Shown: positions 1 through 64,000 of the stretch, piece after piece | How the letters are laid out: each line of letters opens with the position of its first letter | Position numbering within the stretch: position 1 is the stretch's first letter | Origin: Candidatus Omnitrophota bacterium | GTDB taxonomy: Bacteria; Omnitrophota; Gorgyraeia; Tantalellales; Tantalellaceae | NCBI GenBank assembly: GCA_028715965.1 | Contig: JAQUQS010000002.1 | Location: forward strand, 13,368-77,367 | DNA: 64,000 nucleotides | Direction: 5' to 3' | Program-made: the position numbers and the translations under genes | The notes under the pieces: generated by a model | What the model was told of the DNA's origin: nothing | The model's database searches: none | The model's input: only the letters and a program-made list of their open reading frames with translations

Positions 1-9488: not shown

Positions 9489-10505
9489 TCAGACTTCTCT
9501 TCCTACGGCTTCCGCCACCTTCTTGAGGTCCTCCATTACACCCGCGAACTTCTCAGGCAGGAGCGACTGGTCGCCGTCCGATACCGCGTCTTCCGGGGAG
9601 GGATGTACCTCTATCATGAGCCCATCGGCCCCGGCCGCGATAGCCGCCCTCGACATGGTCCCGACCATACCCCACCTGCCGGTACCGTGCGACGGATCGA
9701 CCACTACCGGAAGATGCGTGGAACACTTAAGCGCCGGTACCGCGTTAAGGTCCAGCGTGAACCTCGTATATGTCTCGAACGTGCGGATGCCACGTTCACA
9801 TAGTATGACGTTGGAATTCCCGCCGGCCAGTATATACTCGGCGCTCATAAGGAATTCTTTTATCGTATTAGCCATGCCCCGTTTAAGGAGCACCGGGATC
9901 CTTGTCTTTCCCACTTCCTTCAAAAGGTCGAAGTTCTGCATATTCCTGGCGCCTATCTGTATCATATCGCAATACTTGAGCATAAGATCTATGTTCCTTA
10001 TGTCCATCAGTTCCGATACCACCTTTAGCCCCGTGATCTTTCCTGCCTCCGCCATGTATTTCAATCCTTCTTCGCCCATGCCCTGGAAACTGTAAGGCGA
10101 CGTGCGCGGCTTGAAGGCCCCTCCGCGGAGCATGGTAGCCCCGGCTTCCTTAACTTTGAGCGCGGTCTCAATGAGCATATCACGGCCCTCGATGGAACAG
10201 GGGCCGGCCATCACCACAAGTCTTTTCCCTCCTATCTTCACTCCGCCTCCCACATCAATCACTGTGGGTTCGGAACGATAATCAAGCGACGCCAGCTTAT
10301 AGGGTTTCAATATCGGAATGACACGCTCGACGGCCGCCATACCTTCGAAAGGCATTTCCCTGACCACGTCCTCCCGGCCGATCACACCTATGATGGACCT
10401 CTCCACGCCTTCGGATATCCAGGGTTTAAGCCCGAGACTTTCTATCTTATCTATTACGTGTTTTATATCTTCTTTTGTCGCTCCGGGTTTAAGTACTATT
10501 ATCAC
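9489..10505 (-). CDS. 3-deoxy-7-phosphoheptulonate (DAHP) synthase, class I-beta with N-terminal ferredoxin-like regulatory domain
   Basis: KDO8PS/DAHPS-like core (VMAGPCSIE ... KGAFKPRTSPYSF) preceded by a regulatory domain of about 70 aa. Confidence 0.85.
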   Translation of the reverse strand: MIIVLKPGATKEDIKHVIDKIESLGLKPWISEGVERSIIGVIGREDVVREMPFEGMAAVERVIPILKPYKLASLDYRSEPTVIDVGGGVKIGGKRLVVMAGPCSIEGRDMLIETALKVKEAGATMLRGGAFKPRTSPYSFQGMGEEGLKYMAEAGKITGLKVVSELMDIRNIDLMLKYCDMIQIGARNMQNFDLLKEVGKTRIPVLLKRGMANTIKEFLMSAEYILAGGNSNVILCERGIRTFETYTRFTLDLNAVPALKCSTHLPVVVDPSHGTGRWGMVGTMSRAAIAAGADGLMIEVHPSPEDAVSDGDQSLLPEKFAGVMEDLKKVAEAVGREV

Positions 10506-11662
10506 TTTCCTTCTCCTTTTCCGCCAGCCTGGCCCTTAGCGCAGACCTTCATCCGGTCCCTGGGAACAGCATCCAGCGCTTCTCTCAACATATCAAGGAA
10601 CATATCGTTCTCTTCCCTGAACCCAATACTCACACGTATATACCCATTGAGCCTCCAACCGGACATTTCCCTCACTATCACGCCCTTTTTCAGGATATAT
10701 TCGAAGACCTGCCGGGAATCCCTGAACGTGTCTATGAGTATGAAATTCGTCCGCGAGGGTTTGGCATCAACGTCCATTTTACCCAGCTCCGCGAACATCC
10801 TTTCCTTTTCGGCGCTAACAAGACCGACGGCTTTTTCCACATACGCCTCATCCCCCAGCGCGGCAAGCGCGCCGGCCTGCGCCACGGAATTTATGTTGAA
10901 CGGGTCCCTGACCTTGTTGAGAGCTTGTATGATATCGGGACGTGAGACCCCATACCCGAGCCTGAGCCCGGCCAGGCCATATACCTTAGAGAACGTCCGG
11001 GCAACTATCACGTTCCTGTCCGCCCTGGAAAACACGTCCGGAATGGTCTCGGGATAATCTTCCCCTCTGGCGAACTCGTAATAAGCCTCGTCCAGAAAAA
11101 TAAGCACGTCCTGCGGCATGCTGTCGATGAAAGCGTCAAGCTCCTCTTTTGTAACGTAACATCCCATAGGATTGTCGGGATTCGCGATAAAGACTATCCT
11201 GGTCTTTTCGGTGACCGCTTCACGCATACCCGCAAGATCATACCTGAGCCCCTTCGCCGGTACGGCCACTACCTCGGCCCCTTCCGATATCGCGCTTATC
11301 CTGTACATAAGGAACGTTGGGTCGGCCATTATGACCTCATCGCCCGGCTCCGTGAATGCCCTGATAGCCATAAGTATCACATCGTCGGACCCGTTACCGA
11401 AGATAATGGTATCTCCCGGCACCCCGAGCTTTTCGGATACTGCCTGCCTGAGATAATAACATCCGCCATCCGGATACCTGTTGACATCACCGATCGCTTC
11501 GGTCATGGCCTTTATCGCCGCTGGTGACGGCCTCATTGAATTCTCGTTGGACGCCAGCTTAACCACATTATCCAGGCCAAGCTCCCGTTTTATCTCACTT
11601 ACGGGCCTGCCCGGTCTATATGGGTCCAGTTTTTCCAGTGATCTTCTGTATCTTAACGTCAT
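10502..11662 (-). CDS. histidinol-phosphate / aromatic aminotransferase (HisC family, class II PLP)
   Basis: IANPDNPMG and FSKVYGLAGLRLGY motifs (PLP-binding Lys). Confidence 0.85.
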   Translation of the reverse strand: MTLRYRRSLEKLDPYRPGRPVSEIKRELGLDNVVKLASNENSMRPSPAAIKAMTEAIGDVNRYPDGGCYYLRQAVSEKLGVPGDTIIFGNGSDDVILMAIRAFTEPGDEVIMADPTFLMYRISAISEGAEVVAVPAKGLRYDLAGMREAVTEKTRIVFIANPDNPMGCYVTKEELDAFIDSMPQDVLIFLDEAYYEFARGEDYPETIPDVFSRADRNVIVARTFSKVYGLAGLRLGYGVSRPDIIQALNKVRDPFNINSVAQAGALAALGDEAYVEKAVGLVSAEKERMFAELGKMDVDAKPSRTNFILIDTFRDSRQVFEYILKKGVIVREMSGWRLNGYIRVSIGFREENDMFLDMLREALDAVPRDRMKVCAKGQAGGKGEGK

Positions 11663-11707
11663 TTTTCCTTCTCCGATCTATCCTCCCGCGGGAGGGACTT
11701 TACATAA

Positions 11708-12784
11708 TTATTTACGCTCGCCGGGATACGACCCCAGGACCTTGAAGAACTGGCATTTCTTCTCAAGGTCACCCAGTGTCCGGGCTATCTTAGGCGATAC
11801 TTCGTGGCCGTCCATGTCCACGAAGAAATAATATTTCCACAGCCCTTTCTTTGACGGACGGGACTCGATCTTCGTAAGGTTTATCCCTCGTCTTTTGAAA
11901 GAAGCCAGCATATCGTGCAATATCCCGGGCTTATCCTTTACCGAGAACACAACAGAGGTCTTGTCCTTCGAGGAAGGCCTGCTGGCATGCTTGCCGACCA
12001 CAAGGAACCGGGTAACATTGGTCGCCAGGTCCTCGATCCCCCTCGCGGCTACTTTGAGCTCATATTTTTTAGCGGCCACTTCACTCGCTATGCACGCCGA
12101 TCCCGGGTTCTTTGACGCCAGTTCCGCGGCCTTGGTCGTGGACGCGACCTCCCGGAGCTTTGCCATCGGCAGGTTCTTCTCTATCCATCCCCGGCACTGG
12201 CCGAAAACGTTCGGATGCGAATACAGCACCTTGACGTTCTTGAAGTTACCCGTTCTCGACAATAAACATTCCTTTATCGGAAAATATATTTCCGAACATA
12301 TCAAAAGCGGAGAGTCAACGAACATGTCAAGCGTATGGTTGACCGCGCCTTCGGTCGAGTTCTCTATCGGCACCACGCCGTAATCGGCGTTGCCTTTTTC
12401 CACTTCCCGGAACACGTCCGGGATAGTATCACATGATATGTACGAAACGCTTGAACCGAACTTCTTCATCGCCGCCTGGTGCGTGAACGTGAGTTCCGGT
12501 CCCAGGAACGCTATTTTCATCGGGTGTTCCAGAGAAAGGCACGCTGACATTATTTCCCTGTATATCGCCCTGACGGACGCCGACGGCAGCGGCCCCTTGT
12601 TCTTCTTGGACACGCTTTCGTACACCTGGGATTCCCTGTCGGGGCTGTATATCTCCTGGCCGCGTTTCTTCTTCGACGCGCCTATGGCACAACTTACATC
12701 GGCCCTTTCATTGAGAAGCCCTATTATGTGAGAGTCTATACCGTCGATCTTTTTCCTGAGCTTATTCAGATTTTTCTGGCTCAT
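11708..12784 (-). CDS. pheA: bifunctional chorismate mutase / prephenate dehydratase (P-protein)
   Basis: Chorismate-mutase N-terminus (LRKKIDGIDSHIIGLLNERA), a PDT domain (KIAFLGPELTFTH) and a C-terminal ACT domain; start set at MSQKN after GAGAGGGAAGG. Confidence 0.9.
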   Translation of the reverse strand: MSQKNLNKLRKKIDGIDSHIIGLLNERADVSCAIGASKKKRGQEIYSPDRESQVYESVSKKNKGPLPSASVRAIYREIMSACLSLEHPMKIAFLGPELTFTHQAAMKKFGSSVSYISCDTIPDVFREVEKGNADYGVVPIENSTEGAVNHTLDMFVDSPLLICSEIYFPIKECLLSRTGNFKNVKVLYSHPNVFGQCRGWIEKNLPMAKLREVASTTKAAELASKNPGSACIASEVAAKKYELKVAARGIEDLATNVTRFLVVGKHASRPSSKDKTSVVFSVKDKPGILHDMLASFKRRGINLTKIESRPSKKGLWKYYFFVDMDGHEVSPKIARTLGDLEKKCQFFKVLGSYPGERK

Positions 12785-13589
12785 GACCTTCCCTCTCGTT
12801 TGAATGTTCTTCCTCCGGCCCCGGATCCATGCCACCAGCCGCGTTCGGCCCTTCCTCGGATGTTTCCGGACCCGCGACAGGCACAGGCATATCGTCCTTG
12901 CCGCCAGTCCCTACATCCCCATCGCCTGCCGGTTCAGGATTTTCCCCGGTAAAAGCTCTCGCCTTTTCCTCGAATTCCAGGAACGCCCGGTCTTCCTCCA
13001 CATCGGTATATTCGCTCTTGTCGTCACCGACCGGCAGGACATCCTCGTGCCTGCCGTAGTCCAGTTCCTCTTCAGAGAATTCCCTGAGCGCCGGAAGTTC
13101 GTCCAACCCGCCCAAACCGAACACCTCAAGGAACTTTTCGGTGGTACCGTAAAGCAGGGGTTTACCGATAACGTTCTTACGGCCTTTTATCTGTATGAGC
13201 CCTTTATCTATTATCGTCTTGATAACGCCGCCCGCGTTGACCCCACGCACACTTTCTATCTCGGCGCGCGTCACAGGCTGCTTATATGCTATGATCGCGA
13301 GGGTCTCGAGCGAAGGCCCTGTGAGCCTGTCAGATTCCTTTTCGTAGAGCCTGTTTATCCACGGCTGGTACTCCGGCTTTGTCACTATCCTGTGTCGGCC
13401 GGCGATCTCCGCGATCTTGAACGCCCGCTCGGGAGCTTCATAATCCCGGGAAAGGGACTCCAGCGCCTCGTTTATCTCCTTGAGGTCGAACTCCTCGATC
13501 GCCCCCTTGAGATCCTCGGTCTTGATACCTTCTTCCGACACTATGAGAAGTGCTTCTATTATGCTTTTTAGTTTTCCGATCCTGTCCAT
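12762..13589 (-). CDS. scpB: segregation and condensation protein B with long acidic C-terminal tail
   Basis: ScpB winged-helix repeats (RAEIESVRGVNAGGVIKTIIDKGLI); the C-terminal roughly 75 aa are D/E/P/G-rich. Confidence 0.85.
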   Translation of the reverse strand: MDRIGKLKSIIEALLIVSEEGIKTEDLKGAIEEFDLKEINEALESLSRDYEAPERAFKIAEIAGRHRIVTKPEYQPWINRLYEKESDRLTGPSLETLAIIAYKQPVTRAEIESVRGVNAGGVIKTIIDKGLIQIKGRKNVIGKPLLYGTTEKFLEVFGLGGLDELPALREFSEEELDYGRHEDVLPVGDDKSEYTDVEEDRAFLEFEEKARAFTGENPEPAGDGDVGTGGKDDMPVPVAGPETSEEGPNAAGGMDPGPEEEHSNEREGHEPEKSE

Positions 13590-14377
13590 GTCCCGTCTTC
13601 CGCTTCTATACTTTCTTCCCCTTCTGTCCTGCCTCCTTCGGCCGGAGCTTTTTCCACCTCGGGGTTCCTTATCACCTCTATGTCATCGAAAACGCTCTTC
13701 TGGACCGCGACAACTTCCCTCATTTTCATCAGCTCTAGTATCGCCAGGAAGACGGTGATGACCTCTTCCCTGGTACAGGAGTTCGAAAAAAGGGAAGAAA
13801 AAAGGATACGCGGCGTTTTCGCGAGTATATGGTATATCTCATGTATCTTTTCGCTTACCGTGAACTTATTACGTACCACCTGGTGAAAAGTCTCTTTGGG
13901 TACGCTCGTCAGGACCTTCTGGAAAGCCGTTATAAGGTCAAAGAGGCTGGCCTCAAAATACTCTTCCCCGTCCCCCGACAGGAAGGTCTCCGGCTCCCCC
14001 GCGCCGCGCCTCACGAATATATCCTTATGACGTTCACGCATCTCGGCAAGCTTGTCCGCGGCATCCTTATACTTCTTGTACTCCAGGAGACGTTTCACGA
14101 GTTCCTCCCGCGGGTCAGCCAGCTCTTCTTCCTCCGGCTCCTGTTCTTCCCTGGGAAGCAGCATCTTACTCTTTATGTGTATAAGTGTGGCCGCCATGAC
14201 AAGGAACTCCCCGGCTATCTGGAGATCAAGCATTTTCATGAGCTCAAGATATTCGATATATTGCGCGGTTATCCTGGATATGGGGATATCGTAAATATCG
14301 ATCTTTTCCTTTTTGATAAGGAAAAGCAGCAAGTCCAGTGGTCCTTCAAAAATGTTAAGTTTTACCTTATACGTCAT
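13568..14377 (-). CDS. scpA: segregation and condensation protein A
   Basis: LNIFEGPLDLLLFLIKKEKIDIYDIPI matches the kleisin ScpA N-terminus. Confidence 0.85.
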   Translation of the reverse strand: MTYKVKLNIFEGPLDLLLFLIKKEKIDIYDIPISRITAQYIEYLELMKMLDLQIAGEFLVMAATLIHIKSKMLLPREEQEPEEEELADPREELVKRLLEYKKYKDAADKLAEMRERHKDIFVRRGAGEPETFLSGDGEEYFEASLFDLITAFQKVLTSVPKETFHQVVRNKFTVSEKIHEIYHILAKTPRILFSSLFSNSCTREEVITVFLAILELMKMREVVAVQKSVFDDIEVIRNPEVEKAPAEGGRTEGEESIEAEDGTWTGSEN

Positions 14378-14404
14378 AGGTATTCCCGGGCTCAAGACCC
14401 CCGG

Positions 14405-15412
14405 TCAGAGAATGACCTGGTGCAGGCATTTTTTGACCTTGGTCATCGTCTTCTGGGCTGCCCTTCTGGCCCTGACGGCCCCCTGTTCAATGATCGCCTT
14501 CACGTCCCCGTCCGACAGGCTTTCCCGTTTCTTGCGGATAGGGTCCAGAAAAACGTTAAGCGCGGTGGCCAACTTTTCCTTGACCTCCACATCGCCCACG
14601 TTACCCTGCCTGTACCGTTCCTTGAGATCCTCCACCTCATCCTTGTTCGGATTGAACACATCATGATACATGAAAACCGGGTTCCCCTCGACCTTTCCCG
14701 GGATATCTGCCCTTGTCCTGGAGGGGTCCGTGTACATGCTGAATACCTTTTTCCTCACAACGTTCGCCGGGTCGGAAAGGGATATGAAGTTCCCGTAACT
14801 CTTGGACATCTTCCTGTTATCCAGACCCACCAGTTTTGATACCTTGGTAAGTATCGGCTCGGGCTCGGCGAATATCTCACGATCGTAAAGAGAATGGAAA
14901 CGCCTAATTATCTCCCTGGCAAGCTCAAGATGCGGCAGCTGGTCCACCCCGACAGGCACGGCATTAGCCCTATAAAGCGCTATGTCCGCCGCCTGAAGCA
15001 CCGGATACCCGAGAAAACCGTATGTAGCGATCATCCTGCCTTTTATCTCGCGAAGCTGTTCTTTATAGGTCGCGCATCTTTCCAGCCATCCCAGGGGAGT
15101 AAGCAGCGAGAACGTCATCGCGAGTTCCAGGTGTTCAGGCACCATGCTCTGTACGAATATAACGCTCCGTTCGGGGTCGATCCCGCACGCCACCCAGTCC
15201 TTAACTATCTCAAAGCTGTTCTTCTTTATGTCCGACGGTTTTTCATACTCGGAGAGGAGCGCATGCCAGTCAGCGACCATGAAAAAACATTCGTACTCCT
15301 CCTGCATGCGTACGTAATTCTCTATGGCGCCCACATAATGCCCCAGATGCAGGCTCCCCGTGGGCCTCATGCCGCTTAGTATGATCTTCCTGGCCGTTCT
15401 TTCACTTTCCAT
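14405..15412 (-). CDS. trpS: tryptophanyl-tRNA synthetase
   Basis: Class I HIGH-type motif (TGSLHLGHY) and the KMSKS motif. Confidence 0.9.
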   Translation of the reverse strand: MESERTARKIILSGMRPTGSLHLGHYVGAIENYVRMQEEYECFFMVADWHALLSEYEKPSDIKKNSFEIVKDWVACGIDPERSVIFVQSMVPEHLELAMTFSLLTPLGWLERCATYKEQLREIKGRMIATYGFLGYPVLQAADIALYRANAVPVGVDQLPHLELAREIIRRFHSLYDREIFAEPEPILTKVSKLVGLDNRKMSKSYGNFISLSDPANVVRKKVFSMYTDPSRTRADIPGKVEGNPVFMYHDVFNPNKDEVEDLKERYRQGNVGDVEVKEKLATALNVFLDPIRKKRESLSDGDVKAIIEQGAVRARRAAQKTMTKVKKCLHQVIL

Positions 15413-15442
15413 CCCGTGTCCACCTCACCATCGCTACCGTGA

Positions 15443-17929
15443 TCACTTTGTGAGCCTTCTGGCCACTTTTTCCACTATGTACGCCTCTATGATATCGTTC
15501 ACCCGTATATCGGTGAACCCTTTGAGCGATATACCGCACTCAAAGCCTTCCTTCACTTCCTTCACATCGTCCTTGAACCTTTTAAGCGCGTCTATCTCCC
15601 CGGTGTGTATGATCTCGTCCGCGCGCTTTACCCTTACCATGTCTTTCCTGTGTATAACGCCTTTGATGACCGAACATCCGGCTACCTTGCCTATCTTGGT
15701 CGCCTGGAACATCTGTTTGACCTGCGCCGCGCCCTGGTATACTTCCTTTTCCTCCGGTTCCAGCAGGCCTTCCATACCGGCCCGCACATCGGCTATCGCC
15801 TCATATATGACCTCATACATACGATAGTCTATGTTCTCGCTTTTAGCCATCTCTTCGGCTTTACCGTCTATCTTGACATGGAATCCTATGATGATCGCGT
15901 TCGATACCACTGCCAGCATCACATCCGACTCATTAACGTTACCGACCGCCGAATGTATTATATTCAGCTTCACTTCGCTGGTCGCAAGTTCCCCGAAGGA
16001 ATGCTCCAAAGCTTCCATCGACCCCTGCACATCGGCTTTCAGCACGATCTTAAGTTCTTTGACCTCCCCTTCCATTATCTGGGTATGCAGGTCCTCCAAT
16101 GTGACGCGGTGCCGGCCGAATATCTTCTTTTTATGCGACTGGCTCTTTTTGAGGTCCGTAAGGGTCTTCGCCTTTTTCTCGTCCTTTACCGCGAAGAACT
16201 CCTCTCCCGCCTCCGGAAGGCCCTGGAGCCCCAGCACCTCCACCGGAGTGGACGGAAGGGCTTCTTCCACCCTCTTACTCGAGTTATTGAGCATCGCCTT
16301 GACCTTGCCATAGTTCGATCCGCAGAGCACTATGTCCCCGGGCTTAAGCGTACCGTTCTGCACAAGAAGCGTAACTACCACGCCTTGACCGGGTGTTTTC
16401 CTGCTCTCAATTACCACACCCCTTGCCCTGAGGGTGGGGTTGGCCTTAAGTTCTAACATCTCGGATTCCAGCATGAGCATCTCCACCAGGGAGTCCACGC
16501 CCTGCCCGGTATGCGCGGATACCTCTACCATTATCGTGCTTCCGCCCCATACTTCGGGAGCGAGACCTTCTTTCTGCAGTTCCTGTTTGACCTTATCGGG
16601 CTGCGCCCCGGGAAGATCGCATTTATTTATAGCCACGACTATCGGGACATTGGCCGCCCTCGCGTGGTCTATAGCTTCTTTTGTCTGGGGCATCACCCCG
16701 TCATCCGCGGCCACGACAAGGACAACTACGTCGGTCGCGTGGGCACCCCGCGCGCGCATAGCCGTAAAAGCGGCATGGCCGGGAGTATCAAGGAACGTTA
16801 CCGCCCCTTTGGATGTTTCTACCTTGTACGCTCCTATATGCTGGGTTATCCCGCCCTTTTCATCTTTCGCCACCATCGTCTTCCGGATATAATCCAAAAG
16901 CGACGTCTTTCCGTGATCGACATGGCCCATGAACGTAACAACGGGCGCGCGGGAGACAAGATTCGCCTTCAGGTTCTCCTGCTGCTCTCCCACAAGGTCC
17001 TTTTCTATGGACTCAACCGTTTCGCCAAGCTCCAGGTCATACCCGAAGTTCGCCAGTATATCCCGTACCGTCTCCTCGTCAAGGTCCTGGTTTATATTCG
17101 TGAAAGCGCCCTTGGCCATCAGGTACTGCAATACCTGGTTGGGTTTTATGTTTATCCTGGGGGCCAGGGTACGCACACTTACGGGAAAATGCACCTCAAG
17201 CTTCTGCGGCGCTTTCCTGGCGGAGGCCTGCTTGGTCTCTTCCGCCTTGCCCGCGGATAGCCTGACCTCCTCAAGGGAAGCCGGCCTGCGCGGCCGCTGT
17301 CCGATAGCCGCTTTCTCGATTATCTCGATATTATGTTTTTTGCCCTTTTGCTTTCCCTTTTTGGTGTAGGATTTCGGTATATGGGCTTTTTCCACGATCT
17401 CGATAGCGGGTTTTTCTTTTGAGACCTTTTTTTTCTTCTTGCCCAGGAGGTCCTTATCCTCTTCTTCCTCGTTGCTCACCTCCGGTGCCTTCTCCTCTTC
17501 CGGCACGCTGACAGGCGCTCTTTCTACTATCTCTATCGCCCTTTTGCCCGGCACGTCTATGGTTATGGTATCTTTTTTCGGCGCCTCATCGACCTTCTCC
17601 TCTTCTTTCCCTGGAGCGACAGCCTCGGGCTCTTTCTCCGGTGTTTCTTCTTTCTTTTTCCGGCCTTTTGTCTTTTTAGCGGGCTTTTTTTCTTCCTCGG
17701 CGGGTTCGGTCGTTTTCTTCTTGACCACCGCCTTTTTAGGCTTCTTTTCCTTTTTTGGTTTTTCAGGCACGGAAGACCCGCCCAGTTTTATGCGTACCAG
17801 GGCTGCTATCTTATCGCCTATCTGGCTGTTACCATCCTCGGCATCCATGTAAAGACGCCTGAGTTGGTCGAGCACTTCGTCGTTCTTTACGCCAAGTTCT
17901 TTCGCCAGATCAGAGACCTTAATACCCAT
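15443..17929 (-). CDS. infB: translation initiation factor IF-2
   Basis: Lys/Glu-rich N-terminal region and GTPase domain (GHVDHGKTSLLD, DTPGH, NKCD). Confidence 0.95.
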   Translation of the reverse strand: MGIKVSDLAKELGVKNDEVLDQLRRLYMDAEDGNSQIGDKIAALVRIKLGGSSVPEKPKKEKKPKKAVVKKKTTEPAEEEKKPAKKTKGRKKKEETPEKEPEAVAPGKEEEKVDEAPKKDTITIDVPGKRAIEIVERAPVSVPEEEKAPEVSNEEEEDKDLLGKKKKKVSKEKPAIEIVEKAHIPKSYTKKGKQKGKKHNIEIIEKAAIGQRPRRPASLEEVRLSAGKAEETKQASARKAPQKLEVHFPVSVRTLAPRINIKPNQVLQYLMAKGAFTNINQDLDEETVRDILANFGYDLELGETVESIEKDLVGEQQENLKANLVSRAPVVTFMGHVDHGKTSLLDYIRKTMVAKDEKGGITQHIGAYKVETSKGAVTFLDTPGHAAFTAMRARGAHATDVVVLVVAADDGVMPQTKEAIDHARAANVPIVVAINKCDLPGAQPDKVKQELQKEGLAPEVWGGSTIMVEVSAHTGQGVDSLVEMLMLESEMLELKANPTLRARGVVIESRKTPGQGVVVTLLVQNGTLKPGDIVLCGSNYGKVKAMLNNSSKRVEEALPSTPVEVLGLQGLPEAGEEFFAVKDEKKAKTLTDLKKSQSHKKKIFGRHRVTLEDLHTQIMEGEVKELKIVLKADVQGSMEALEHSFGELATSEVKLNIIHSAVGNVNESDVMLAVVSNAIIIGFHVKIDGKAEEMAKSENIDYRMYEVIYEAIADVRAGMEGLLEPEEKEVYQGAAQVKQMFQATKIGKVAGCSVIKGVIHRKDMVRVKRADEIIHTGEIDALKRFKDDVKEVKEGFECGISLKGFTDIRVNDIIEAYIVEKVARRLTK

Positions 17930-17956
17930 ATTTATTCGACCTTTCGGATTACTTGT

Positions 17957-19318
17957 TTAAGATTGATCAGCTACTTCTTCGTCTTTCTCCACTTCCCCGG
18001 TATCAGCGGAAGCGTCTTTATCTTCCCCCGGGACGTCCTCTTCATCTTCAGCGGGACTCTCGATGTTCGCGAACACATCACCCGCTTTACTCCCTTCGCC
18101 GGTGGAACTCTCATCCGCGGACGCGTTCTCTTCCGTTCTTTCCGCTTTGCTGGCTTCTTCGGCCTCACGTTTTATCTGTATCAGTTTTTCTATGGCTTCG
18201 CGGGCCGAGCTGATGATCTTCTCAGCGGTCTTCTCTCCGATACCGTTCAACTTGGACAGGTCATTCACGCTGGCCTTCGCAAGCCTTTTAGCTGAATAGT
18301 AGCCCGCCTCTTCAAGCGTTCCCATCATCTTTTCCCCTACGCCCGATACATCTGAAAGCGGCAGGTCAAGCGCCGCGTCCTCATCGGACTCCGCGACCAG
18401 TTCCCAACCCAGGAGCTTGGAAGCAAGGCGTATGTTACGCCCCTTCTTCCCGATGAGAAGTGAAAGCTGGTCCTTGGGCACAGTAAGCGTTATCGTGTTG
18501 TTCTCCCTGTCTATTACCATGCGGGACACTTCCGCGGGGCTTATGGCGGCCGGCAGATATTCCCTTATATCGTCGTCCCACTTTATTATGTCTATCCTCT
18601 CCCCATGAAGTTCCTTGACGATGTCCCTTACCCTGGAACCACGCATACCCACACACGCGCCTACGGGGTCTATCTTATCATCCTTTGAGTAAACCGCGAG
18701 CTTCGTACGTTCCCCGGCTTCCCTGGCTATCGATTTGATCTCCACTATACCCTGAGATATCTCCGGCACTTCCAGCTCAAAAAGTTTTTTTACGAACCCC
18801 GGGTCCGTACGCGACAACACGAGCTCGGGACCTCCGGTATTCTTGTCCACCTTTATCAGGTACGCCCTTATGGTCTCGCCCTGATGGAATTTCTCACGCG
18901 GTATCTGCTCGTTCTTCGGGAGGATAGCCTCCGCGTCGTCTATCTCGACTATTACATTACCCTTTTCGAACCTGTGCACGGACCCGCTTATTATCATGCC
19001 TTCTTTTTTCTTGTACTTATCGAATATCACGTCCCGTTCCGCCTCGCGTATCTTCTGTATTATGACCTGTTTGGCGGTCTGCGCGGCTATCCTGCCGAAC
19101 CGTTCGCTCTTGATCTCTTCCCCCTCGGAATAAACGCCTATCTCCCCGGTCTCCTTATCTACGGTCACCGTGATGTCTTCTTTGGAGATCTCGGGATCAT
19201 CTATGACCTTACGCGCCGCGCTTGCCAGGGCGCTTTCTATCGCCTCGAAAAGCACGTCCTTGCTTATCCCTTTTTCCCGCTCTATTCTTTCGAGTGCAGT
19301 TAACAAAGCTCCGTTCAT
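17957..19318 (-). CDS. nusA: transcription termination/antitermination factor NusA
   Basis: NusA N-terminal domain, S1 and KH domains, and an acidic C-terminal tail; canonical rimP-nusA-infB order. Confidence 0.95.
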   Translation of the reverse strand: MNGALLTALERIEREKGISKDVLFEAIESALASAARKVIDDPEISKEDITVTVDKETGEIGVYSEGEEIKSERFGRIAAQTAKQVIIQKIREAERDVIFDKYKKKEGMIISGSVHRFEKGNVIVEIDDAEAILPKNEQIPREKFHQGETIRAYLIKVDKNTGGPELVLSRTDPGFVKKLFELEVPEISQGIVEIKSIAREAGERTKLAVYSKDDKIDPVGACVGMRGSRVRDIVKELHGERIDIIKWDDDIREYLPAAISPAEVSRMVIDRENNTITLTVPKDQLSLLIGKKGRNIRLASKLLGWELVAESDEDAALDLPLSDVSGVGEKMMGTLEEAGYYSAKRLAKASVNDLSKLNGIGEKTAEKIISSAREAIEKLIQIKREAEEASKAERTEENASADESSTGEGSKAGDVFANIESPAEDEEDVPGEDKDASADTGEVEKDEEVADQS

Positions 19319-19348
19319 GTTATATCTCCGTTCTTTCCTGATATCTTG

Positions 19349-19819
19349 TTATTTTTTCTTCCTGAAATATAATTTCACTTTGGCCAGGTTCTTCTTGTCC
19401 ACGGTAATTTTACCCTCGGTCCCGTCCTCCAAGACAAGCCCGGTCTCCTTGTTCCCGGAGATCAACTTACCCGTGAGCATATTCTTTCCGTCCATGGGTT
19501 CATGCAGCCTGACCTCGACCTCCCGCTCCCGTGCCCATTCGAACGACCTTTCGGTATCCAGTTCGCGGTCAAGCCCCGGAGAGGACACGTCAACGACATA
19601 GCCGTTGGCATACATGCCTTCTTTTTCGAACCATCTGCCAACAATCTTGTTGAGCTCTCCGCATTCTGAAGCGGAAATCCCACCTTTTTTATCTATAACA
19701 ATCTCGAAATGAGTCGTTCTGCCGGGTTTTGTCCTTATATCCACAAGCTCATACCCCATGGACCCACATTGTTCCACGAGAAATTCCGCTACTTCCCGGG
19801 GCACTTTCATAAAAGACAT
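19349..19819 (-). CDS. rimP: ribosome maturation factor RimP
   Basis: RimP-like sequence immediately upstream of nusA; start set at MSFMK after GAGGTAGGG. Confidence 0.85.
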   Translation of the reverse strand: MSFMKVPREVAEFLVEQCGSMGYELVDIRTKPGRTTHFEIVIDKKGGISASECGELNKIVGRWFEKEGMYANGYVVDVSSPGLDRELDTERSFEWAREREVEVRLHEPMDGKNMLTGKLISGNKETGLVLEDGTEGKITVDKKNLAKVKLYFRKKK

Positions 19820-19925
19820 GTCCCTACCTCTCTTTTCGATATTTCCCCGACATTCACACACTTACCCCTTATAAAAAAATAAGCGGGCGGTACGGCCCAC
19901 TTACTCATAAGTTGAACTCTATGTG

Positions 19926-19953
19926 ATTTTAGTATAATAATATAGAGTTGTCA
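19926..19953 (-). promoter_or_regulatory. putative sigma70 promoter for rimP-nusA-infB
   Basis: Minus strand reads TTGACA-N16/17-TAAAAT about 100 nt upstream of the rimP start. Confidence 0.5.
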
Positions 19954-20007
19954 AGGTCTATCGCCCGGCAAAGAAGGCATAACATCCAGGCGAAAAATAT
20001 ATACGAA

Positions 20008-20550
20008 CTAGAACCCGGAGACAGCTTCGGTCTCTCCCTCAAACCTGCCGTTGTCATCATAATAGCTGTTCACCTCACCAGCTACCGTAGGCTGGGGAGT
20101 GTATTCTTCATCTGGGTCGATGCCCTCATCCCCTATATATTGCTTACTTACCAGGTCCCCCGACATATTGTATGTTTTTCTCTCTTTTACGCGCCCATCC
20201 GCCCCATAATAAGTCTCGGAAACCATGTTGCCATCAGTATATACGAATTTTACGGCTGCCCATCCGTCAGCGTTCTCCTTTAGCTTGCCTTCTTCGTCGT
20301 AATTGGCTTCCTCGAGCTTATTGCCGTCCATATCGAACTTTTGGTATAGCTCCAGATTCCCGTTCTCGTAATAATCATCCTTTTCGGTCATCCCGCCGGA
20401 TGGATCGTCCTTCTCTATCTCCCGTACTTTGCCATTGTCCCAGTATTCCTTTTTTGTGCTGTCCGTCCCGGAGTTCAAGGACAAAGCACAACATGTTACA
20501 GCGACCAGCGCGCCCATGAGGACCAGGATCATAGAGATCATCTTATTCAT
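20008..20550 (-). CDS. secreted / lipoprotein with MORN-variant (YwqK-like) repeats
   Basis: Signal peptide MNKMISMILVLMGALVAVTCC, followed by repeats of the Y..NG......Y/F type. Confidence 0.6.
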   Translation of the reverse strand: MNKMISMILVLMGALVAVTCCALSLNSGTDSTKKEYWDNGKVREIEKDDPSGGMTEKDDYYENGNLELYQKFDMDGNKLEEANYDEEGKLKENADGWAAVKFVYTDGNMVSETYYGADGRVKERKTYNMSGDLVSKQYIGDEGIDPDEEYTPQPTVAGEVNSYYDDNGRFEGETEAVSGF

Positions 20551-20554
20551 GTTA

Positions 20555-21268
20555 TCAATACCCCGCGAAATTCTCTATTATGGTATGCTCTTCAGGAATA
20601 TGCAGTTTTTCCCGGAGCATCCCGGTAAGACACGTTACCATCCCGGGGGGGCCGCATGTATAGAAGATCCTTTCAGCGTAGTCTGGGACCTCCCTCTTGA
20701 TCATCCCCTCGTCTATAACCCCGGTGCATCCCCGCCATTCTTTCTCCGCGGCATACGGCGACGTAAGTGTATATATCAGTTTGAGATGAGGGTTCTGGGC
20801 CGCCATCCCGTCCAGGTCTTCCCTGAACACGATATCCTTTTCCTCATTGTTGCTGTAAAAAAGGGCAATATCACTCTCGAGTTCTTTATCGGTCGCGTAT
20901 TTACAGATACTTCTGAACGGGGTTATCCCGATACCTCCTGACAGCAAAGCGATCTTCTTATGTTCTCCCTCAAAAGTGAACTTGCCATTAGGCATTTTTA
21001 TCTTTACCGGGTCACCGGGCTTAAGTTCCATCAGGGCATTTGAAAAATCACTTCCGGTAAGCCGTTTAGTGAACTCCAGGTATCCTTGTTCTGTGGGAGA
21101 GCTGGAGAACGAGAACGCCTTGGTCTTTTCCTCGCCGCCGACCGGTATGGTCAGGAGAAAATATTGTCCGGGCCTAAAATCCGGGGCACCCGTCCGATCG
21201 AACCGAAAACTTTTCGCCGTATCCGTTCTCTGTATGGTCTCTATGACCCTGGTATCAAGTTCCGTCAT
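20555..21268 (-). CDS. FAD/NAD(P)-binding oxidoreductase, ferredoxin-NADP reductase (FNR) family, no Fe-S domain
   Basis: FAD-binding R.FS-type motif (KAFSFSS), NAD(P)-binding GGIGITP, and the C-terminal CGPPGM motif. Confidence 0.75.
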   Translation of the reverse strand: MTELDTRVIETIQRTDTAKSFRFDRTGAPDFRPGQYFLLTIPVGGEEKTKAFSFSSSPTEQGYLEFTKRLTGSDFSNALMELKPGDPVKIKMPNGKFTFEGEHKKIALLSGGIGITPFRSICKYATDKELESDIALFYSNNEEKDIVFREDLDGMAAQNPHLKLIYTLTSPYAAEKEWRGCTGVIDEGMIKREVPDYAERIFYTCGPPGMVTCLTGMLREKLHIPEEHTIIENFAGY

Positions 21269-21282
21269 GTGCGCCTCCTTCC

Positions 21283-21642
21283 TCAGCCGGACATCGCTTC
21301 AACGGCTTCTTCCATACTGTCGTATATCCTTATCGCGTCGCCTATACCAAGAAGCTCCATCATGTTCTTTTCTTTCTCGCCCGCGTTGAATATCCCTATC
21401 TTCAGGCCATCGGCCATATTCTCTTTTATAAAGTTCATCATGCAAGCGAAAGCCGACGTATCTATCCGGGAAAGGTCTTTCATGTCTATCGCAAGCCCCT
21501 TAAGGTTCGCGGACTTATCCACTTTTCTGCACACATGCTGAAAATCGGGGGTCGTATACGCGGTAAAATCCCCAATTACCTTCATTATGCGCACGCCGCT
21601 CTTTTCCCCGACGTTCTCCATACGCCCCTTGCCCGACATCAT
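21283..21642 (-). CDS. STAS-domain protein (anti-sigma-factor antagonist-like)
   Basis: SpoIIAA-like fold motifs ([19 protein letters not shown]). The start ATG overlaps the upstream gene's stop as ATGA. Confidence 0.7.
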
Positions 21643-22091
21643 GCCTTGTCCCCCATTGAGCTGACCCTGACGAATATCCATCCCTCTATCCTTTCGCGGA
21701 TATCATCACGCACTTTCCTTGTCTTCTCGAGTTTTTCCTCATACGTACCGGTAAAAGTGGACGGATCGTCAAAACTCCAGTGCTCTTTCCGGCCATTTCC
21801 CGGGAACACGGGACACTTTGCCGCCGCGCTCTCATCGCAAACGGTTATTACGTGGTCGAATTCTTTTCCGCTTTCCAGTACCTCCCGGACGGATCTCGTC
21901 CGGTTCGCGGAAATATCTATACCTATCTCTTTCATCACGTCCACCGCTATCGGGTTGAGTTCCCCGGGCTCCAGCCCGGCGCTTTCCGCCTCGAAGATAT
22001 CCCCTCCAAGGTAATTAAGGAAAGTCGCGGCCATCTGGCTGCGAGCGGAATTGTGTATACATATGAAAAGTACTTTCTGCATTCCCTTCAT
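21639..22091 (-). CDS. ArsC-type low-molecular-weight phosphotyrosine phosphatase / thioredoxin-coupled arsenate reductase family
   Basis: CX5R P-loop ([14 protein letters not shown]) plus the downstream Cys pair [12 protein letters not shown] typical of Trx-coupled ArsC. Confidence 0.75.
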
Positions 22092-22097
22092 CCCCGG

Positions 22098-23822
22098 TCA
22101 TTTCCCCCTACCGGCTTTTACTGCATCCTCCACCTGGCCTGCTATCTTATCCCTGTCCACAAGTGTTTTTATCCCGCCGGCGCGCTCCTTAAGCTCTACC
22201 TTACCCTGATCAAGCGCCTTGCGCCCAACGACCACCTGGTATGGGAACCCTATAAGATCGGCGTCCTTGAATTTTATACCGGGAGACCTGTCCCTGTCAT
22301 CGAGTATCGCGTCTATTCCAGCCGAAATAAGCGCGTCGTATATCGCCTCCGCTTCACGCATCAGTTCCTCGTCGTCCCTTTTGACCGGTATGACAACGAC
22401 TTCGTAGGGGCTCAGGGCGACAGGCCATATTATCCCGTCCTTGTCATAGCTCGTCTCGACCAACGACGCCAGTATCCTGTTCACGCCTATACCGTAACAA
22501 CCCATGACTATGGTGTTCTCCTTGCCATCCGAGTCGAGATATCGCGCTTCAAGGGGTTCGGAATATTTAGTGCCCAGTTTAAACGTATGACCTATCTCAA
22601 TAGCGTTCTTTATGTTTATATCAGCTCCGCATCTCGGGCATTTATCTTCCTCCGTAATATTGCGGAGATCCGCCCACTCGCCGACATTGAAATCCCTGCC
22701 GGGCACAACTCCCGTAAGGTGCCTGTCCTTTTTATTCGCTCCCGTCACCGCCATAGTAAGGCTTTTTACGGAATTGTCCCCAATTATCCTGGCGGAGATA
22801 TTCCCAACCGGACCGGAAAACCCGACAGGCCCACCGGTGACCTCGAATATTTTGCGTTCGTCCGCGAGCTCGAGCCGTACTACACCAAGGTATTTCTTTA
22901 TCTTGGCCTCATTAGCCTCATGATCACCTCTCACGAGAACGGCTACTGGCTCATCTTCCGCCATATAGATCAGGGTCTTGATCACCGCTTCCGGCCCGAC
23001 CTTCAAAAGACCGCTCACGGCCTCTACGGTGGATACTCCGGGTGTGTCCACTTCTTCCATAACGGGGGACGCCTCCCCGGTGGAAGGTCCCGGCACGAAC
23101 GTTCCCGCCACCGCGGCCACTTCCGTACTCGCGGAATACCCGCATGAAGGACAGTTCACTATCCTGTCCTCGCCTATCTCGCACGGTACCATGAACTCAT
23201 GCGACCCCGCGCCTCCCATCATGCCGGTATCGGCCTCGACAGGAACGTACCCTATCCCGCATCTTTCGAATATGCGGCAATAAGCGGCATACATCTTTTT
23301 GTAGTTCTCTTCCAGCCCTTCCTCCCCCGTATCGAAAGAATATGCATCTTTCATTATGAACTCACAGCTGCGGACGACACCGAAACGCGGCCTTACCTCA
23401 TCACGGAACTTTGTCTGTATCTGGTACAACGTCAGAGGAAGGTCCTTATAGGACCTGACTTCCCTGGCCACAAGGCTTGTAACGACCTCTTCATGCGTAG
23501 GCCCAAGAGCCGTTTCCCTTCCATGCCTGTCCGTGAACTTTATCATGACGTCACCGATAACGTCATAGCGCCCGGTCTTCTTCCATAGCTCGACAGGCTG
23601 CAGGGCAGGCATCAAAAGCTCTATAGCACCGGCCTTCGCCATCTCTTCGCGTATTATGCCCTCTGCCTTTTTCAGTATCTTGTATCCCAGAGGCAGGTAT
23701 ATATAAGCCCCGGCCGTGAGCCTCCGGATAATACCGGCCCTGACCATCAGTTTATGGCTTATGGCCTCCGCGTCCTGCGGGTCCTCTTTAAGCGTAGGCA
23801 TGAAAGACTTACTCCACTTCAT
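22098..23822 (-). CDS. proS: prolyl-tRNA synthetase (bacterial type with editing insertion)
   Basis: 574 aa with class II aaRS motifs and a ProRS N-terminus. Confidence 0.9.
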   Translation of the reverse strand: MKWSKSFMPTLKEDPQDAEAISHKLMVRAGIIRRLTAGAYIYLPLGYKILKKAEGIIREEMAKAGAIELLMPALQPVELWKKTGRYDVIGDVMIKFTDRHGRETALGPTHEEVVTSLVAREVRSYKDLPLTLYQIQTKFRDEVRPRFGVVRSCEFIMKDAYSFDTGEEGLEENYKKMYAAYCRIFERCGIGYVPVEADTGMMGGAGSHEFMVPCEIGEDRIVNCPSCGYSASTEVAAVAGTFVPGPSTGEASPVMEEVDTPGVSTVEAVSGLLKVGPEAVIKTLIYMAEDEPVAVLVRGDHEANEAKIKKYLGVVRLELADERKIFEVTGGPVGFSGPVGNISARIIGDNSVKSLTMAVTGANKKDRHLTGVVPGRDFNVGEWADLRNITEEDKCPRCGADINIKNAIEIGHTFKLGTKYSEPLEARYLDSDGKENTIVMGCYGIGVNRILASLVETSYDKDGIIWPVALSPYEVVVIPVKRDDEELMREAEAIYDALISAGIDAILDDRDRSPGIKFKDADLIGFPYQVVVGRKALDQGKVELKERAGGIKTLVDRDKIAGQVEDAVKAGRGK

Positions 23823-23852
23823 CGTATCTCCTTTTTTCTCCCTGGCGCTTCG

Positions 23853-24959
23853 TCATCGGCCGCGAGCGGCCTGGCCATCTGCGCGCCTTCGTTCTTTTAT
23901 CTCTTCAATAAGCTCCCTGACAGCCATGGAAGCGTCCACGGTCTTTGTAATACTGCCTCCGCTGAAGATCGCGGCCCTTTTGTTCCCAAAGGCCACTCCC
24001 ACATCAGCTGAGGCGGCCTCTCCCGGGCCGTTGACCTCACAGCCCATGACCGCTATGGTAAGCGGCGTTCCCGACGGGTTTTCTTTCGCGAGTTCCGCCT
24101 CGACCTCTTCGACTATCGCTGCCAGGTCGACACCGCACCTGCCGCACGTAGGACAGGAAATAATATCGTCACCGAACTTCCTCACACCGGACGCCGAAAG
24201 TATCTTCCTGGCGGCGTGCACCTCCTGTACCGGGTCCCCGGTAAGAGATACCCTGATAGTGTCCCCAATGCCGTCAATGAGCAGCGCCCCTATCCCCATA
24301 CTTGACTTGACGATCCCGGTAGATAAAGGCCCCGCGGCGGTCACACCCACATGGAGCGGATAGTCGCATAACTCCGACATCTTACGGTAACACATGACCG
24401 TCGTGAACACATCGGATGCCTTAAGAGAAAGTACCAGGTCCTGGAAACCTCTTTGCTCAAAGAACTCGAGGGAACGGAGCATGGCTTCGACCATCACATC
24501 GGGCGCGTCACCTTTGCCCCCGGCCATTTCCATGAGCGATCCGGAATTTATCCCTATCCTGATCGGTATATGTCTCTCACCGGCCGCGTCAACGACCCTG
24601 GCGAGCTTTTCCGGGTCTTTCATGTTCCCCGGATTGATCCTAATTTTATCGGCACCGGCATTTATGGCCGCAAGCGCCAGGTTATGGTCGAAATGTATAT
24701 CCGCCACCACAGGCAGCCCCGCCGCTTCTTTTATGGGGGCTATGGCCGCAGCGGATTCCTTGTCCTTGACCGACACCCTCACGATCTCACAGCCGGCATC
24801 CTTGAGGCATTGCACCTGGGCGATAGTGGCCCCGATATCGGCGGTATATGTATTCGTCATCGACTGTATGCTCACGGGATGGCCGCCACCGAGTTTAACC
24901 CCGCCCACGCTCACGACCCTGGTTATGCGTCTTTTTACGTTATTCATCCAGTCGTTCAC
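23853..24959 (-). CDS. ispG: 4-hydroxy-3-methylbut-2-en-1-yl diphosphate synthase
   Basis: GcpE N-terminus (VKLGGGHPVSIQSMTNT) and C-terminal Cys ligands. Confidence 0.9.
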   Translation of the reverse strand: MNDWMNNVKRRITRVVSVGGVKLGGGHPVSIQSMTNTYTADIGATIAQVQCLKDAGCEIVRVSVKDKESAAAIAPIKEAAGLPVVADIHFDHNLALAAINAGADKIRINPGNMKDPEKLARVVDAAGERHIPIRIGINSGSLMEMAGGKGDAPDVMVEAMLRSLEFFEQRGFQDLVLSLKASDVFTTVMCYRKMSELCDYPLHVGVTAAGPLSTGIVKSSMGIGALLIDGIGDTIRVSLTGDPVQEVHAARKILSASGVRKFGDDIISCPTCGRCGVDLAAIVEEVEAELAKENPSGTPLTIAVMGCEVNGPGEAASADVGVAFGNKRAAIFSGGSITKTVDASMAVRELIEEIKERRRADGQAARGR

Positions 24960-26101
24960 TTCCCTCCGGCCGAGGCATTGCCGCCACTGGTGATATCGGC
25001 CCCTGTCTTTTCCACGGCCGTGACATCGGGCGCGTTCTTAGCCCTCGGTATCAGTTTGGATATATCCTGCCAGCTTATGAACACAGCAAGCGTTATCAGG
25101 AGGTAAAGCGCCACCTGTGTCACGTTCTCCTGCACTTTCACGCTCACCGGCCTTCCCCGGAACTTTTCCAACGCGATGAATATTATATGCCCTCCGTCAA
25201 GCACCGGGAACGGCAAAAGATTGAATATGGCGAGCGCCATGCTGACATGGGCCGTTATTATAAGAAGAGGGACTATGCCTAACTTGGCCGCCCGCCCCAT
25301 AAGACTGGCTATGCCTATCGGCCCTGATACCGAATCCTTCACCGGCAATCCGCCGGTTATAAGCAGCCATATGCTCTTGTACGTGGCCGCGGTAAGCGTA
25401 AGCAGACGCTTTCCCGCGTGATAAAAAGCCCCGCCAGGACCGTACGACACCGACAATATATCACTCTCCGGCGCTATCCCTATCATGGGCCGGGATATCC
25501 TCTGGCCAAAGATATTGGTGACCGTGCTTATCTCCGGCTTTATGTTTATACGCAGGACATTTCCGTTCCTCACCACACGCAGGTCCAGTTCTTCCGACGT
25601 TTCATGATCTTCCTTTATCGCGCCCACTATATCATCCCAGTACTTCACATCGTGCGTGTTTATGGACAATATCTCGTCACCGACCTCAATGCCGGCTTTC
25701 TCGGCCGGATATCCCCCAAGCACCTGGCCCACTTTGTTGGAAAGTGTCGGCACCCCTATCATGAATATGATCCAGAACAGAAAAAAAGCGAACAGATAGT
25801 TCACTAAAGACCCCGCCGCGATCACCCAGAAACGATGTCCCGCGGGGCTTAAAGGATATTCCCCTTCCTTGCCGGTGGCTTCGCCCGGTTCCTCACCGGA
25901 CATCTTGCAATATCCGCCGAACGGGATCAGGGAAAGCCTGTATTCGGTGCCTCCTACTGTCCATCCCAGGAGTTTTTTCCCCATGCCGATCGAGAATACC
26001 TCGACAGTTATCCCGAAACGTTTCGCGGCCACAAGATGCCCGATCTCATGCACCATGACCAGTATACTGAAGACCACAAGAGCCACTATTAGGGTCAACA
26101 A
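24956..26101 (-). CDS. rseP: RIP zinc metalloprotease RseP (site-2 protease)
   Basis: HEIGHL zinc motif, PDZ domain and multiple TM segments. Confidence 0.9.
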   Translation of the reverse strand: MLTLIVALVVFSILVMVHEIGHLVAAKRFGITVEVFSIGMGKKLLGWTVGGTEYRLSLIPFGGYCKMSGEEPGEATGKEGEYPLSPAGHRFWVIAAGSLVNYLFAFFLFWIIFMIGVPTLSNKVGQVLGGYPAEKAGIEVGDEILSINTHDVKYWDDIVGAIKEDHETSEELDLRVVRNGNVLRINIKPEISTVTNIFGQRISRPMIGIAPESDILSVSYGPGGAFYHAGKRLLTLTAATYKSIWLLITGGLPVKDSVSGPIGIASLMGRAAKLGIVPLLIITAHVSMALAIFNLLPFPVLDGGHIIFIALEKFRGRPVSVKVQENVTQVALYLLITLAVFISWQDISKLIPRAKNAPDVTAVEKTGADITSGGNASAGGK

Positions 26102-27234
26102 AACCTCAACACCTCCTCACGGGCCCATGCCTCGGCCGATATAACATCATCGAGCGAAGGGACCTTTATGTTTTTATGCTGTTCCATGACCTTCTCCACG
26201 AGTTCCGGGATCCTTGTGAACTTGATCTTTCCGTCCAGGAACATATGTACCGCGCTTTCGTTCGACGCGTTAAGCACCGCGGGCATGGTGCCACCCGCGT
26301 CCAACGCTTCATAAGCCAGCGCGAGCGCCGGGAACCTCGCGGTATCGGGTTCGGTAAATGTAAGTTTCCCCACGGACACGGGGTCCAGCCTTGGCAGGCT
26401 GTTCTCGAACATATCCGGGAAACTAAGGGCCGTGAGTATCGGGAACCTCATATCCGGGCTGAAAAGGGATGCCGCCATGGTCCCGTCCAGGAACTCTACC
26501 ATGGAATGTATGATAGCTTCGGGATGTATTACCACCTTTATCCTGTCCTGCGGTATATCAAAAAGCCATCGGGCCTCTATCACTTCAAGCCCCTTGTTCA
26601 TCAAGGTCGCCGAATCCACCGTTATCTTCCTGCCCATACTCCATTTTGGGTGGGCCAGGACATCCGATACACTCATATTATCGAGGTTCTCCCCGGACCT
26701 TCCGCTCAAAGATCCTCCCGTTCCCGTAACGAAAAGCCTTTTAACATGGGCTTTGTCCCTGCCGTAAAGACATTGCATGATAGCGCTGTGCTCACTGTCC
26801 ACCGGCACTATCTCCGCGGATGTACCTTTTACGGTATCACGAAGTATCATCCCGGCCGACACTACGGGTTCCTTGCTGGCCAGAGCGACCTTTCTCCCGG
26901 CTTTAAGCGCGGCTATCAGCGGTTTAAGCGCCGCTGTCCCGGATATGCACATGAACACGATATCCGCTTTCACGGCGCCAGCTATATCCTCAAGCGCTTC
27001 CGCGCCGCCTGTTATCTTTATGCCTTCCAACGCGTTCTTAAGACCGGTAAGACCGCTCTCATCGTATATCGCCACTATATCGGGCCTGAATTCAAGGGCT
27101 TGGGCGACCAGTAGGTCCGAGTTTGACCTGGAGACCAGGGCTTTCACCCTGAATTTTTCGGGGAACGAACGTATTATGTCCAGTACGTTCCTGCCAACTG
27201 ACCCGGTCGATCCGAAGATCACGATATCTTTCAT
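26095..27234 (-). CDS. dxr: 1-deoxy-D-xylulose 5-phosphate reductoisomerase
   Basis: KDIVIFGSTGSVG N-terminus; start trimmed to the ATG, since the track starts at a TTG. Confidence 0.9.
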   Translation of the reverse strand: MKDIVIFGSTGSVGRNVLDIIRSFPEKFRVKALVSRSNSDLLVAQALEFRPDIVAIYDESGLTGLKNALEGIKITGGAEALEDIAGAVKADIVFMCISGTAALKPLIAALKAGRKVALASKEPVVSAGMILRDTVKGTSAEIVPVDSEHSAIMQCLYGRDKAHVKRLFVTGTGGSLSGRSGENLDNMSVSDVLAHPKWSMGRKITVDSATLMNKGLEVIEARWLFDIPQDRIKVVIHPEAIIHSMVEFLDGTMAASLFSPDMRFPILTALSFPDMFENSLPRLDPVSVGKLTFTEPDTARFPALALAYEALDAGGTMPAVLNASNESAVHMFLDGKIKFTRIPELVEKVMEQHKNIKVPSLDDVISAEAWAREEVLRFC

Positions 27235-27296
27235 AAACCGCTCTTCCAAAATGTAGTTATGTCCATGGCATTCCGCGTGACAGCATCTGGAACGCG

Positions 27297-28109
27297 CTAG
27301 AAGGTCTTAACATAGAAATAAAATATCGGGGCAGTGAACAAAAGACTGTCTAAAAGATCGAGCACTCCCCCTATGCCCGGCAGATACGCGCCCGAGTCCT
27401 TTATATTACAGTTCCTCTTAATAAGACTTTCCGCGAGATCCCCGACCTGCCCTATCAATGCCAACATAAACCCCAGCACCATAAGATGGGCGTAGGAATA
27501 CCCTGTCAGGAACTTACCTGATATCATTGATATGATAACACTTGTGGCCACCCCACCCAGGGTGCCTTCGACCGTTTTTTTCGGGCTTATACGCGGGATA
27601 AGCTCCCTTCTCCCGAAGCGGCTCCCGATAACATACGCTCCCATATCGGCGCTCTTCGTGACAAGGACCAGGAACATCACGAGTTCCGACCCGTTGGGCA
27701 GGAATTTTATCTTAACGAAAAAAGAAAAGAACCACGCTATGTAGAATAGACCGAACAATGTAAGCGCCGCGCTTATGAGATGGTCCCCCGCGTCGTCACG
27801 CCTGGCGAACTGCAGGGTAAGGGCCAGAAGGCTCCCAACGACGATAAGAAGAGGCTCCAGGTTCTTGATCTCCGGCAGGCTGTTCCCCATATATATGACC
27901 ACGGGTATGAGCGCGCCCGTAGCCGTGCCGAAATACTTATATACGAATATCTTGCGGTGTTCGACCATGTGGAAGAACTCATAAAGACCGCAGGCAACAA
28001 AAGCGCATATCACAACGCAGAACACCCAATTAGGCAAGCGGAAGATAGCCGCGAACACAAAAGCCATCAGGACAGCGCTTACTATGGTCCTCCTTAGGAA
28101 CTTACTCAC
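27297..28109 (-). CDS. cdsA: phosphatidate cytidylyltransferase
   Basis: CdsA-like multi-TM protein; start set at the GTG after GGAGGGACAGGAGG, which overlaps the uppS stop. Confidence 0.8.
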   Translation of the reverse strand: MSKFLRRTIVSAVLMAFVFAAIFRLPNWVFCVVICAFVACGLYEFFHMVEHRKIFVYKYFGTATGALIPVVIYMGNSLPEIKNLEPLLIVVGSLLALTLQFARRDDAGDHLISAALTLFGLFYIAWFFSFFVKIKFLPNGSELVMFLVLVTKSADMGAYVIGSRFGRRELIPRISPKKTVEGTLGGVATSVIISMISGKFLTGYSYAHLMVLGFMLALIGQVGDLAESLIKRNCNIKDSGAYLPGIGGVLDLLDSLLFTAPIFYFYVKTF

Positions 28110-28800
28110 CGAACCTCCTGTCCCTCCGCCCGTATTCCTCCAAAGCCTTATCAAGTTCCTTCACATCAAAGTCCGGCCATAATGTCTCGGTAAAATATAA
28201 CTCGGAATAAGCGGACTGCCATAACAGGAAATTACTAAGTCTCTGCTCGCCGGAAGTACGTACTATCAGATCGGGATCGGGAAGCCCTGAAGTGTACATA
28301 TACCCGGACAAAAGCTCCGGCGTTATCGAGCTTACCCGCAACTCACCGCTCCTATCGGCCTCATATATGCTCGATACCGCGTCACATATCTCCTGCCGGC
28401 CCCCATAGTTGAGCGCGAGAGAAAGCACCATCCCGGTATTCCCGGACGTTTCCTGCTCGACCCTCTTTATCGCTTTTTCAAGCGACGCGCCAAGGTCCCC
28501 TATCCTGCCTATGGCCTTGAACCTTATGCCGTATTCCGACAACATCCTGCTGTAATTCGAGATCGCCTGTTCAAGAAGTCCCATTAGCGCCTTGACCTCG
28601 TTCTCTGGCCGGTTCCAGTTTTCGGATGAAAATGTATACAAAGTAAGCGCTTTTATCCCCCGTTCAGCACAAGCCTGGCTGATAACGTTGGCTATTTCGA
28701 CACCTTTGCGATGCCCCATGATGCGCGGCTGGTTCCTTCTTCGGGCCCACCTGCCGTTCCCGTCCATTATTACAGCGATATGCTCCGGCAATTTACTCAT
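28102..28800 (-). CDS. uppS: undecaprenyl diphosphate synthase
   Basis: HIAVIMDGNGRWA motif. Confidence 0.9.
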   Translation of the reverse strand: MSKLPEHIAVIMDGNGRWARRRNQPRIMGHRKGVEIANVISQACAERGIKALTLYTFSSENWNRPENEVKALMGLLEQAISNYSRMLSEYGIRFKAIGRIGDLGASLEKAIKRVEQETSGNTGMVLSLALNYGGRQEICDAVSSIYEADRSGELRVSSITPELLSGYMYTSGLPDPDLIVRTSGEQRLSNFLLWQSAYSELYFTETLWPDFDVKELDKALEEYGRRDRRFGE

Positions 28801-28896
28801 GATATCCTTCTAAAACAGAAAGTAGAGGCATGCACCTCTACTTCCAGTCACCATAAAAGGGTGAAACGCGCATTAAGCATCACCTTGATATATACA

Positions 28897-29568
28897 TTAC
28901 TTTATGTTGCTGTCAAAAGCGTCTATGTCCTGCCTTTGTTCCACGAAATCCGGAAGTATCACTATTTCCACGCGCCTGTTCATCGACCTGCCCGCGGCTG
29001 TATCGTTCGAAGCTATCGGCCTGTGCTCCCCGTAGCCTGTAGCGGACAATTTATTCGGGGACACGCCCTGGGAGACCAGGTAATGCAGTACATTGGTAGC
29101 CCTCGCCGTCGATAGTTCCCAGTTGGACTTCCAGTTCGAGTATTTTATCGGAACGTTGTCCGTATTCCCATAGACCCCTATGTTCTTGTCCGGGACCTCT
29201 TCGGTGATGACCCTTGATACCTTGTCCAGGACCGGGGAGACCTTGTCCTTTATTTCTGACTTACCGGAATCAAAAAGTATGTCGTCCGAAAGTATGATGA
29301 CAAGCCCCCTCTCATCCATCTCGAGAGAAACGCTTTTATCTTTGATCTGGTCTTTTAAACGGCTTTCCAGCATCCTTTTGACATCCTCGAAATGAGCGCG
29401 TTCCTTCGCCCGTTCGGCCTCCAGGTCGCTTATCTGCCTTTCCAGCTCGGTTATCTTCGTCTTGCTGCGTGGATTCTGCTTGTAGAAATTCACGGCACAA
29501 CCCGACACCATGAACCCCGACATCAAGACAAGAACAGTGAGTAATGTCAAATATCTTTTCCCGCGCAT
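28897..29568 (-). CDS. OmpA-family lipoprotein (coiled coil + OmpA C-terminal peptidoglycan-binding domain)
   Basis: Lipobox MVSGC, heptad-like segment, and OmpA_C motifs (TARATNVLHYLV ... NRRVEIVI). Confidence 0.8.
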   Translation of the reverse strand: MRGKRYLTLLTVLVLMSGFMVSGCAVNFYKQNPRSKTKITELERQISDLEAERAKERAHFEDVKRMLESRLKDQIKDKSVSLEMDERGLVIILSDDILFDSGKSEIKDKVSPVLDKVSRVITEEVPDKNIGVYGNTDNVPIKYSNWKSNWELSTARATNVLHYLVSQGVSPNKLSATGYGEHRPIASNDTAAGRSMNRRVEIVILPDFVEQRQDIDAFDSNIK

Positions 29569-29625
29569 AATATCCTCCTTCTGGCCTTAGCCAATATCTC
29601 CCCGGCAACAAGATCCATGGTAATA

Positions 29626-30906
29626 TCACTTATATGATAGCGTCTGTTTACGGCTCTTACCTACCGATACGAGCATTATGTTGGTCCTTATCAGCTCTTT
29701 TATCCTGTCCAGGTACTTTCGCGCGTTCTCCGGGAGATCGTCGCAGGACGTAAGCGTCGACGTGTCCTTTTTCCACCCAGGATGCTCTTCATAGACCGGT
29801 TCGCAATTCTCCAGGAAACCCGGTATGCCGGGTATCTCTTTGTATATTTTCCCCTTATACCGGTACGCGGTACATATATTTATTGTATCAAGTTCGTCCA
29901 ATACATCAAGCTTTGTTATCACTACATCGTCTATGCCGTTTATCATGACCGAATTCCGCACCAGGACGCTGTCGAACCAACCACATCTCCTGGCCCGGCC
30001 GGTAGTAGCCCCGAACTCTCCGCCTTTCTCCCGTATCTTCTGCATAAGTTCAGGTCCGAACTCGGTCGGGAACGGGCCTTCTCCCACCCTGGTCGTATAG
30101 GCTTTTACCACCCCGACGACACGGTCTATCCTTGAAGGACCTATCCCGCCGCCCGTACAAGCCCCACCAGCCGTAGCGTTCGACGATGTTACATAGGGAT
30201 ATGTACCGTAATCCACATCAAGGAAAGTGCCTTGAGCTCCCTCGAAAAGTATCGAGTTATCTTCCTCCAACGCGTTATTAAGGAGCGTCGTCGAGTCGCA
30301 TACATATTCCGCTAGACGCTTGGCGTACCCTGTATATTCCTCCAATATATCCTCGACGGAAAACCCCTTGAAGCCCGTTAGCCCCTTCAGTGTCTCGCTT
30401 TTTTCCTCGAGGTTCTCCTTGAGCTGCTTCTTGAAATATTTGACGTCGAACAGGTCCCCCATCCTTATCCCTATACGCGTTACCTTGTCAGCGTAGCACG
30501 GGCCTATCCCTTTCTTCGTGGTGCCGATCTTGCCCTTTTTCTTTTTCTTCTCCCTGAGCTCGTCTATCTTGATATGGTACGGCAGTATCACATGCGCCTT
30601 ATCGCTGACCTTAAGCCTGCCGTCCACATCGATGCCCTGTTTGTGGAGGAGCTCTATCTCCGCCAGCAACGCCTTCGGATCAACAACCACTCCGTGCCCT
30701 ATAACACATATCTTACCGTCATGCAGTATGCCTGACGGGATCAGATGCAGGATATATTTGTTATCCCCTATGACGACCGTGTGACCCGCGTTGTTCCCGC
30801 CCTGATACCGGACGATGTACTGCACGTCCTCGGTCAATATGTCAATGACCTTACCCTTACCCTCGTCGCCCCACTGGGCTCCCACCAACACCGTTACTTT
30901 CGCCAT
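29626..30906 (-). CDS. purA: adenylosuccinate synthetase
   Basis: GAQWGDEGKGK P-loop; PurA-like over the full length. Confidence 0.95.
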   Translation of the reverse strand: MAKVTVLVGAQWGDEGKGKVIDILTEDVQYIVRYQGGNNAGHTVVIGDNKYILHLIPSGILHDGKICVIGHGVVVDPKALLAEIELLHKQGIDVDGRLKVSDKAHVILPYHIKIDELREKKKKKGKIGTTKKGIGPCYADKVTRIGIRMGDLFDVKYFKKQLKENLEEKSETLKGLTGFKGFSVEDILEEYTGYAKRLAEYVCDSTTLLNNALEEDNSILFEGAQGTFLDVDYGTYPYVTSSNATAGGACTGGGIGPSRIDRVVGVVKAYTTRVGEGPFPTEFGPELMQKIREKGGEFGATTGRARRCGWFDSVLVRNSVMINGIDDVVITKLDVLDELDTINICTAYRYKGKIYKEIPGIPGFLENCEPVYEEHPGWKKDTSTLTSCDDLPENARKYLDRIKELIRTNIMLVSVGKSRKQTLSYK

Positions 30907-30943
30907 GCTAACCTTTCTGCTGTACTTTCCTTGAGTTACCTTA

Positions 30944-31609
30944 CTATCTTCTTACCGCCGGTGGAGATGGAGGCGCCGAAGGGACACTTGGAGCCCTCAC
31001 CGGAGCCGACGGGATGGTCGGCACAGATGGCGGCACATATGCCCGCGGCGTCTGGACCGGCGTTACCGGTGGGCGCGGTGCCTGGGCCGGGGCCCCGGAG
31101 CCACCCTGAGGCACCCGCTGCAGGTTCTGCAGGGTCCTCACCCTCTCCTGTTGCGCGAGCATGTTCTGTATACGTTCTGAATTAAGTATGGTCGCGCGCT
31201 GGTTTATCCGGACGTATAGTTTATAAAGGTCTTCCTCTTCAAGCTTCTCCAGCTCCTCTGGTATATTCCCCGCCTCGGCATAATAGTAGGACACCTCCCC
31301 GGTCTCCACGTCCTGCCTCGCCGATAACCCCGGCATCTCATCCGCGATCTGCGTGAAGACCTTCAGTCTTCTGGCTATGGTGTCAAGCATCTGCTGCCTG
31401 TCAGGCTTTTTCTTTGCGGTGGGGGCGGCACTTTCCGGCGGAGTTGACACCTTCGCTGGCTGTGCCGTATCGGATGATACCGTTCCCTTAGAGTACTTGG
31501 CTTTTACCTTGTCCCAGAACCCCATCTTTTGTTCCGCTCCATAGACATTGGCGCCGGAACACAGGAAAGATACAGCAACTAACCAGGATACCGCCCTTAT
31601 CGATCGCAT
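30944..31609 (-). CDS. secreted hypothetical protein with Pro-rich C-terminal tail
   Basis: Signal peptide, a coiled-coil-like middle, then PxxP-rich repeats (APAQAPRPPVTPVQTPRAYVPPSVPTIPSAPV). Confidence 0.55.
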   Translation of the reverse strand: MRSIRAVSWLVAVSFLCSGANVYGAEQKMGFWDKVKAKYSKGTVSSDTAQPAKVSTPPESAAPTAKKKPDRQQMLDTIARRLKVFTQIADEMPGLSARQDVETGEVSYYYAEAGNIPEELEKLEEEDLYKLYVRINQRATILNSERIQNMLAQQERVRTLQNLQRVPQGGSGAPAQAPRPPVTPVQTPRAYVPPSVPTIPSAPVRAPSVPSAPPSPPAVRR

Positions 31610-31626
31610 AAGATCACCGCCTTTTT

Positions 31627-33222
31627 TTAAACGAATATCCTCACCTGTTTTATGTCTTTTATATGTTTGAACTTCTTGAGGTCCGATATGACCTTCTGGG
31701 GCACTTCGCTGTCCACGTTTATAAGGCTTATGGCTTCCTGTGTCTTTTTGTCCCTCCCGAAGCTCATTTCCGCTATATTGATCTTATGCTTGGCGAGTTC
31801 CGTGCCCAGCTTACCGACCACACCGGGAACGTCCTTGTTCGTGAGGACCAGCATGTACCCGTTAGGAACGGCCTCAACATAATACTTATCCATCTTGACT
31901 ATTCTCGCTTCCTTGTTCGAGAACAGCGTGCCCATGATAGAGTGGCGCTTCTTTCCCGTGTCGAACTCGACATTGATAAGATTAGCGAAATCAGAGATCT
32001 CGGGCGTCTTTTTCTCCGACACCTTTATCCCGCGTTCCTTCGCGATCAGCGGCGCGTTCACATAGTTCACATCCTCTTCAAGAACAGGGTTGAATATGCC
32101 CTTAAGAAGCGCGCGCGTTATAAGTTCGACATCAAGCGCGGCCACTTCACCCACATACGTTATAGCGACGCTCTTGACCGGGCCCTCCATAAGCTGCGAC
32201 TGTATGGCACCCAGGCGTTCCGCCAGGTTCATGTACGGTTTGACCGCTTCCATGGTCTCGGATTCCATGTATGGTACGTTTATCGCGTTACGGAACCCCC
32301 TACCTAAAAGGGCTTCTGATACGGTCTTGGCCATATCTATGGCGACGTTCACCTGCGCTTCCGAAGTGGACGCGCCCAGATGGGGGGTGCCGATCACCGT
32401 GTCGATCTTGTACACAGGGCTATCAAGCGGCGGTTTTGCCTTGGTCTCGAACACGTCAAGAGCCGCGCCGGCCACTTTACCCGACTTAAGGTGCTTCGCC
32501 ATGGCGTTCTCGTCGATTATCCCTCCACGCGCGGCGTTTATGATACGTACGCCTTTTTTCATCTTCTGGAACGCGTTATCGTCAAGAAGGTGCTTGGTCT
32601 CTTCGGTAAGAGGCGTGTGGATCGTTATGAAATCCGATCCCTCGAGCAACTTGTCCAGGACCACCGATTCCACATTAAGCGTCTTGGCCCTTTCTTCGGT
32701 AAGATATGGGTCGAAAGCCAGTATCCGCATCCCAAAGCTCAGGGCCCTCTTGGCGAACTCCGCGCCGATACGTCCCATGCCTATGATACCCAGCGTCTTC
32801 CCGTAAAGCTCAACACCCATGAATTTCTTCCGGTCCCACTTGTCCTGCTTTATGGAATCATTAGCCTGCGGTATGTTGCGTGAAAGGGATAGCATCAGGC
32901 TGAACGCGTGCTCGGCCGTAGAGATAGTGTTCCCAGCGGGCGCGTTCATGACTATGATGCCTTTCTTGGAAGCCGCCGCGACATCCACGTTGTCCACTCC
33001 CACACCGGCCCGGCCTATCACCTTGAGCGCGTCGGAAGCGTTTATTATCTTAGCCGTCACCGTGGTACCGCTACGTATTATCAACGCGTCATATCCTTTT
33101 ATCTTCTTGCAAAGCTGTTCTTCCGTGAGCTTGGACACCTCATCGACCTTGAAACCGTTCTGTTTGAGGATATCCACTCCCTCTTTGGACAGCGGATCGC
33201 TTACCAGGATCTTAATGGCCAT
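31627..33222 (-). CDS. serA: D-3-phosphoglycerate dehydrogenase (long form with ASB/ACT domains)
   Basis: 2-hydroxyacid dehydrogenase motifs (GIIGMGRIG) plus a C-terminal regulatory domain; start set at MAIKILVSD. Confidence 0.9.
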   Translation of the reverse strand: MAIKILVSDPLSKEGVDILKQNGFKVDEVSKLTEEQLCKKIKGYDALIIRSGTTVTAKIINASDALKVIGRAGVGVDNVDVAAASKKGIIVMNAPAGNTISTAEHAFSLMLSLSRNIPQANDSIKQDKWDRKKFMGVELYGKTLGIIGMGRIGAEFAKRALSFGMRILAFDPYLTEERAKTLNVESVVLDKLLEGSDFITIHTPLTEETKHLLDDNAFQKMKKGVRIINAARGGIIDENAMAKHLKSGKVAGAALDVFETKAKPPLDSPVYKIDTVIGTPHLGASTSEAQVNVAIDMAKTVSEALLGRGFRNAINVPYMESETMEAVKPYMNLAERLGAIQSQLMEGPVKSVAITYVGEVAALDVELITRALLKGIFNPVLEEDVNYVNAPLIAKERGIKVSEKKTPEISDFANLINVEFDTGKKRHSIMGTLFSNKEARIVKMDKYYVEAVPNGYMLVLTNKDVPGVVGKLGTELAKHKINIAEMSFGRDKKTQEAISLINVDSEVPQKVISDLKKFKHIKDIKQVRIFV

Positions 33223-33279
33223 ATCAACCACCTCTTTCAATGATATTTTACCGGACGCGTCCACGCCCCGGATCATATT

Positions 33280-34410
33280 CTACTTCAACAGTTCCTGCGC
33301 TTTTGCCACTCCCTTACCAAGCTCTACTTTATGCCCTATCTGGGAAAGCACCATCTCGACACCGGCTATGGCTGATATCGTATCGAATTCGTCCATGTAC
33401 CCCAAATGCGCCAGACGGAATATCTTCCCTTTGAGGTCTCCCTGCCCGCCGGCTATGGTCACGCACTGTTCGTCACGCATTTTCTTGGTAATAGAACCAC
33501 CGTCTATGCCTTCCGGCACTTTCACGGCAGTGACCGCGTTCGACGGGCTCTTGGCGAATATCTCCAGGCCAAGCGCCTTCATTGCCTCCCGGGTAGCGTT
33601 CGCCAGCCGGGCATGCCTGGCCAGTATGTTGTCCATACCTTCGGCCAGCATCATATCGAGGACAGCGTCCAACCCGTTTATGAGGGATACGGCGGGCGTC
33701 CACGGAGTATCGTCCTTGGCGTGTGATTTCAGCGCCGCTTTAAGGCTGAAATAATATTTCGGCAGGTCGGATGTCTCTACCAGCTTCTGGGCCTTGGGGC
33801 TTATGCTCAGGAACGCCAGGCCTGGAGGCAGCATTAGACCTTTCTGTGAGCCTCCCACCACAACGTCGACCCCCCATTCATCAGGTCTGAGCTCATCGGC
33901 TGAAAGTCCGCTTATAGCGTCGACCACGAGGACCGCTTTAGTGGCGGAGACGACCTTACCTATACCTTTTATATCGTTCACTACCCCGGTAGATGTTTCG
34001 CACAGCGTGCTGTAGACGACCTTCACCCCCGGATCATCCTTGAGCATCTTCTCCACTATCTTCGGATCGGCTCCTTCCCCCCATGTCACGTCGTAATTCA
34101 CCGTCTCGACACCGTAGGCTTTACATATTTCCGCGAACCTCTCACCGAACTTACCACCCCTGATAACAAGCGCCTTATCGCCACGCGACAACAAGTTGAC
34201 CACCGACGCTTCCATCGCCCCTGAGCCGCTTGACGCGAACACAAGTACGGGATTTTCCGTATGGAACGCTTTTTTCAGCTTGATATTGACCTGTTTGAGC
34301 ACGGCCTGGAACTGGGGCGTCCTGTGGTGTATTATCGTATCCGCCATCCTGAGCAGGACTTTTTCGGGTACCGGCGTCGGGCCGGGAGCCATTAATCTAT
34401 ATTTTCTCAT
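33280..34410 (-). CDS. class V aminotransferase (AGXT / phosphoserine aminotransferase type), likely SerC analogue
   Basis: PGPTPVP N-terminus and PLP-lysine motif GGSQKG; adjacent to serA. Confidence 0.75.
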   Translation of the reverse strand: MRKYRLMAPGPTPVPEKVLLRMADTIIHHRTPQFQAVLKQVNIKLKKAFHTENPVLVFASSGSGAMEASVVNLLSRGDKALVIRGGKFGERFAEICKAYGVETVNYDVTWGEGADPKIVEKMLKDDPGVKVVYSTLCETSTGVVNDIKGIGKVVSATKAVLVVDAISGLSADELRPDEWGVDVVVGGSQKGLMLPPGLAFLSISPKAQKLVETSDLPKYYFSLKAALKSHAKDDTPWTPAVSLINGLDAVLDMMLAEGMDNILARHARLANATREAMKALGLEIFAKSPSNAVTAVKVPEGIDGGSITKKMRDEQCVTIAGGQGDLKGKIFRLAHLGYMDEFDTISAIAGVEMVLSQIGHKVELGKGVAKAQELLK

Positions 34411-34539
34411 TGTGTTTTCTCCTTTCGGTCTTTTCGTGCGGGCACACGAAGTGGTATCTTTAATTTAAAAAGACAAACCCTTATATGCGGCGGAAGAGCT
34501 ATAACATGATCCACCTTCCGTTCTTGCTTTGATGATCTC

Positions 34540-35124
34540 CTAGTTTATAACGCTGATGACCTCGTCAACGACACCGTAATCCCTGGCTTCCGTGGCGCTC
34601 ATGAAAAAATCCCTGTCGGTGTCCACTTTTATCCGTTCTTCCGACTGGCCCGTATGATGCACCAATATGCTTTCGAGCATATCTTTTATCCTGAGTATCT
34701 CTTTCGCCTGGATATGTATATCCGCAGCCGCGCCCTGGGCCCCACCCCATGGCTGGTGCAGCATTATCCTGGAATTGGGAAGCGAGTATCTCTTCCCCTT
34801 CTTACCAGCGGCGAGGAGGACCGCCGCCATGCTGGCGGCCTGGCCTATACAGTATGTGTTGACATCGGGCTTAACGAACTGCATCGTGTCATATATCGAA
34901 AGCCCGGCAGTAACACTGCCTCCGGGTGAATTGATATAAAGGCTGATATCTTTCGTCGGGTCCTCCATTTGGAGGAAAAGGAGTTGGGCGACCACGATGT
35001 TCGCCACATAATCATCGATGGGCGAGCCGATAAAAACTATACGGTCCTTCAAAAGGCGCGAGTATATATCATATGCCCTTTCCTGACGTCCCTCTTTTTC
35101 TATAACCATAGGTACTATCGTCAT
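34540..35124 (-). CDS. clpP: ATP-dependent Clp protease proteolytic subunit
   Basis: ClpP Ser/His/Asp catalytic-triad context ([11 protein letters not shown]). Confidence 0.95.
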
Positions 35125-35144
35125 ATGGTCCTCCTCTTGGTATT

Positions 35145-36419
35145 TTACGCTTTTTCGGTAACAGCCGCCTCGCTGAGCAGGAATTCCAGCGTTTTGTCCT
35201 CCCTGAGCTGTTCTTTGAGGCCGTCCACAAGATCGTTCTTTTCGTAATATTCACGGACCTTTTCCACGTCCTGGTTATATGACATGGCCATTGAAGCGAA
35301 CCAGTCTTCCAGTTCTTTTTCCTCTACCTGTATATCCTCGCAATCGGCTATACGGCTCAGGATGAAATATACCCTGACCTTGTCCTCCGCTTCACGGTAA
35401 AGCTTGTCGTTCAGTTCTTCCTTATGCTTACCGATGGCCTCAGCGCTCACGCCTTTCTGGAGAAGCTCGTTCTCGGCCCTGTCCATAAGCACCTTCATCT
35501 GCCTTTCAACCATGGAACCGGGGACATCAAAAGAGTGTTTCTTGATGAGCTGCTCTATTATCTGGTTCTTCATGTTCACTTTGGCGTTAGCTTCCTTTCT
35601 CAAGGAAAGCTGTCCTTTTATCTCTTCCTCTACCTGGCCGGACGTTTCCTTGCCTATCTTTTTCGCGAACTCATCGTCCAGCTCAGGCACTTTCTTCTCG
35701 CGCGTATCCTTCACTTCCACGCTGAAGACCGCGTCCTTGTCGGCGTATTTTTCGTCCGGATAATCCTTCGGGAGTTTCACGTTTATGTCTTTTTTGTCGC
35801 CCGGTTTCATCCCCACGAGCGCTTCCCCCATGCCAAGCAGGGAAACCTCCTTGTCTACCTCTATCCACATGTTGTTACGCTTGGAAGATATGGGCTTCCC
35901 GTCCATGTACGTCTCGACATCGCATATGGCGAAATCGCCCTTTCCCAGAGGACGGTCTATCTTCTCGAATTCCGCGTGCATATTCCTTATCCGCTCCAGG
36001 GCCTCCTTGACCTCTTCGTCCGCCACTACGACCTTTTCTTTTTCCACTTTCAGTCCTTTGTACTTCTTTATATCGCACTCGGGCTCCACATCCACTTTAG
36101 CGGTGAACTTGAACTCCCCGGAAAGCTCGAGCGATACCTCGGACACCTCCGGGTAACTTACCGGCGTTATGGACTTGTCGTTCAGGGCCATCTGGTACCC
36201 CATAGGGATAAGCCGTCTCTGCACTTCGTCCCTGGCGTCATCCATGAATCTCTTGCGTACTATGTCTATCGGGGCCTTGCCAGGACGAAAGCCGGGTATC
36301 TTAGCCGTCTTGCGTATATCCTCCAGCACTTCCTCGAACGCCTTGCTCACAACATCCTTCGGCATCTCTATATCCAGCTGCCTGGCTGTCCCTTCAAGTT
36401 TCTTTATCTTTACCTTCAT
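35145..36419 (-). CDS. tig: trigger factor
   Basis: Trigger-factor N-terminal ribosome-binding region (GFRPGKAP); about 424 aa. Confidence 0.9.
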
Positions 36420-36477
36420 GATGTTCCTTCTTGTTAAAATGAGATGTCCAACAATATATAAGGCACGGACGTCCCCG

Positions 36478-36816
36478 TCATTTGCCCCATTTACCCATAT
36501 CCATTATCTTGCCCATCACGGCCTTTCTCCTGCGTGACGCCGCCTTCCCCCTGAGCCTGCGAAGTTGTTTTTTGATATTGTCACCCGCTTTATCTACCGA
36601 AGCGTAGATATCCGTGGCCGCTTCCCTGGCCACGATACGGTTCCGTTTGAGGTAAACTATGATCTCTATGGTCTTGAGCGTCTTTTCCGCGTCAAGTATG
36701 ACATCGCAACCGTTTATACGGTTGTAGAACTTCTCTATCTTCGCCATTTTATTGTTTATATATTTCTTAAGCGAATCGTTGAGCTCTATATTCCTTCCCG
36801 TAATGCTGACGTTCAT
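36478..36816 (-). CDS. hpf: ribosome hibernation promoting factor (short HPF/YfiA type)
   Basis: MNVSITGRNIELNDSLKKYI is typical of HPF/RaiA. Confidence 0.85.
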   Translation of the reverse strand: MNVSITGRNIELNDSLKKYINNKMAKIEKFYNRINGCDVILDAEKTLKTIEIIVYLKRNRIVAREAATDIYASVDKAGDNIKKQLRRLRGKAASRRRKAVMGKIMDMGKWGK

Positions 36817-36895
36817 ATCTTCCCCCGTCCTCCCGTTTTAGTGCTTTTATCGTAAAATCACCCCGCTGGAACCAGCGCAAGGCTTTGGAGGATAA

Positions 36896-36924
36896 CAATA
36901 TACCATTATGTACCGTGTTTTTCA
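36896..36924 (-). promoter_or_regulatory. putative sigma70 promoter for hpf
   Basis: Minus strand reads TTGAAA-N17-TATATT in the 167-nt lptB-hpf spacer. Confidence 0.5.
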
Positions 36925-36983
36925 ATATAAAATAAGGCTTTATATGACTTTTTAAGCAAAAATATCCTAACAGATATGCGGAC

Positions 36984-37706
36984 TTACATACTGAACCGTT
37001 CGCCCAGGTATATCTCCCGCGCTTTTGGGTCATTTATCAGTTCTTCTTTAGTCCCGGATATCAGTACCTGCCCTTCATACATGATGTAGGAACGATCCGT
37101 TATGGTAAGCGTTTCCCTCACATTATGGTCCGTAAGGAGTATGCCCAGTCCCATCTCCCGTAGCTCCCTTATTACTTCCTGGCAATCAAAGACCGCTATG
37201 GGGTCTATCCCGCTGAAAGGCTCGTCGAGAAGGATGAACATGGGATTAGTAACAAGTGTACGCGTTATTTCAAGTCGCCTGCGTTCACCACCGGAGAGCG
37301 TGTATGCCTTGCTTTTCCTTAAATGCGATATTTTCAGCTGGTTCAACAGGTTATCCAGCTGCCTCCGTCTTTCGCGCCTGGGGAACCCGAGCGTTTCCAT
37401 GACGGCCATAATGTTCTCTTCAACGGTAAGCTGCCTGAATATGGAAGGCTCCTGGGACAGGTACCCGATCCCGGACCGAGCCCTCTTGTAGATCGGGAGG
37501 TTCGTGATATTCTTGGTGTCGAAGATAACATTGCCGGAATCCGGCCGTATTATACCCGTTACCATGTAGAAAGTGGTGGTCTTCCCGGCGCCATTGGGTC
37601 CCAGGAGCCCCACCACCTCGCCCTTCTTCACATTTATGCTCACATCCTTGACGACGATCCTACCTGCATACGCTTTCCTGAGGTTATTCGTTTCCAGAAG
37701 ATGCAT
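36984..37706 (-). CDS. lptB: LPS export ABC transporter ATP-binding protein
   Basis: Walker A (GPNGAGKTT), ABC signature (LSGGERRR) and an LptB-like C-terminus. Confidence 0.9.
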   Translation of the reverse strand: MHLLETNNLRKAYAGRIVVKDVSINVKKGEVVGLLGPNGAGKTTTFYMVTGIIRPDSGNVIFDTKNITNLPIYKRARSGIGYLSQEPSIFRQLTVEENIMAVMETLGFPRRERRRQLDNLLNQLKISHLRKSKAYTLSGGERRRLEITRTLVTNPMFILLDEPFSGIDPIAVFDCQEVIRELREMGLGILLTDHNVRETLTITDRSYIMYEGQVLISGTKEELINDPKAREIYLGERFSM

Positions 37707-37721
37707 CTTGCCGCCCCTTTC

Positions 37722-38600
37722 CTATTCTATCGACATGGTTTTTCTTATGTCAAGGCTGTCCAGCTGATCGATCTGCTCCGGATCTATTATCACACGCGGC
37801 CTGCCGAGCAGTTTGGCGCTCTTCGTACTATCGGTGTATATGGCCTTCTCGCTTATCGTATAACTTTTTCCTTTTTTGACCCTTACGTTGCCTTCTGCCA
37901 CGACTTGCGAGATCTTTTCCGTATCCTTATCGAAATACACGGTGAGCATATCCGCGAAAAGTTTACCGTCCTTGTCCTCTACCCCGACGTTATCATGGAA
38001 AATAGCCTGTTTCTTATCATAGTCTATTTCAAGCGGGCCATCGCACATTACAAGCGTGAACGGCTCGATCTTTACGCTAACGTTCGACCTGAGAAGGGCC
38101 GTTTTATTCCCGGAGTTCGCCATACCGCCATCGCCGGAGGCCCGAAAACCTTTTTTTTCTATATCCACGTGAGAATCCGTGGTTATCTCTCTTTTCTCCT
38201 GGGACCATCTGGCCTTATCGGTCGTAAGCACGACACCGTCATCGGAGATGACCTCTACGTCACCTATGAGCTCCACTTCCCCCTTGTCTTTCCTGTATAC
38301 ACCTTTTTCCGAGGACAGGCTCACCGCGGCCGTGTCGCCAAAAGCCATGGCCCTGAGGCTCTTGAGGTGTATATCATCCCCTATTATCTCGGCGGAATCA
38401 CCTTCCAGGTTCCACTGTTTGGCCCCCTTGGGACTCCTTCCGTCTATCTTAAAGGATACGACCTTCTGCTCCAGGCCCGGGGCAGCGTCTTCCTTTTCAC
38501 CTGGGTCCCGCAGGACATCCTGGCCGATATTGTTCCCCCGGGAATAGATAAATACCCCCGCCGTCACGATGAGCAATGTGATCAGAACTTTCTTCCGCAT
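37722..38600 (-). CDS. OstA-like periplasmic LPS transport protein, LptC-like N-terminus (membrane anchor) plus LptA-like C-terminal region
   Basis: N-terminal TM (MRKKVLITLLIVTAGVFIY) followed by a beta-jellyroll-type sequence of about 290 aa, longer than LptC alone; sits in the lptB position. Start trimmed to avoid overlap with lpxL. Confidence 0.65.
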   Translation of the reverse strand: MRKKVLITLLIVTAGVFIYSRGNNIGQDVLRDPGEKEDAAPGLEQKVVSFKIDGRSPKGAKQWNLEGDSAEIIGDDIHLKSLRAMAFGDTAAVSLSSEKGVYRKDKGEVELIGDVEVISDDGVVLTTDKARWSQEKREITTDSHVDIEKKGFRASGDGGMANSGNKTALLRSNVSVKIEPFTLVMCDGPLEIDYDKKQAIFHDNVGVEDKDGKLFADMLTVYFDKDTEKISQVVAEGNVRVKKGKSYTISEKAIYTDSTKSAKLLGRPRVIIDPEQIDQLDSLDIRKTMSIE

Positions 38601-38607
38601 GGGCTTC

Positions 38608-39504
38608 CTATTCCTCTTCCGGCCTGGTCTTCCATCTTTTGTGCATCCAGACCCATTGTTCGGGATATTCCCTGACATATCTTTCCAAAAGCGATGTCCA
38701 CTCCTCCGTATAACGCCTTATGTTCCCGTCCACATCGTCACCTTTTACCGGATATATCGGTTCTTCTATGACCACCCTGTGGGTATTGTCTTTTTTCCTT
38801 ATTACGAATACCGGCACGATCCCGGTGCCGACAGCCATCGCTATCTTGACCGGGGCCACCGGGGTATACGCTTTCCTGCCGAAATAATCCACAAAGACGC
38901 CGTTAACACTGTCCACGTCCTGGTCCGGAACTATCCCGACCACCTCTCCCCTGTGAAGCGCCCCCAGCATCTTCTTTGGCGATTCGTCGCGATATATCAC
39001 CTTCGCGTTGTACCGGGCCCTCATCTTCTCAAGGAACTTGTTATACTTGTAGAAGTACACCTTTCTGGCCACAAGTGAACCGTTATACCCGATATGCGCG
39101 AGGTATAACCCCGCGAGCTCCCAGTTCCCGAAATGAAAAGTTATTATCAGGGCGCCACGCCCCCCGGCCAGGACGCTGTCCAGATGTTCCCTGCCGGAGA
39201 CCTCCGTGACCATGCTGTCGATCACCGACACCCGGGAGAACAACAACTTGACCCATTCCACGCCGTTCATAGCCACGTTCCGGAAAACATTTTCCGCGAT
39301 CTTACGGTTCCTGTCGCCGTTCCCCGGGAACGCGGCGTCCAGGTTGGCCACAGTGGTCTTCGCGTATCCCGGCAGCAACCTAAAGACCAGGCGCCCCAGC
39401 GCGGCCGCCAATGCCATGCCCGCCCTTAGCGGCAACAACGCCAGCAGGAAGAACAATGTCTTGGCAAGGTAATATATATAATACCGTCTATATTTTATCT
39501 TCAT
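38608..39504 (-). CDS. lipid A biosynthesis late acyltransferase (LpxL/HtrB/MsbB family)
   Basis: N-terminal TM segment, HFGNWE catalytic motif, and a C-terminal QWVWMHKRWK motif. Confidence 0.8.
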   Translation of the reverse strand: MKIKYRRYYIYYLAKTLFFLLALLPLRAGMALAAALGRLVFRLLPGYAKTTVANLDAAFPGNGDRNRKIAENVFRNVAMNGVEWVKLLFSRVSVIDSMVTEVSGREHLDSVLAGGRGALIITFHFGNWELAGLYLAHIGYNGSLVARKVYFYKYNKFLEKMRARYNAKVIYRDESPKKMLGALHRGEVVGIVPDQDVDSVNGVFVDYFGRKAYTPVAPVKIAMAVGTGIVPVFVIRKKDNTHRVVIEEPIYPVKGDDVDGNIRRYTEEWTSLLERYVREYPEQWVWMHKRWKTRPEEE

Positions 39505-39534
39505 CTCAATGAGGGTATATCAGTCCGGGCCGTG

Positions 39535-39939
39535 TTATTTTCTCCGTTCGTATTCAGCTTCGACCGTTGTGGTTATCCCGCCGCGGGTGTTGAACACCCC
39601 TTTCACCTTCATATACCTGGGTTTTGAGCTCTTCACAAGGTCATCGAGAAAACGGTTCACCACATGTTCATGGAAAATGCCCATATCCCTGTAGCTGACC
39701 ACGTATTCCTTGAACGACTTGAGCTCAATGCACCATTTCGAGGGAACATACTCGATAGATATGTGCGCGAAATCCGGAAGGCCGGTCTTCGGACATATAC
39801 ATGTGAACTCCGGGGTATCCACCCTGACCATGAACTCCCTGTCCGGGTATTTGTTCTCCCATACGTCTATCCCGGGAAGAACCTTGTCCCTTACGTCCTC
39901 CTGCAGACCTTCATATCCTTTGCGTACCGGCTTTTTCAT
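39535..39939 (-). CDS. queF: NADPH-dependent 7-cyano-7-deazaguanine reductase (type I)
   Basis: QueF motif EFTCICPKTGLPDFA. Confidence 0.9.
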   Translation of the reverse strand: MKKPVRKGYEGLQEDVRDKVLPGIDVWENKYPDREFMVRVDTPEFTCICPKTGLPDFAHISIEYVPSKWCIELKSFKEYVVSYRDMGIFHEHVVNRFLDDLVKSSKPRYMKVKGVFNTRGGITTTVEAEYERRK

Positions 39940-39946
39940 GTCACCT

Positions 39947-40639
39947 TCACTTTATCCCTACGTATTTATGCGCTTGTCCCAATATAAGGACCGGTGTCCC
40001 GGTCTCTTTTTTGATATACTCCTTGAAAAAGAACATCATCTCGTCGTCCGGACCCGGTGTCCCGGCGTCCGATGGGGTCACGGGCTGCAACACCACTTCG
40101 TACCCGGACGGCACCGACCTCAGAACCTCGGTCATTTTCTTTATATCATCCATGGTGGTCGTGTCAGTTATTACCGCCTTGACTATGACCTCTTTCGCCA
40201 AAGAGACACCAAGGAACTCCTTATGCGCTTTCCACGGCGACGACCCGCTGCCCGTGGATGAAGGAAGCTTCATATCCATCGATACTATGTCGATGTGGTC
40301 TATCACTGACTTCAGCTCTTCGGGCCTCATACCATTCGTTTCCAGATACACCTTGTGCTGCCTGTGTTTGCGGAACGCCGGCAGGAACTCCGAAAGAAAA
40401 GACGCGTACATGAGCGGCTCGCCACCCGTCAGGGACAGCTCGTTGTAATCATCGTCGAAATCAAGCACTTTGCATAGCAGCGTATCCCGGGTGAATGTCT
40501 TATAGCTCTCCTGCCGTGTATCACAGAACTTGCATCCGAGGTCACATCCGAAGAACCGGATGAAAAGCTGGCGGCTCCCCGTATACGGACCCTCTCCCTG
40601 ATAGGAAAGGAATATTTCGGATATCTTGGCTTCTTTCAC
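39947..40639 (-). CDS. queE: 7-carboxy-7-deazaguanine synthase (radical SAM)
   Basis: Radical-SAM Cys cluster CDLGCKFCDT near the N-terminus. Confidence 0.85.
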   Translation of the reverse strand: MKEAKISEIFLSYQGEGPYTGSRQLFIRFFGCDLGCKFCDTRQESYKTFTRDTLLCKVLDFDDDYNELSLTGGEPLMYASFLSEFLPAFRKHRQHKVYLETNGMRPEELKSVIDHIDIVSMDMKLPSSTGSGSSPWKAHKEFLGVSLAKEVIVKAVITDTTTMDDIKKMTEVLRSVPSGYEVVLQPVTPSDAGTPGPDDEMMFFFKEYIKKETGTPVLILGQAHKYVGIK

Positions 40640-40659
40640 AGCATAGCTCCTTTTTCAGG

Positions 40660-41346
40660 TCAAGTCCCGCTTACGGGGTCCTTGACCCCCATGTCCCGGA
40701 ACGCTTTCTCCCTGAACACACATGACTCGCACCTGCCGCAGGGTCGTTCCCCTCCGGCATAACATGACCATGTAAGTTCGAACGGCACCCCCAACCTGAT
40801 GCCTTCTTCCACGATCTCTTTTTTGGTCATATTTATAAGTGGCGCGACGATATTCACCGAACCACGCTCGACCCCGGCCTTAGTGCCTTTTTTCACCATC
40901 TCCCCGAAAGCGTCCAGAAATTCGCTCCTGCAATCAGGATAATTGGAAAAATCCATCTGGTGCGCGCCTATAAAAACAGCTTCAGCCCCTGCGGCTTCGG
41001 CGAACGATACACCGAAACTCAGGAATATCATGTTCCTCGCCGGCACATATGTCGCCGGTATCCTGCCGTCCGAACTAGCGCCGTCATCAGGCACGGCCAC
41101 GGCTTCGTCCAGGAGGGCACTGCCTTTCCACGGCATATCTATCTTGAGCACATGGTATTCTACCCCGGCTCTTTTCGCGAGTTCGCGCGCGAACGCGATC
41201 TCCCTGCGCGATTTCTGCCCGTAATCGAATATGAGCGCCTTACAATCATACTTCCGCATGGCTGAATACAACGCGACCGCGGAATCCATGCCGCCGGAAA
41301 TAAGCACTATAGCCCCGGCGCCCGGTGAGGAGCCCATGCCTAACAC
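40660..41346 (-). CDS. queC: 7-cyano-7-deazaguanine synthase
   Basis: PP-loop LISGGMDSAV and a C-terminal Zn-binding Cys cluster (CGRCESC). Confidence 0.9.
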   Translation of the reverse strand: MLGMGSSPGAGAIVLISGGMDSAVALYSAMRKYDCKALIFDYGQKSRREIAFARELAKRAGVEYHVLKIDMPWKGSALLDEAVAVPDDGASSDGRIPATYVPARNMIFLSFGVSFAEAAGAEAVFIGAHQMDFSNYPDCRSEFLDAFGEMVKKGTKAGVERGSVNIVAPLINMTKKEIVEEGIRLGVPFELTWSCYAGGERPCGRCESCVFREKAFRDMGVKDPVSGT

Positions 41347-41711
41347 GCTCCTTCCCTGTATATAGCGGCAGAGCTATCGGTCTCCCATACCACGACCTCG
41401 CCCACCTTGATGCCCGGCGTTTTTTCCACGATACGGTCGTGGATATACCTGGCGATGTTCTCCGATGTCGGGTTGGCCCTGGTAAAACCTTCCAGCTCGT
41501 TGAGATGTTTATGGTCCAGGCGGCCGATCACATCCGCGACCATGTCCTTCAGTTCCCTGAAATCCATGACCATACCTATCTCATCAAGCCCGTCCCTGCA
41601 CACGGTCACCTCAACGTGCCAGTTGTGGCCGTGCAGGTCCTCGCATTTCCCCTTATATCCCCTAAGGTTATGCGCGCTTGAGAATTGACCTTTCACCTTT
41701 ACACAATACAT
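41340..41711 (-). CDS. queD: 6-carboxy-5,6,7,8-tetrahydropterin synthase
   Basis: QueD/PTPS motifs (FSSAHNLRGY...CEDLHGHNW); start trimmed to MYCVKV. Confidence 0.85.
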   Translation of the reverse strand: MYCVKVKGQFSSAHNLRGYKGKCEDLHGHNWHVEVTVCRDGLDEIGMVMDFRELKDMVADVIGRLDHKHLNELEGFTRANPTSENIARYIHDRIVEKTPGIKVGEVVVWETDSSAAIYREGAC

Positions 41712-41741
41712 ATCCGCCTTCCACACAAAAAAACCTTATCG

Positions 41742-42281
41742 TCATTCGAAATACCTGGACGTCACTTCACGCCATTTTCCCTGCGCCTTGAGCAGGAACT
41801 CACAAAGCTCCCTTACCGCGCCGTGCCCGCCTTTTTTCGTCGTCACGATATCGCAGTATTTTTTCACGTCATCCATGGCGTTGTCAGGACAGACCGAAAG
41901 CCCTATCCTCCTGAGCACGGGGATATCTATCAGGTCATCCCCCATGAAACATATCTCTTCGTCGGACACGCCAAGATCGTCGCGGATCGGCCCGAGAGCG
42001 TTTATCTTGTAATGGATGTCCTTGTAGACCTTGTCCACTTTCAGCTGTTTCGCCCTTGCCAGGACAGCCGGGGACCCTTTAGCCGTAAGAAGCACACATT
42101 TAATGCCCGCCTTCTTTACCAGGAATATACCGAGTCCGTCGTTAACGTCGAAGTTCTTCAGCTCGACGCCGAAACTCCCGAAGATTATCCTGCCGTCGGT
42201 CATCACGCCATCGACGTCTAGGACCAGCAGCCTGATCTTCCCGGCCTTCTCTATAAGTTCGGGTGAATATTCAAATGCCAT
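41742..42281 (-). CDS. kdsC: 3-deoxy-D-manno-octulosonate 8-phosphate phosphatase (HAD)
   Basis: HAD motif I (LLVLDVDGVMTDG) and a KdsC-like body; start set at MAFEYSPELIEKAGKIRLL. Confidence 0.85.
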   Translation of the reverse strand: MAFEYSPELIEKAGKIRLLVLDVDGVMTDGRIIFGSFGVELKNFDVNDGLGIFLVKKAGIKCVLLTAKGSPAVLARAKQLKVDKVYKDIHYKINALGPIRDDLGVSDEEICFMGDDLIDIPVLRRIGLSVCPDNAMDDVKKYCDIVTTKKGGHGAVRELCEFLLKAQGKWREVTSRYFE

Positions 42282-42300
42282 ACGATCGTTCCTTTCAGGT

Positions 42301-43260
42301 TCAAACAAGACCGGCTTTGAGCACATCCTGCACATCAAGGACACCGACAGGACGGCCCTTGCCGTCTACGACCGGGATCTCATCGATCTTCCTGTCACGG
42401 AGTATCTCAAAAGCTTCCGCGGCGAGGTGTTCCGGGCCTATGGTTATCGGAGAAGCCGTCATGACCTCCCCTACCGTCCTTGTAAGAAGTTCCTTGCCTT
42501 CCTCAAAATGCCGCCGGAGATCACCATCGGTGAATATACCGATCAATTTGCCTTTTCCATCCACTATGCTCGCGGACCCCGCCCGGAGCTTTGTGATCTT
42601 GAGAAGGACCTCTTTTACCGGCACGTTCTTCCGGACTATGGGCGTATCTTTTTTAGGTCGCATTATGTCCCCCACACGGAGAAGCAGCCTCTTGCCCAAA
42701 GCCCCGCCTGGGTGGAAAAGAGCGAAATCCGCCGGACGGAATTTCTTTTTTTCAAGGAGCGCCACCGCCAGCGCGTCGCCCAGGGCCAACATGACCGTAG
42801 TGGATGTCGTAGGCGCCAGTCCCATAGGACAGGCCTCCTTATCCACCCGGCTGTCAAGCACATGGTCACTTTCCCTGGCCAGGGTCGACTTCCTGTTTCC
42901 GGTCACGGCCACAAGTTTAGCGCCGATCTTCCTGATTATCGGGATGAGCTTTACCACCTCTTCCGTTTCCCCACTGTTGGAAAAAGCGATTATCACGTCC
43001 TCTCGCGTGACCCTCCCGAGATCCCCGTGGAGCGCCTCGGCCGGATGTAGATACAACGACGGGGTACCGGTAGACGACATGGTAGCCGATATCTTCTGCG
43101 CTATGAACCCGGGCTTGCCCATACCGGTTATTATCACGCGTCCCTTCGTGCTGACAAGAAGTTTGATCACCTTTCCGAAACTTCCGTCTATCCTTCCGAC
43201 GAGAGCGGCGATCGCCTTACTCTCCATGTCCAGGACCTTTTTCGCGGTTGAAATGCTCAT
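42301..43260 (-). CDS. kdsD: arabinose-5-phosphate isomerase (SIS + tandem CBS)
   Basis: SIS domain (GRVIITGMGK) followed by two CBS domains. Confidence 0.9.
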   Translation of the reverse strand: MSISTAKKVLDMESKAIAALVGRIDGSFGKVIKLLVSTKGRVIITGMGKPGFIAQKISATMSSTGTPSLYLHPAEALHGDLGRVTREDVIIAFSNSGETEEVVKLIPIIRKIGAKLVAVTGNRKSTLARESDHVLDSRVDKEACPMGLAPTTSTTVMLALGDALAVALLEKKKFRPADFALFHPGGALGKRLLLRVGDIMRPKKDTPIVRKNVPVKEVLLKITKLRAGSASIVDGKGKLIGIFTDGDLRRHFEEGKELLTRTVGEVMTASPITIGPEHLAAEAFEILRDRKIDEIPVVDGKGRPVGVLDVQDVLKAGLV

Positions 43261-44093
43261 ATACCTTTTACCGCCCTTTCGATCTTTTTCATTTCCTTTA
43301 AATATCCGTCCAACGCCCCGATGTTAAGCATATTGGGACCGTCACTGAGCGCCTTTGCCGGAGACTCATGCACTTCGACGAACAAAGCGTCACACCCTAC
43401 GGCTACAGCGGCTCTTGACAAAGGGAACACGTAACTGGAGTCCCCGCCGCTTGATGTGCCTTTGCCTCCGGGCATCTGGACCGAATGTGTCGCGTCATAC
43501 GCCACGGGATAACCCGTCCGGCGCATTATGACCAGCGACCTGAAATCATTCACAAGCATGTTATACCCGAACGAAGTCCCCCTCTCGGTCAGGATAAGGT
43601 CCTTGTTCCCGGTGGATATCACTTTTGCCACTATATTGGATACTTCGGCCGGCGACATGAATTGGCCTTTTTTCACATTCACGGGTCTTCCCGTAGCCGC
43701 CGCTTTTACCAGGATATCCGTCTGTCGGCACAAGAATGCCGGTATCTGCAACACGTCCAGCACTTCCGCCGCGGCTACCGCCTCATCAGCGCTGTGCACA
43801 TCGCTAAGTACCGGGACACCCGTTTCCTTTTTTACTTTCTCGAGCATGCGCAGGCCTTTTTCTATCCCCGGGCCTCGATAGGACGACACGGAGCTCCTGT
43901 TGGCCTTGTCATAACTTGCCTTAAAGATGAAAGGGATGCCATTCTTGTCGGCTATGCGTTTTATCTTTTCCGCGTGCCTCATTACGCTGGAACCGGACTC
44001 GATAACACATGGACCGGCTATCAGGACGATAGGGTTCCCGCCACCTATTTTTATTTTACCGACCTTAACGGTCCTCGATGTTCTCCCGGCCAT
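43257..44093 (-). CDS. kdsA: 2-dehydro-3-deoxyphosphooctonate aldolase (KDO8P synthase)
   Basis: LIAGPCVIES and KASYDKANRSS motifs; start set at MAGRT. Confidence 0.9.
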   Translation of the reverse strand: MAGRTSRTVKVGKIKIGGGNPIVLIAGPCVIESGSSVMRHAEKIKRIADKNGIPFIFKASYDKANRSSVSSYRGPGIEKGLRMLEKVKKETGVPVLSDVHSADEAVAAAEVLDVLQIPAFLCRQTDILVKAAATGRPVNVKKGQFMSPAEVSNIVAKVISTGNKDLILTERGTSFGYNMLVNDFRSLVIMRRTGYPVAYDATHSVQMPGGKGTSSGGDSSYVFPLSRAAVAVGCDALFVEVHESPAKALSDGPNMLNIGALDGYLKEMKKIERAVKGI

Positions 44094-44094
44094 T

Positions 44095-44898
44095 TTAATA
44101 CCCCTCTTGTGTGCCCGTATCTTCCGGTGTTCCATATGTCCCGGCGGCCACCAGTTCCCTTACTTTTAAAAGATCTTCTTCCGTATCCACGCCTATCGTA
44201 TCATACCTTGTCTCGACTGTCTTTATCTTATATCCGTGTTCGAGCACCCTGAGCTGCTCAAGTTTTTCATCCTGTTCAAGCATGGATTTAGGCAGATTCG
44301 TGAACGCGAGAAGGAATTCCCTGGTATAGGAATACATGCCTATATGCTTGAAGTACATCCCGTTCACGGTTTCCGGCGCGCGCTCCTCTTCCGGCCGGAC
44401 GATGTCCCTGCGCACATAAGGTATCGGGCTCCTGGAAAAATACAGGGCGTAACCTTTCCTGTCGACCACGCACTTGACCACATTCGGGTCTTTCACCTCT
44501 TCTTCCCGCGTTATCCTTTTTATAAGCGTGGCCATCTGCACATTGGGTTCGTATTCGAACACCCTGGCAAGCTCATCTATCATGCTGGGGTGGACCAGCG
44601 GTTCATCCGCCTGGATGTTTATATACACGTCCGCGTCAACACTTCCAGCTATCTCCGCGATACGGTCCGTACCCGAAGCGTGGTCCGGCGACGTGTACAT
44701 GGCCCGTCCCCCGAAAGATTCCACCGCTTTGAACACTTTTTCCCTGTCCACGGCAACTATCACTTCATCGACCAGCTCCGCGTTCTTAGCCCTTTCCCAC
44801 ACATGTTGCAACATAGGTTTGCCGTCAATATCAGCGAGCACCTTCCCCTTTAGACGCGAAGAATGCCACCTGGCCGGGACAACCGCTACTACCTTCAT
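44095..44898 (-). CDS. kdsB: 3-deoxy-manno-octulosonate cytidylyltransferase (CMP-Kdo synthetase)
   Basis: VVAVVPARWHSSRLKGK N-terminus. Confidence 0.9.
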   Translation of the reverse strand: MKVVAVVPARWHSSRLKGKVLADIDGKPMLQHVWERAKNAELVDEVIVAVDREKVFKAVESFGGRAMYTSPDHASGTDRIAEIAGSVDADVYINIQADEPLVHPSMIDELARVFEYEPNVQMATLIKRITREEEVKDPNVVKCVVDRKGYALYFSRSPIPYVRRDIVRPEEERAPETVNGMYFKHIGMYSYTREFLLAFTNLPKSMLEQDEKLEQLRVLEHGYKIKTVETRYDTIGVDTEEDLLKVRELVAAGTYGTPEDTGTQEGY

Positions 44899-45902
44899 AC
44901 ACGGACCCTTTCTATCTCTAATTTAAGACGCGAAAGCAGCTCCTCTTCGGAAACAACGGCTACGCCTATCTTGCCCACGACTATACCCGCGGCACAATTG
45001 GCGATATGCGCGGCTATCTCGGGCGAGCCACCACTCACTACTCCCAGGGTATACACACCTATCACGGTATCCCCCGCGCCGGAAACATCAAAGACCTCCT
45101 GCGCGACCGTGGGTATCCTGTGCGGCTTCCTACCCTGCTCGAAGACCATCATGCCTTCCTCCCCGAGGGTAAGCAATATCACCTTGGCCTTGAGTTTTTC
45201 CAGCATCCTGGCGCCAGCCTTCATTTTCGTGTTCTCATCGGAAACGGAGAACCCTACCGCCTTAGCCGCCTCATGATGGTTCGGGGTTATGGCATCGACG
45301 CCTTTATAATACGCGAAATGGCTTTCCTTGGGATCCACGGTGACTATTTTCCCGCTTTTTTTCGCCAGGGGAACGACTTTCTTCAGGAGGGACGGGGTTA
45401 TGAGCCCTTTGCCGTAATCCTCTATGATCACACCGTCATACCGGTCTATGTTACGCTTGATGTAATCATATACCTTTTCCATGTATTTGTGGGAGATAAC
45501 ATCGACGTTCTCACGGTCTATCCTGACCACCTGCTGATGATGCGCTATCACCCGCGTCTTCAGGATAGTAGGTCTTTCCGGGTCTATCACGACACCGTCC
45601 GTGTTTATGCTCCTCTCCTCGAGTTGTTGCTTCAGGACCTTGCCGTTGATGTCATCGCCGACCACACCCACGACCGACACCTTGGCTCCCAGCTTGGCGA
45701 TATTATTAGCCACATTACAGGCCCCTCCGGGCATGAACCCTTCGTTCCTTACCCAGACCACAGGCACAGGAGCTTCGGGAGATATCCTCGAGACCTGTCC
45801 CCATATGAACTGGTCCAGCAGAAGATCCCCAAGGACCAGTATCTTCCTATCCTTGAACCTGTTAACTATCTTGGCTAAAGCGGAGAACTTATAATGCTTC
45901 AC
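44895..45902 (-). CDS. D-glycero-beta-D-manno-heptose-7-phosphate kinase (RfaE/HldE domain I only, PfkB family)
   Basis: ILVLGDLLLDQFIWG N-terminus and a PfkB C-terminal motif. At 335 aa it has no adenylyltransferase domain. GTG start after AGGAGGGA. Confidence 0.8.
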   Translation of the reverse strand: MKHYKFSALAKIVNRFKDRKILVLGDLLLDQFIWGQVSRISPEAPVPVVWVRNEGFMPGGACNVANNIAKLGAKVSVVGVVGDDINGKVLKQQLEERSINTDGVVIDPERPTILKTRVIAHHQQVVRIDRENVDVISHKYMEKVYDYIKRNIDRYDGVIIEDYGKGLITPSLLKKVVPLAKKSGKIVTVDPKESHFAYYKGVDAITPNHHEAAKAVGFSVSDENTKMKAGARMLEKLKAKVILLTLGEEGMMVFEQGRKPHRIPTVAQEVFDVSGAGDTVIGVYTLGVVSGGSPEIAAHIANCAAGIVVGKIGVAVVSEEELLSRLKLEIERVRV

Positions 45903-45956
45903 GTATACGTCCCTCCTGACCAGTTACTATAAGATTATTATATATCATGAGCGGTT

Positions 45957-45986
45957 ATTTTAGCATGTACCCGTAAGACCTGTCAA
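45957..45986 (-). promoter_or_regulatory. putative sigma70 promoter (extended -10) for the Kdo/heptose/lipid A operon
   Basis: Minus strand reads TTGACA-N18-TGCTAAAAT, followed by an AGGAGGGA RBS and the GTG start of the kinase gene. Confidence 0.5.
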
Positions 45987-46098
45987 TTCACCTATATCCG
46001 GGTCCGGTAGGGGGCCTCCGGCAGGAGAAAGCCCGCCCTGCGCTTGTGTCCCTACGGAACGGCACAGAACGGGCTTTGAAGCTTTCAACCTGTATGTA

Positions 46099-46428
46099 TC
46101 ATAAATGGGCGGTTATCTTGGACTCCAGGGAACTCTTGGGAACGGACCCTATCACTTTGTCCACCACGTTGCCTCCCTTGAATATCATTATGGTCGGGAT
46201 GTTCATTACACCGTAAGTCGTAGCTGTCTGGGCGCCTTCCTCCACGTTCAGTTTGCACACTTTGAGCTTTCCGGAATATTCCTCCGCGAGCTCTCCGATC
46301 ACCGGAGCGATCATACGGCACGGCCCGCACCATTCGGCCCAGAAATCCACGAGTACCGGAAGCTCCGAGCTAAGCACCTCTTCCTTGAAATTTGAATCAT
46401 TCACATTGATCTCGTGTGTGTTGGACAT
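46099..46428 (-). CDS. trxA: thioredoxin
   Basis: WCGPC active site; start at MSNTHE, preceded by AAGGAGAT. Confidence 0.9.
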   Translation of the reverse strand: MSNTHEINVNDSNFKEEVLSSELPVLVDFWAEWCGPCRMIAPVIGELAEEYSGKLKVCKLNVEEGAQTATTYGVMNIPTIMIFKGGNVVDKVIGSVPKSSLESKITAHL

Positions 46429-46466
46429 GGCATCTCCTTTTCTTTCTTTTTCCATAAAATATGATC

Positions 46467-46495
46467 TCATTATAGCGCGATAACAGAAGCTTTGC
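46467..46495 (-). promoter_or_regulatory. putative sigma70 promoter for trxA
   Basis: Minus strand reads TTGCAA-N17-TATAAT, 35 nt upstream of the trxA start. Confidence 0.55.
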
Positions 46496-46520
46496 AAACC
46501 CGGCCGCGCGACGCCTTATG

Positions 46521-47552
46521 TCAAACGCCCAGAACCTTGCTGACGGAGCTCATCACCTCGTCCACGGTAACAGCTTTTATACACGCGAAATCGCGTTCGC
46601 ACTCATGCGCCAGACATCGCTCGCAGCCAACATCTTTATGCAGGACCGTATCCCCGGCCCCGACCGGCCCCCATCTTCGCGGGGATAATCCCGCGTCTTT
46701 GCGCCCGAATACGGCGATGACCGGAGTGCCTACGGCGACCGCCACGTGGACCGGACCGGAATCGTTCGAGATAAGCAGGCGGCACCTGGACAGGAATTCC
46801 GCGAATTCACCCAGCAGCAATCCGCCGGTAAGGTCCACCGGTTCCTCTTTCATCAAGGACACCACTGAACTCGACATCCCCTCGGACTCATTCCCTCCCA
46901 CGAATATCACACGCGCCCCGAATTCTTTACTTATCCTGTCCGCCACTTCGGCGAACCTGCCGGTAGGCCATCTTTTAGACCTGCAACTCGCCCCGACATG
47001 CATAGCAACCAGCTCTCCCGTCAATCCGTTATCTTTGATAACGGCATCGACCATTTTTTTGTCAGCGTCGGATGTGCTCATGTAAGGCATTCTGTCATAA
47101 AGCGTTACATCAACGCCAGCCAGCGCCAAAAGATCGAAATTATAGTCTATCTCGTGTTTGGCGCCTTCCTGCTTGATATGTGGCGCCCTCTTTGTCAAAA
47201 GGAACGGAAGTCTTTTGTCATATCCAACACGTTCCGGTATCCCTGCCAGGAACGCCACGATATGAGAACGGTTGGTCGGGTGCAGTATTATGGCCGTATC
47301 AAATCTTTTCTTTCTCAGTTCCCACGCGAAAAGCACCGTGCCCACGAACCCTTTCTGGGCTCCTTCCTTGTCATATATTATCACCTCATTGATATCGGGG
47401 TTATCCTCCACTATGTCCCGGTTCCCGGGCTTTACCATGAACGCGATATACGCGTCGGGGTAAAGTTTCCTTAAATGCCGCGCCACAGGAGTGGAAAGCA
47501 CCACATCCCCCAGTCTGTCCGTGCGTGTGACAAGTATACGTTCCATGGTCAT
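46521..47552 (-). CDS. ADP-heptose:LPS heptosyltransferase (GT9)
   Basis: GT9 N-terminus (ILVTRTDRLGDVVLSTPVARHL) and C-terminal GT-B motifs. Confidence 0.8.
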   Translation of the reverse strand: MTMERILVTRTDRLGDVVLSTPVARHLRKLYPDAYIAFMVKPGNRDIVEDNPDINEVIIYDKEGAQKGFVGTVLFAWELRKKRFDTAIILHPTNRSHIVAFLAGIPERVGYDKRLPFLLTKRAPHIKQEGAKHEIDYNFDLLALAGVDVTLYDRMPYMSTSDADKKMVDAVIKDNGLTGELVAMHVGASCRSKRWPTGRFAEVADRISKEFGARVIFVGGNESEGMSSSVVSLMKEEPVDLTGGLLLGEFAEFLSRCRLLISNDSGPVHVAVAVGTPVIAVFGRKDAGLSPRRWGPVGAGDTVLHKDVGCERCLAHECERDFACIKAVTVDEVMSSVSKVLGV

Positions 47553-47938
47553 AACCTTATTCCTGACCTGTTCTCTTTTGTCCTCTCGCCTTTTTCCCCG
47601 CCCGCAGGCCCGAACGCCAGGTAAAAAGCCGCGCCTAAAAGCCCTATGTCCCTTGTTTCCTGGAAACCCAGAAGTATCAATATAGCCACGAGCTGAAGTC
47701 CCGCAAGAACGGCGAATAACCTGGTCAAGGTCCCGAGGATAAGGGCCGCTCCCGTGATCAATTCCATGAACCCTATCACGAGGACCGAAACGCTCACATC
47801 CCAGGGCATCGAGATAAAAGGTTCCATGGTCCTTATCGTCCGGGCCCAGTGATCATCCTGGAACTTGCCTATGCCGAACACAAGAAAGACCACTCCAAGG
47901 GATATCCTCAATATAAGGTATGGGATACGCTCCCTCAT
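47549..47938 (-). CDS. DoxX-family membrane protein
   Basis: Small multi-TM protein with the DoxX pattern (LRISLGVVFLVFGIGKF); ATGA coupling on both sides. Confidence 0.7.
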   Translation of the reverse strand: MRERIPYLILRISLGVVFLVFGIGKFQDDHWARTIRTMEPFISMPWDVSVSVLVIGFMELITGAALILGTLTRLFAVLAGLQLVAILILLGFQETRDIGLLGAAFYLAFGPAGGEKGERTKENRSGIRL

Positions 47939-48276
47939 ATCCTTATCTGCCCCTTCTTTTCCCCGTAACGGTTGCAAAAAGCCTCTATATCGATAGTGCT
48001 CCCCTTCTCCACCCCGGGAACATTTAAGAACACTTGCTGTTCCATATCATCCGTCTGTTCGTCATATTCCTTATCTATCAACCTTTTCCCGTCCACGTCC
48101 ACTGTCACACGATAGATAAAATGCGACTTCGGGGCCTCGACAGGATGAATGATATCCAGCTTGAGTTCTTTAGCCGCGTCGTCATACTCCGCGTCTATCC
48201 GGGAGGGAGGATGGGCCAGGACAAAAAAGGGACACAGGAACACCGACAAGCATATTAACACCGCTATCTTTCCCAT
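47935..48276 (-). CDS. small secreted hypothetical protein
   Basis: Signal peptide MGKIAVLICLSVFLCPFFVLA, 113 aa; translationally coupled to the DoxX gene. Confidence 0.55.
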   Translation of the reverse strand: MGKIAVLICLSVFLCPFFVLAHPPSRIDAEYDDAAKELKLDIIHPVEAPKSHFIYRVTVDVDGKRLIDKEYDEQTDDMEQQVFLNVPGVEKGSTIDIEAFCNRYGEKKGQIRI

Positions 48277-48295
48277 ATACTGTCCTCCATTCTTC

Positions 48296-48820
48296 TTATC
48301 GAGCCGGGTTCATCCCTCTACCAGACGTTATCTCGCTATATATCTTACGGTAAATATCAAGATCCCCTGATGAAAAACACACGTACACTATTTCATCAAG
48401 ATCGTCCTTGTGTTTCAGGCCCTCCTCAAGGGCTATCCTCGCCGCGGCCTCGACCGGGTATCTGTAGACACCGGTGCTTATCGCGGGAAAAGCGATGGAC
48501 CTTAGAGAATGTTCGGCGGCCAGCCGGAAACTGGCGGCATAACAGCTCCTGAGAAGCTCAGCCTCGCCGCTCTTTCCTCCATGCCATACCGGACCGGGCG
48601 TATGTATTATTTTTTTAGCCTTCAGCCTGCCCGCGCCCGTTATCACGGCCTCTCCCGTACGGCATCCACCTATCCGGCGGCATTCTTCCATGACCGAAGA
48701 CCCGGCCGCGCGATGTATTGCCCCATCGACGCCGCCTCCTCCTTTAAGGCCGGTATTCGCGGCGTTAACGATAACGTCGACCTCTTCCTGTGTTATGTCA
48801 CCGTGTTTTATGGTGATCAT
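48296..48820 (-). CDS. macro-domain protein (ADP-ribose / O-acetyl-ADP-ribose binding or hydrolase)
   Basis: Macro-domain motifs VIVNAAN...GGGGVDGAIHRAAG; start ATG overlaps the upstream GT9 stop as ATGA. Confidence 0.8.
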   Translation of the reverse strand: MITIKHGDITQEEVDVIVNAANTGLKGGGGVDGAIHRAAGSSVMEECRRIGGCRTGEAVITGAGRLKAKKIIHTPGPVWHGGKSGEAELLRSCYAASFRLAAEHSLRSIAFPAISTGVYRYPVEAAARIALEEGLKHKDDLDEIVYVCFSSGDLDIYRKIYSEITSGRGMNPAR

Positions 48821-49848
48821 TCCCATTCCGTACCTTCCAATATCTTCTCGGCCGCCCTGTATACCTCCTCAACGGTCACGTCGTTTATACAGCCGTCCGG
48901 AGGACGTTTCTGGCACGACCCCTTACCGCATGGCCTGCACCCTATCCGCGGGTTAAGCACAACGCTCTTTTCCGCAAGAGGACCGTATTTTTTTTCGTCG
49001 GTAGGCCCGAAAATAGCTACCGTGGGCGTCCCGACGGCGCTCGCGATGTGGAGCGGCGCGCTGTCTCCGGTTATCACCATACATGCCCTGGCCATAAGCC
49101 CGGCGGCACAGCCTATCGTGGTACGAGAACAGACATCCAGCACCGGACGCTTGGTGGCCGCTATAACATCGTTCACGGTCTGGCGGTCCTCATCCGTTCC
49201 GGTAAGGAAAACAATACAATCTTTCTCCCCGGAAAGCATATCCGAGAGTTTCGCGTAATTGGACGCTTTCCATTTTTTCAGGTGGTTCTTGGTCCCCGGG
49301 TTGATCACTACTATCCTGTCCCGCTGCACACCCGGGCCAAGCGTTCTTTCCGCTTCCACGATAAGGCTTTCCGCCTGACGCGCGTCCTCTTCGGATACCG
49401 GGACATAGAACCCAACATCCCTTTCCGCGTCAATACCAAGCGTTCTCAGTTTTGCGAGATGTTCCGTTCTCTTATGCGCCGTCACCCCGGATGATAGCCT
49501 CTTTATCCCGCCAAGGAACGACGACAATGACCTTGTTCCGTACCTCGCGCCTGCCACATACGGCATAAGTGAGTTCTTGAGGTCGACCACAAGGTCATAT
49601 TTCTGTCTGCGGGTGAGCAGGACGTCGAGTAACCTGGAGCGTAACGTTTTCCTCCGTTTGTTTATTATCACCTTACGCACCGCGGGGTGGGCCAGGAATA
49701 TGTCCCTGCCAGGCATACCCGTCACGACATCGATAACGGCATCGGGAAATTCGTCATGCAGCTTCCGTAGCACCGGGGTGGTAAGGACTATATCGCCCAG
49801 GTTGCTCAGGCTTATCAGAAGGATGCTTTTTACGCGGGACTTGTCCAT
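48817..49848 (-). CDS. ADP-heptose:LPS heptosyltransferase (GT9)
   Basis: ILLISLSNLGDIVLTTPVLRKL GT9 N-terminus. Confidence 0.8.
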   Translation of the reverse strand: MDKSRVKSILLISLSNLGDIVLTTPVLRKLHDEFPDAVIDVVTGMPGRDIFLAHPAVRKVIINKRRKTLRSRLLDVLLTRRQKYDLVVDLKNSLMPYVAGARYGTRSLSSFLGGIKRLSSGVTAHKRTEHLAKLRTLGIDAERDVGFYVPVSEEDARQAESLIVEAERTLGPGVQRDRIVVINPGTKNHLKKWKASNYAKLSDMLSGEKDCIVFLTGTDEDRQTVNDVIAATKRPVLDVCSRTTIGCAAGLMARACMVITGDSAPLHIASAVGTPTVAIFGPTDEKKYGPLAEKSVVLNPRIGCRPCGKGSCQKRPPDGCINDVTVEEVYRAAEKILEGTEWE

Positions 49849-50888
49849 ATCCGGTCCTTGTTCTTTAATGCGTCCCTTATCGCGGAAAAAACCGTATCAA
49901 CCCCGATCGAATACATGCACACATTGTTATTCCTGCATTTTTTCACATAGCAGGGTACGGCACAATCGGGCGAGCTCCTAATGACGATATTCCGTCCTCG
50001 TCCGCGCTGCCCCGTTATTTCCGGTGACGTAGGGCCGAAAAGGCCTATCGTAGTGGCGCCCGTGGCCGACGCCAGGTGAAGCGGACCCGAATCCGCGCTT
50101 ACCACAAGTTCCGAGGAAAGAAAAAGAGCGGCAAGCTCGTTGAGCGATGTCCTTCCGGCCGTGTTATATACGCGTTCCCCCCCAGCCTCACTCACGATGG
50201 TATCCCCCAGCGTCCTGTCCCCCGGGGCCCCGGTTATGACTATGTCAAGGTCCCTGAAAGCCCATAGTATCTGGCGTGCCAGCGATATGAAATTCATCGG
50301 CGACCATCTTTTCGCGTCCCAGTTCCCACCGGGGTTCAGTACGATGAAAGGATTTCTTCCCACTCCTATCCCGGACAGGATGCGTTCCATCCTTTCCTTA
50401 TCATCGTCCCTTATGAAGTACTCATAAGTCCCGTCCGCCTTGTCAATGCCGAACAGACCTGCCAGGGAAAGAAGCTGGTCGGCCCTGTGCACCGCGCCGT
50501 TCGGGCACGCGACTTCCGAGGTGAGCGGGAGGTTCTTCCCGGCGAACCCTACGCGTTCCGGGATACCCGCCAGCATGGACATGATCACCTTGGTCCTGGA
50601 CGCTTTGAGGAATACCGCGGTACCATACTTCTCTTTTTTTACCATATCCACGAAATCGAGCTTTTCGCCCACTGAGAAGATACGGTTATCATCCGAAAGC
50701 ACATGCACGTAATTGATCCATGGCACATTGGCCAACAGGTCGGCGTATCTGGGGACCACGACGCAGCTGATATACGCGGTCGGGAATCTTAAACGCAAAG
50801 CCCTCAAGAGGGGGAAGGAAAAAAGTATGTCCCCCAGCCAGTTAAGTTCAAAAATAATAATGCGCTTAGGGCTCTCGACGTCCGTCAC
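49830..50888 (-). CDS. ADP-heptose:LPS heptosyltransferase (GT9)
   Basis: IIIFELNWLGDILFSFPLLRAL GT9 N-terminus. Confidence 0.8.
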   Translation of the reverse strand: MTDVESPKRIIIFELNWLGDILFSFPLLRALRLRFPTAYISCVVVPRYADLLANVPWINYVHVLSDDNRIFSVGEKLDFVDMVKKEKYGTAVFLKASRTKVIMSMLAGIPERVGFAGKNLPLTSEVACPNGAVHRADQLLSLAGLFGIDKADGTYEYFIRDDDKERMERILSGIGVGRNPFIVLNPGGNWDAKRWSPMNFISLARQILWAFRDLDIVITGAPGDRTLGDTIVSEAGGERVYNTAGRTSLNELAALFLSSELVVSADSGPLHLASATGATTIGLFGPTSPEITGQRGRGRNIVIRSSPDCAVPCYVKKCRNNNVCMYSIGVDTVFSAIRDALKNKDRIWTSPA

Positions 50889-51970
50889 AGGACCTCCTGG
50901 TATACCTCAATGGTCTTCTCCACGCTTGTATGGATATCATAGTTGTCGAACGCTTTTCTCCTGGCGGCTTTCGCCAGGTCTTTCCTCAGGATATCATCTT
51001 TTGCCAGTTCCATCAATCTTTTAGCAAGCGCGGCGACGTCTCCCGGAGGAGCCAGCAATCCGTCCCGACCGTCCGTTATGAGCTCCGAAAGACCGCCTAC
51101 ATCGCTGGCCACACAGGCCCTCTCGGCCGCCATGGCCTCCATGAGCGAAAGCCCCAGTCCTTCGTGCATTGATGGGGAGCAGAAAATATCGAACATGGGC
51201 AGATACTCTTCCGGCGGCTGTCCGCCGGGGACCATGGAGACCTTCCCGGCCAGCCCCAGTGAAGTTATCTGTTTTTCCAAAGATTTTTTTTCCGGCCCGT
51301 CTCCCACCATCACCATGCGCGCTCGAGGTTCCTCCGCGGCCAGGGCCGAGAACGCTTCCACGAGATACTTATATCCTTTCACCGGGGAAAGCCGCCCTAT
51401 CGTGCCCACGACGAACGTGTCCTGGGGTAGCCCCATCTCCCGCAGCATGGTCGCGTCCTTACGCCCGGATATACCCGAGAACCTGGCAAGTTCGATACCG
51501 TTATAGACCATGGATATCTTGTTCTCAGGCACCCCGAAATCCCTGATAAGATGCCCTTTTACGCTGTTACTTATAGCAATTACCCTGTTCCCCCACGCGG
51601 GCAGAAGCATCCTTGAGATACGTTTGTGTTTGAAGAAACCGTGGCACGTGGATACGAACGGGATGCCCGTCCTGCGGCTCACCACCTCGGATATTATCTG
51701 GGTCACCCGTGTTTGGGCGTGTATGACCTGCGTATCCTCTTCCCTGGCCAGTTCTCCTATGGCACCGACCGCTTTCCATACCTTCAGGGAAAATTCCTGT
51801 TTGGTCAATATATCCGCCGTATGATGTTTTACGCCATACTCCGCGAGCTTACCCTCGAGTTCGCCTCCACCCGAGACCACTGTTACTTTATGCCCGTACC
51901 TATGGAGATATCGGGACAGGTCCGTGATATAGACGCCCACCCCGCCCATGTTCATATGCGTTGTTATTAT
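50885..51970 (-). CDS. glycosyltransferase family 4 (GT-B, retaining)
   Basis: GT4 N-terminus (MNVMIITTHMNMGGVGVY) and C-terminal E.....E motif region (MHEGLGLSLMEAMA). Confidence 0.8.
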   Translation of the reverse strand: MITTHMNMGGVGVYITDLSRYLHRYGHKVTVVSGGGELEGKLAEYGVKHHTADILTKQEFSLKVWKAVGAIGELAREEDTQVIHAQTRVTQIISEVVSRRTGIPFVSTCHGFFKHKRISRMLLPAWGNRVIAISNSVKGHLIRDFGVPENKISMVYNGIELARFSGISGRKDATMLREMGLPQDTFVVGTIGRLSPVKGYKYLVEAFSALAAEEPRARMVMVGDGPEKKSLEKQITSLGLAGKVSMVPGGQPPEEYLPMFDIFCSPSMHEGLGLSLMEAMAAERACVASDVGGLSELITDGRDGLLAPPGDVAALAKRLMELAKDDILRKDLAKAARRKAFDNYDIHTSVEKTIEVYQEVL

Positions 51971-51978
51971 CATCACGT

Positions 51979-54063
51979 TCATAAAAGCTCCATCACGGCA
52001 TTGTATATATCCGCCGGTTTTATGGACGTCATACATCTCCGGTCACGTCGGCAGATCGGGTCGTAACACGGTGAGCATTTCACCTTACGATGCAGGACCT
52101 TTTTCTTTCCGGAAGGAGGAAGGTGCCTTGCCGGGTCCGTAGGCCCGAAATACGACACAAAAGGGGTATTCACCGCCGAAGCTACATGCATCGGCGCGCT
52201 GTCCCCCGTAACAACGATATCACACCTCTTTATAAGCGCGATAAACTGGCCGATATTGGTCTTTCCTACAGCGTCTATCGGTTTTGCCAAAGTGGTCTTC
52301 ATGAATTCGGACGCTTCCAGTTTATCTTCTTCCGCGCCGATCAGGACCGTCCTTACTCCCCGTTCTTTCGCGAGCATATCAGCTACCTTAACAAGTGTGG
52401 GGACGCCCACGTTCTTGGACCTCCATTTCCTTGAAGCGGAAACGCTCATGGCAACTATCTTCTGGTCTTTTTGCAGCCAATTGCCGCCAAAGAACTTCTC
52501 CGCCCATTCCTCGTTCTCCGGCGTAGGCCATAGTTCCAGGTTATCGTCCACATGCGCTATGCCCAGAAGGGCCAGCACACATCCCTGCTGCCGGACCGGC
52601 GGCATGGGCCGTGCAGGCATCTTGGCCTTCCTGTTGAGAAGCACGCTCAGCTTACCGTTATTGAACCCGTATCTCTCCGGTATGGCCGCCAAATACGCCA
52701 GCATATGGCTCTTCCGGCTGTTCTGCAGGTCGATCGACATGTCGAGATCTTCCGACCTTATCGCCCCGGCCAGACGAAGGAACCCGACACCCTTGTCCCT
52801 TGTTCTGAAATCACATGTGATCACATCATCGATATAAGGGCATCCACTGAGCACTTCACGGAACCTTATGTCGGCCAGCACTTTTATTTCCGCGCCCGGG
52901 AAAGCTTTCCTGACAGCCCTCATTGAAGGTACCGCGAGTATAATATCCCCAAGCGAGCTTATCTTCATGATGAGTATGTTCTTCATGGAAAGCGCTTTGG
53001 AATAAACTTCAAGGGTACTTTCCATTACCTTGCCAAGGGAAAAATGATCTTCCACGTTCTTCCGGGCGGCCCTGGAGACCCTTTCTACCAGCTCACGGTC
53101 CTGGGCATACCTCATGACCTTTTCGGCGATATCGGACGGGTTCATGGGTTCACACAAAAGACCGGTCACTCCGTCCTCAACGTTCTCGACCACTCCACCT
53201 ACTCTCGTGGCGACTACCGGCACCCCCCTGGCCTGGGCCTCTATTATCGACCTGCCGAACGCCTCCTGGCTACGATTCGCGGAAACGAACACGTCCAGGT
53301 CCTTCAGGACCTCGGCCACATCATGGCTCGAGTCTATGAACCTGATCACGTTCTCAAGTCTCAGCCGCCTCACGGTAAGGTCTACCCTCTTCAGGTAATC
53401 CTCTTTCGCCGAGGCCCTGTCCCCCATTATCACGATCTCAAGATTGTTCATCCGCCTGGAAACATATGACATCGCCTTCAAAAAGTCCTGGTGTCCCTTA
53501 AGGGGCGTGTACCGGCATATCATACCGACCCGGAATTTCTTTCGGTCCTTATCGAACGGCGACACGTACCCGAAACGCTCAAGGTCTACCCCCCTCGGTA
53601 TTATGGATAGTTTCCTCGTCGGCACGCCGAATTTGTCTTTCATATATCTGGCCATAGTATCATTTGCCACGATAACGATCTTGCCCCATCCCATAACACG
53701 GCTTATAAGGTGCGGTTTGTACTGCCCGTGAGCGGTGGTCAAGAACACCTTGCCGGTGGATTTTGCCGCGAAATACCCCATTAGGGCCGGGATACGGCTC
53801 CTGGCGTGGACTATATCGATACTTTCCTTGCGTATTATGCGCCTTAGGCATATATACGACCATATCATCGTGATGGGATTTTTCTTTCCCACAGGCACGG
53901 TGTAGTGCCTGGCACCGATGGCCGCCAGATTGCCCTCGTATATCCCGCCGCCGGAGACCACGACGGCCTTGTGCCCTTTGGCCACAAGGGCACGCGCGAC
54001 CTCCACTGTGCCTTTCTCCACCCCGCCTACGTTCAATCTCGGGACAAGTTGTAATATGTTCAT
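51979..54063 (-). CDS. bifunctional glycosyltransferase: N-terminal GT4 fused in-frame to C-terminal GT9 heptosyltransferase
   Basis: A 694-aa ORF. The GT4 part runs to ...TLEVYSKALS and is directly followed by MKNILIMKISSLGDIILAVP, a GT9 N-terminus, with no intervening stop. I checked the junction codons on the sequence. Confidence 0.75.
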   Translation of the reverse strand: MNILQLVPRLNVGGVEKGTVEVARALVAKGHKAVVVSGGGIYEGNLAAIGARHYTVPVGKKNPITMIWSYICLRRIIRKESIDIVHARSRIPALMGYFAAKSTGKVFLTTAHGQYKPHLISRVMGWGKIVIVANDTMARYMKDKFGVPTRKLSIIPRGVDLERFGYVSPFDKDRKKFRVGMICRYTPLKGHQDFLKAMSYVSRRMNNLEIVIMGDRASAKEDYLKRVDLTVRRLRLENVIRFIDSSHDVAEVLKDLDVFVSANRSQEAFGRSIIEAQARGVPVVATRVGGVVENVEDGVTGLLCEPMNPSDIAEKVMRYAQDRELVERVSRAARKNVEDHFSLGKVMESTLEVYSKALSMKNILIMKISSLGDIILAVPSMRAVRKAFPGAEIKVLADIRFREVLSGCPYIDDVITCDFRTRDKGVGFLRLAGAIRSEDLDMSIDLQNSRKSHMLAYLAAIPERYGFNNGKLSVLLNRKAKMPARPMPPVRQQGCVLALLGIAHVDDNLELWPTPENEEWAEKFFGGNWLQKDQKIVAMSVSASRKWRSKNVGVPTLVKVADMLAKERGVRTVLIGAEEDKLEASEFMKTTLAKPIDAVGKTNIGQFIALIKRCDIVVTGDSAPMHVASAVNTPFVSYFGPTDPARHLPPSGKKKVLHRKVKCSPCYDPICRRDRRCMTSIKPADIYNAVMELL

Positions 54064-54076
54064 GTTCCGCCTTCTA

Positions 54077-55966
54077 TCAAAAAACCTTTTCTATCTTGGA
54101 GTATAGTTCATCCATATCTTCCGGAAGATGCCGCGCGGCCATCCCGGTGGTCATGGCCGTGCGCATATCCTCCGCAAGGACCTCCCTGCGAAGCTTCTTA
54201 AGGTATCCCCGTCCGGCCAGTTCGTCCACAAAAACATCGTATTTGGTCTTTCCCCGGCGTTTCTTGTCGGGCATTATCACGAAAACGGGCCTGCCGGATG
54301 AAACCGCTTCGGAAACCATTGATATACTGTCCCCCGTCACGAACACTATATCGCTCGAGGCCAGTATCTTGTCCACCGTTTTCGCGTCATTGTCGCTTTT
54401 TCCCGAAACGAATTTAAGGCATCTCTCATCCTCCCGGAGCATGTCCTGGAACGTCTTGTCGGCGTCCGGAGGCGTTCTTCTGGACGTGGTCAACATGAAC
54501 CGGGTCCCGGTATCCCCACACGAACCCGACAGCGCTTCGGATATATCCCTGGCCGTCGCCTCGCTGAACGTGTAGAACCTGTTCTCCCCTCCTATAAGCA
54601 CGCCGACACATTTTATCCCATCAAGACCGTTCCTCTCCTTACCCCTAAGGTCCTCGAGTTCCGATATATCGACCAGCGTGGGCGGCATATCGGTGACCAC
54701 GACGTTAGCCCCTATGGGCGACAGCCCCTTCCTTACCACGTCGTGCCGGGGCAGCACGATAAGGTCGAACCCCCAGCGGTTCATCCGTCCCGGGTCCATT
54801 ATGGTCAGGTTCTTGGCGCCATTCTCCGACGAGACCAGCCTGTTGACCCCGTAAAGCGCCGAGCCGCAACTTATCACGACATCAGCGTATACGGAGATGA
54901 TAGCGTCATAACTTCCCGGTTCAAGCGCCCATTTCAGCAGGAAAGGACGCCCCTGAAAGAGGTCACCGTATAGTGGCGAGAACATGTTCAGGATAGTACG
55001 CCTCACGCGGCTCTTGAACTTCACGGACACCGTCTTTACTTCCAAAGCTCCTTCCGGCATGTTCCTTTTTTCTTTCCAGTAACGACCTGCCGTACCGGCC
55101 ACGGCCATGGACTGTTTGAAATGCCCCTTCTTCCCATCGTCCAGCACGAGCACTTTACGTACAGGGGTCAGCTTCCACTTCTTATGCATCCACATCCATT
55201 GGTCCGGGGACTTTCTTACATGTTTCTCCAGGAGCTCGTTATATTTTTCCACATACGGCGTTATATCCTCGTTCTTGCCGATGACCATAGGTTCCTCCAG
55301 GACGGCCTGATGGTAAGGGCCGTCCACGCGGTGTATAAAGGCCGGTAATATCCAGGCACCTGTTTTTTGCGCGAACCTGTATGGTCCCACAGCCGTAGAG
55401 GCCGGTCGCCCGAAGAGGTTGACGAGCTTACCATTGGGGCCGGCGTTCTGATCGGCCAGTATACCCACGCTCTTACCTTCCTTGAGTACCCGGAAAAGGT
55501 TCTTAATATCAGCACCCTTCCGTATCACAATGTTACCCTTAGACTCCCGCAGGCGGTTAAGAAGTTCGTTAAGCCTCTGCATTTTCTGGTCTCTGGCCAA
55601 GAGGTACAGGGGATACCCCTGGAAAACACTGGCCACGGTGCTCATTTCCCAATTACCGAAATGCGCCGACACCATTATCATCCCCCGCGGGTTGGAAGCG
55701 GCTTTTCCCAGGTTCTCGCTGTTGATTATCTCCAGATGCTTTTCCAGGTATTCCCGGTCAACCTTGGTAAGCGCCAATATCTCCACGAACGTCTGGACCA
55801 TGTTTCGATACGTGCCTATGGTCAATCTCCTGATGTCGCGGGGACTTTTTTCGGACGCGAACGCCGCCCGGATATTCCTGTACGTTACCTTACGGCGTTT
55901 CCCGCTCAGAAGATAAATGAGATAACCGAACGCCCGGCCGGCCCAGAGGTTCAAACCCATCGGCAT
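54077..55966 (-). CDS. fusion of LpxL-family lipid A late acyltransferase (N-terminal) with an ELM1/DUF1022-like predicted GT-B domain (C-terminal)
   Basis: HFGNWE acyltransferase motif and the ...PDQWMWMHKKWK end, then VLVLDDGKKGHFKQSMAVAG, which resembles ELM1-family N-termini. The domain assignment is from memory of family signatures; start trimmed to MPMGLN to avoid overlap with lpxK. Confidence 0.65.
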   Translation of the reverse strand: MPMGLNLWAGRAFGYLIYLLSGKRRKVTYRNIRAAFASEKSPRDIRRLTIGTYRNMVQTFVEILALTKVDREYLEKHLEIINSENLGKAASNPRGMIMVSAHFGNWEMSTVASVFQGYPLYLLARDQKMQRLNELLNRLRESKGNIVIRKGADIKNLFRVLKEGKSVGILADQNAGPNGKLVNLFGRPASTAVGPYRFAQKTGAWILPAFIHRVDGPYHQAVLEEPMVIGKNEDITPYVEKYNELLEKHVRKSPDQWMWMHKKWKLTPVRKVLVLDDGKKGHFKQSMAVAGTAGRYWKEKRNMPEGALEVKTVSVKFKSRVRRTILNMFSPLYGDLFQGRPFLLKWALEPGSYDAIISVYADVVISCGSALYGVNRLVSSENGAKNLTIMDPGRMNRWGFDLIVLPRHDVVRKGLSPIGANVVVTDMPPTLVDISELEDLRGKERNGLDGIKCVGVLIGGENRFYTFSEATARDISEALSGSCGDTGTRFMLTTSRRTPPDADKTFQDMLREDERCLKFVSGKSDNDAKTVDKILASSDIVFVTGDSISMVSEAVSSGRPVFVIMPDKKRRGKTKYDVFVDELAGRGYLKKLRREVLAEDMRTAMTTGMAARHLPEDMDELYSKIEKVF

Positions 55967-55982
55967 AACATGAAAAACGGCG

Positions 55983-57038
55983 TTAAGACCCCTGACTATG
56001 TAAGACGCTATCAAGTCCAGCAAGGACCGACTCCTTTCCCCTGACAATATCCATATCAACATTGAGGGCAAGTATCTTATCACGCAATACGCCCAATTCC
56101 AGCTCGGCCAGTTTAACCATGTCTTTTTTTGTGACCACGATATTATCCGCTCCGGAAGCCGCGAAGCGGCCCCCTATCTCCTCGACATCTGAGGCGGTAT
56201 ACGCGTGATGGTCATCATATACCATATGGCCGGTCAATTCCATCCCGCATCGCCCGGCGATAAGCTCGAACGAACCCGGTGACGCTATACCGCTCACGAG
56301 CAGGACCTTCTTGTTCTTCGCGTTCCCCAGAGAGGTGTTCTTTCCCGAGACATCGGACAGAGAAACGGGCCGGCGGATGGATTCCGCGACCAGCTTCCCT
56401 GAAATGACGTTACCCAGCCGGGATAATACGGTGTTCCTTTGCGCCTCTCCCATTTCAGACGTTCCCGTAACGACCACGATATCCGCCCTCGAAAGCGCGC
56501 TTATACGTTCCCTGAAAGGCCCGCGTGGCAAAAGGCCCGTATTCCCCGCCATAGAATCCGCGTCCACAAGCACTATATCAAGGTCCCTCTCGAGCGCGCG
56601 GTGCTGGAACCCGTCATCCATGACCAGGACATCGCACCCCTTGGACACGGCATAAGCTGCGGACTTGACCCTGTCCCTGCCTACCACTACAGGTACTTCC
56701 GGCAACTCCCCGGCAAGCATCTTATCCTCGTCCCGGCCATACCCCCTTGTCAGGATGGCGGGACGGCATCCCCTGCCCGCGAGTTCGCGCACGATATACA
56801 GAGAGAACGGCGTTTTGCCGGTACCTCCCGCGGTTATGTTGCCGACACTTATGACCGGCACATCCACTTTGGTCGTTTTCCTGAATCCCCTCCTGTAAGC
56901 CAGGTCCACGAACCATATGCCCGCGCCATAAAGAAGTGACAGCGCCCACAACACCCACTTCAGAGGTAGCAGCGCGGGACGCGCCCCTTCGTCCTTCATG
57001 ACCCCCGTGATCCAAAGTCTCAGATCGCCCATATCCAT
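55983..57038 (-). CDS. lpxK: tetraacyldisaccharide 4'-kinase
   Basis: P-loop VGNITAGGTGKTP. Confidence 0.9.
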   Translation of the reverse strand: MDMGDLRLWITGVMKDEGARPALLPLKWVLWALSLLYGAGIWFVDLAYRRGFRKTTKVDVPVISVGNITAGGTGKTPFSLYIVRELAGRGCRPAILTRGYGRDEDKMLAGELPEVPVVVGRDRVKSAAYAVSKGCDVLVMDDGFQHRALERDLDIVLVDADSMAGNTGLLPRGPFRERISALSRADIVVVTGTSEMGEAQRNTVLSRLGNVISGKLVAESIRRPVSLSDVSGKNTSLGNAKNKKVLLVSGIASPGSFELIAGRCGMELTGHMVYDDHHAYTASDVEEIGGRFAASGADNIVVTKKDMVKLAELELGVLRDKILALNVDMDIVRGKESVLAGLDSVLHSQGS

Positions 57039-57053
57039 TCCCCTCGGTGGATA

Positions 57054-58334
57054 TCACCCCAGAAATCTATCAAGCAGGCTTACTGTCCGATCGACCGCGC
57101 CTGAATTCTCCCGTATGACATCTACGGCCTTCCTTGATATATTCCTCCTCATGCCATCGTCCTTTATAAGCCTTTCAAGCACCTGTTCAAGCTCATCAGC
57201 GTCCGCGACCTGGATAGCGCCTTCCCTGGAAAGGAACATCCGGACAGCTTCCTTGAAATTATACATGTTCGGCCCGAAAACGACCGGTTTCCCGTAACTT
57301 GCCGGTTCTATAATGTTCTGTCCGCCTTTTTTTACAAGACTCCCGCCCACGAACACTATAGTGGCAAGGGCATACATATCCTTAAGGTGCCCTATGCTGT
57401 CCACGACCATTACGTCGTACGTCCCGGTCTTCCCGCCGCCTGGCGCCCCTTTCCCGCGCAGCCCTGAATACGCCATATGCCTCAGCCCGGCTTCCTCGAT
57501 ATACACTTTTACCGCTTCGACCCTTTCCACATGTCTCGGCGCGATTATGAGCTTGAGCCCGGGTATCCTGCCGGAAAGTCTCTTATATACATCGATCAAC
57601 TGGGATTCCTCGTTGAAATGGGTGCTCCCGGCCACTATTATAAGGTCATCCTGCCGCATGCCTATATCCTCGGGTCTTACCGGAAGCGGCAGGCCCTCAG
57701 ATATACCCTGGTCGAACTTAACATTGCCTGTGACCGTAACCCTTTCCGTGGCGGCGCCCATACGAACGATACGCGAAGCATCATCCTTCGTCTGCACGGA
57801 AAAAACATCTATACATCCCAGCATTCCAGAAATGAAAGGCTTTACCTTAAGATAGTTCCTGAAAGACCTGTCGGATATCCTTCCGTTCACTACGGCTATG
57901 GGCACACCTTTCCTTTTAAGCGCCGTCATCAGGTTTGGCCACAGTTCCGTTTCGATCACGACATAGAGCCTGGGGTTTATCTTCGATATCACCCTCGAGA
58001 CTATAAAACTGATGTCCAGGGGATAATAGAACACCCTGTCGACCACACCCTTGCCCGCCTTTTCCATCATGTCTTGTCCCGTGGTCGTCGTGGTCGAGAC
58101 CACGATGGGCACACCGGGTGACCTTTTCCTGATGCCCTTTGCTATACGCGCGGCGACATTCGCCTCACCCACGCTCACCGCGTGTATCCAGACAGGCGCG
58201 TCGAGCCCGTCCATGGACCTTCCAAACGCCCCGAACCGTTCCAGGAAACGTCCGTGCGCCTTGCCTTTCAAGACCAGGCAAGGCAGGTAGAACAGTCCGA
58301 ACAGCATAAAAAATATATCATATAAGATACGCAT
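57054..58334 (-). CDS. waaA: 3-deoxy-D-manno-octulosonic acid transferase (Kdo transferase)
   Basis: WIHAVSVGE N-terminal motif; GT30-like over the full length. Confidence 0.9.
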   Translation of the reverse strand: MRILYDIFFMLFGLFYLPCLVLKGKAHGRFLERFGAFGRSMDGLDAPVWIHAVSVGEANVAARIAKGIRKRSPGVPIVVSTTTTTGQDMMEKAGKGVVDRVFYYPLDISFIVSRVISKINPRLYVVIETELWPNLMTALKRKGVPIAVVNGRISDRSFRNYLKVKPFISGMLGCIDVFSVQTKDDASRIVRMGAATERVTVTGNVKFDQGISEGLPLPVRPEDIGMRQDDLIIVAGSTHFNEESQLIDVYKRLSGRIPGLKLIIAPRHVERVEAVKVYIEEAGLRHMAYSGLRGKGAPGGGKTGTYDVMVVDSIGHLKDMYALATIVFVGGSLVKKGGQNIIEPASYGKPVVFGPNMYNFKEAVRMFLSREGAIQVADADELEQVLERLIKDDGMRRNISRKAVDVIRENSGAVDRTVSLLDRFLG

Positions 58335-58389
58335 TATCGTCCGTCTTTTCTCCCCTTGAAGATATCCACATCTCTTATTCGCAAGGCCG

Positions 58390-64000: not shown

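Follow-up and report, generated by a model that had tools for sequence, protein, structure and literature searches.

A linker-free fusion of GT4 and GT9 glycosyltransferases, very probably ancient, in a lipid A/core-oligosaccharide operon of Candidatus Omnitrophota

A 64,000-nucleotide stretch of DNA from a Candidatus Omnitrophota bacterium (here referred to as the window) contains an open reading frame that joins a GT4 glycosyltransferase to a GT9 heptosyltransferase. An earlier sequence-only reading of this locus, made without database searches, offered two explanations: a genuine bifunctional core-oligosaccharide enzyme or a very recent stop-codon loss that had merged two genes; it named a junction error, in sequencing or assembly, as what would refute the fusion. 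The locus raises the question of whether this gene encodes one enzyme with two activities, and if so, which glycan the enzyme builds. The gene and its parts are located as follows (positions are those of the window).

51979-54063, minus strand: fused GT4::GT9 gene, ATG start, 694 codons plus a TGA stop, from the list of open reading frames.
52987-54063, minus strand: GT4 module, retaining GT-B glycosyltransferase by family, residues 1-359 (PF13439, PF00534 and PF13692 above their cut-offs).
52984-52986, minus strand: junction codon ATG (Met360), between the last GT4 helix (residues 343-359) and the first GT9 strand (residues 362-366).
51982-52983, minus strand: GT9 module, inverting GT-B and heptosyltransferase-like by family, residues 361-694 (PF01075 and TIGR02195).
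51979-51982, minus strand: ATGA overlap of the fused-gene stop with the start of the downstream GT4 gene (GT4b), read from the sequence.

A search against Pfam assigned the N-terminal half to Glyco_transf_4 (PF13439; residues 12-163, 94.9 bits against a cut-off of 28.5) and Glycos_transf_1 (PF00534; residues 172-335, E value of 9e-35, 120.2 bits against a cut-off of 26.4), and the C-terminal half to Glyco_transf_9 (PF01075; residues 429-671, E value of 2.4e-30, 106.1 bits against a cut-off of 22). The NCBIfam models covered the halves from end to end: residues 3-358 spanned positions 4-374 of the 374-position GT4 model TIGR03088, and residues 362-694 spanned positions 1-338/339 of TIGR02195 (143.1 bits against a cut-off of 134.6). 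Because each half aligned with a model over its entire length, these data confirmed that two complete modules lie in one frame with no linker between them, with matches far beyond chance. The in-frame, 694-residue GT4-GT9 fusion announced by the sequence-only reading is thus borne out by the open reading frame list and by the Pfam and NCBIfam matches alike. Re-reading of the sequence returned the same junction codons as had been reported (...ACC CTT GAA GTT TAT TCC AAA GCG CTT TCC ATG AAG AAC ATA CTC ATC ATG...), translated as ...TLEVYSKALS M KNILIMKISSLGD, and the model alignments of the two halves meet at this junction, in keeping with the earlier description of a single shared frame with neither linker nor stop.

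For both modules, we compared the catalytic residues across 91 aligned sequences, those of the query and 90 homologues. Conservation was similar along the two halves. Invariant in the GT4 module were the G13-G14 loop, R184, K189 and the E267-x7-E275 motif; invariant in the GT9 module were G372-D373, K550, D621-S622, H626 and G640-P641-T642. The GT9 module also carries an invariant C-terminal cluster of four cysteines. The codons concerned are the following.

53239-53265, minus strand: E267-x7-E275 of the GT4 module.
52945-52947, minus strand: D373 of the GT9 module.
52414-52416, minus strand: K550 of the GT9 module.
52186-52203, minus strand: D621-S622 through H626 of the GT9 module.
52033-52077, minus strand: cysteine cluster C663/C666/C671/C677 of the GT9 module.

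Alignment to Escherichia coli WaaF (PDB 1psw) equated D373 with the Asp of the GD motif, K550 with the Lys of the KRW motif and D621 with the Asp of the DSG motif. The same residues are the counterparts of D13, K192 and D261 of HepI, mutation of which cuts activity approximately 900- to 4700-fold (PMC5713226). Considered as a member of CAZy family GT9/PF01075, the C-terminal module has the model score, the equivalents of the catalytic residues and, in the predicted structure, the GT-B fold; as a member of GT4, the N-terminal module has both domain models, the E-x7-E motif and the basic residues that bind the diphosphate.

The same alignment bears on the possibility that one module is catalytically dead, serving as a scaffold or an acceptor-binding domain in a protein of single activity. 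The query has V552 where at least 90% of homologues have a near-invariant Trp in the K-N-W motif, and degeneration does occur in the zero-linker architecture, since the GD motif of the GT9 module is gone in some very distant members (P0167, P0176, P0182 and P0265). However, each catalytic or donor-binding residue that we checked is invariant in both modules across the query and 90 homologues, and overall conservation is alike in both halves. We consider a dead module quite unlikely.

The specificity of the modules was approached through curated NCBIfam subfamily models. The GT4 module scored far under the cut-off of every one of them, among which were PEP-CTERM stp2, EpsE, BshA, MshA, PelF, LPS GlcNAc-transferase and others; the best was TIGR03088 (138.1 against a cut-off of 409), and PelF gave 69.5 against 100. 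For the GT9 module, the stricter RfaF model NF008162 gave 82 against a cut-off of 569. The public label of the fused protein, heptosyltransferase II, is weak, because the module lies only 8 bits above the cut-off of TIGR02195, the heptosyltransferase II model, and a stand-alone GT9 paralogue of the same operon (46521-47552) scores alike (144.4 bits compared with 143.1, at the same cut-off). An attempt to distribute HepI, HepII and HepIII roles among the four GT9 modules of the operon by NCBIfam scores was abandoned, as the scores fail to discriminate.

The gene belongs to a closely spaced operon on the minus strand, and its neighbourhood provided a further indication of function. The flanking genes are listed in the order in which they are transcribed.

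57054-58334, minus strand: WaaA/KdtA, Kdo transferase, from the domain search.
55983-57038, minus strand: LpxK, tetraacyldisaccharide 4'-kinase, from the domain search.
54077-56083, minus strand: LpxL-type lipid A late acyltransferase fused to ELM1 (PF06258), upstream of the GT4::GT9 gene; the public gene call is 648 residues, 54077-56023.
50885-51982, minus strand: GT4b, a stand-alone GT4 of 365 residues, 30% identical to the fused GT4 module.
49830-50888, minus strand: GT9b, a stand-alone GT9 of 352 residues, whose GTG start overlaps the GT4b stop as GTGA and has AGGAGG upstream.
48817-49848, minus strand: GT9c, a stand-alone GT9 of 343 residues, from the domain search.
46521-47552, minus strand: GT9d, a stand-alone GT9 of 343 residues, which passes TIGR02195.
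44895-45902, minus strand: stand-alone D-glycero-beta-D-manno-heptose-7-phosphate kinase of the RfaE domain I type (TIGR02198, 388.2 bits against a cut-off of 345).

The TGA of the fused gene occupies 51979-51981 and the ATG of GT4b occupies 51980-51982, an overlap that looks like a sign of translational coupling. Between GT9c and GT9d lie a macro-domain gene and two small genes, and beyond GT9d the window continues with the heptose-7-phosphate kinase, KdsB, KdsA, KdsD, KdsC, a second LpxL, LptC and LptB. The kinase, the only step of ADP-heptose synthesis identified in the window, would feed the ADP-heptose pathway. The order WaaA, LpxK, LpxL::ELM1, GT4::GT9, GT4 and three GT9 genes recurs around homologues of 50-57% identity; it is also the commonest arrangement among the 85 loci described below, complete in 40 of them, with most of the others cut by contig ends.

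This context is what speaks against a target other than the LPS inner core, such as a protein, a capsule, the outer core or the O-antigen. Both families do include enzymes that act elsewhere, for example the GT9 autotransporter heptosyltransferases, which modify protein; subfamily models assign the specificity of neither module; and one preprint on an Omnitrophota genome reports a gene named heptosyltransferase II within a polysaccharide cassette that is hyper-variable. The gene analyzed here, in contrast, always has the genes for the LpxL-type acyltransferase, LpxK and WaaA to one side and more GT9 genes to the other, and lies close to genes for Kdo and heptose precursors; this synteny is phylum-wide. 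A non-core target appears distinctly improbable to us.

Evidence on whether the fusion is real came from independent assemblies. The fused product has a 100% identical counterpart in the metagenome-assembled genome GCA_028710465.1 (contig JAQTUB010000002.1), which is labelled Candidatus Omnitrophica; the counterpart is publicly named "lipopolysaccharide heptosyltransferase II". At the nucleotide level, the 2085 bases of the gene showed 0 mismatches in two assemblies built separately from single runs (SRR22315508 and SRR22315506), although over 17.7 kb their contigs depart from the window at 8-9 positions outside the gene. The identity of the gene in both contradicts an error of sequencing or assembly.

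Its age could be read from the homologues. All of the best 120 in the database contain both module types, except for one partial protein cut by a contig end; their identities range from 48 to 67%, and the complete ones measure 693-717 residues. A scan of species genomes, with one genome per species, found a relative in 211 genomes. In the best 80 of these, labelled Omnitrophota or carrying placeholder "uncultured Planctomycetia" names, the protein is always fused and, except where a few contigs are cut, aligns along the whole of residues 1-694. We called fused and split arrangements at the 85 loci of these 80 genomes by BLASTP against stop-free frames; at 85 of 85 loci a single segment spans the junction in one stop-free frame, and none of them has the two modules split. 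The comparison of orthologues proposed with the sequence-only reading thus came out uniformly on the fused side. None of 114 full-length homologues has a gap in residues 335-390. Furthermore, an exhaustive search of cluster representatives at 50% identity showed that relatives with as little as approximately 30% identity still have the zero-linker junction, a depth at odds with the very recent stop-codon loss that had been entertained. Look-ups of clusters of distant fused relatives gave hardly any organism names; one was a MAG named "Chlamydiota bacterium", in which a fused gene of 37% identity has the same neighbours in preserved synteny. Outside the phylum, we found no ancestral pair of split orthologues; upstream of the closest stand-alone GT9 (P0181, 42% identity) there is no GT4 gene.

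The junction codon itself invites a third alternative, that an internal start at Met360 yields a free GT9 protein beside or instead of the fusion, given an in-frame ATG exactly at the module boundary. Against this, the sequence before Met360 (TTCCAAAGCGCTTTCC) has no Shine-Dalgarno-like element, whereas the downstream genes do have GGAG or AGGAGG upstream; the junction position is Met in just 11 of 114 homologues, with S, R, T, L, V, Q, K and other residues in the rest; and there is no stop codon ahead of Met360, so that the full-length product would be made anyway. Two separate proteins are accordingly very improbable. A very recent merger of two genes, through a frameshift or the loss of a stop codon, or else an error at the junction, draws on the linker-free junction ATG, on an ATGA that would couple the halves in a shifted frame and on the ATGA or GTGA overlaps of neighbouring operon genes, but its probability is negligible against a gene identical in two single-run assemblies, fused in 85 of 85 loci and likewise across more than 110 protein clusters that share 48-67% identity with it, with a junction that is fixed and ungapped to approximately 30% identity and a Met that is not conserved.

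The sequence-only reading had also remarked that the ATGAAG at the junction would form an ATGA coupling site if the upstream frame were shifted by one. That the junction is a relic of such a site is not supported. The ATG, and the ATGA that it forms, are coincidental, because so few homologues have Met at this position, and the element that would accompany a start is missing from this site. An ancient origin from overlapping genes is still plausible. The next GT4/GT9 pair, GT4b and GT9b, shares a GTGA overlap here, but in three other species (L063, L071 and L079) short, variable linkers join its two parts into one protein. Since this second pair is fused as well, GT4-GT9 fusions arose at least twice in this operon, probably by loss of an overlapping stop. 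We also asked whether the operon arose when a GT4-GT9 pair was duplicated in tandem; the paralogues are 27-31% identical with no specific pairing, which neither supports nor excludes it.

Collectively, the gene is, with high probability, an ancient single-polypeptide fusion of two complete GT-B enzymes that has become fixed across Candidatus Omnitrophota within a lipid A/core-oligosaccharide operon. The genuine bifunctional core-oligosaccharide enzyme that the sequence-only reading had proposed gains support from the conserved fusion, the invariant catalytic residues and the operon. Most likely, the protein is a bifunctional enzyme of the inner core, extending Kdo2-lipid A by a heptose and a hexose. 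It would act on the cytoplasmic side of the inner membrane, where the products of the adjacent WaaA, LpxK and LpxL genes would supply Kdo2-lipid A as the acceptor. The GT9 module would use ADP-heptose to heptosylate a Kdo or a heptose of this acceptor, and by analogy to HepI and HepII, it would do so with inversion and with an Asp as the base; ADP-heptose as the donor fits the adjacent heptose-7-phosphate kinase. The GT4 module may take a hexose from a nucleotide sugar and, acting through its E-x7-E site, transfer it with retention. What we infer concerns the sugars donated, the positions modified on the acceptor, which of the two steps comes first and whether one site hands its product to the other.

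A structural model helps to picture how the two modules might cooperate. The AlphaFold model of the fused protein, built from the alignment, has a mean pLDDT of 92 and a pTM of 0.85, and just two residues lie between the last GT4 helix (343-359) and the first GT9 strand (362-366). The solved structure closest to the GT4 half was 7mi0, a GT4 of Rickettsia africae (TM of 0.84; E value of 2e-50), whereas the GT9 half gave target-normalized TM values of 0.88 to 3tov and 0.80 to 1psw. No solved chain covering both modules was found in the structure search, in which query-normalized TM values were at most 0.47. In the GT-B fold, the last helix packs back onto its own N-terminal domain, which binds the acceptor. 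Because the last GT4 helix enters the first strand of the GT9 N-terminal domain without a linker, the two acceptor-binding domains are predicted to be held rigidly side by side. The absence of indels at the junction is consistent with such a rigid coupling. The relative orientation of the two active sites is predicted solely from the pTM and the chain topology. In functional terms, the fusion would set a 1:1 ratio and bring the activities into proximity, favouring the addition of neighbouring or successive sugars to the same lipid-anchored acceptor.

Among characterized enzymes, the GT9 module resembles WaaC (HepI) and WaaF (HepII) of E. coli, which are GT9 enzymes (PDB 2H1H and 1PSW), in its GT-B fold, in its equivalents of D13, K192 and D261, in its full-length match to the HepII model and in its location in an operon with WaaA and an ADP-heptose pathway gene. 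Unlike WaaC and WaaF, which are stand-alone proteins of approximately 320-350 residues, it forms the C-terminal half of a 694-residue protein and is approximately 23% identical to WaaF. E. coli WaaF is not known to carry the C-terminal cluster of four cysteines that is invariant in the fused module. The GT4 module, in turn, shares the GT-B fold, the E-x7-E motif and the Arg and Lys residues that bind the diphosphate with stand-alone retaining GT4 enzymes (7MI0, BshA, PglA, HepE and the WaaG type). It is 31% identical to 7MI0, for which a full-text literature search found no paper and whose function is not reported. It differs from these stand-alone enzymes in that its C terminus is fused without a linker and in that it remains far below the cut-off of all named GT4 subfamilies.

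Multi-module glycosyltransferases have precedents. WbdA of E. coli O9a is a multi-module glycosyltransferase with two GT4 modules. Like WbdA and similar proteins, the fused protein combines at least two complete GT-B modules in one polypeptide, with their stoichiometry and proximity fixed, and would act on a lipid-linked glycan. In contrast to the WbdA type, it brings together two CAZy families, a retaining GT4 and an inverting GT9, across a linker-less and apparently rigid junction, and its gene belongs to a lipid A/inner-core operon instead of an O-antigen polymerization locus. Our homologue search also returned GT4-GT4, GT9-GT9 and triple-GT4 proteins as well as other GT4-GT9 fusions with linkers. 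Because multi-module glycosyltransferases are common, the fusion overturns no current view.

A more far-reaching interpretation sees in the rigid GT4::GT9 protein a machine with two fixed sites, whose retaining and inverting transferases jointly elaborate the same lipid A-core acceptor. On this view, GT4 and GT9 enzymes would have to pair physically for the core to be assembled, and the fusion would expose a complex held together non-covalently in other bacteria. Such obligate partnership would be suggested by a junction that is unchanged from 67% to approximately 30% identity and by the independent fusion of the second pair in other Omnitrophota. We regard this interpretation as tentative and rather doubtful. 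If it were true, the two-site machine would offer a natural model for the organization of LPS core glycosyltransferases at the membrane. The recurrence of GT4-GT9 fusion within one operon at least hints at a functional pairing.

A full-text literature search found no paper describing or testing this GT4::GT9 architecture, and in two candidate preprints heptosyltransferases come up solely in connection with other subjects. The present results correct a likely misreading of the gene as an artefact or a fresh merger. They point to a phylum-wide natural pair of fused core glycosyltransferases, which could be produced as one stable protein for the study of successive core-sugar addition and as a first way into the LPS core of the Omnitrophota, a largely uncultured phylum. 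Hundreds of the fused sequences are already public, usually named "lipopolysaccharide heptosyltransferase II", a name that ignores the GT4 half of the protein; the JGI product names of some distant fused relatives give both activities.

The gene directly upstream of the fused GT4::GT9 gene is itself a fusion and joins an LpxL-type acyltransferase to a "mitochondrial fission ELM1" domain. A further LpxL-type gene lies elsewhere in the window, adjoining lptC and lptB:

54077-56083, minus strand: LpxL-type lipid A late acyltransferase::ELM1 fusion (PF03279 at residues 25-304, PF06258 at residues 320-638)
38608-39504, minus strand: stand-alone second LpxL-type acyltransferase, 298 aa

The genome therefore encodes two late acyltransferase paralogues, one of which is fused to ELM1. 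This fusion is kept in nearly all of the related loci, and the two parts were found as separate ORFs in a single locus (L013).

The second GT4/GT9 pair, located just downstream of the GT4::GT9 gene, consists in the window of two separate genes with a GTGA overlap at 50885-50888. In three other Omnitrophota species, the same pair forms a single stop-free frame of 711-738 codons, and the linkers are short and variable:

L063, 8130-10334: fused second GT4/GT9 pair
L071, 4003-6135: fused second GT4/GT9 pair
L079, 8128-10341: fused second GT4/GT9 pair

Their junction type was also found in P0180, a distant representative from the protein cluster search. As for the GT4::GT9 gene itself, its frame is open in two related loci for approximately 75-350 codons 5′ of the homologous start, which represents either an N-terminal extension or a mere open frame:

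L075, 674-3844: stop-free frame with the fused gene
L082, 5776-8133: stop-free frame with the fused gene

Within the zero-linker GT4::GT9 family, the very distant representatives P0167, P0176, P0182, P0216, and P0265 carry substitutions of the GT9 catalytic GD motif (e.g., IQD, IQE, or PKE). The motif replacement suggests that in some lineages the GT9 half has lost its catalytic function. Near its C terminus, the GT9 module harbors an invariant cluster of four Cys residues:

52033-52077, minus strand: C663, C666, C671, and C677 (C-x2-C-x4-C-x5-C)

This cluster may constitute a metal-binding site. At least two stand-alone GT9 paralogues of the window have a comparable Cys pattern (CRPCGKGSCQKRPPDGC and CAVPCYVKKCRNNNVC); Escherichia coli WaaF is not known to contain the cluster.

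Two other genes of the LPS core region deserve mention:

44895-45902, minus strand: heptose-7-phosphate kinase, a stand-alone RfaE domain I protein
48296-48826, minus strand: macro-domain protein, 176 aa (PF01661)

In contrast to the bifunctional HldE, the kinase comprises RfaE domain I alone, and no adenylyltransferase, GmhA, GmhB, or epimerase was located in the examined part of the window. The macro-domain gene resides within the LPS core operon, where it overlaps the end of a GT9 gene, and is missing at the matching position in two related loci, L004 and L005.

Follow-up and report, generated by a model that had tools for sequence, protein, structure and literature searches.

What does a protein do that carries a lipid A late acyltransferase and a domain of the ELM1 family on a single chain? 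The question is raised by a gene in a 64,000-nt stretch of contig JAQUQS010000002.1 of a Candidatus Omnitrophota bacterium; this whole stretch is referred to below as the window. The original prediction described the gene as such a fusion and proposed that the ELM1-like part modifies lipid A or the inner core with a sugar or other group alongside secondary acylation.

Start of the fusion gene and its overlap with lpxK

The fusion open reading frame (ORF) is encoded by the minus strand. Its stop codon occupies 54077-54079, and its stop-to-stop extent in the ORF list reaches 56083. The features at its 5′ end are as follows.

54077..56023, minus strand: fusion coding sequence, complete, 648 aa (ORF list, start-region sequence, identical NCBI protein, ortholog starts)
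56031..56036, minus strand: Shine-Dalgarno-like AAGGAG within the lpxK 3′ end, 7 nt before the TTG start (sequence inspection)
55983..57038, minus strand: lpxK, tetraacyldisaccharide 4′-kinase, immediately upstream of the fusion gene (PF02606, E 4.9e-78; TIGR00682, 179.9 bits against a cut-off of 91.95)
55983..56023, minus strand: overlap of the lpxK 3′ end with the fusion gene 5′ end, 41 nt, given the TTG start at 56023

From the sequence, TTG 56023, and not ATG 55966, is the supported start codon: it is preceded at 7 nt by AAGGAG, it yields the same 648-aa length as an NCBI protein that is 100% identical to the fusion product, and the same alignment column is the start in 38 of 55 orthologs. 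Initiation at ATG 55966 would cut off conserved N-terminal sequence. This ATG had been taken as the start in the original prediction, which also held that the gene overlaps lpxK; the two statements contradict each other, since the ATG falls downstream of the lpxK stop codon (TAA, 55983-55985). The overlap stands, measuring 41 nt from the TTG, while the proposed start was placed 57 nt too far downstream. The stop-to-stop ORFs of lpxK and the fusion gene overlap to a comparable extent in related loci, and the 41-nt overlap suggests that translation of the fusion gene is coupled to that of lpxK.

Database names cover one half of the product each: the identical NCBI entry (Candidatus Omnitrophica bacterium) is called “ELM1/GtrOC1 family putative glycosyltransferase,” and the JGI name is “KDO2-lipid IV(A) lauroyltransferase.”

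Two domains in one protein

Profile searches divided the protein into two parts. With residues numbered from GTG 56083, PF03279 (Lip_A_acyltrans) matched residues 25-304 with 164.8 bits (E 3.3e-48; gathering cut-off 22.3) over profile positions 14-294 of 295, and PF06258 (Mito_fiss_Elm1) matched residues 320-638 with 154.2 bits (E 5.7e-45; gathering cut-off 27) over profile positions 2-283 of 304. Both scores lie far above the cut-offs, so neither is a chance match, and both family assignments of the original prediction are upheld. The features of the N-terminal part, together with a second member of its family in the window, are listed here.

55169..56023, minus strand: LpxL/HtrB-family late acyltransferase domain, aa 1-285 (PF03279, NCBIfam, match to LpxM 5KN7)
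55646..55663, minus strand: HFGNWE, the HX4E acyltransferase motif, H121 to E126 (translation, ortholog alignment)
38608..39504, minus strand: stand-alone LpxL-family paralog with a hydrophobic N-terminal anchor (PF03279, E 1.3e-53; Kyte-Doolittle maximum 2.02, residues 18-36)

Judged by its sequence, the N-terminal domain is a member of the PF03279 family with an intact HX4E motif. It matched the Acinetobacter baumannii LpxM structure 5KN7 (E 5e-14, aligned over residues 21-284), and its HFGNWE aligned with HFGTWE of that protein. H121, W125, and E126 are unchanged in all 55 orthologs. The predicted QWMWMHKKWK was also found, as was the separate LpxL paralog, which is 32% identical to the fused domain. 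The top NCBIfam matches are lipid A lauroyl acyltransferases, the best being NF006270 with 159.7 bits against a cut-off of 248; since all 17 NCBIfam matches of the domain fall under their curated cut-offs, no equivalog-level assignment to LpxL, LpxM, or LpxP was obtained. By hydropathy, the 19-residue Kyte-Doolittle maximum is 1.37 at the N terminus, compared to 2.02 in the paralog. The idea that an N-terminal helix serves as membrane anchor of the glycosyltransferase is not put forward here, as the hydropathy profile did not clearly support a transmembrane segment.

The C-terminal part contains the following features.

54080..55168, minus strand: predicted ELM1/GtrOC1/KdoT-family GT-B glycosyltransferase domain, aa 286-648 (PF06258, AF2 model, Foldseek)
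55121..55138, minus strand: DGKKGH, D296 to H301, first beta-strand/loop of the GT-B N-lobe (translation, alignments)
54473..54484, minus strand: SRRT motif, S514-R515-R516-T517, KdoT-family signature (translation, alignments)

The fold of this domain is confidently predicted to be GT-B. Its AF2 model had a pLDDT of 92 and a pTM of 0.90, and when the model was compared to the PDB by Foldseek, every top match was either a GT-B enzyme or an epimerase of that fold (probability 1.0, lowest E 3e-10). The GT-B-like fold that had been anticipated was thus the only one recovered, and no unrelated fold appeared among the top matches. Searches of PDB sequences with the domain, as a single sequence and as a profile, gave no meaningful match, and the ELM1 family is therefore regarded as one without a solved structure. 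A stand-alone ELM1-family protein from Magnetospirillum is 29% identical to the domain (E 2e-22).

The expected VLVLDDGKKGH is present at the beginning of the domain, and D296, G300, and H301 within it are unchanged in both the 55- and the 98-member set of fusion proteins. The same holds across both sets for SRRT, H427-D428, G478-G479, and SMVSE (ending at E572). SRRT, the GG loop, and the glutamate of SxSMxSE are strictly kept although the proteins share only ~29% mean column identity. SRRT is found in 55 of 55 orthologs and in 371 of the 382 family proteins fetched; being family-wide, it is not diagnostic of a Kdo donor. E572 aligned with E343 of WaaA, the invariant glutamate of GT-B enzymes. 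An origin of the domain as a diverged GT30 enzyme was rejected, since hhalign against an alignment of Omnitrophota WaaA gave a probability of 11% and aligned the generic C-lobe motif alone.

The fusion is conserved across Omnitrophota

The two domains are joined by a linker of ~8 residues, and the model of the full-length protein (pLDDT of 91, pTM of 0.86) fits a fixed arrangement of both. A frameshift, named in the original prediction as a concern, or an assembly error joining two separate genes would be supported by one of 80 related loci (L009), which carries an in-frame stop between the acyltransferase and ELM1 domains. Against this, assemblies from NCBI, JGI, ENA, and Logan contain at least 120 independent clusters, 40 to 56% identical, in which a single protein of 636 to 661 aa carries both domains. 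Among the 148 closest 50%-identity cluster representatives, LpxL and ELM1 domains are combined in 116, and an LpxL-ELM1 ORF was detected in 70 of the best 80 species-representative genomes, all 80 of which are of the Omnitrophota type. The junction sequence, WMHKRWKxTPxKKVMVLDDGKKGH, is also kept among orthologs. The likelihood of an artefact is therefore close to nil, and the LpxL-ELM1 fusion is a real single gene conserved across Omnitrophota.

Some ELM1 domains have other partners. The remaining representatives include LpxK-ELM1 or GT9-ELM1 proteins, and LpxK-ELM1 was found in 5 of the best 80 species genomes. These sister fusions tie the ELM1 domain to the same pathway step. A protein that appeared to be a stand-alone close relative (P0164) was rejected: it is only a fragment, encoded on a contig of 1.7 kb, and the proteins nearest to it are fusions. 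Many representatives containing the ELM1 domain alone are likewise truncated.

The fusion gene lies between lipid A and core genes

Besides lpxK, the surroundings of the fusion gene in the window include the following genes.

57054..58334, minus strand: waaA, Kdo transferase GT30, first gene of the conserved block (PF04413, E 5.2e-60; NF004388, E 1.2e-104)
51979..54063, minus strand: two-domain GT4 and GT9 (heptosyltransferase II-like) protein, immediately downstream of the fusion gene (PF00534/PF13439 and PF01075; TIGR02195, 143.1 bits against a cut-off of 134.6)
50885-52036: GT4 gene
49830-50888: GT9 gene
48817-49848: GT9 gene
46521-47552: GT9 gene
44095-44898, minus strand: kdsB, CMP-Kdo supply (Pfam CTP_transf_3)
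43257-44135, minus strand: kdsA, CMP-Kdo supply (Pfam DAHP_synth_1)
42301-43260, minus strand: kdsD, CMP-Kdo supply (Pfam SIS and CBS)
41742-42344, minus strand: kdsC-like gene, CMP-Kdo supply (Pfam Hydrolase_3)

The order waaA, lpxK, fusion gene, GT4-GT9 gene is observed in all 64 related loci that have upstream DNA, and the GT4-GT9 gene comes after the fusion gene in 63 related loci. The survey of fusions and adjacency proposed earlier thus returned both a phylum-wide fusion and a constant position after waaA and lpxK. The array of glycosyltransferase genes expected downstream was found as well. The window contains four GT9 heptosyltransferase-like domains, one of which scores above the heptosyltransferase II equivalog cut-off, and the CMP-Kdo genes kdsA-D (41742..44898) belong to the same strand cluster as the fusion gene. 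The more general statement that ELM1 genes often lie near lipid A or Kdo genes was borne out in part: it applies to the 64 Omnitrophota loci and to the Acinetobacter OC locus but not to the four stand-alone homologs checked, none of which had adjacent LPS genes, so that adjacency is not a general rule for stand-alone ELM1 genes.

Proposed function and its alternatives

The ELM1 family had been described as having no known function. One member has since been characterized, in 2024-2025: KdoT of A. baumannii, an ELM1-like protein studied genetically as A1S_2903 (mBio 2024; PMC10936431) and, in 2025, in purified form in vitro, where it transferred KdoIII from CMP-Kdo onto Kdo2-lipid IVA (PMC12856342). 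KdoT favors Kdo2-lipid IVA over hexa-acylated lipid A and is unable to start Kdo addition on lipid IVA; its SRRT motif is invariant, and R180 is required for activity (PMC12856342). KdoT is apparently the same protein as GtrOC1, a PF06258 member (PMC10327509).

We consider it reasonably likely (a probability of about 60%) that the fusion protein has two activities, acylating Kdo-lipid A and also glycosylating it, with Kdo as the most likely sugar donated by the C-terminal domain. By analogy with KdoT, this would probably be a further Kdo taken from CMP-Kdo. The original proposal of sugar addition in concert with secondary acylation is thus supported by the GT-B fold, the phylum-wide fusion, and KdoT biochemistry (PMC12856342; PMC10936431). 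Which sugar the fusion protein donates, to which position, and whether its two domains are kinetically coupled are matters of inference.

The enzyme would work on the cytoplasmic side of the inner membrane, where it would receive the lipid made by the upstream lpxK and waaA genes. LpxK makes lipid IVA, WaaA adds Kdo to it, and the fusion enzyme would act next. Its N-terminal domain, as an acyl-ACP-dependent LpxL-type late acyltransferase, would place a secondary acyl chain on Kdo-lipid IVA; its C-terminal domain, as a catalytically competent GT-B glycosyltransferase, would glycosylate this lipid in its Kdo region, most likely with another Kdo taken from CMP-Kdo in the manner of A. baumannii KdoT. 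Since Kdo2-lipid IVA is a substrate common to both activities, the fusion would keep them together. Core extension by the downstream GT4/GT9 enzymes would follow.

One alternative concerns the identity of the sugar. With the same architecture and pathway position, the C-terminal domain may use a sugar other than Kdo, such as a hexose, hexuronic acid, or GlcNAc derivative, and attach it to Kdo or lipid A, an alternative that we regard as unlikely though well worth considering. PF06258 holds at least five A. baumannii outer-core proteins, GtrOC14, 19a, 19b, and 22 besides GtrOC1 (PMC10327509), so that its members probably differ in the donors they use. The family-wide SRRT motif cannot separate donors, and the domain is only 29% identical even to alphaproteobacterial members. 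The GT9 heptosyltransferases may, moreover, already take O5 of KdoI, and if HepI occupies this position, the KdoIII(2→5)KdoI linkage of Acinetobacter cannot be copied in this organism. In favor of Kdo, the sole member with demonstrated activity uses CMP-Kdo, and a very distant Rickettsia homolog complements the A. baumannii ΔkdoT mutant (PMC12856342), which suggests an ancient activity that many family members share. The fusion partners LpxL, LpxK, and GT9, too, all act at or beside the Kdo-lipid IVA stage.

Alternatives that alter the role of a whole domain fare worse. PF03279 also includes PatA, which acylates mannose in phosphatidylinositol mannosides, and the fusion could be a self-contained glycolipid module in which the glycosyltransferase adds a sugar that the PF03279 domain then acylates, leaving the stand-alone LpxL at 38608-39504 as the real lipid A late acyltransferase. 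The N-terminal domain does match PatA structures (E ~3e-11) and NF005919 (90.9 bits), it has no clear transmembrane anchor, and a conventional membrane-anchored paralog is present elsewhere in the window. However, it scores better against the lipid A lauroyl model NF006270 and LpxM 5KN7 than against PatA, and the gene keeps a fixed position between lpxK and the core glycosyltransferases. Two late acyltransferases are, furthermore, normal for hexa-acylated lipid A, and we consider the module highly improbable. Slightly more improbable still is a C-terminal domain that is a noncatalytic scaffold or regulatory module recruiting or positioning LPS enzymes. A precedent exists in plant ELM1, which serves a dynamin-related protein as an adaptor (cited in PMC10936431), and such a role was raised for A1S_2903 by the authors of the mBio 2024 study ahead of the in vitro work (PMC10936431). 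Yet purified KdoT is catalytic by itself (PMC12856342), the residues of donor-site type (SRRT, the GG loop, and the SxSMxSE glutamate) are invariant in the divergent fusion proteins, and the geometry of the GT-B cleft is modeled at high confidence.

A stronger version of the bifunctional enzyme would be an obligatorily coupled machine in which a single Kdo2-lipid IVA molecule stays bound through both its acylation and its glycosylation. This would build, by channeling, a noncanonical Kdo3-type or otherwise branched inner core, and LpxK-ELM1 and GT9-ELM1 would represent an ELM1 module passed along a physical lipid A-core assembly line. The idea draws on the fixed interdomain geometry (the 8-residue linker and the pTM of 0.86) and is a long shot in our estimation. 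If it is true, the Omnitrophota inner core is built by a route not seen in model bacteria.

Because the fusion is conserved across the phylum, it is a variant of known outer-membrane chemistry and not a new kind of system. The joining of ELM1 to LpxL here, and to LpxK or a GT9 heptosyltransferase in related lineages, provides independent Rosetta-stone support for action at the Kdo-lipid IVA stage and takes the ELM1/KdoT role beyond Proteobacteria to a distant, largely uncultured phylum. Many Omnitrophota are ultra-small and host dependent. The fusion predicts that Omnitrophota produce an LPS that is complete and carries modifications in its Kdo region. The protein is also a natural construct for testing a coupling of late acylation to inner-core glycosylation.

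Comparison with known systems

PF03279 and the HX4E motif are common to the N-terminal domain and the LpxL/LpxM acyltransferases (HtrB/MsbB; A. baumannii LpxM 5KN7, E. coli LpxL), but the fused domain has no clearly hydrophobic N-terminal anchor and is followed by a 363-aa glycosyltransferase domain. E. coli LpxL depends on Kdo in its substrate, and the same is expected of the fused domain.

Plant ELM1, the source of the PF06258 name, belongs to the same Pfam family as the C-terminal domain but is a eukaryotic adaptor with no known glycosyltransferase role and no link to LPS. WaaA/KdtA (GT30) has in common with this domain the GT-B fold and the generic C-lobe glutamate motif (E343 and E572); it acts on lipid IVA-type acceptors, and its CMP-Kdo donor would be shared if the KdoT analogy holds. 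There is no meaningful sequence relationship between the two, and a separate waaA lies two genes upstream of the fusion.

The closest parallel is KdoT, which has PF06258 membership, the GT-B fold, and the invariant SRRT in common with the C-terminal domain and is likewise encoded among LPS core genes. From spacing, D-x4-H in DGKKGH may correspond to D8/H13 of KdoT (PMC12856342), and the whole series D8/H13, H109-D110, and R179-R180 is compatible with D-x4-H, HD, and SRRT here. Compared by family, motif spacing, and published description, the N-lobe of the fused domain is ~30 residues longer. Acinetobacter has no heptose and adds KdoIII to O5 of KdoI, whereas this organism has several GT9 heptosyltransferase-like genes, and the acceptor position may therefore differ. 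KdoT is a stand-alone protein, while here the domain forms the C-terminal half of a 648-aa fusion; the KdoT acceptor, Kdo2-lipid IVA, is also the substrate expected for the LpxL-type domain to which the fused domain is joined.

Structure and neighbourhood of the fusion gene

The LpxL-ELM1 ORF on the minus strand ends in a stop codon at 54077–54079 and is open up to 56083. Pfam places PF03279 (Lip_A_acyltrans) at residues 25–304 (164.8 bits, E 3.3e-48) and PF06258 (Mito_fiss_Elm1) at residues 320–638 (154.2 bits, E 5.7e-45), both counted from the GTG at 56083, and the motifs quoted in the original prediction are found in the translation. The start codon proposed there, ATG 55966, would cut off conserved N-terminal residues and lies downstream of the lpxK stop. 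TTG 56023 is supported as the start: AAGGAG lies 7 nt upstream of it, the 100%-identical NCBI protein (P0001) is 648 aa long, and in 38 of 55 orthologues the first residue falls in this column of the alignment. With this start the gene overlaps lpxK by 41 nt, so that the overlap had been predicted correctly but with wrong coordinates. The LPS genes of the window, and the genes lying among them, are as follows.

57054–58334, minus strand: waaA
55983–57038, minus strand: lpxK (stop codon TAA, 55983–55985)
54077–56023, minus strand: LpxL-ELM1 fusion gene
51979–54063, minus strand: two-domain GT4+GT9 glycosyltransferase gene, directly downstream of the fusion gene
Downstream of the GT4+GT9 gene, minus strand: GT4 gene, then three further GT9 genes
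48296–48826, minus strand: macro-domain (ADP-ribose-binding) protein gene, among the core-cluster GT9 genes
After the GT9 genes, minus strand: HldE-like kinase gene
After the HldE-like kinase gene, minus strand: kdsB, kdsA, kdsD, and kdsC
39947–41346, minus strand: queC and a radical-SAM (QueE-like) gene
38608–39504, minus strand: stand-alone LpxL paralogue
37722–38678, minus strand: LptC/LptA-like ORF (LptC-related PF06835 and LptA/LptD_N PF03968 in one ORF)
36984–37706, minus strand: lptB, after the LptC/LptA-like ORF

The remainder of the window consists of housekeeping genes, and nearly all of its large ORFs lie on the minus strand. The Pfam-supported ORFs checked between 4810 and 63976 (~50 genes) are all on this strand and form a long, strictly co-directional array; GC skew is negative all the way from 50 to 60 kb. 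The queC/radical-SAM pair splits the LPS block, with Kdo-synthesis genes on one side and the stand-alone lpxL and lpt genes on the other. As listed, the LptC/LptA-like ORF overlaps the stand-alone LpxL ORF by ~70 nt. Gene 51979–54063 is also a fusion, with the GT4 domain first and a heptosyltransferase-like GT9 domain second; its GT9 half reaches 143.1 bits against TIGR02195 (heptosyltransferase II), above the equivalog cut-off of 134.6.

The fusion is recurrent in Omnitrophota

The LpxL-ELM1 fusion is a genuine gene. Both Pfam domains occur in one protein in at least 120 clusters from a search of 5.8 billion proteins; these clusters are drawn from NCBI, JGI, ENA, and Logan assemblies, are nearly all 590 to 661 aa long, share 40 to 56% identity with the window protein, and, where named, always come from Candidatus Omnitrophota/Omnitrophica. 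HMMER, run exhaustively over 1.84 billion cluster representatives, returned 2807 relatives of the C-terminal domain at E ≤ 1e-3, and an LpxL domain precedes ELM1 in 116 of the 148 closest representatives, many of the others being fragments. At least 585 loci in GTDB species-representative genomes encode a relative. The best 80 of these are all from Omnitrophota-type MAGs, some of them labeled "uncultured Planctomycetia" by one submitter, and comprise 70 single LpxL-ELM1 ORFs, 5 LpxK-ELM1 ORFs, 4 genes cut by contig ends, and 1 locus with an in-frame stop between the domains. Since the fusion recurs across clusters, representatives, and loci, the frameshift artefact that the original prediction had allowed for does not explain it. 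In this last case (locus L009, 5149–7110), a single in-frame stop at 6061–6063 separates the LpxL and ELM1 parts; the gene may be truly split or a pseudogene, or the stop may be a sequencing error.

All 64 loci having upstream DNA keep the order waaA, lpxK, fusion, GT4-GT9, and in 63 related loci the LpxL-ELM1 gene is followed by a GT4-GT9 homologue. The step after KdoT in A. baumannii is carried out by a GT4 enzyme, GnaT, and by analogy the ELM1-then-GT4 gene order may be meaningful. In one related locus (L076, 2790–5156), waaA and lpxK share a stop-to-stop ORF that may be a WaaA-LpxK fusion.

The ELM1 domain also has other partners. LpxK-ELM1 proteins (P0184, P0253, P0166, P0315, and P0342; species loci L024, L037, L041, L058, and L059) are ~710 to 740 aa long, carry PF02606 and PF06258, and belong to one Omnitrophota subclade; in L059, waaA is separated from lpxK-ELM1 by a CBS-domain gene and a transporter-like gene. 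The third partner is a GT9 (heptosyltransferase family) domain, in P0206 (736 aa) and P0307. Both fusion types point to the same pathway neighbourhood as LpxL-ELM1. A rough neighbour-joining tree, built without bootstrap support, groups the five LpxK-ELM1 domains in a single clade inside the LpxL-ELM1 diversity and places the GT9-ELM1 domain within that diversity as well, which suggests that LpxL-ELM1 is ancestral in the phylum. LpxK-ELM1 may have arisen through loss of the LpxL segment, since lpxK lies directly upstream.

Assignment of the two domains

The N-terminal domain is, by sequence, a PF03279 late acyltransferase. Its HX4E motif is invariant among orthologues, and residues 21–284 align with the A. 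baumannii LpxM structure 5KN7 (E 5e-14). Its NCBIfam matches are all lipid A or related acyltransferases, every one below the equivalog cut-off; the assignment is therefore at family level, without acyl position or chain. The separate LpxL paralogue predicted at 38608–39504 is present, with 32% identity to the fused domain. Its N-terminal segment is clearly hydrophobic, unlike that of the fused domain, where hydropathy revealed no clear transmembrane segment.

Modeled alone, the C-terminal domain (pLDDT 92, pTM 0.90) has a predicted GT-B fold. The top Foldseek matches in the PDB were all GT-B-fold proteins, including plant UGTs, UDP-GlcNAc 2-epimerases, MshA, MGD1, and glycogen synthase (probability 1.0, E 3e-10 to 1e-7, TM ~0.45 to 0.56, identity 10 to 16%), in agreement with the fold originally proposed. 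PDB sequence searches with the single domain and with a profile found no sequence-related entry, and the ELM1 family is without a solved structure. Two Tetrahymena respiratory complex I accessory-subunit chains among the fold matches (8b6f_A0 and 8gym_T1; ranks 9 and 45, E ~1e-8, TM 0.37 to 0.39) are possibly worth a look, given that eukaryotic ELM1 proteins are mitochondrial; these chains were absent from the results of the profile search against PDB sequences. The domain shares 29% identity over 247 residues with a stand-alone Magnetospirillum member (E 2e-22). In four genomes checked, no stand-alone member adjoins LPS genes (0/4). A diverged WaaA was rejected as an identity for the domain (hhalign probability 11%, only a generic C-lobe glutamate motif aligning).

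Comparison with KdoT

E. coli LpxL depends on the Kdo residues of its lipid IVA substrate. KdoT, the A. baumannii enzyme that adds KdoIII, does not act on lipid IVA and favours Kdo2-lipid IVA over hexa-acylated Kdo2-lipid A (PMC12856342). By analogy, the LpxL-type and KdoT-like domains would thus use one common substrate, Kdo2-lipid IVA, which the two genes immediately upstream would produce. The interdomain linker of ~8 residues (WKLTPVRKVLVL), the conserved junction, and the full-length model (pTM 0.86) are consistent with a module coupled both physically and translationally.

PF06258 had been described as a family of unknown function; the literature gives the function of one member, KdoT (PMC12856342). 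KdoT requires R180 of an SRRT motif invariant in all homologues, and a distant Rickettsia homologue complements a kdoT mutant (PMC12856342). In the fusion protein, SRRT (aa 514–517) is invariant in 55/55 orthologues, as are D296-x4-H301, H427-D428, G478-G479, and S566xSMxSE572 across fusion proteins with only 29% mean column identity. The spacing of D-x4-H, HD, and SRRT is compatible with that of KdoT D8/H13/H109-D110/R179-R180 (PMC12856342), a correspondence drawn from spacing rather than from an alignment. SRRT occurs in 371 of 382 family proteins fetched, alphaproteobacterial-type stand-alone ones included; it therefore supports catalytic competence without identifying the donor. The histidine (H301) of the DGKxGH motif (window 55121–55138) is invariant in Omnitrophota fusions, whereas N or M (AGN/AGM) takes its place in alphaproteobacterial-type stand-alone proteins; conservation of its KdoT counterpart, H13, likewise does not extend beyond Acinetobacter (PMC12856342). 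Donor specificity probably varies inside PF06258, because Acinetobacter outer-core loci encode several paralogues: A. baumannii GtrOC1 and four other outer-core-locus proteins belong to this family, of GT-B clan CL0113 (PMC10327509).

Both domains come from known families, and the pathway logic is conventional. Databases record the architecture implicitly, as precomputed Pfam pairs, with NCBI and JGI names covering one half each; our literature search found no paper discussing the LpxL-ELM1 fusion, and the KdoT paper (PMC12856342) does not mention fusions. The fusion protein offers a handy system for testing the coupling of late acylation and inner-core glycosylation. In Acinetobacter, KdoIII is placed on O5 of KdoI, a position that products of the GT9 genes in the window may already occupy. 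The fusion provides independent genomic support for the function of KdoT and, as judged from sequence, would extend that function to Omnitrophota.
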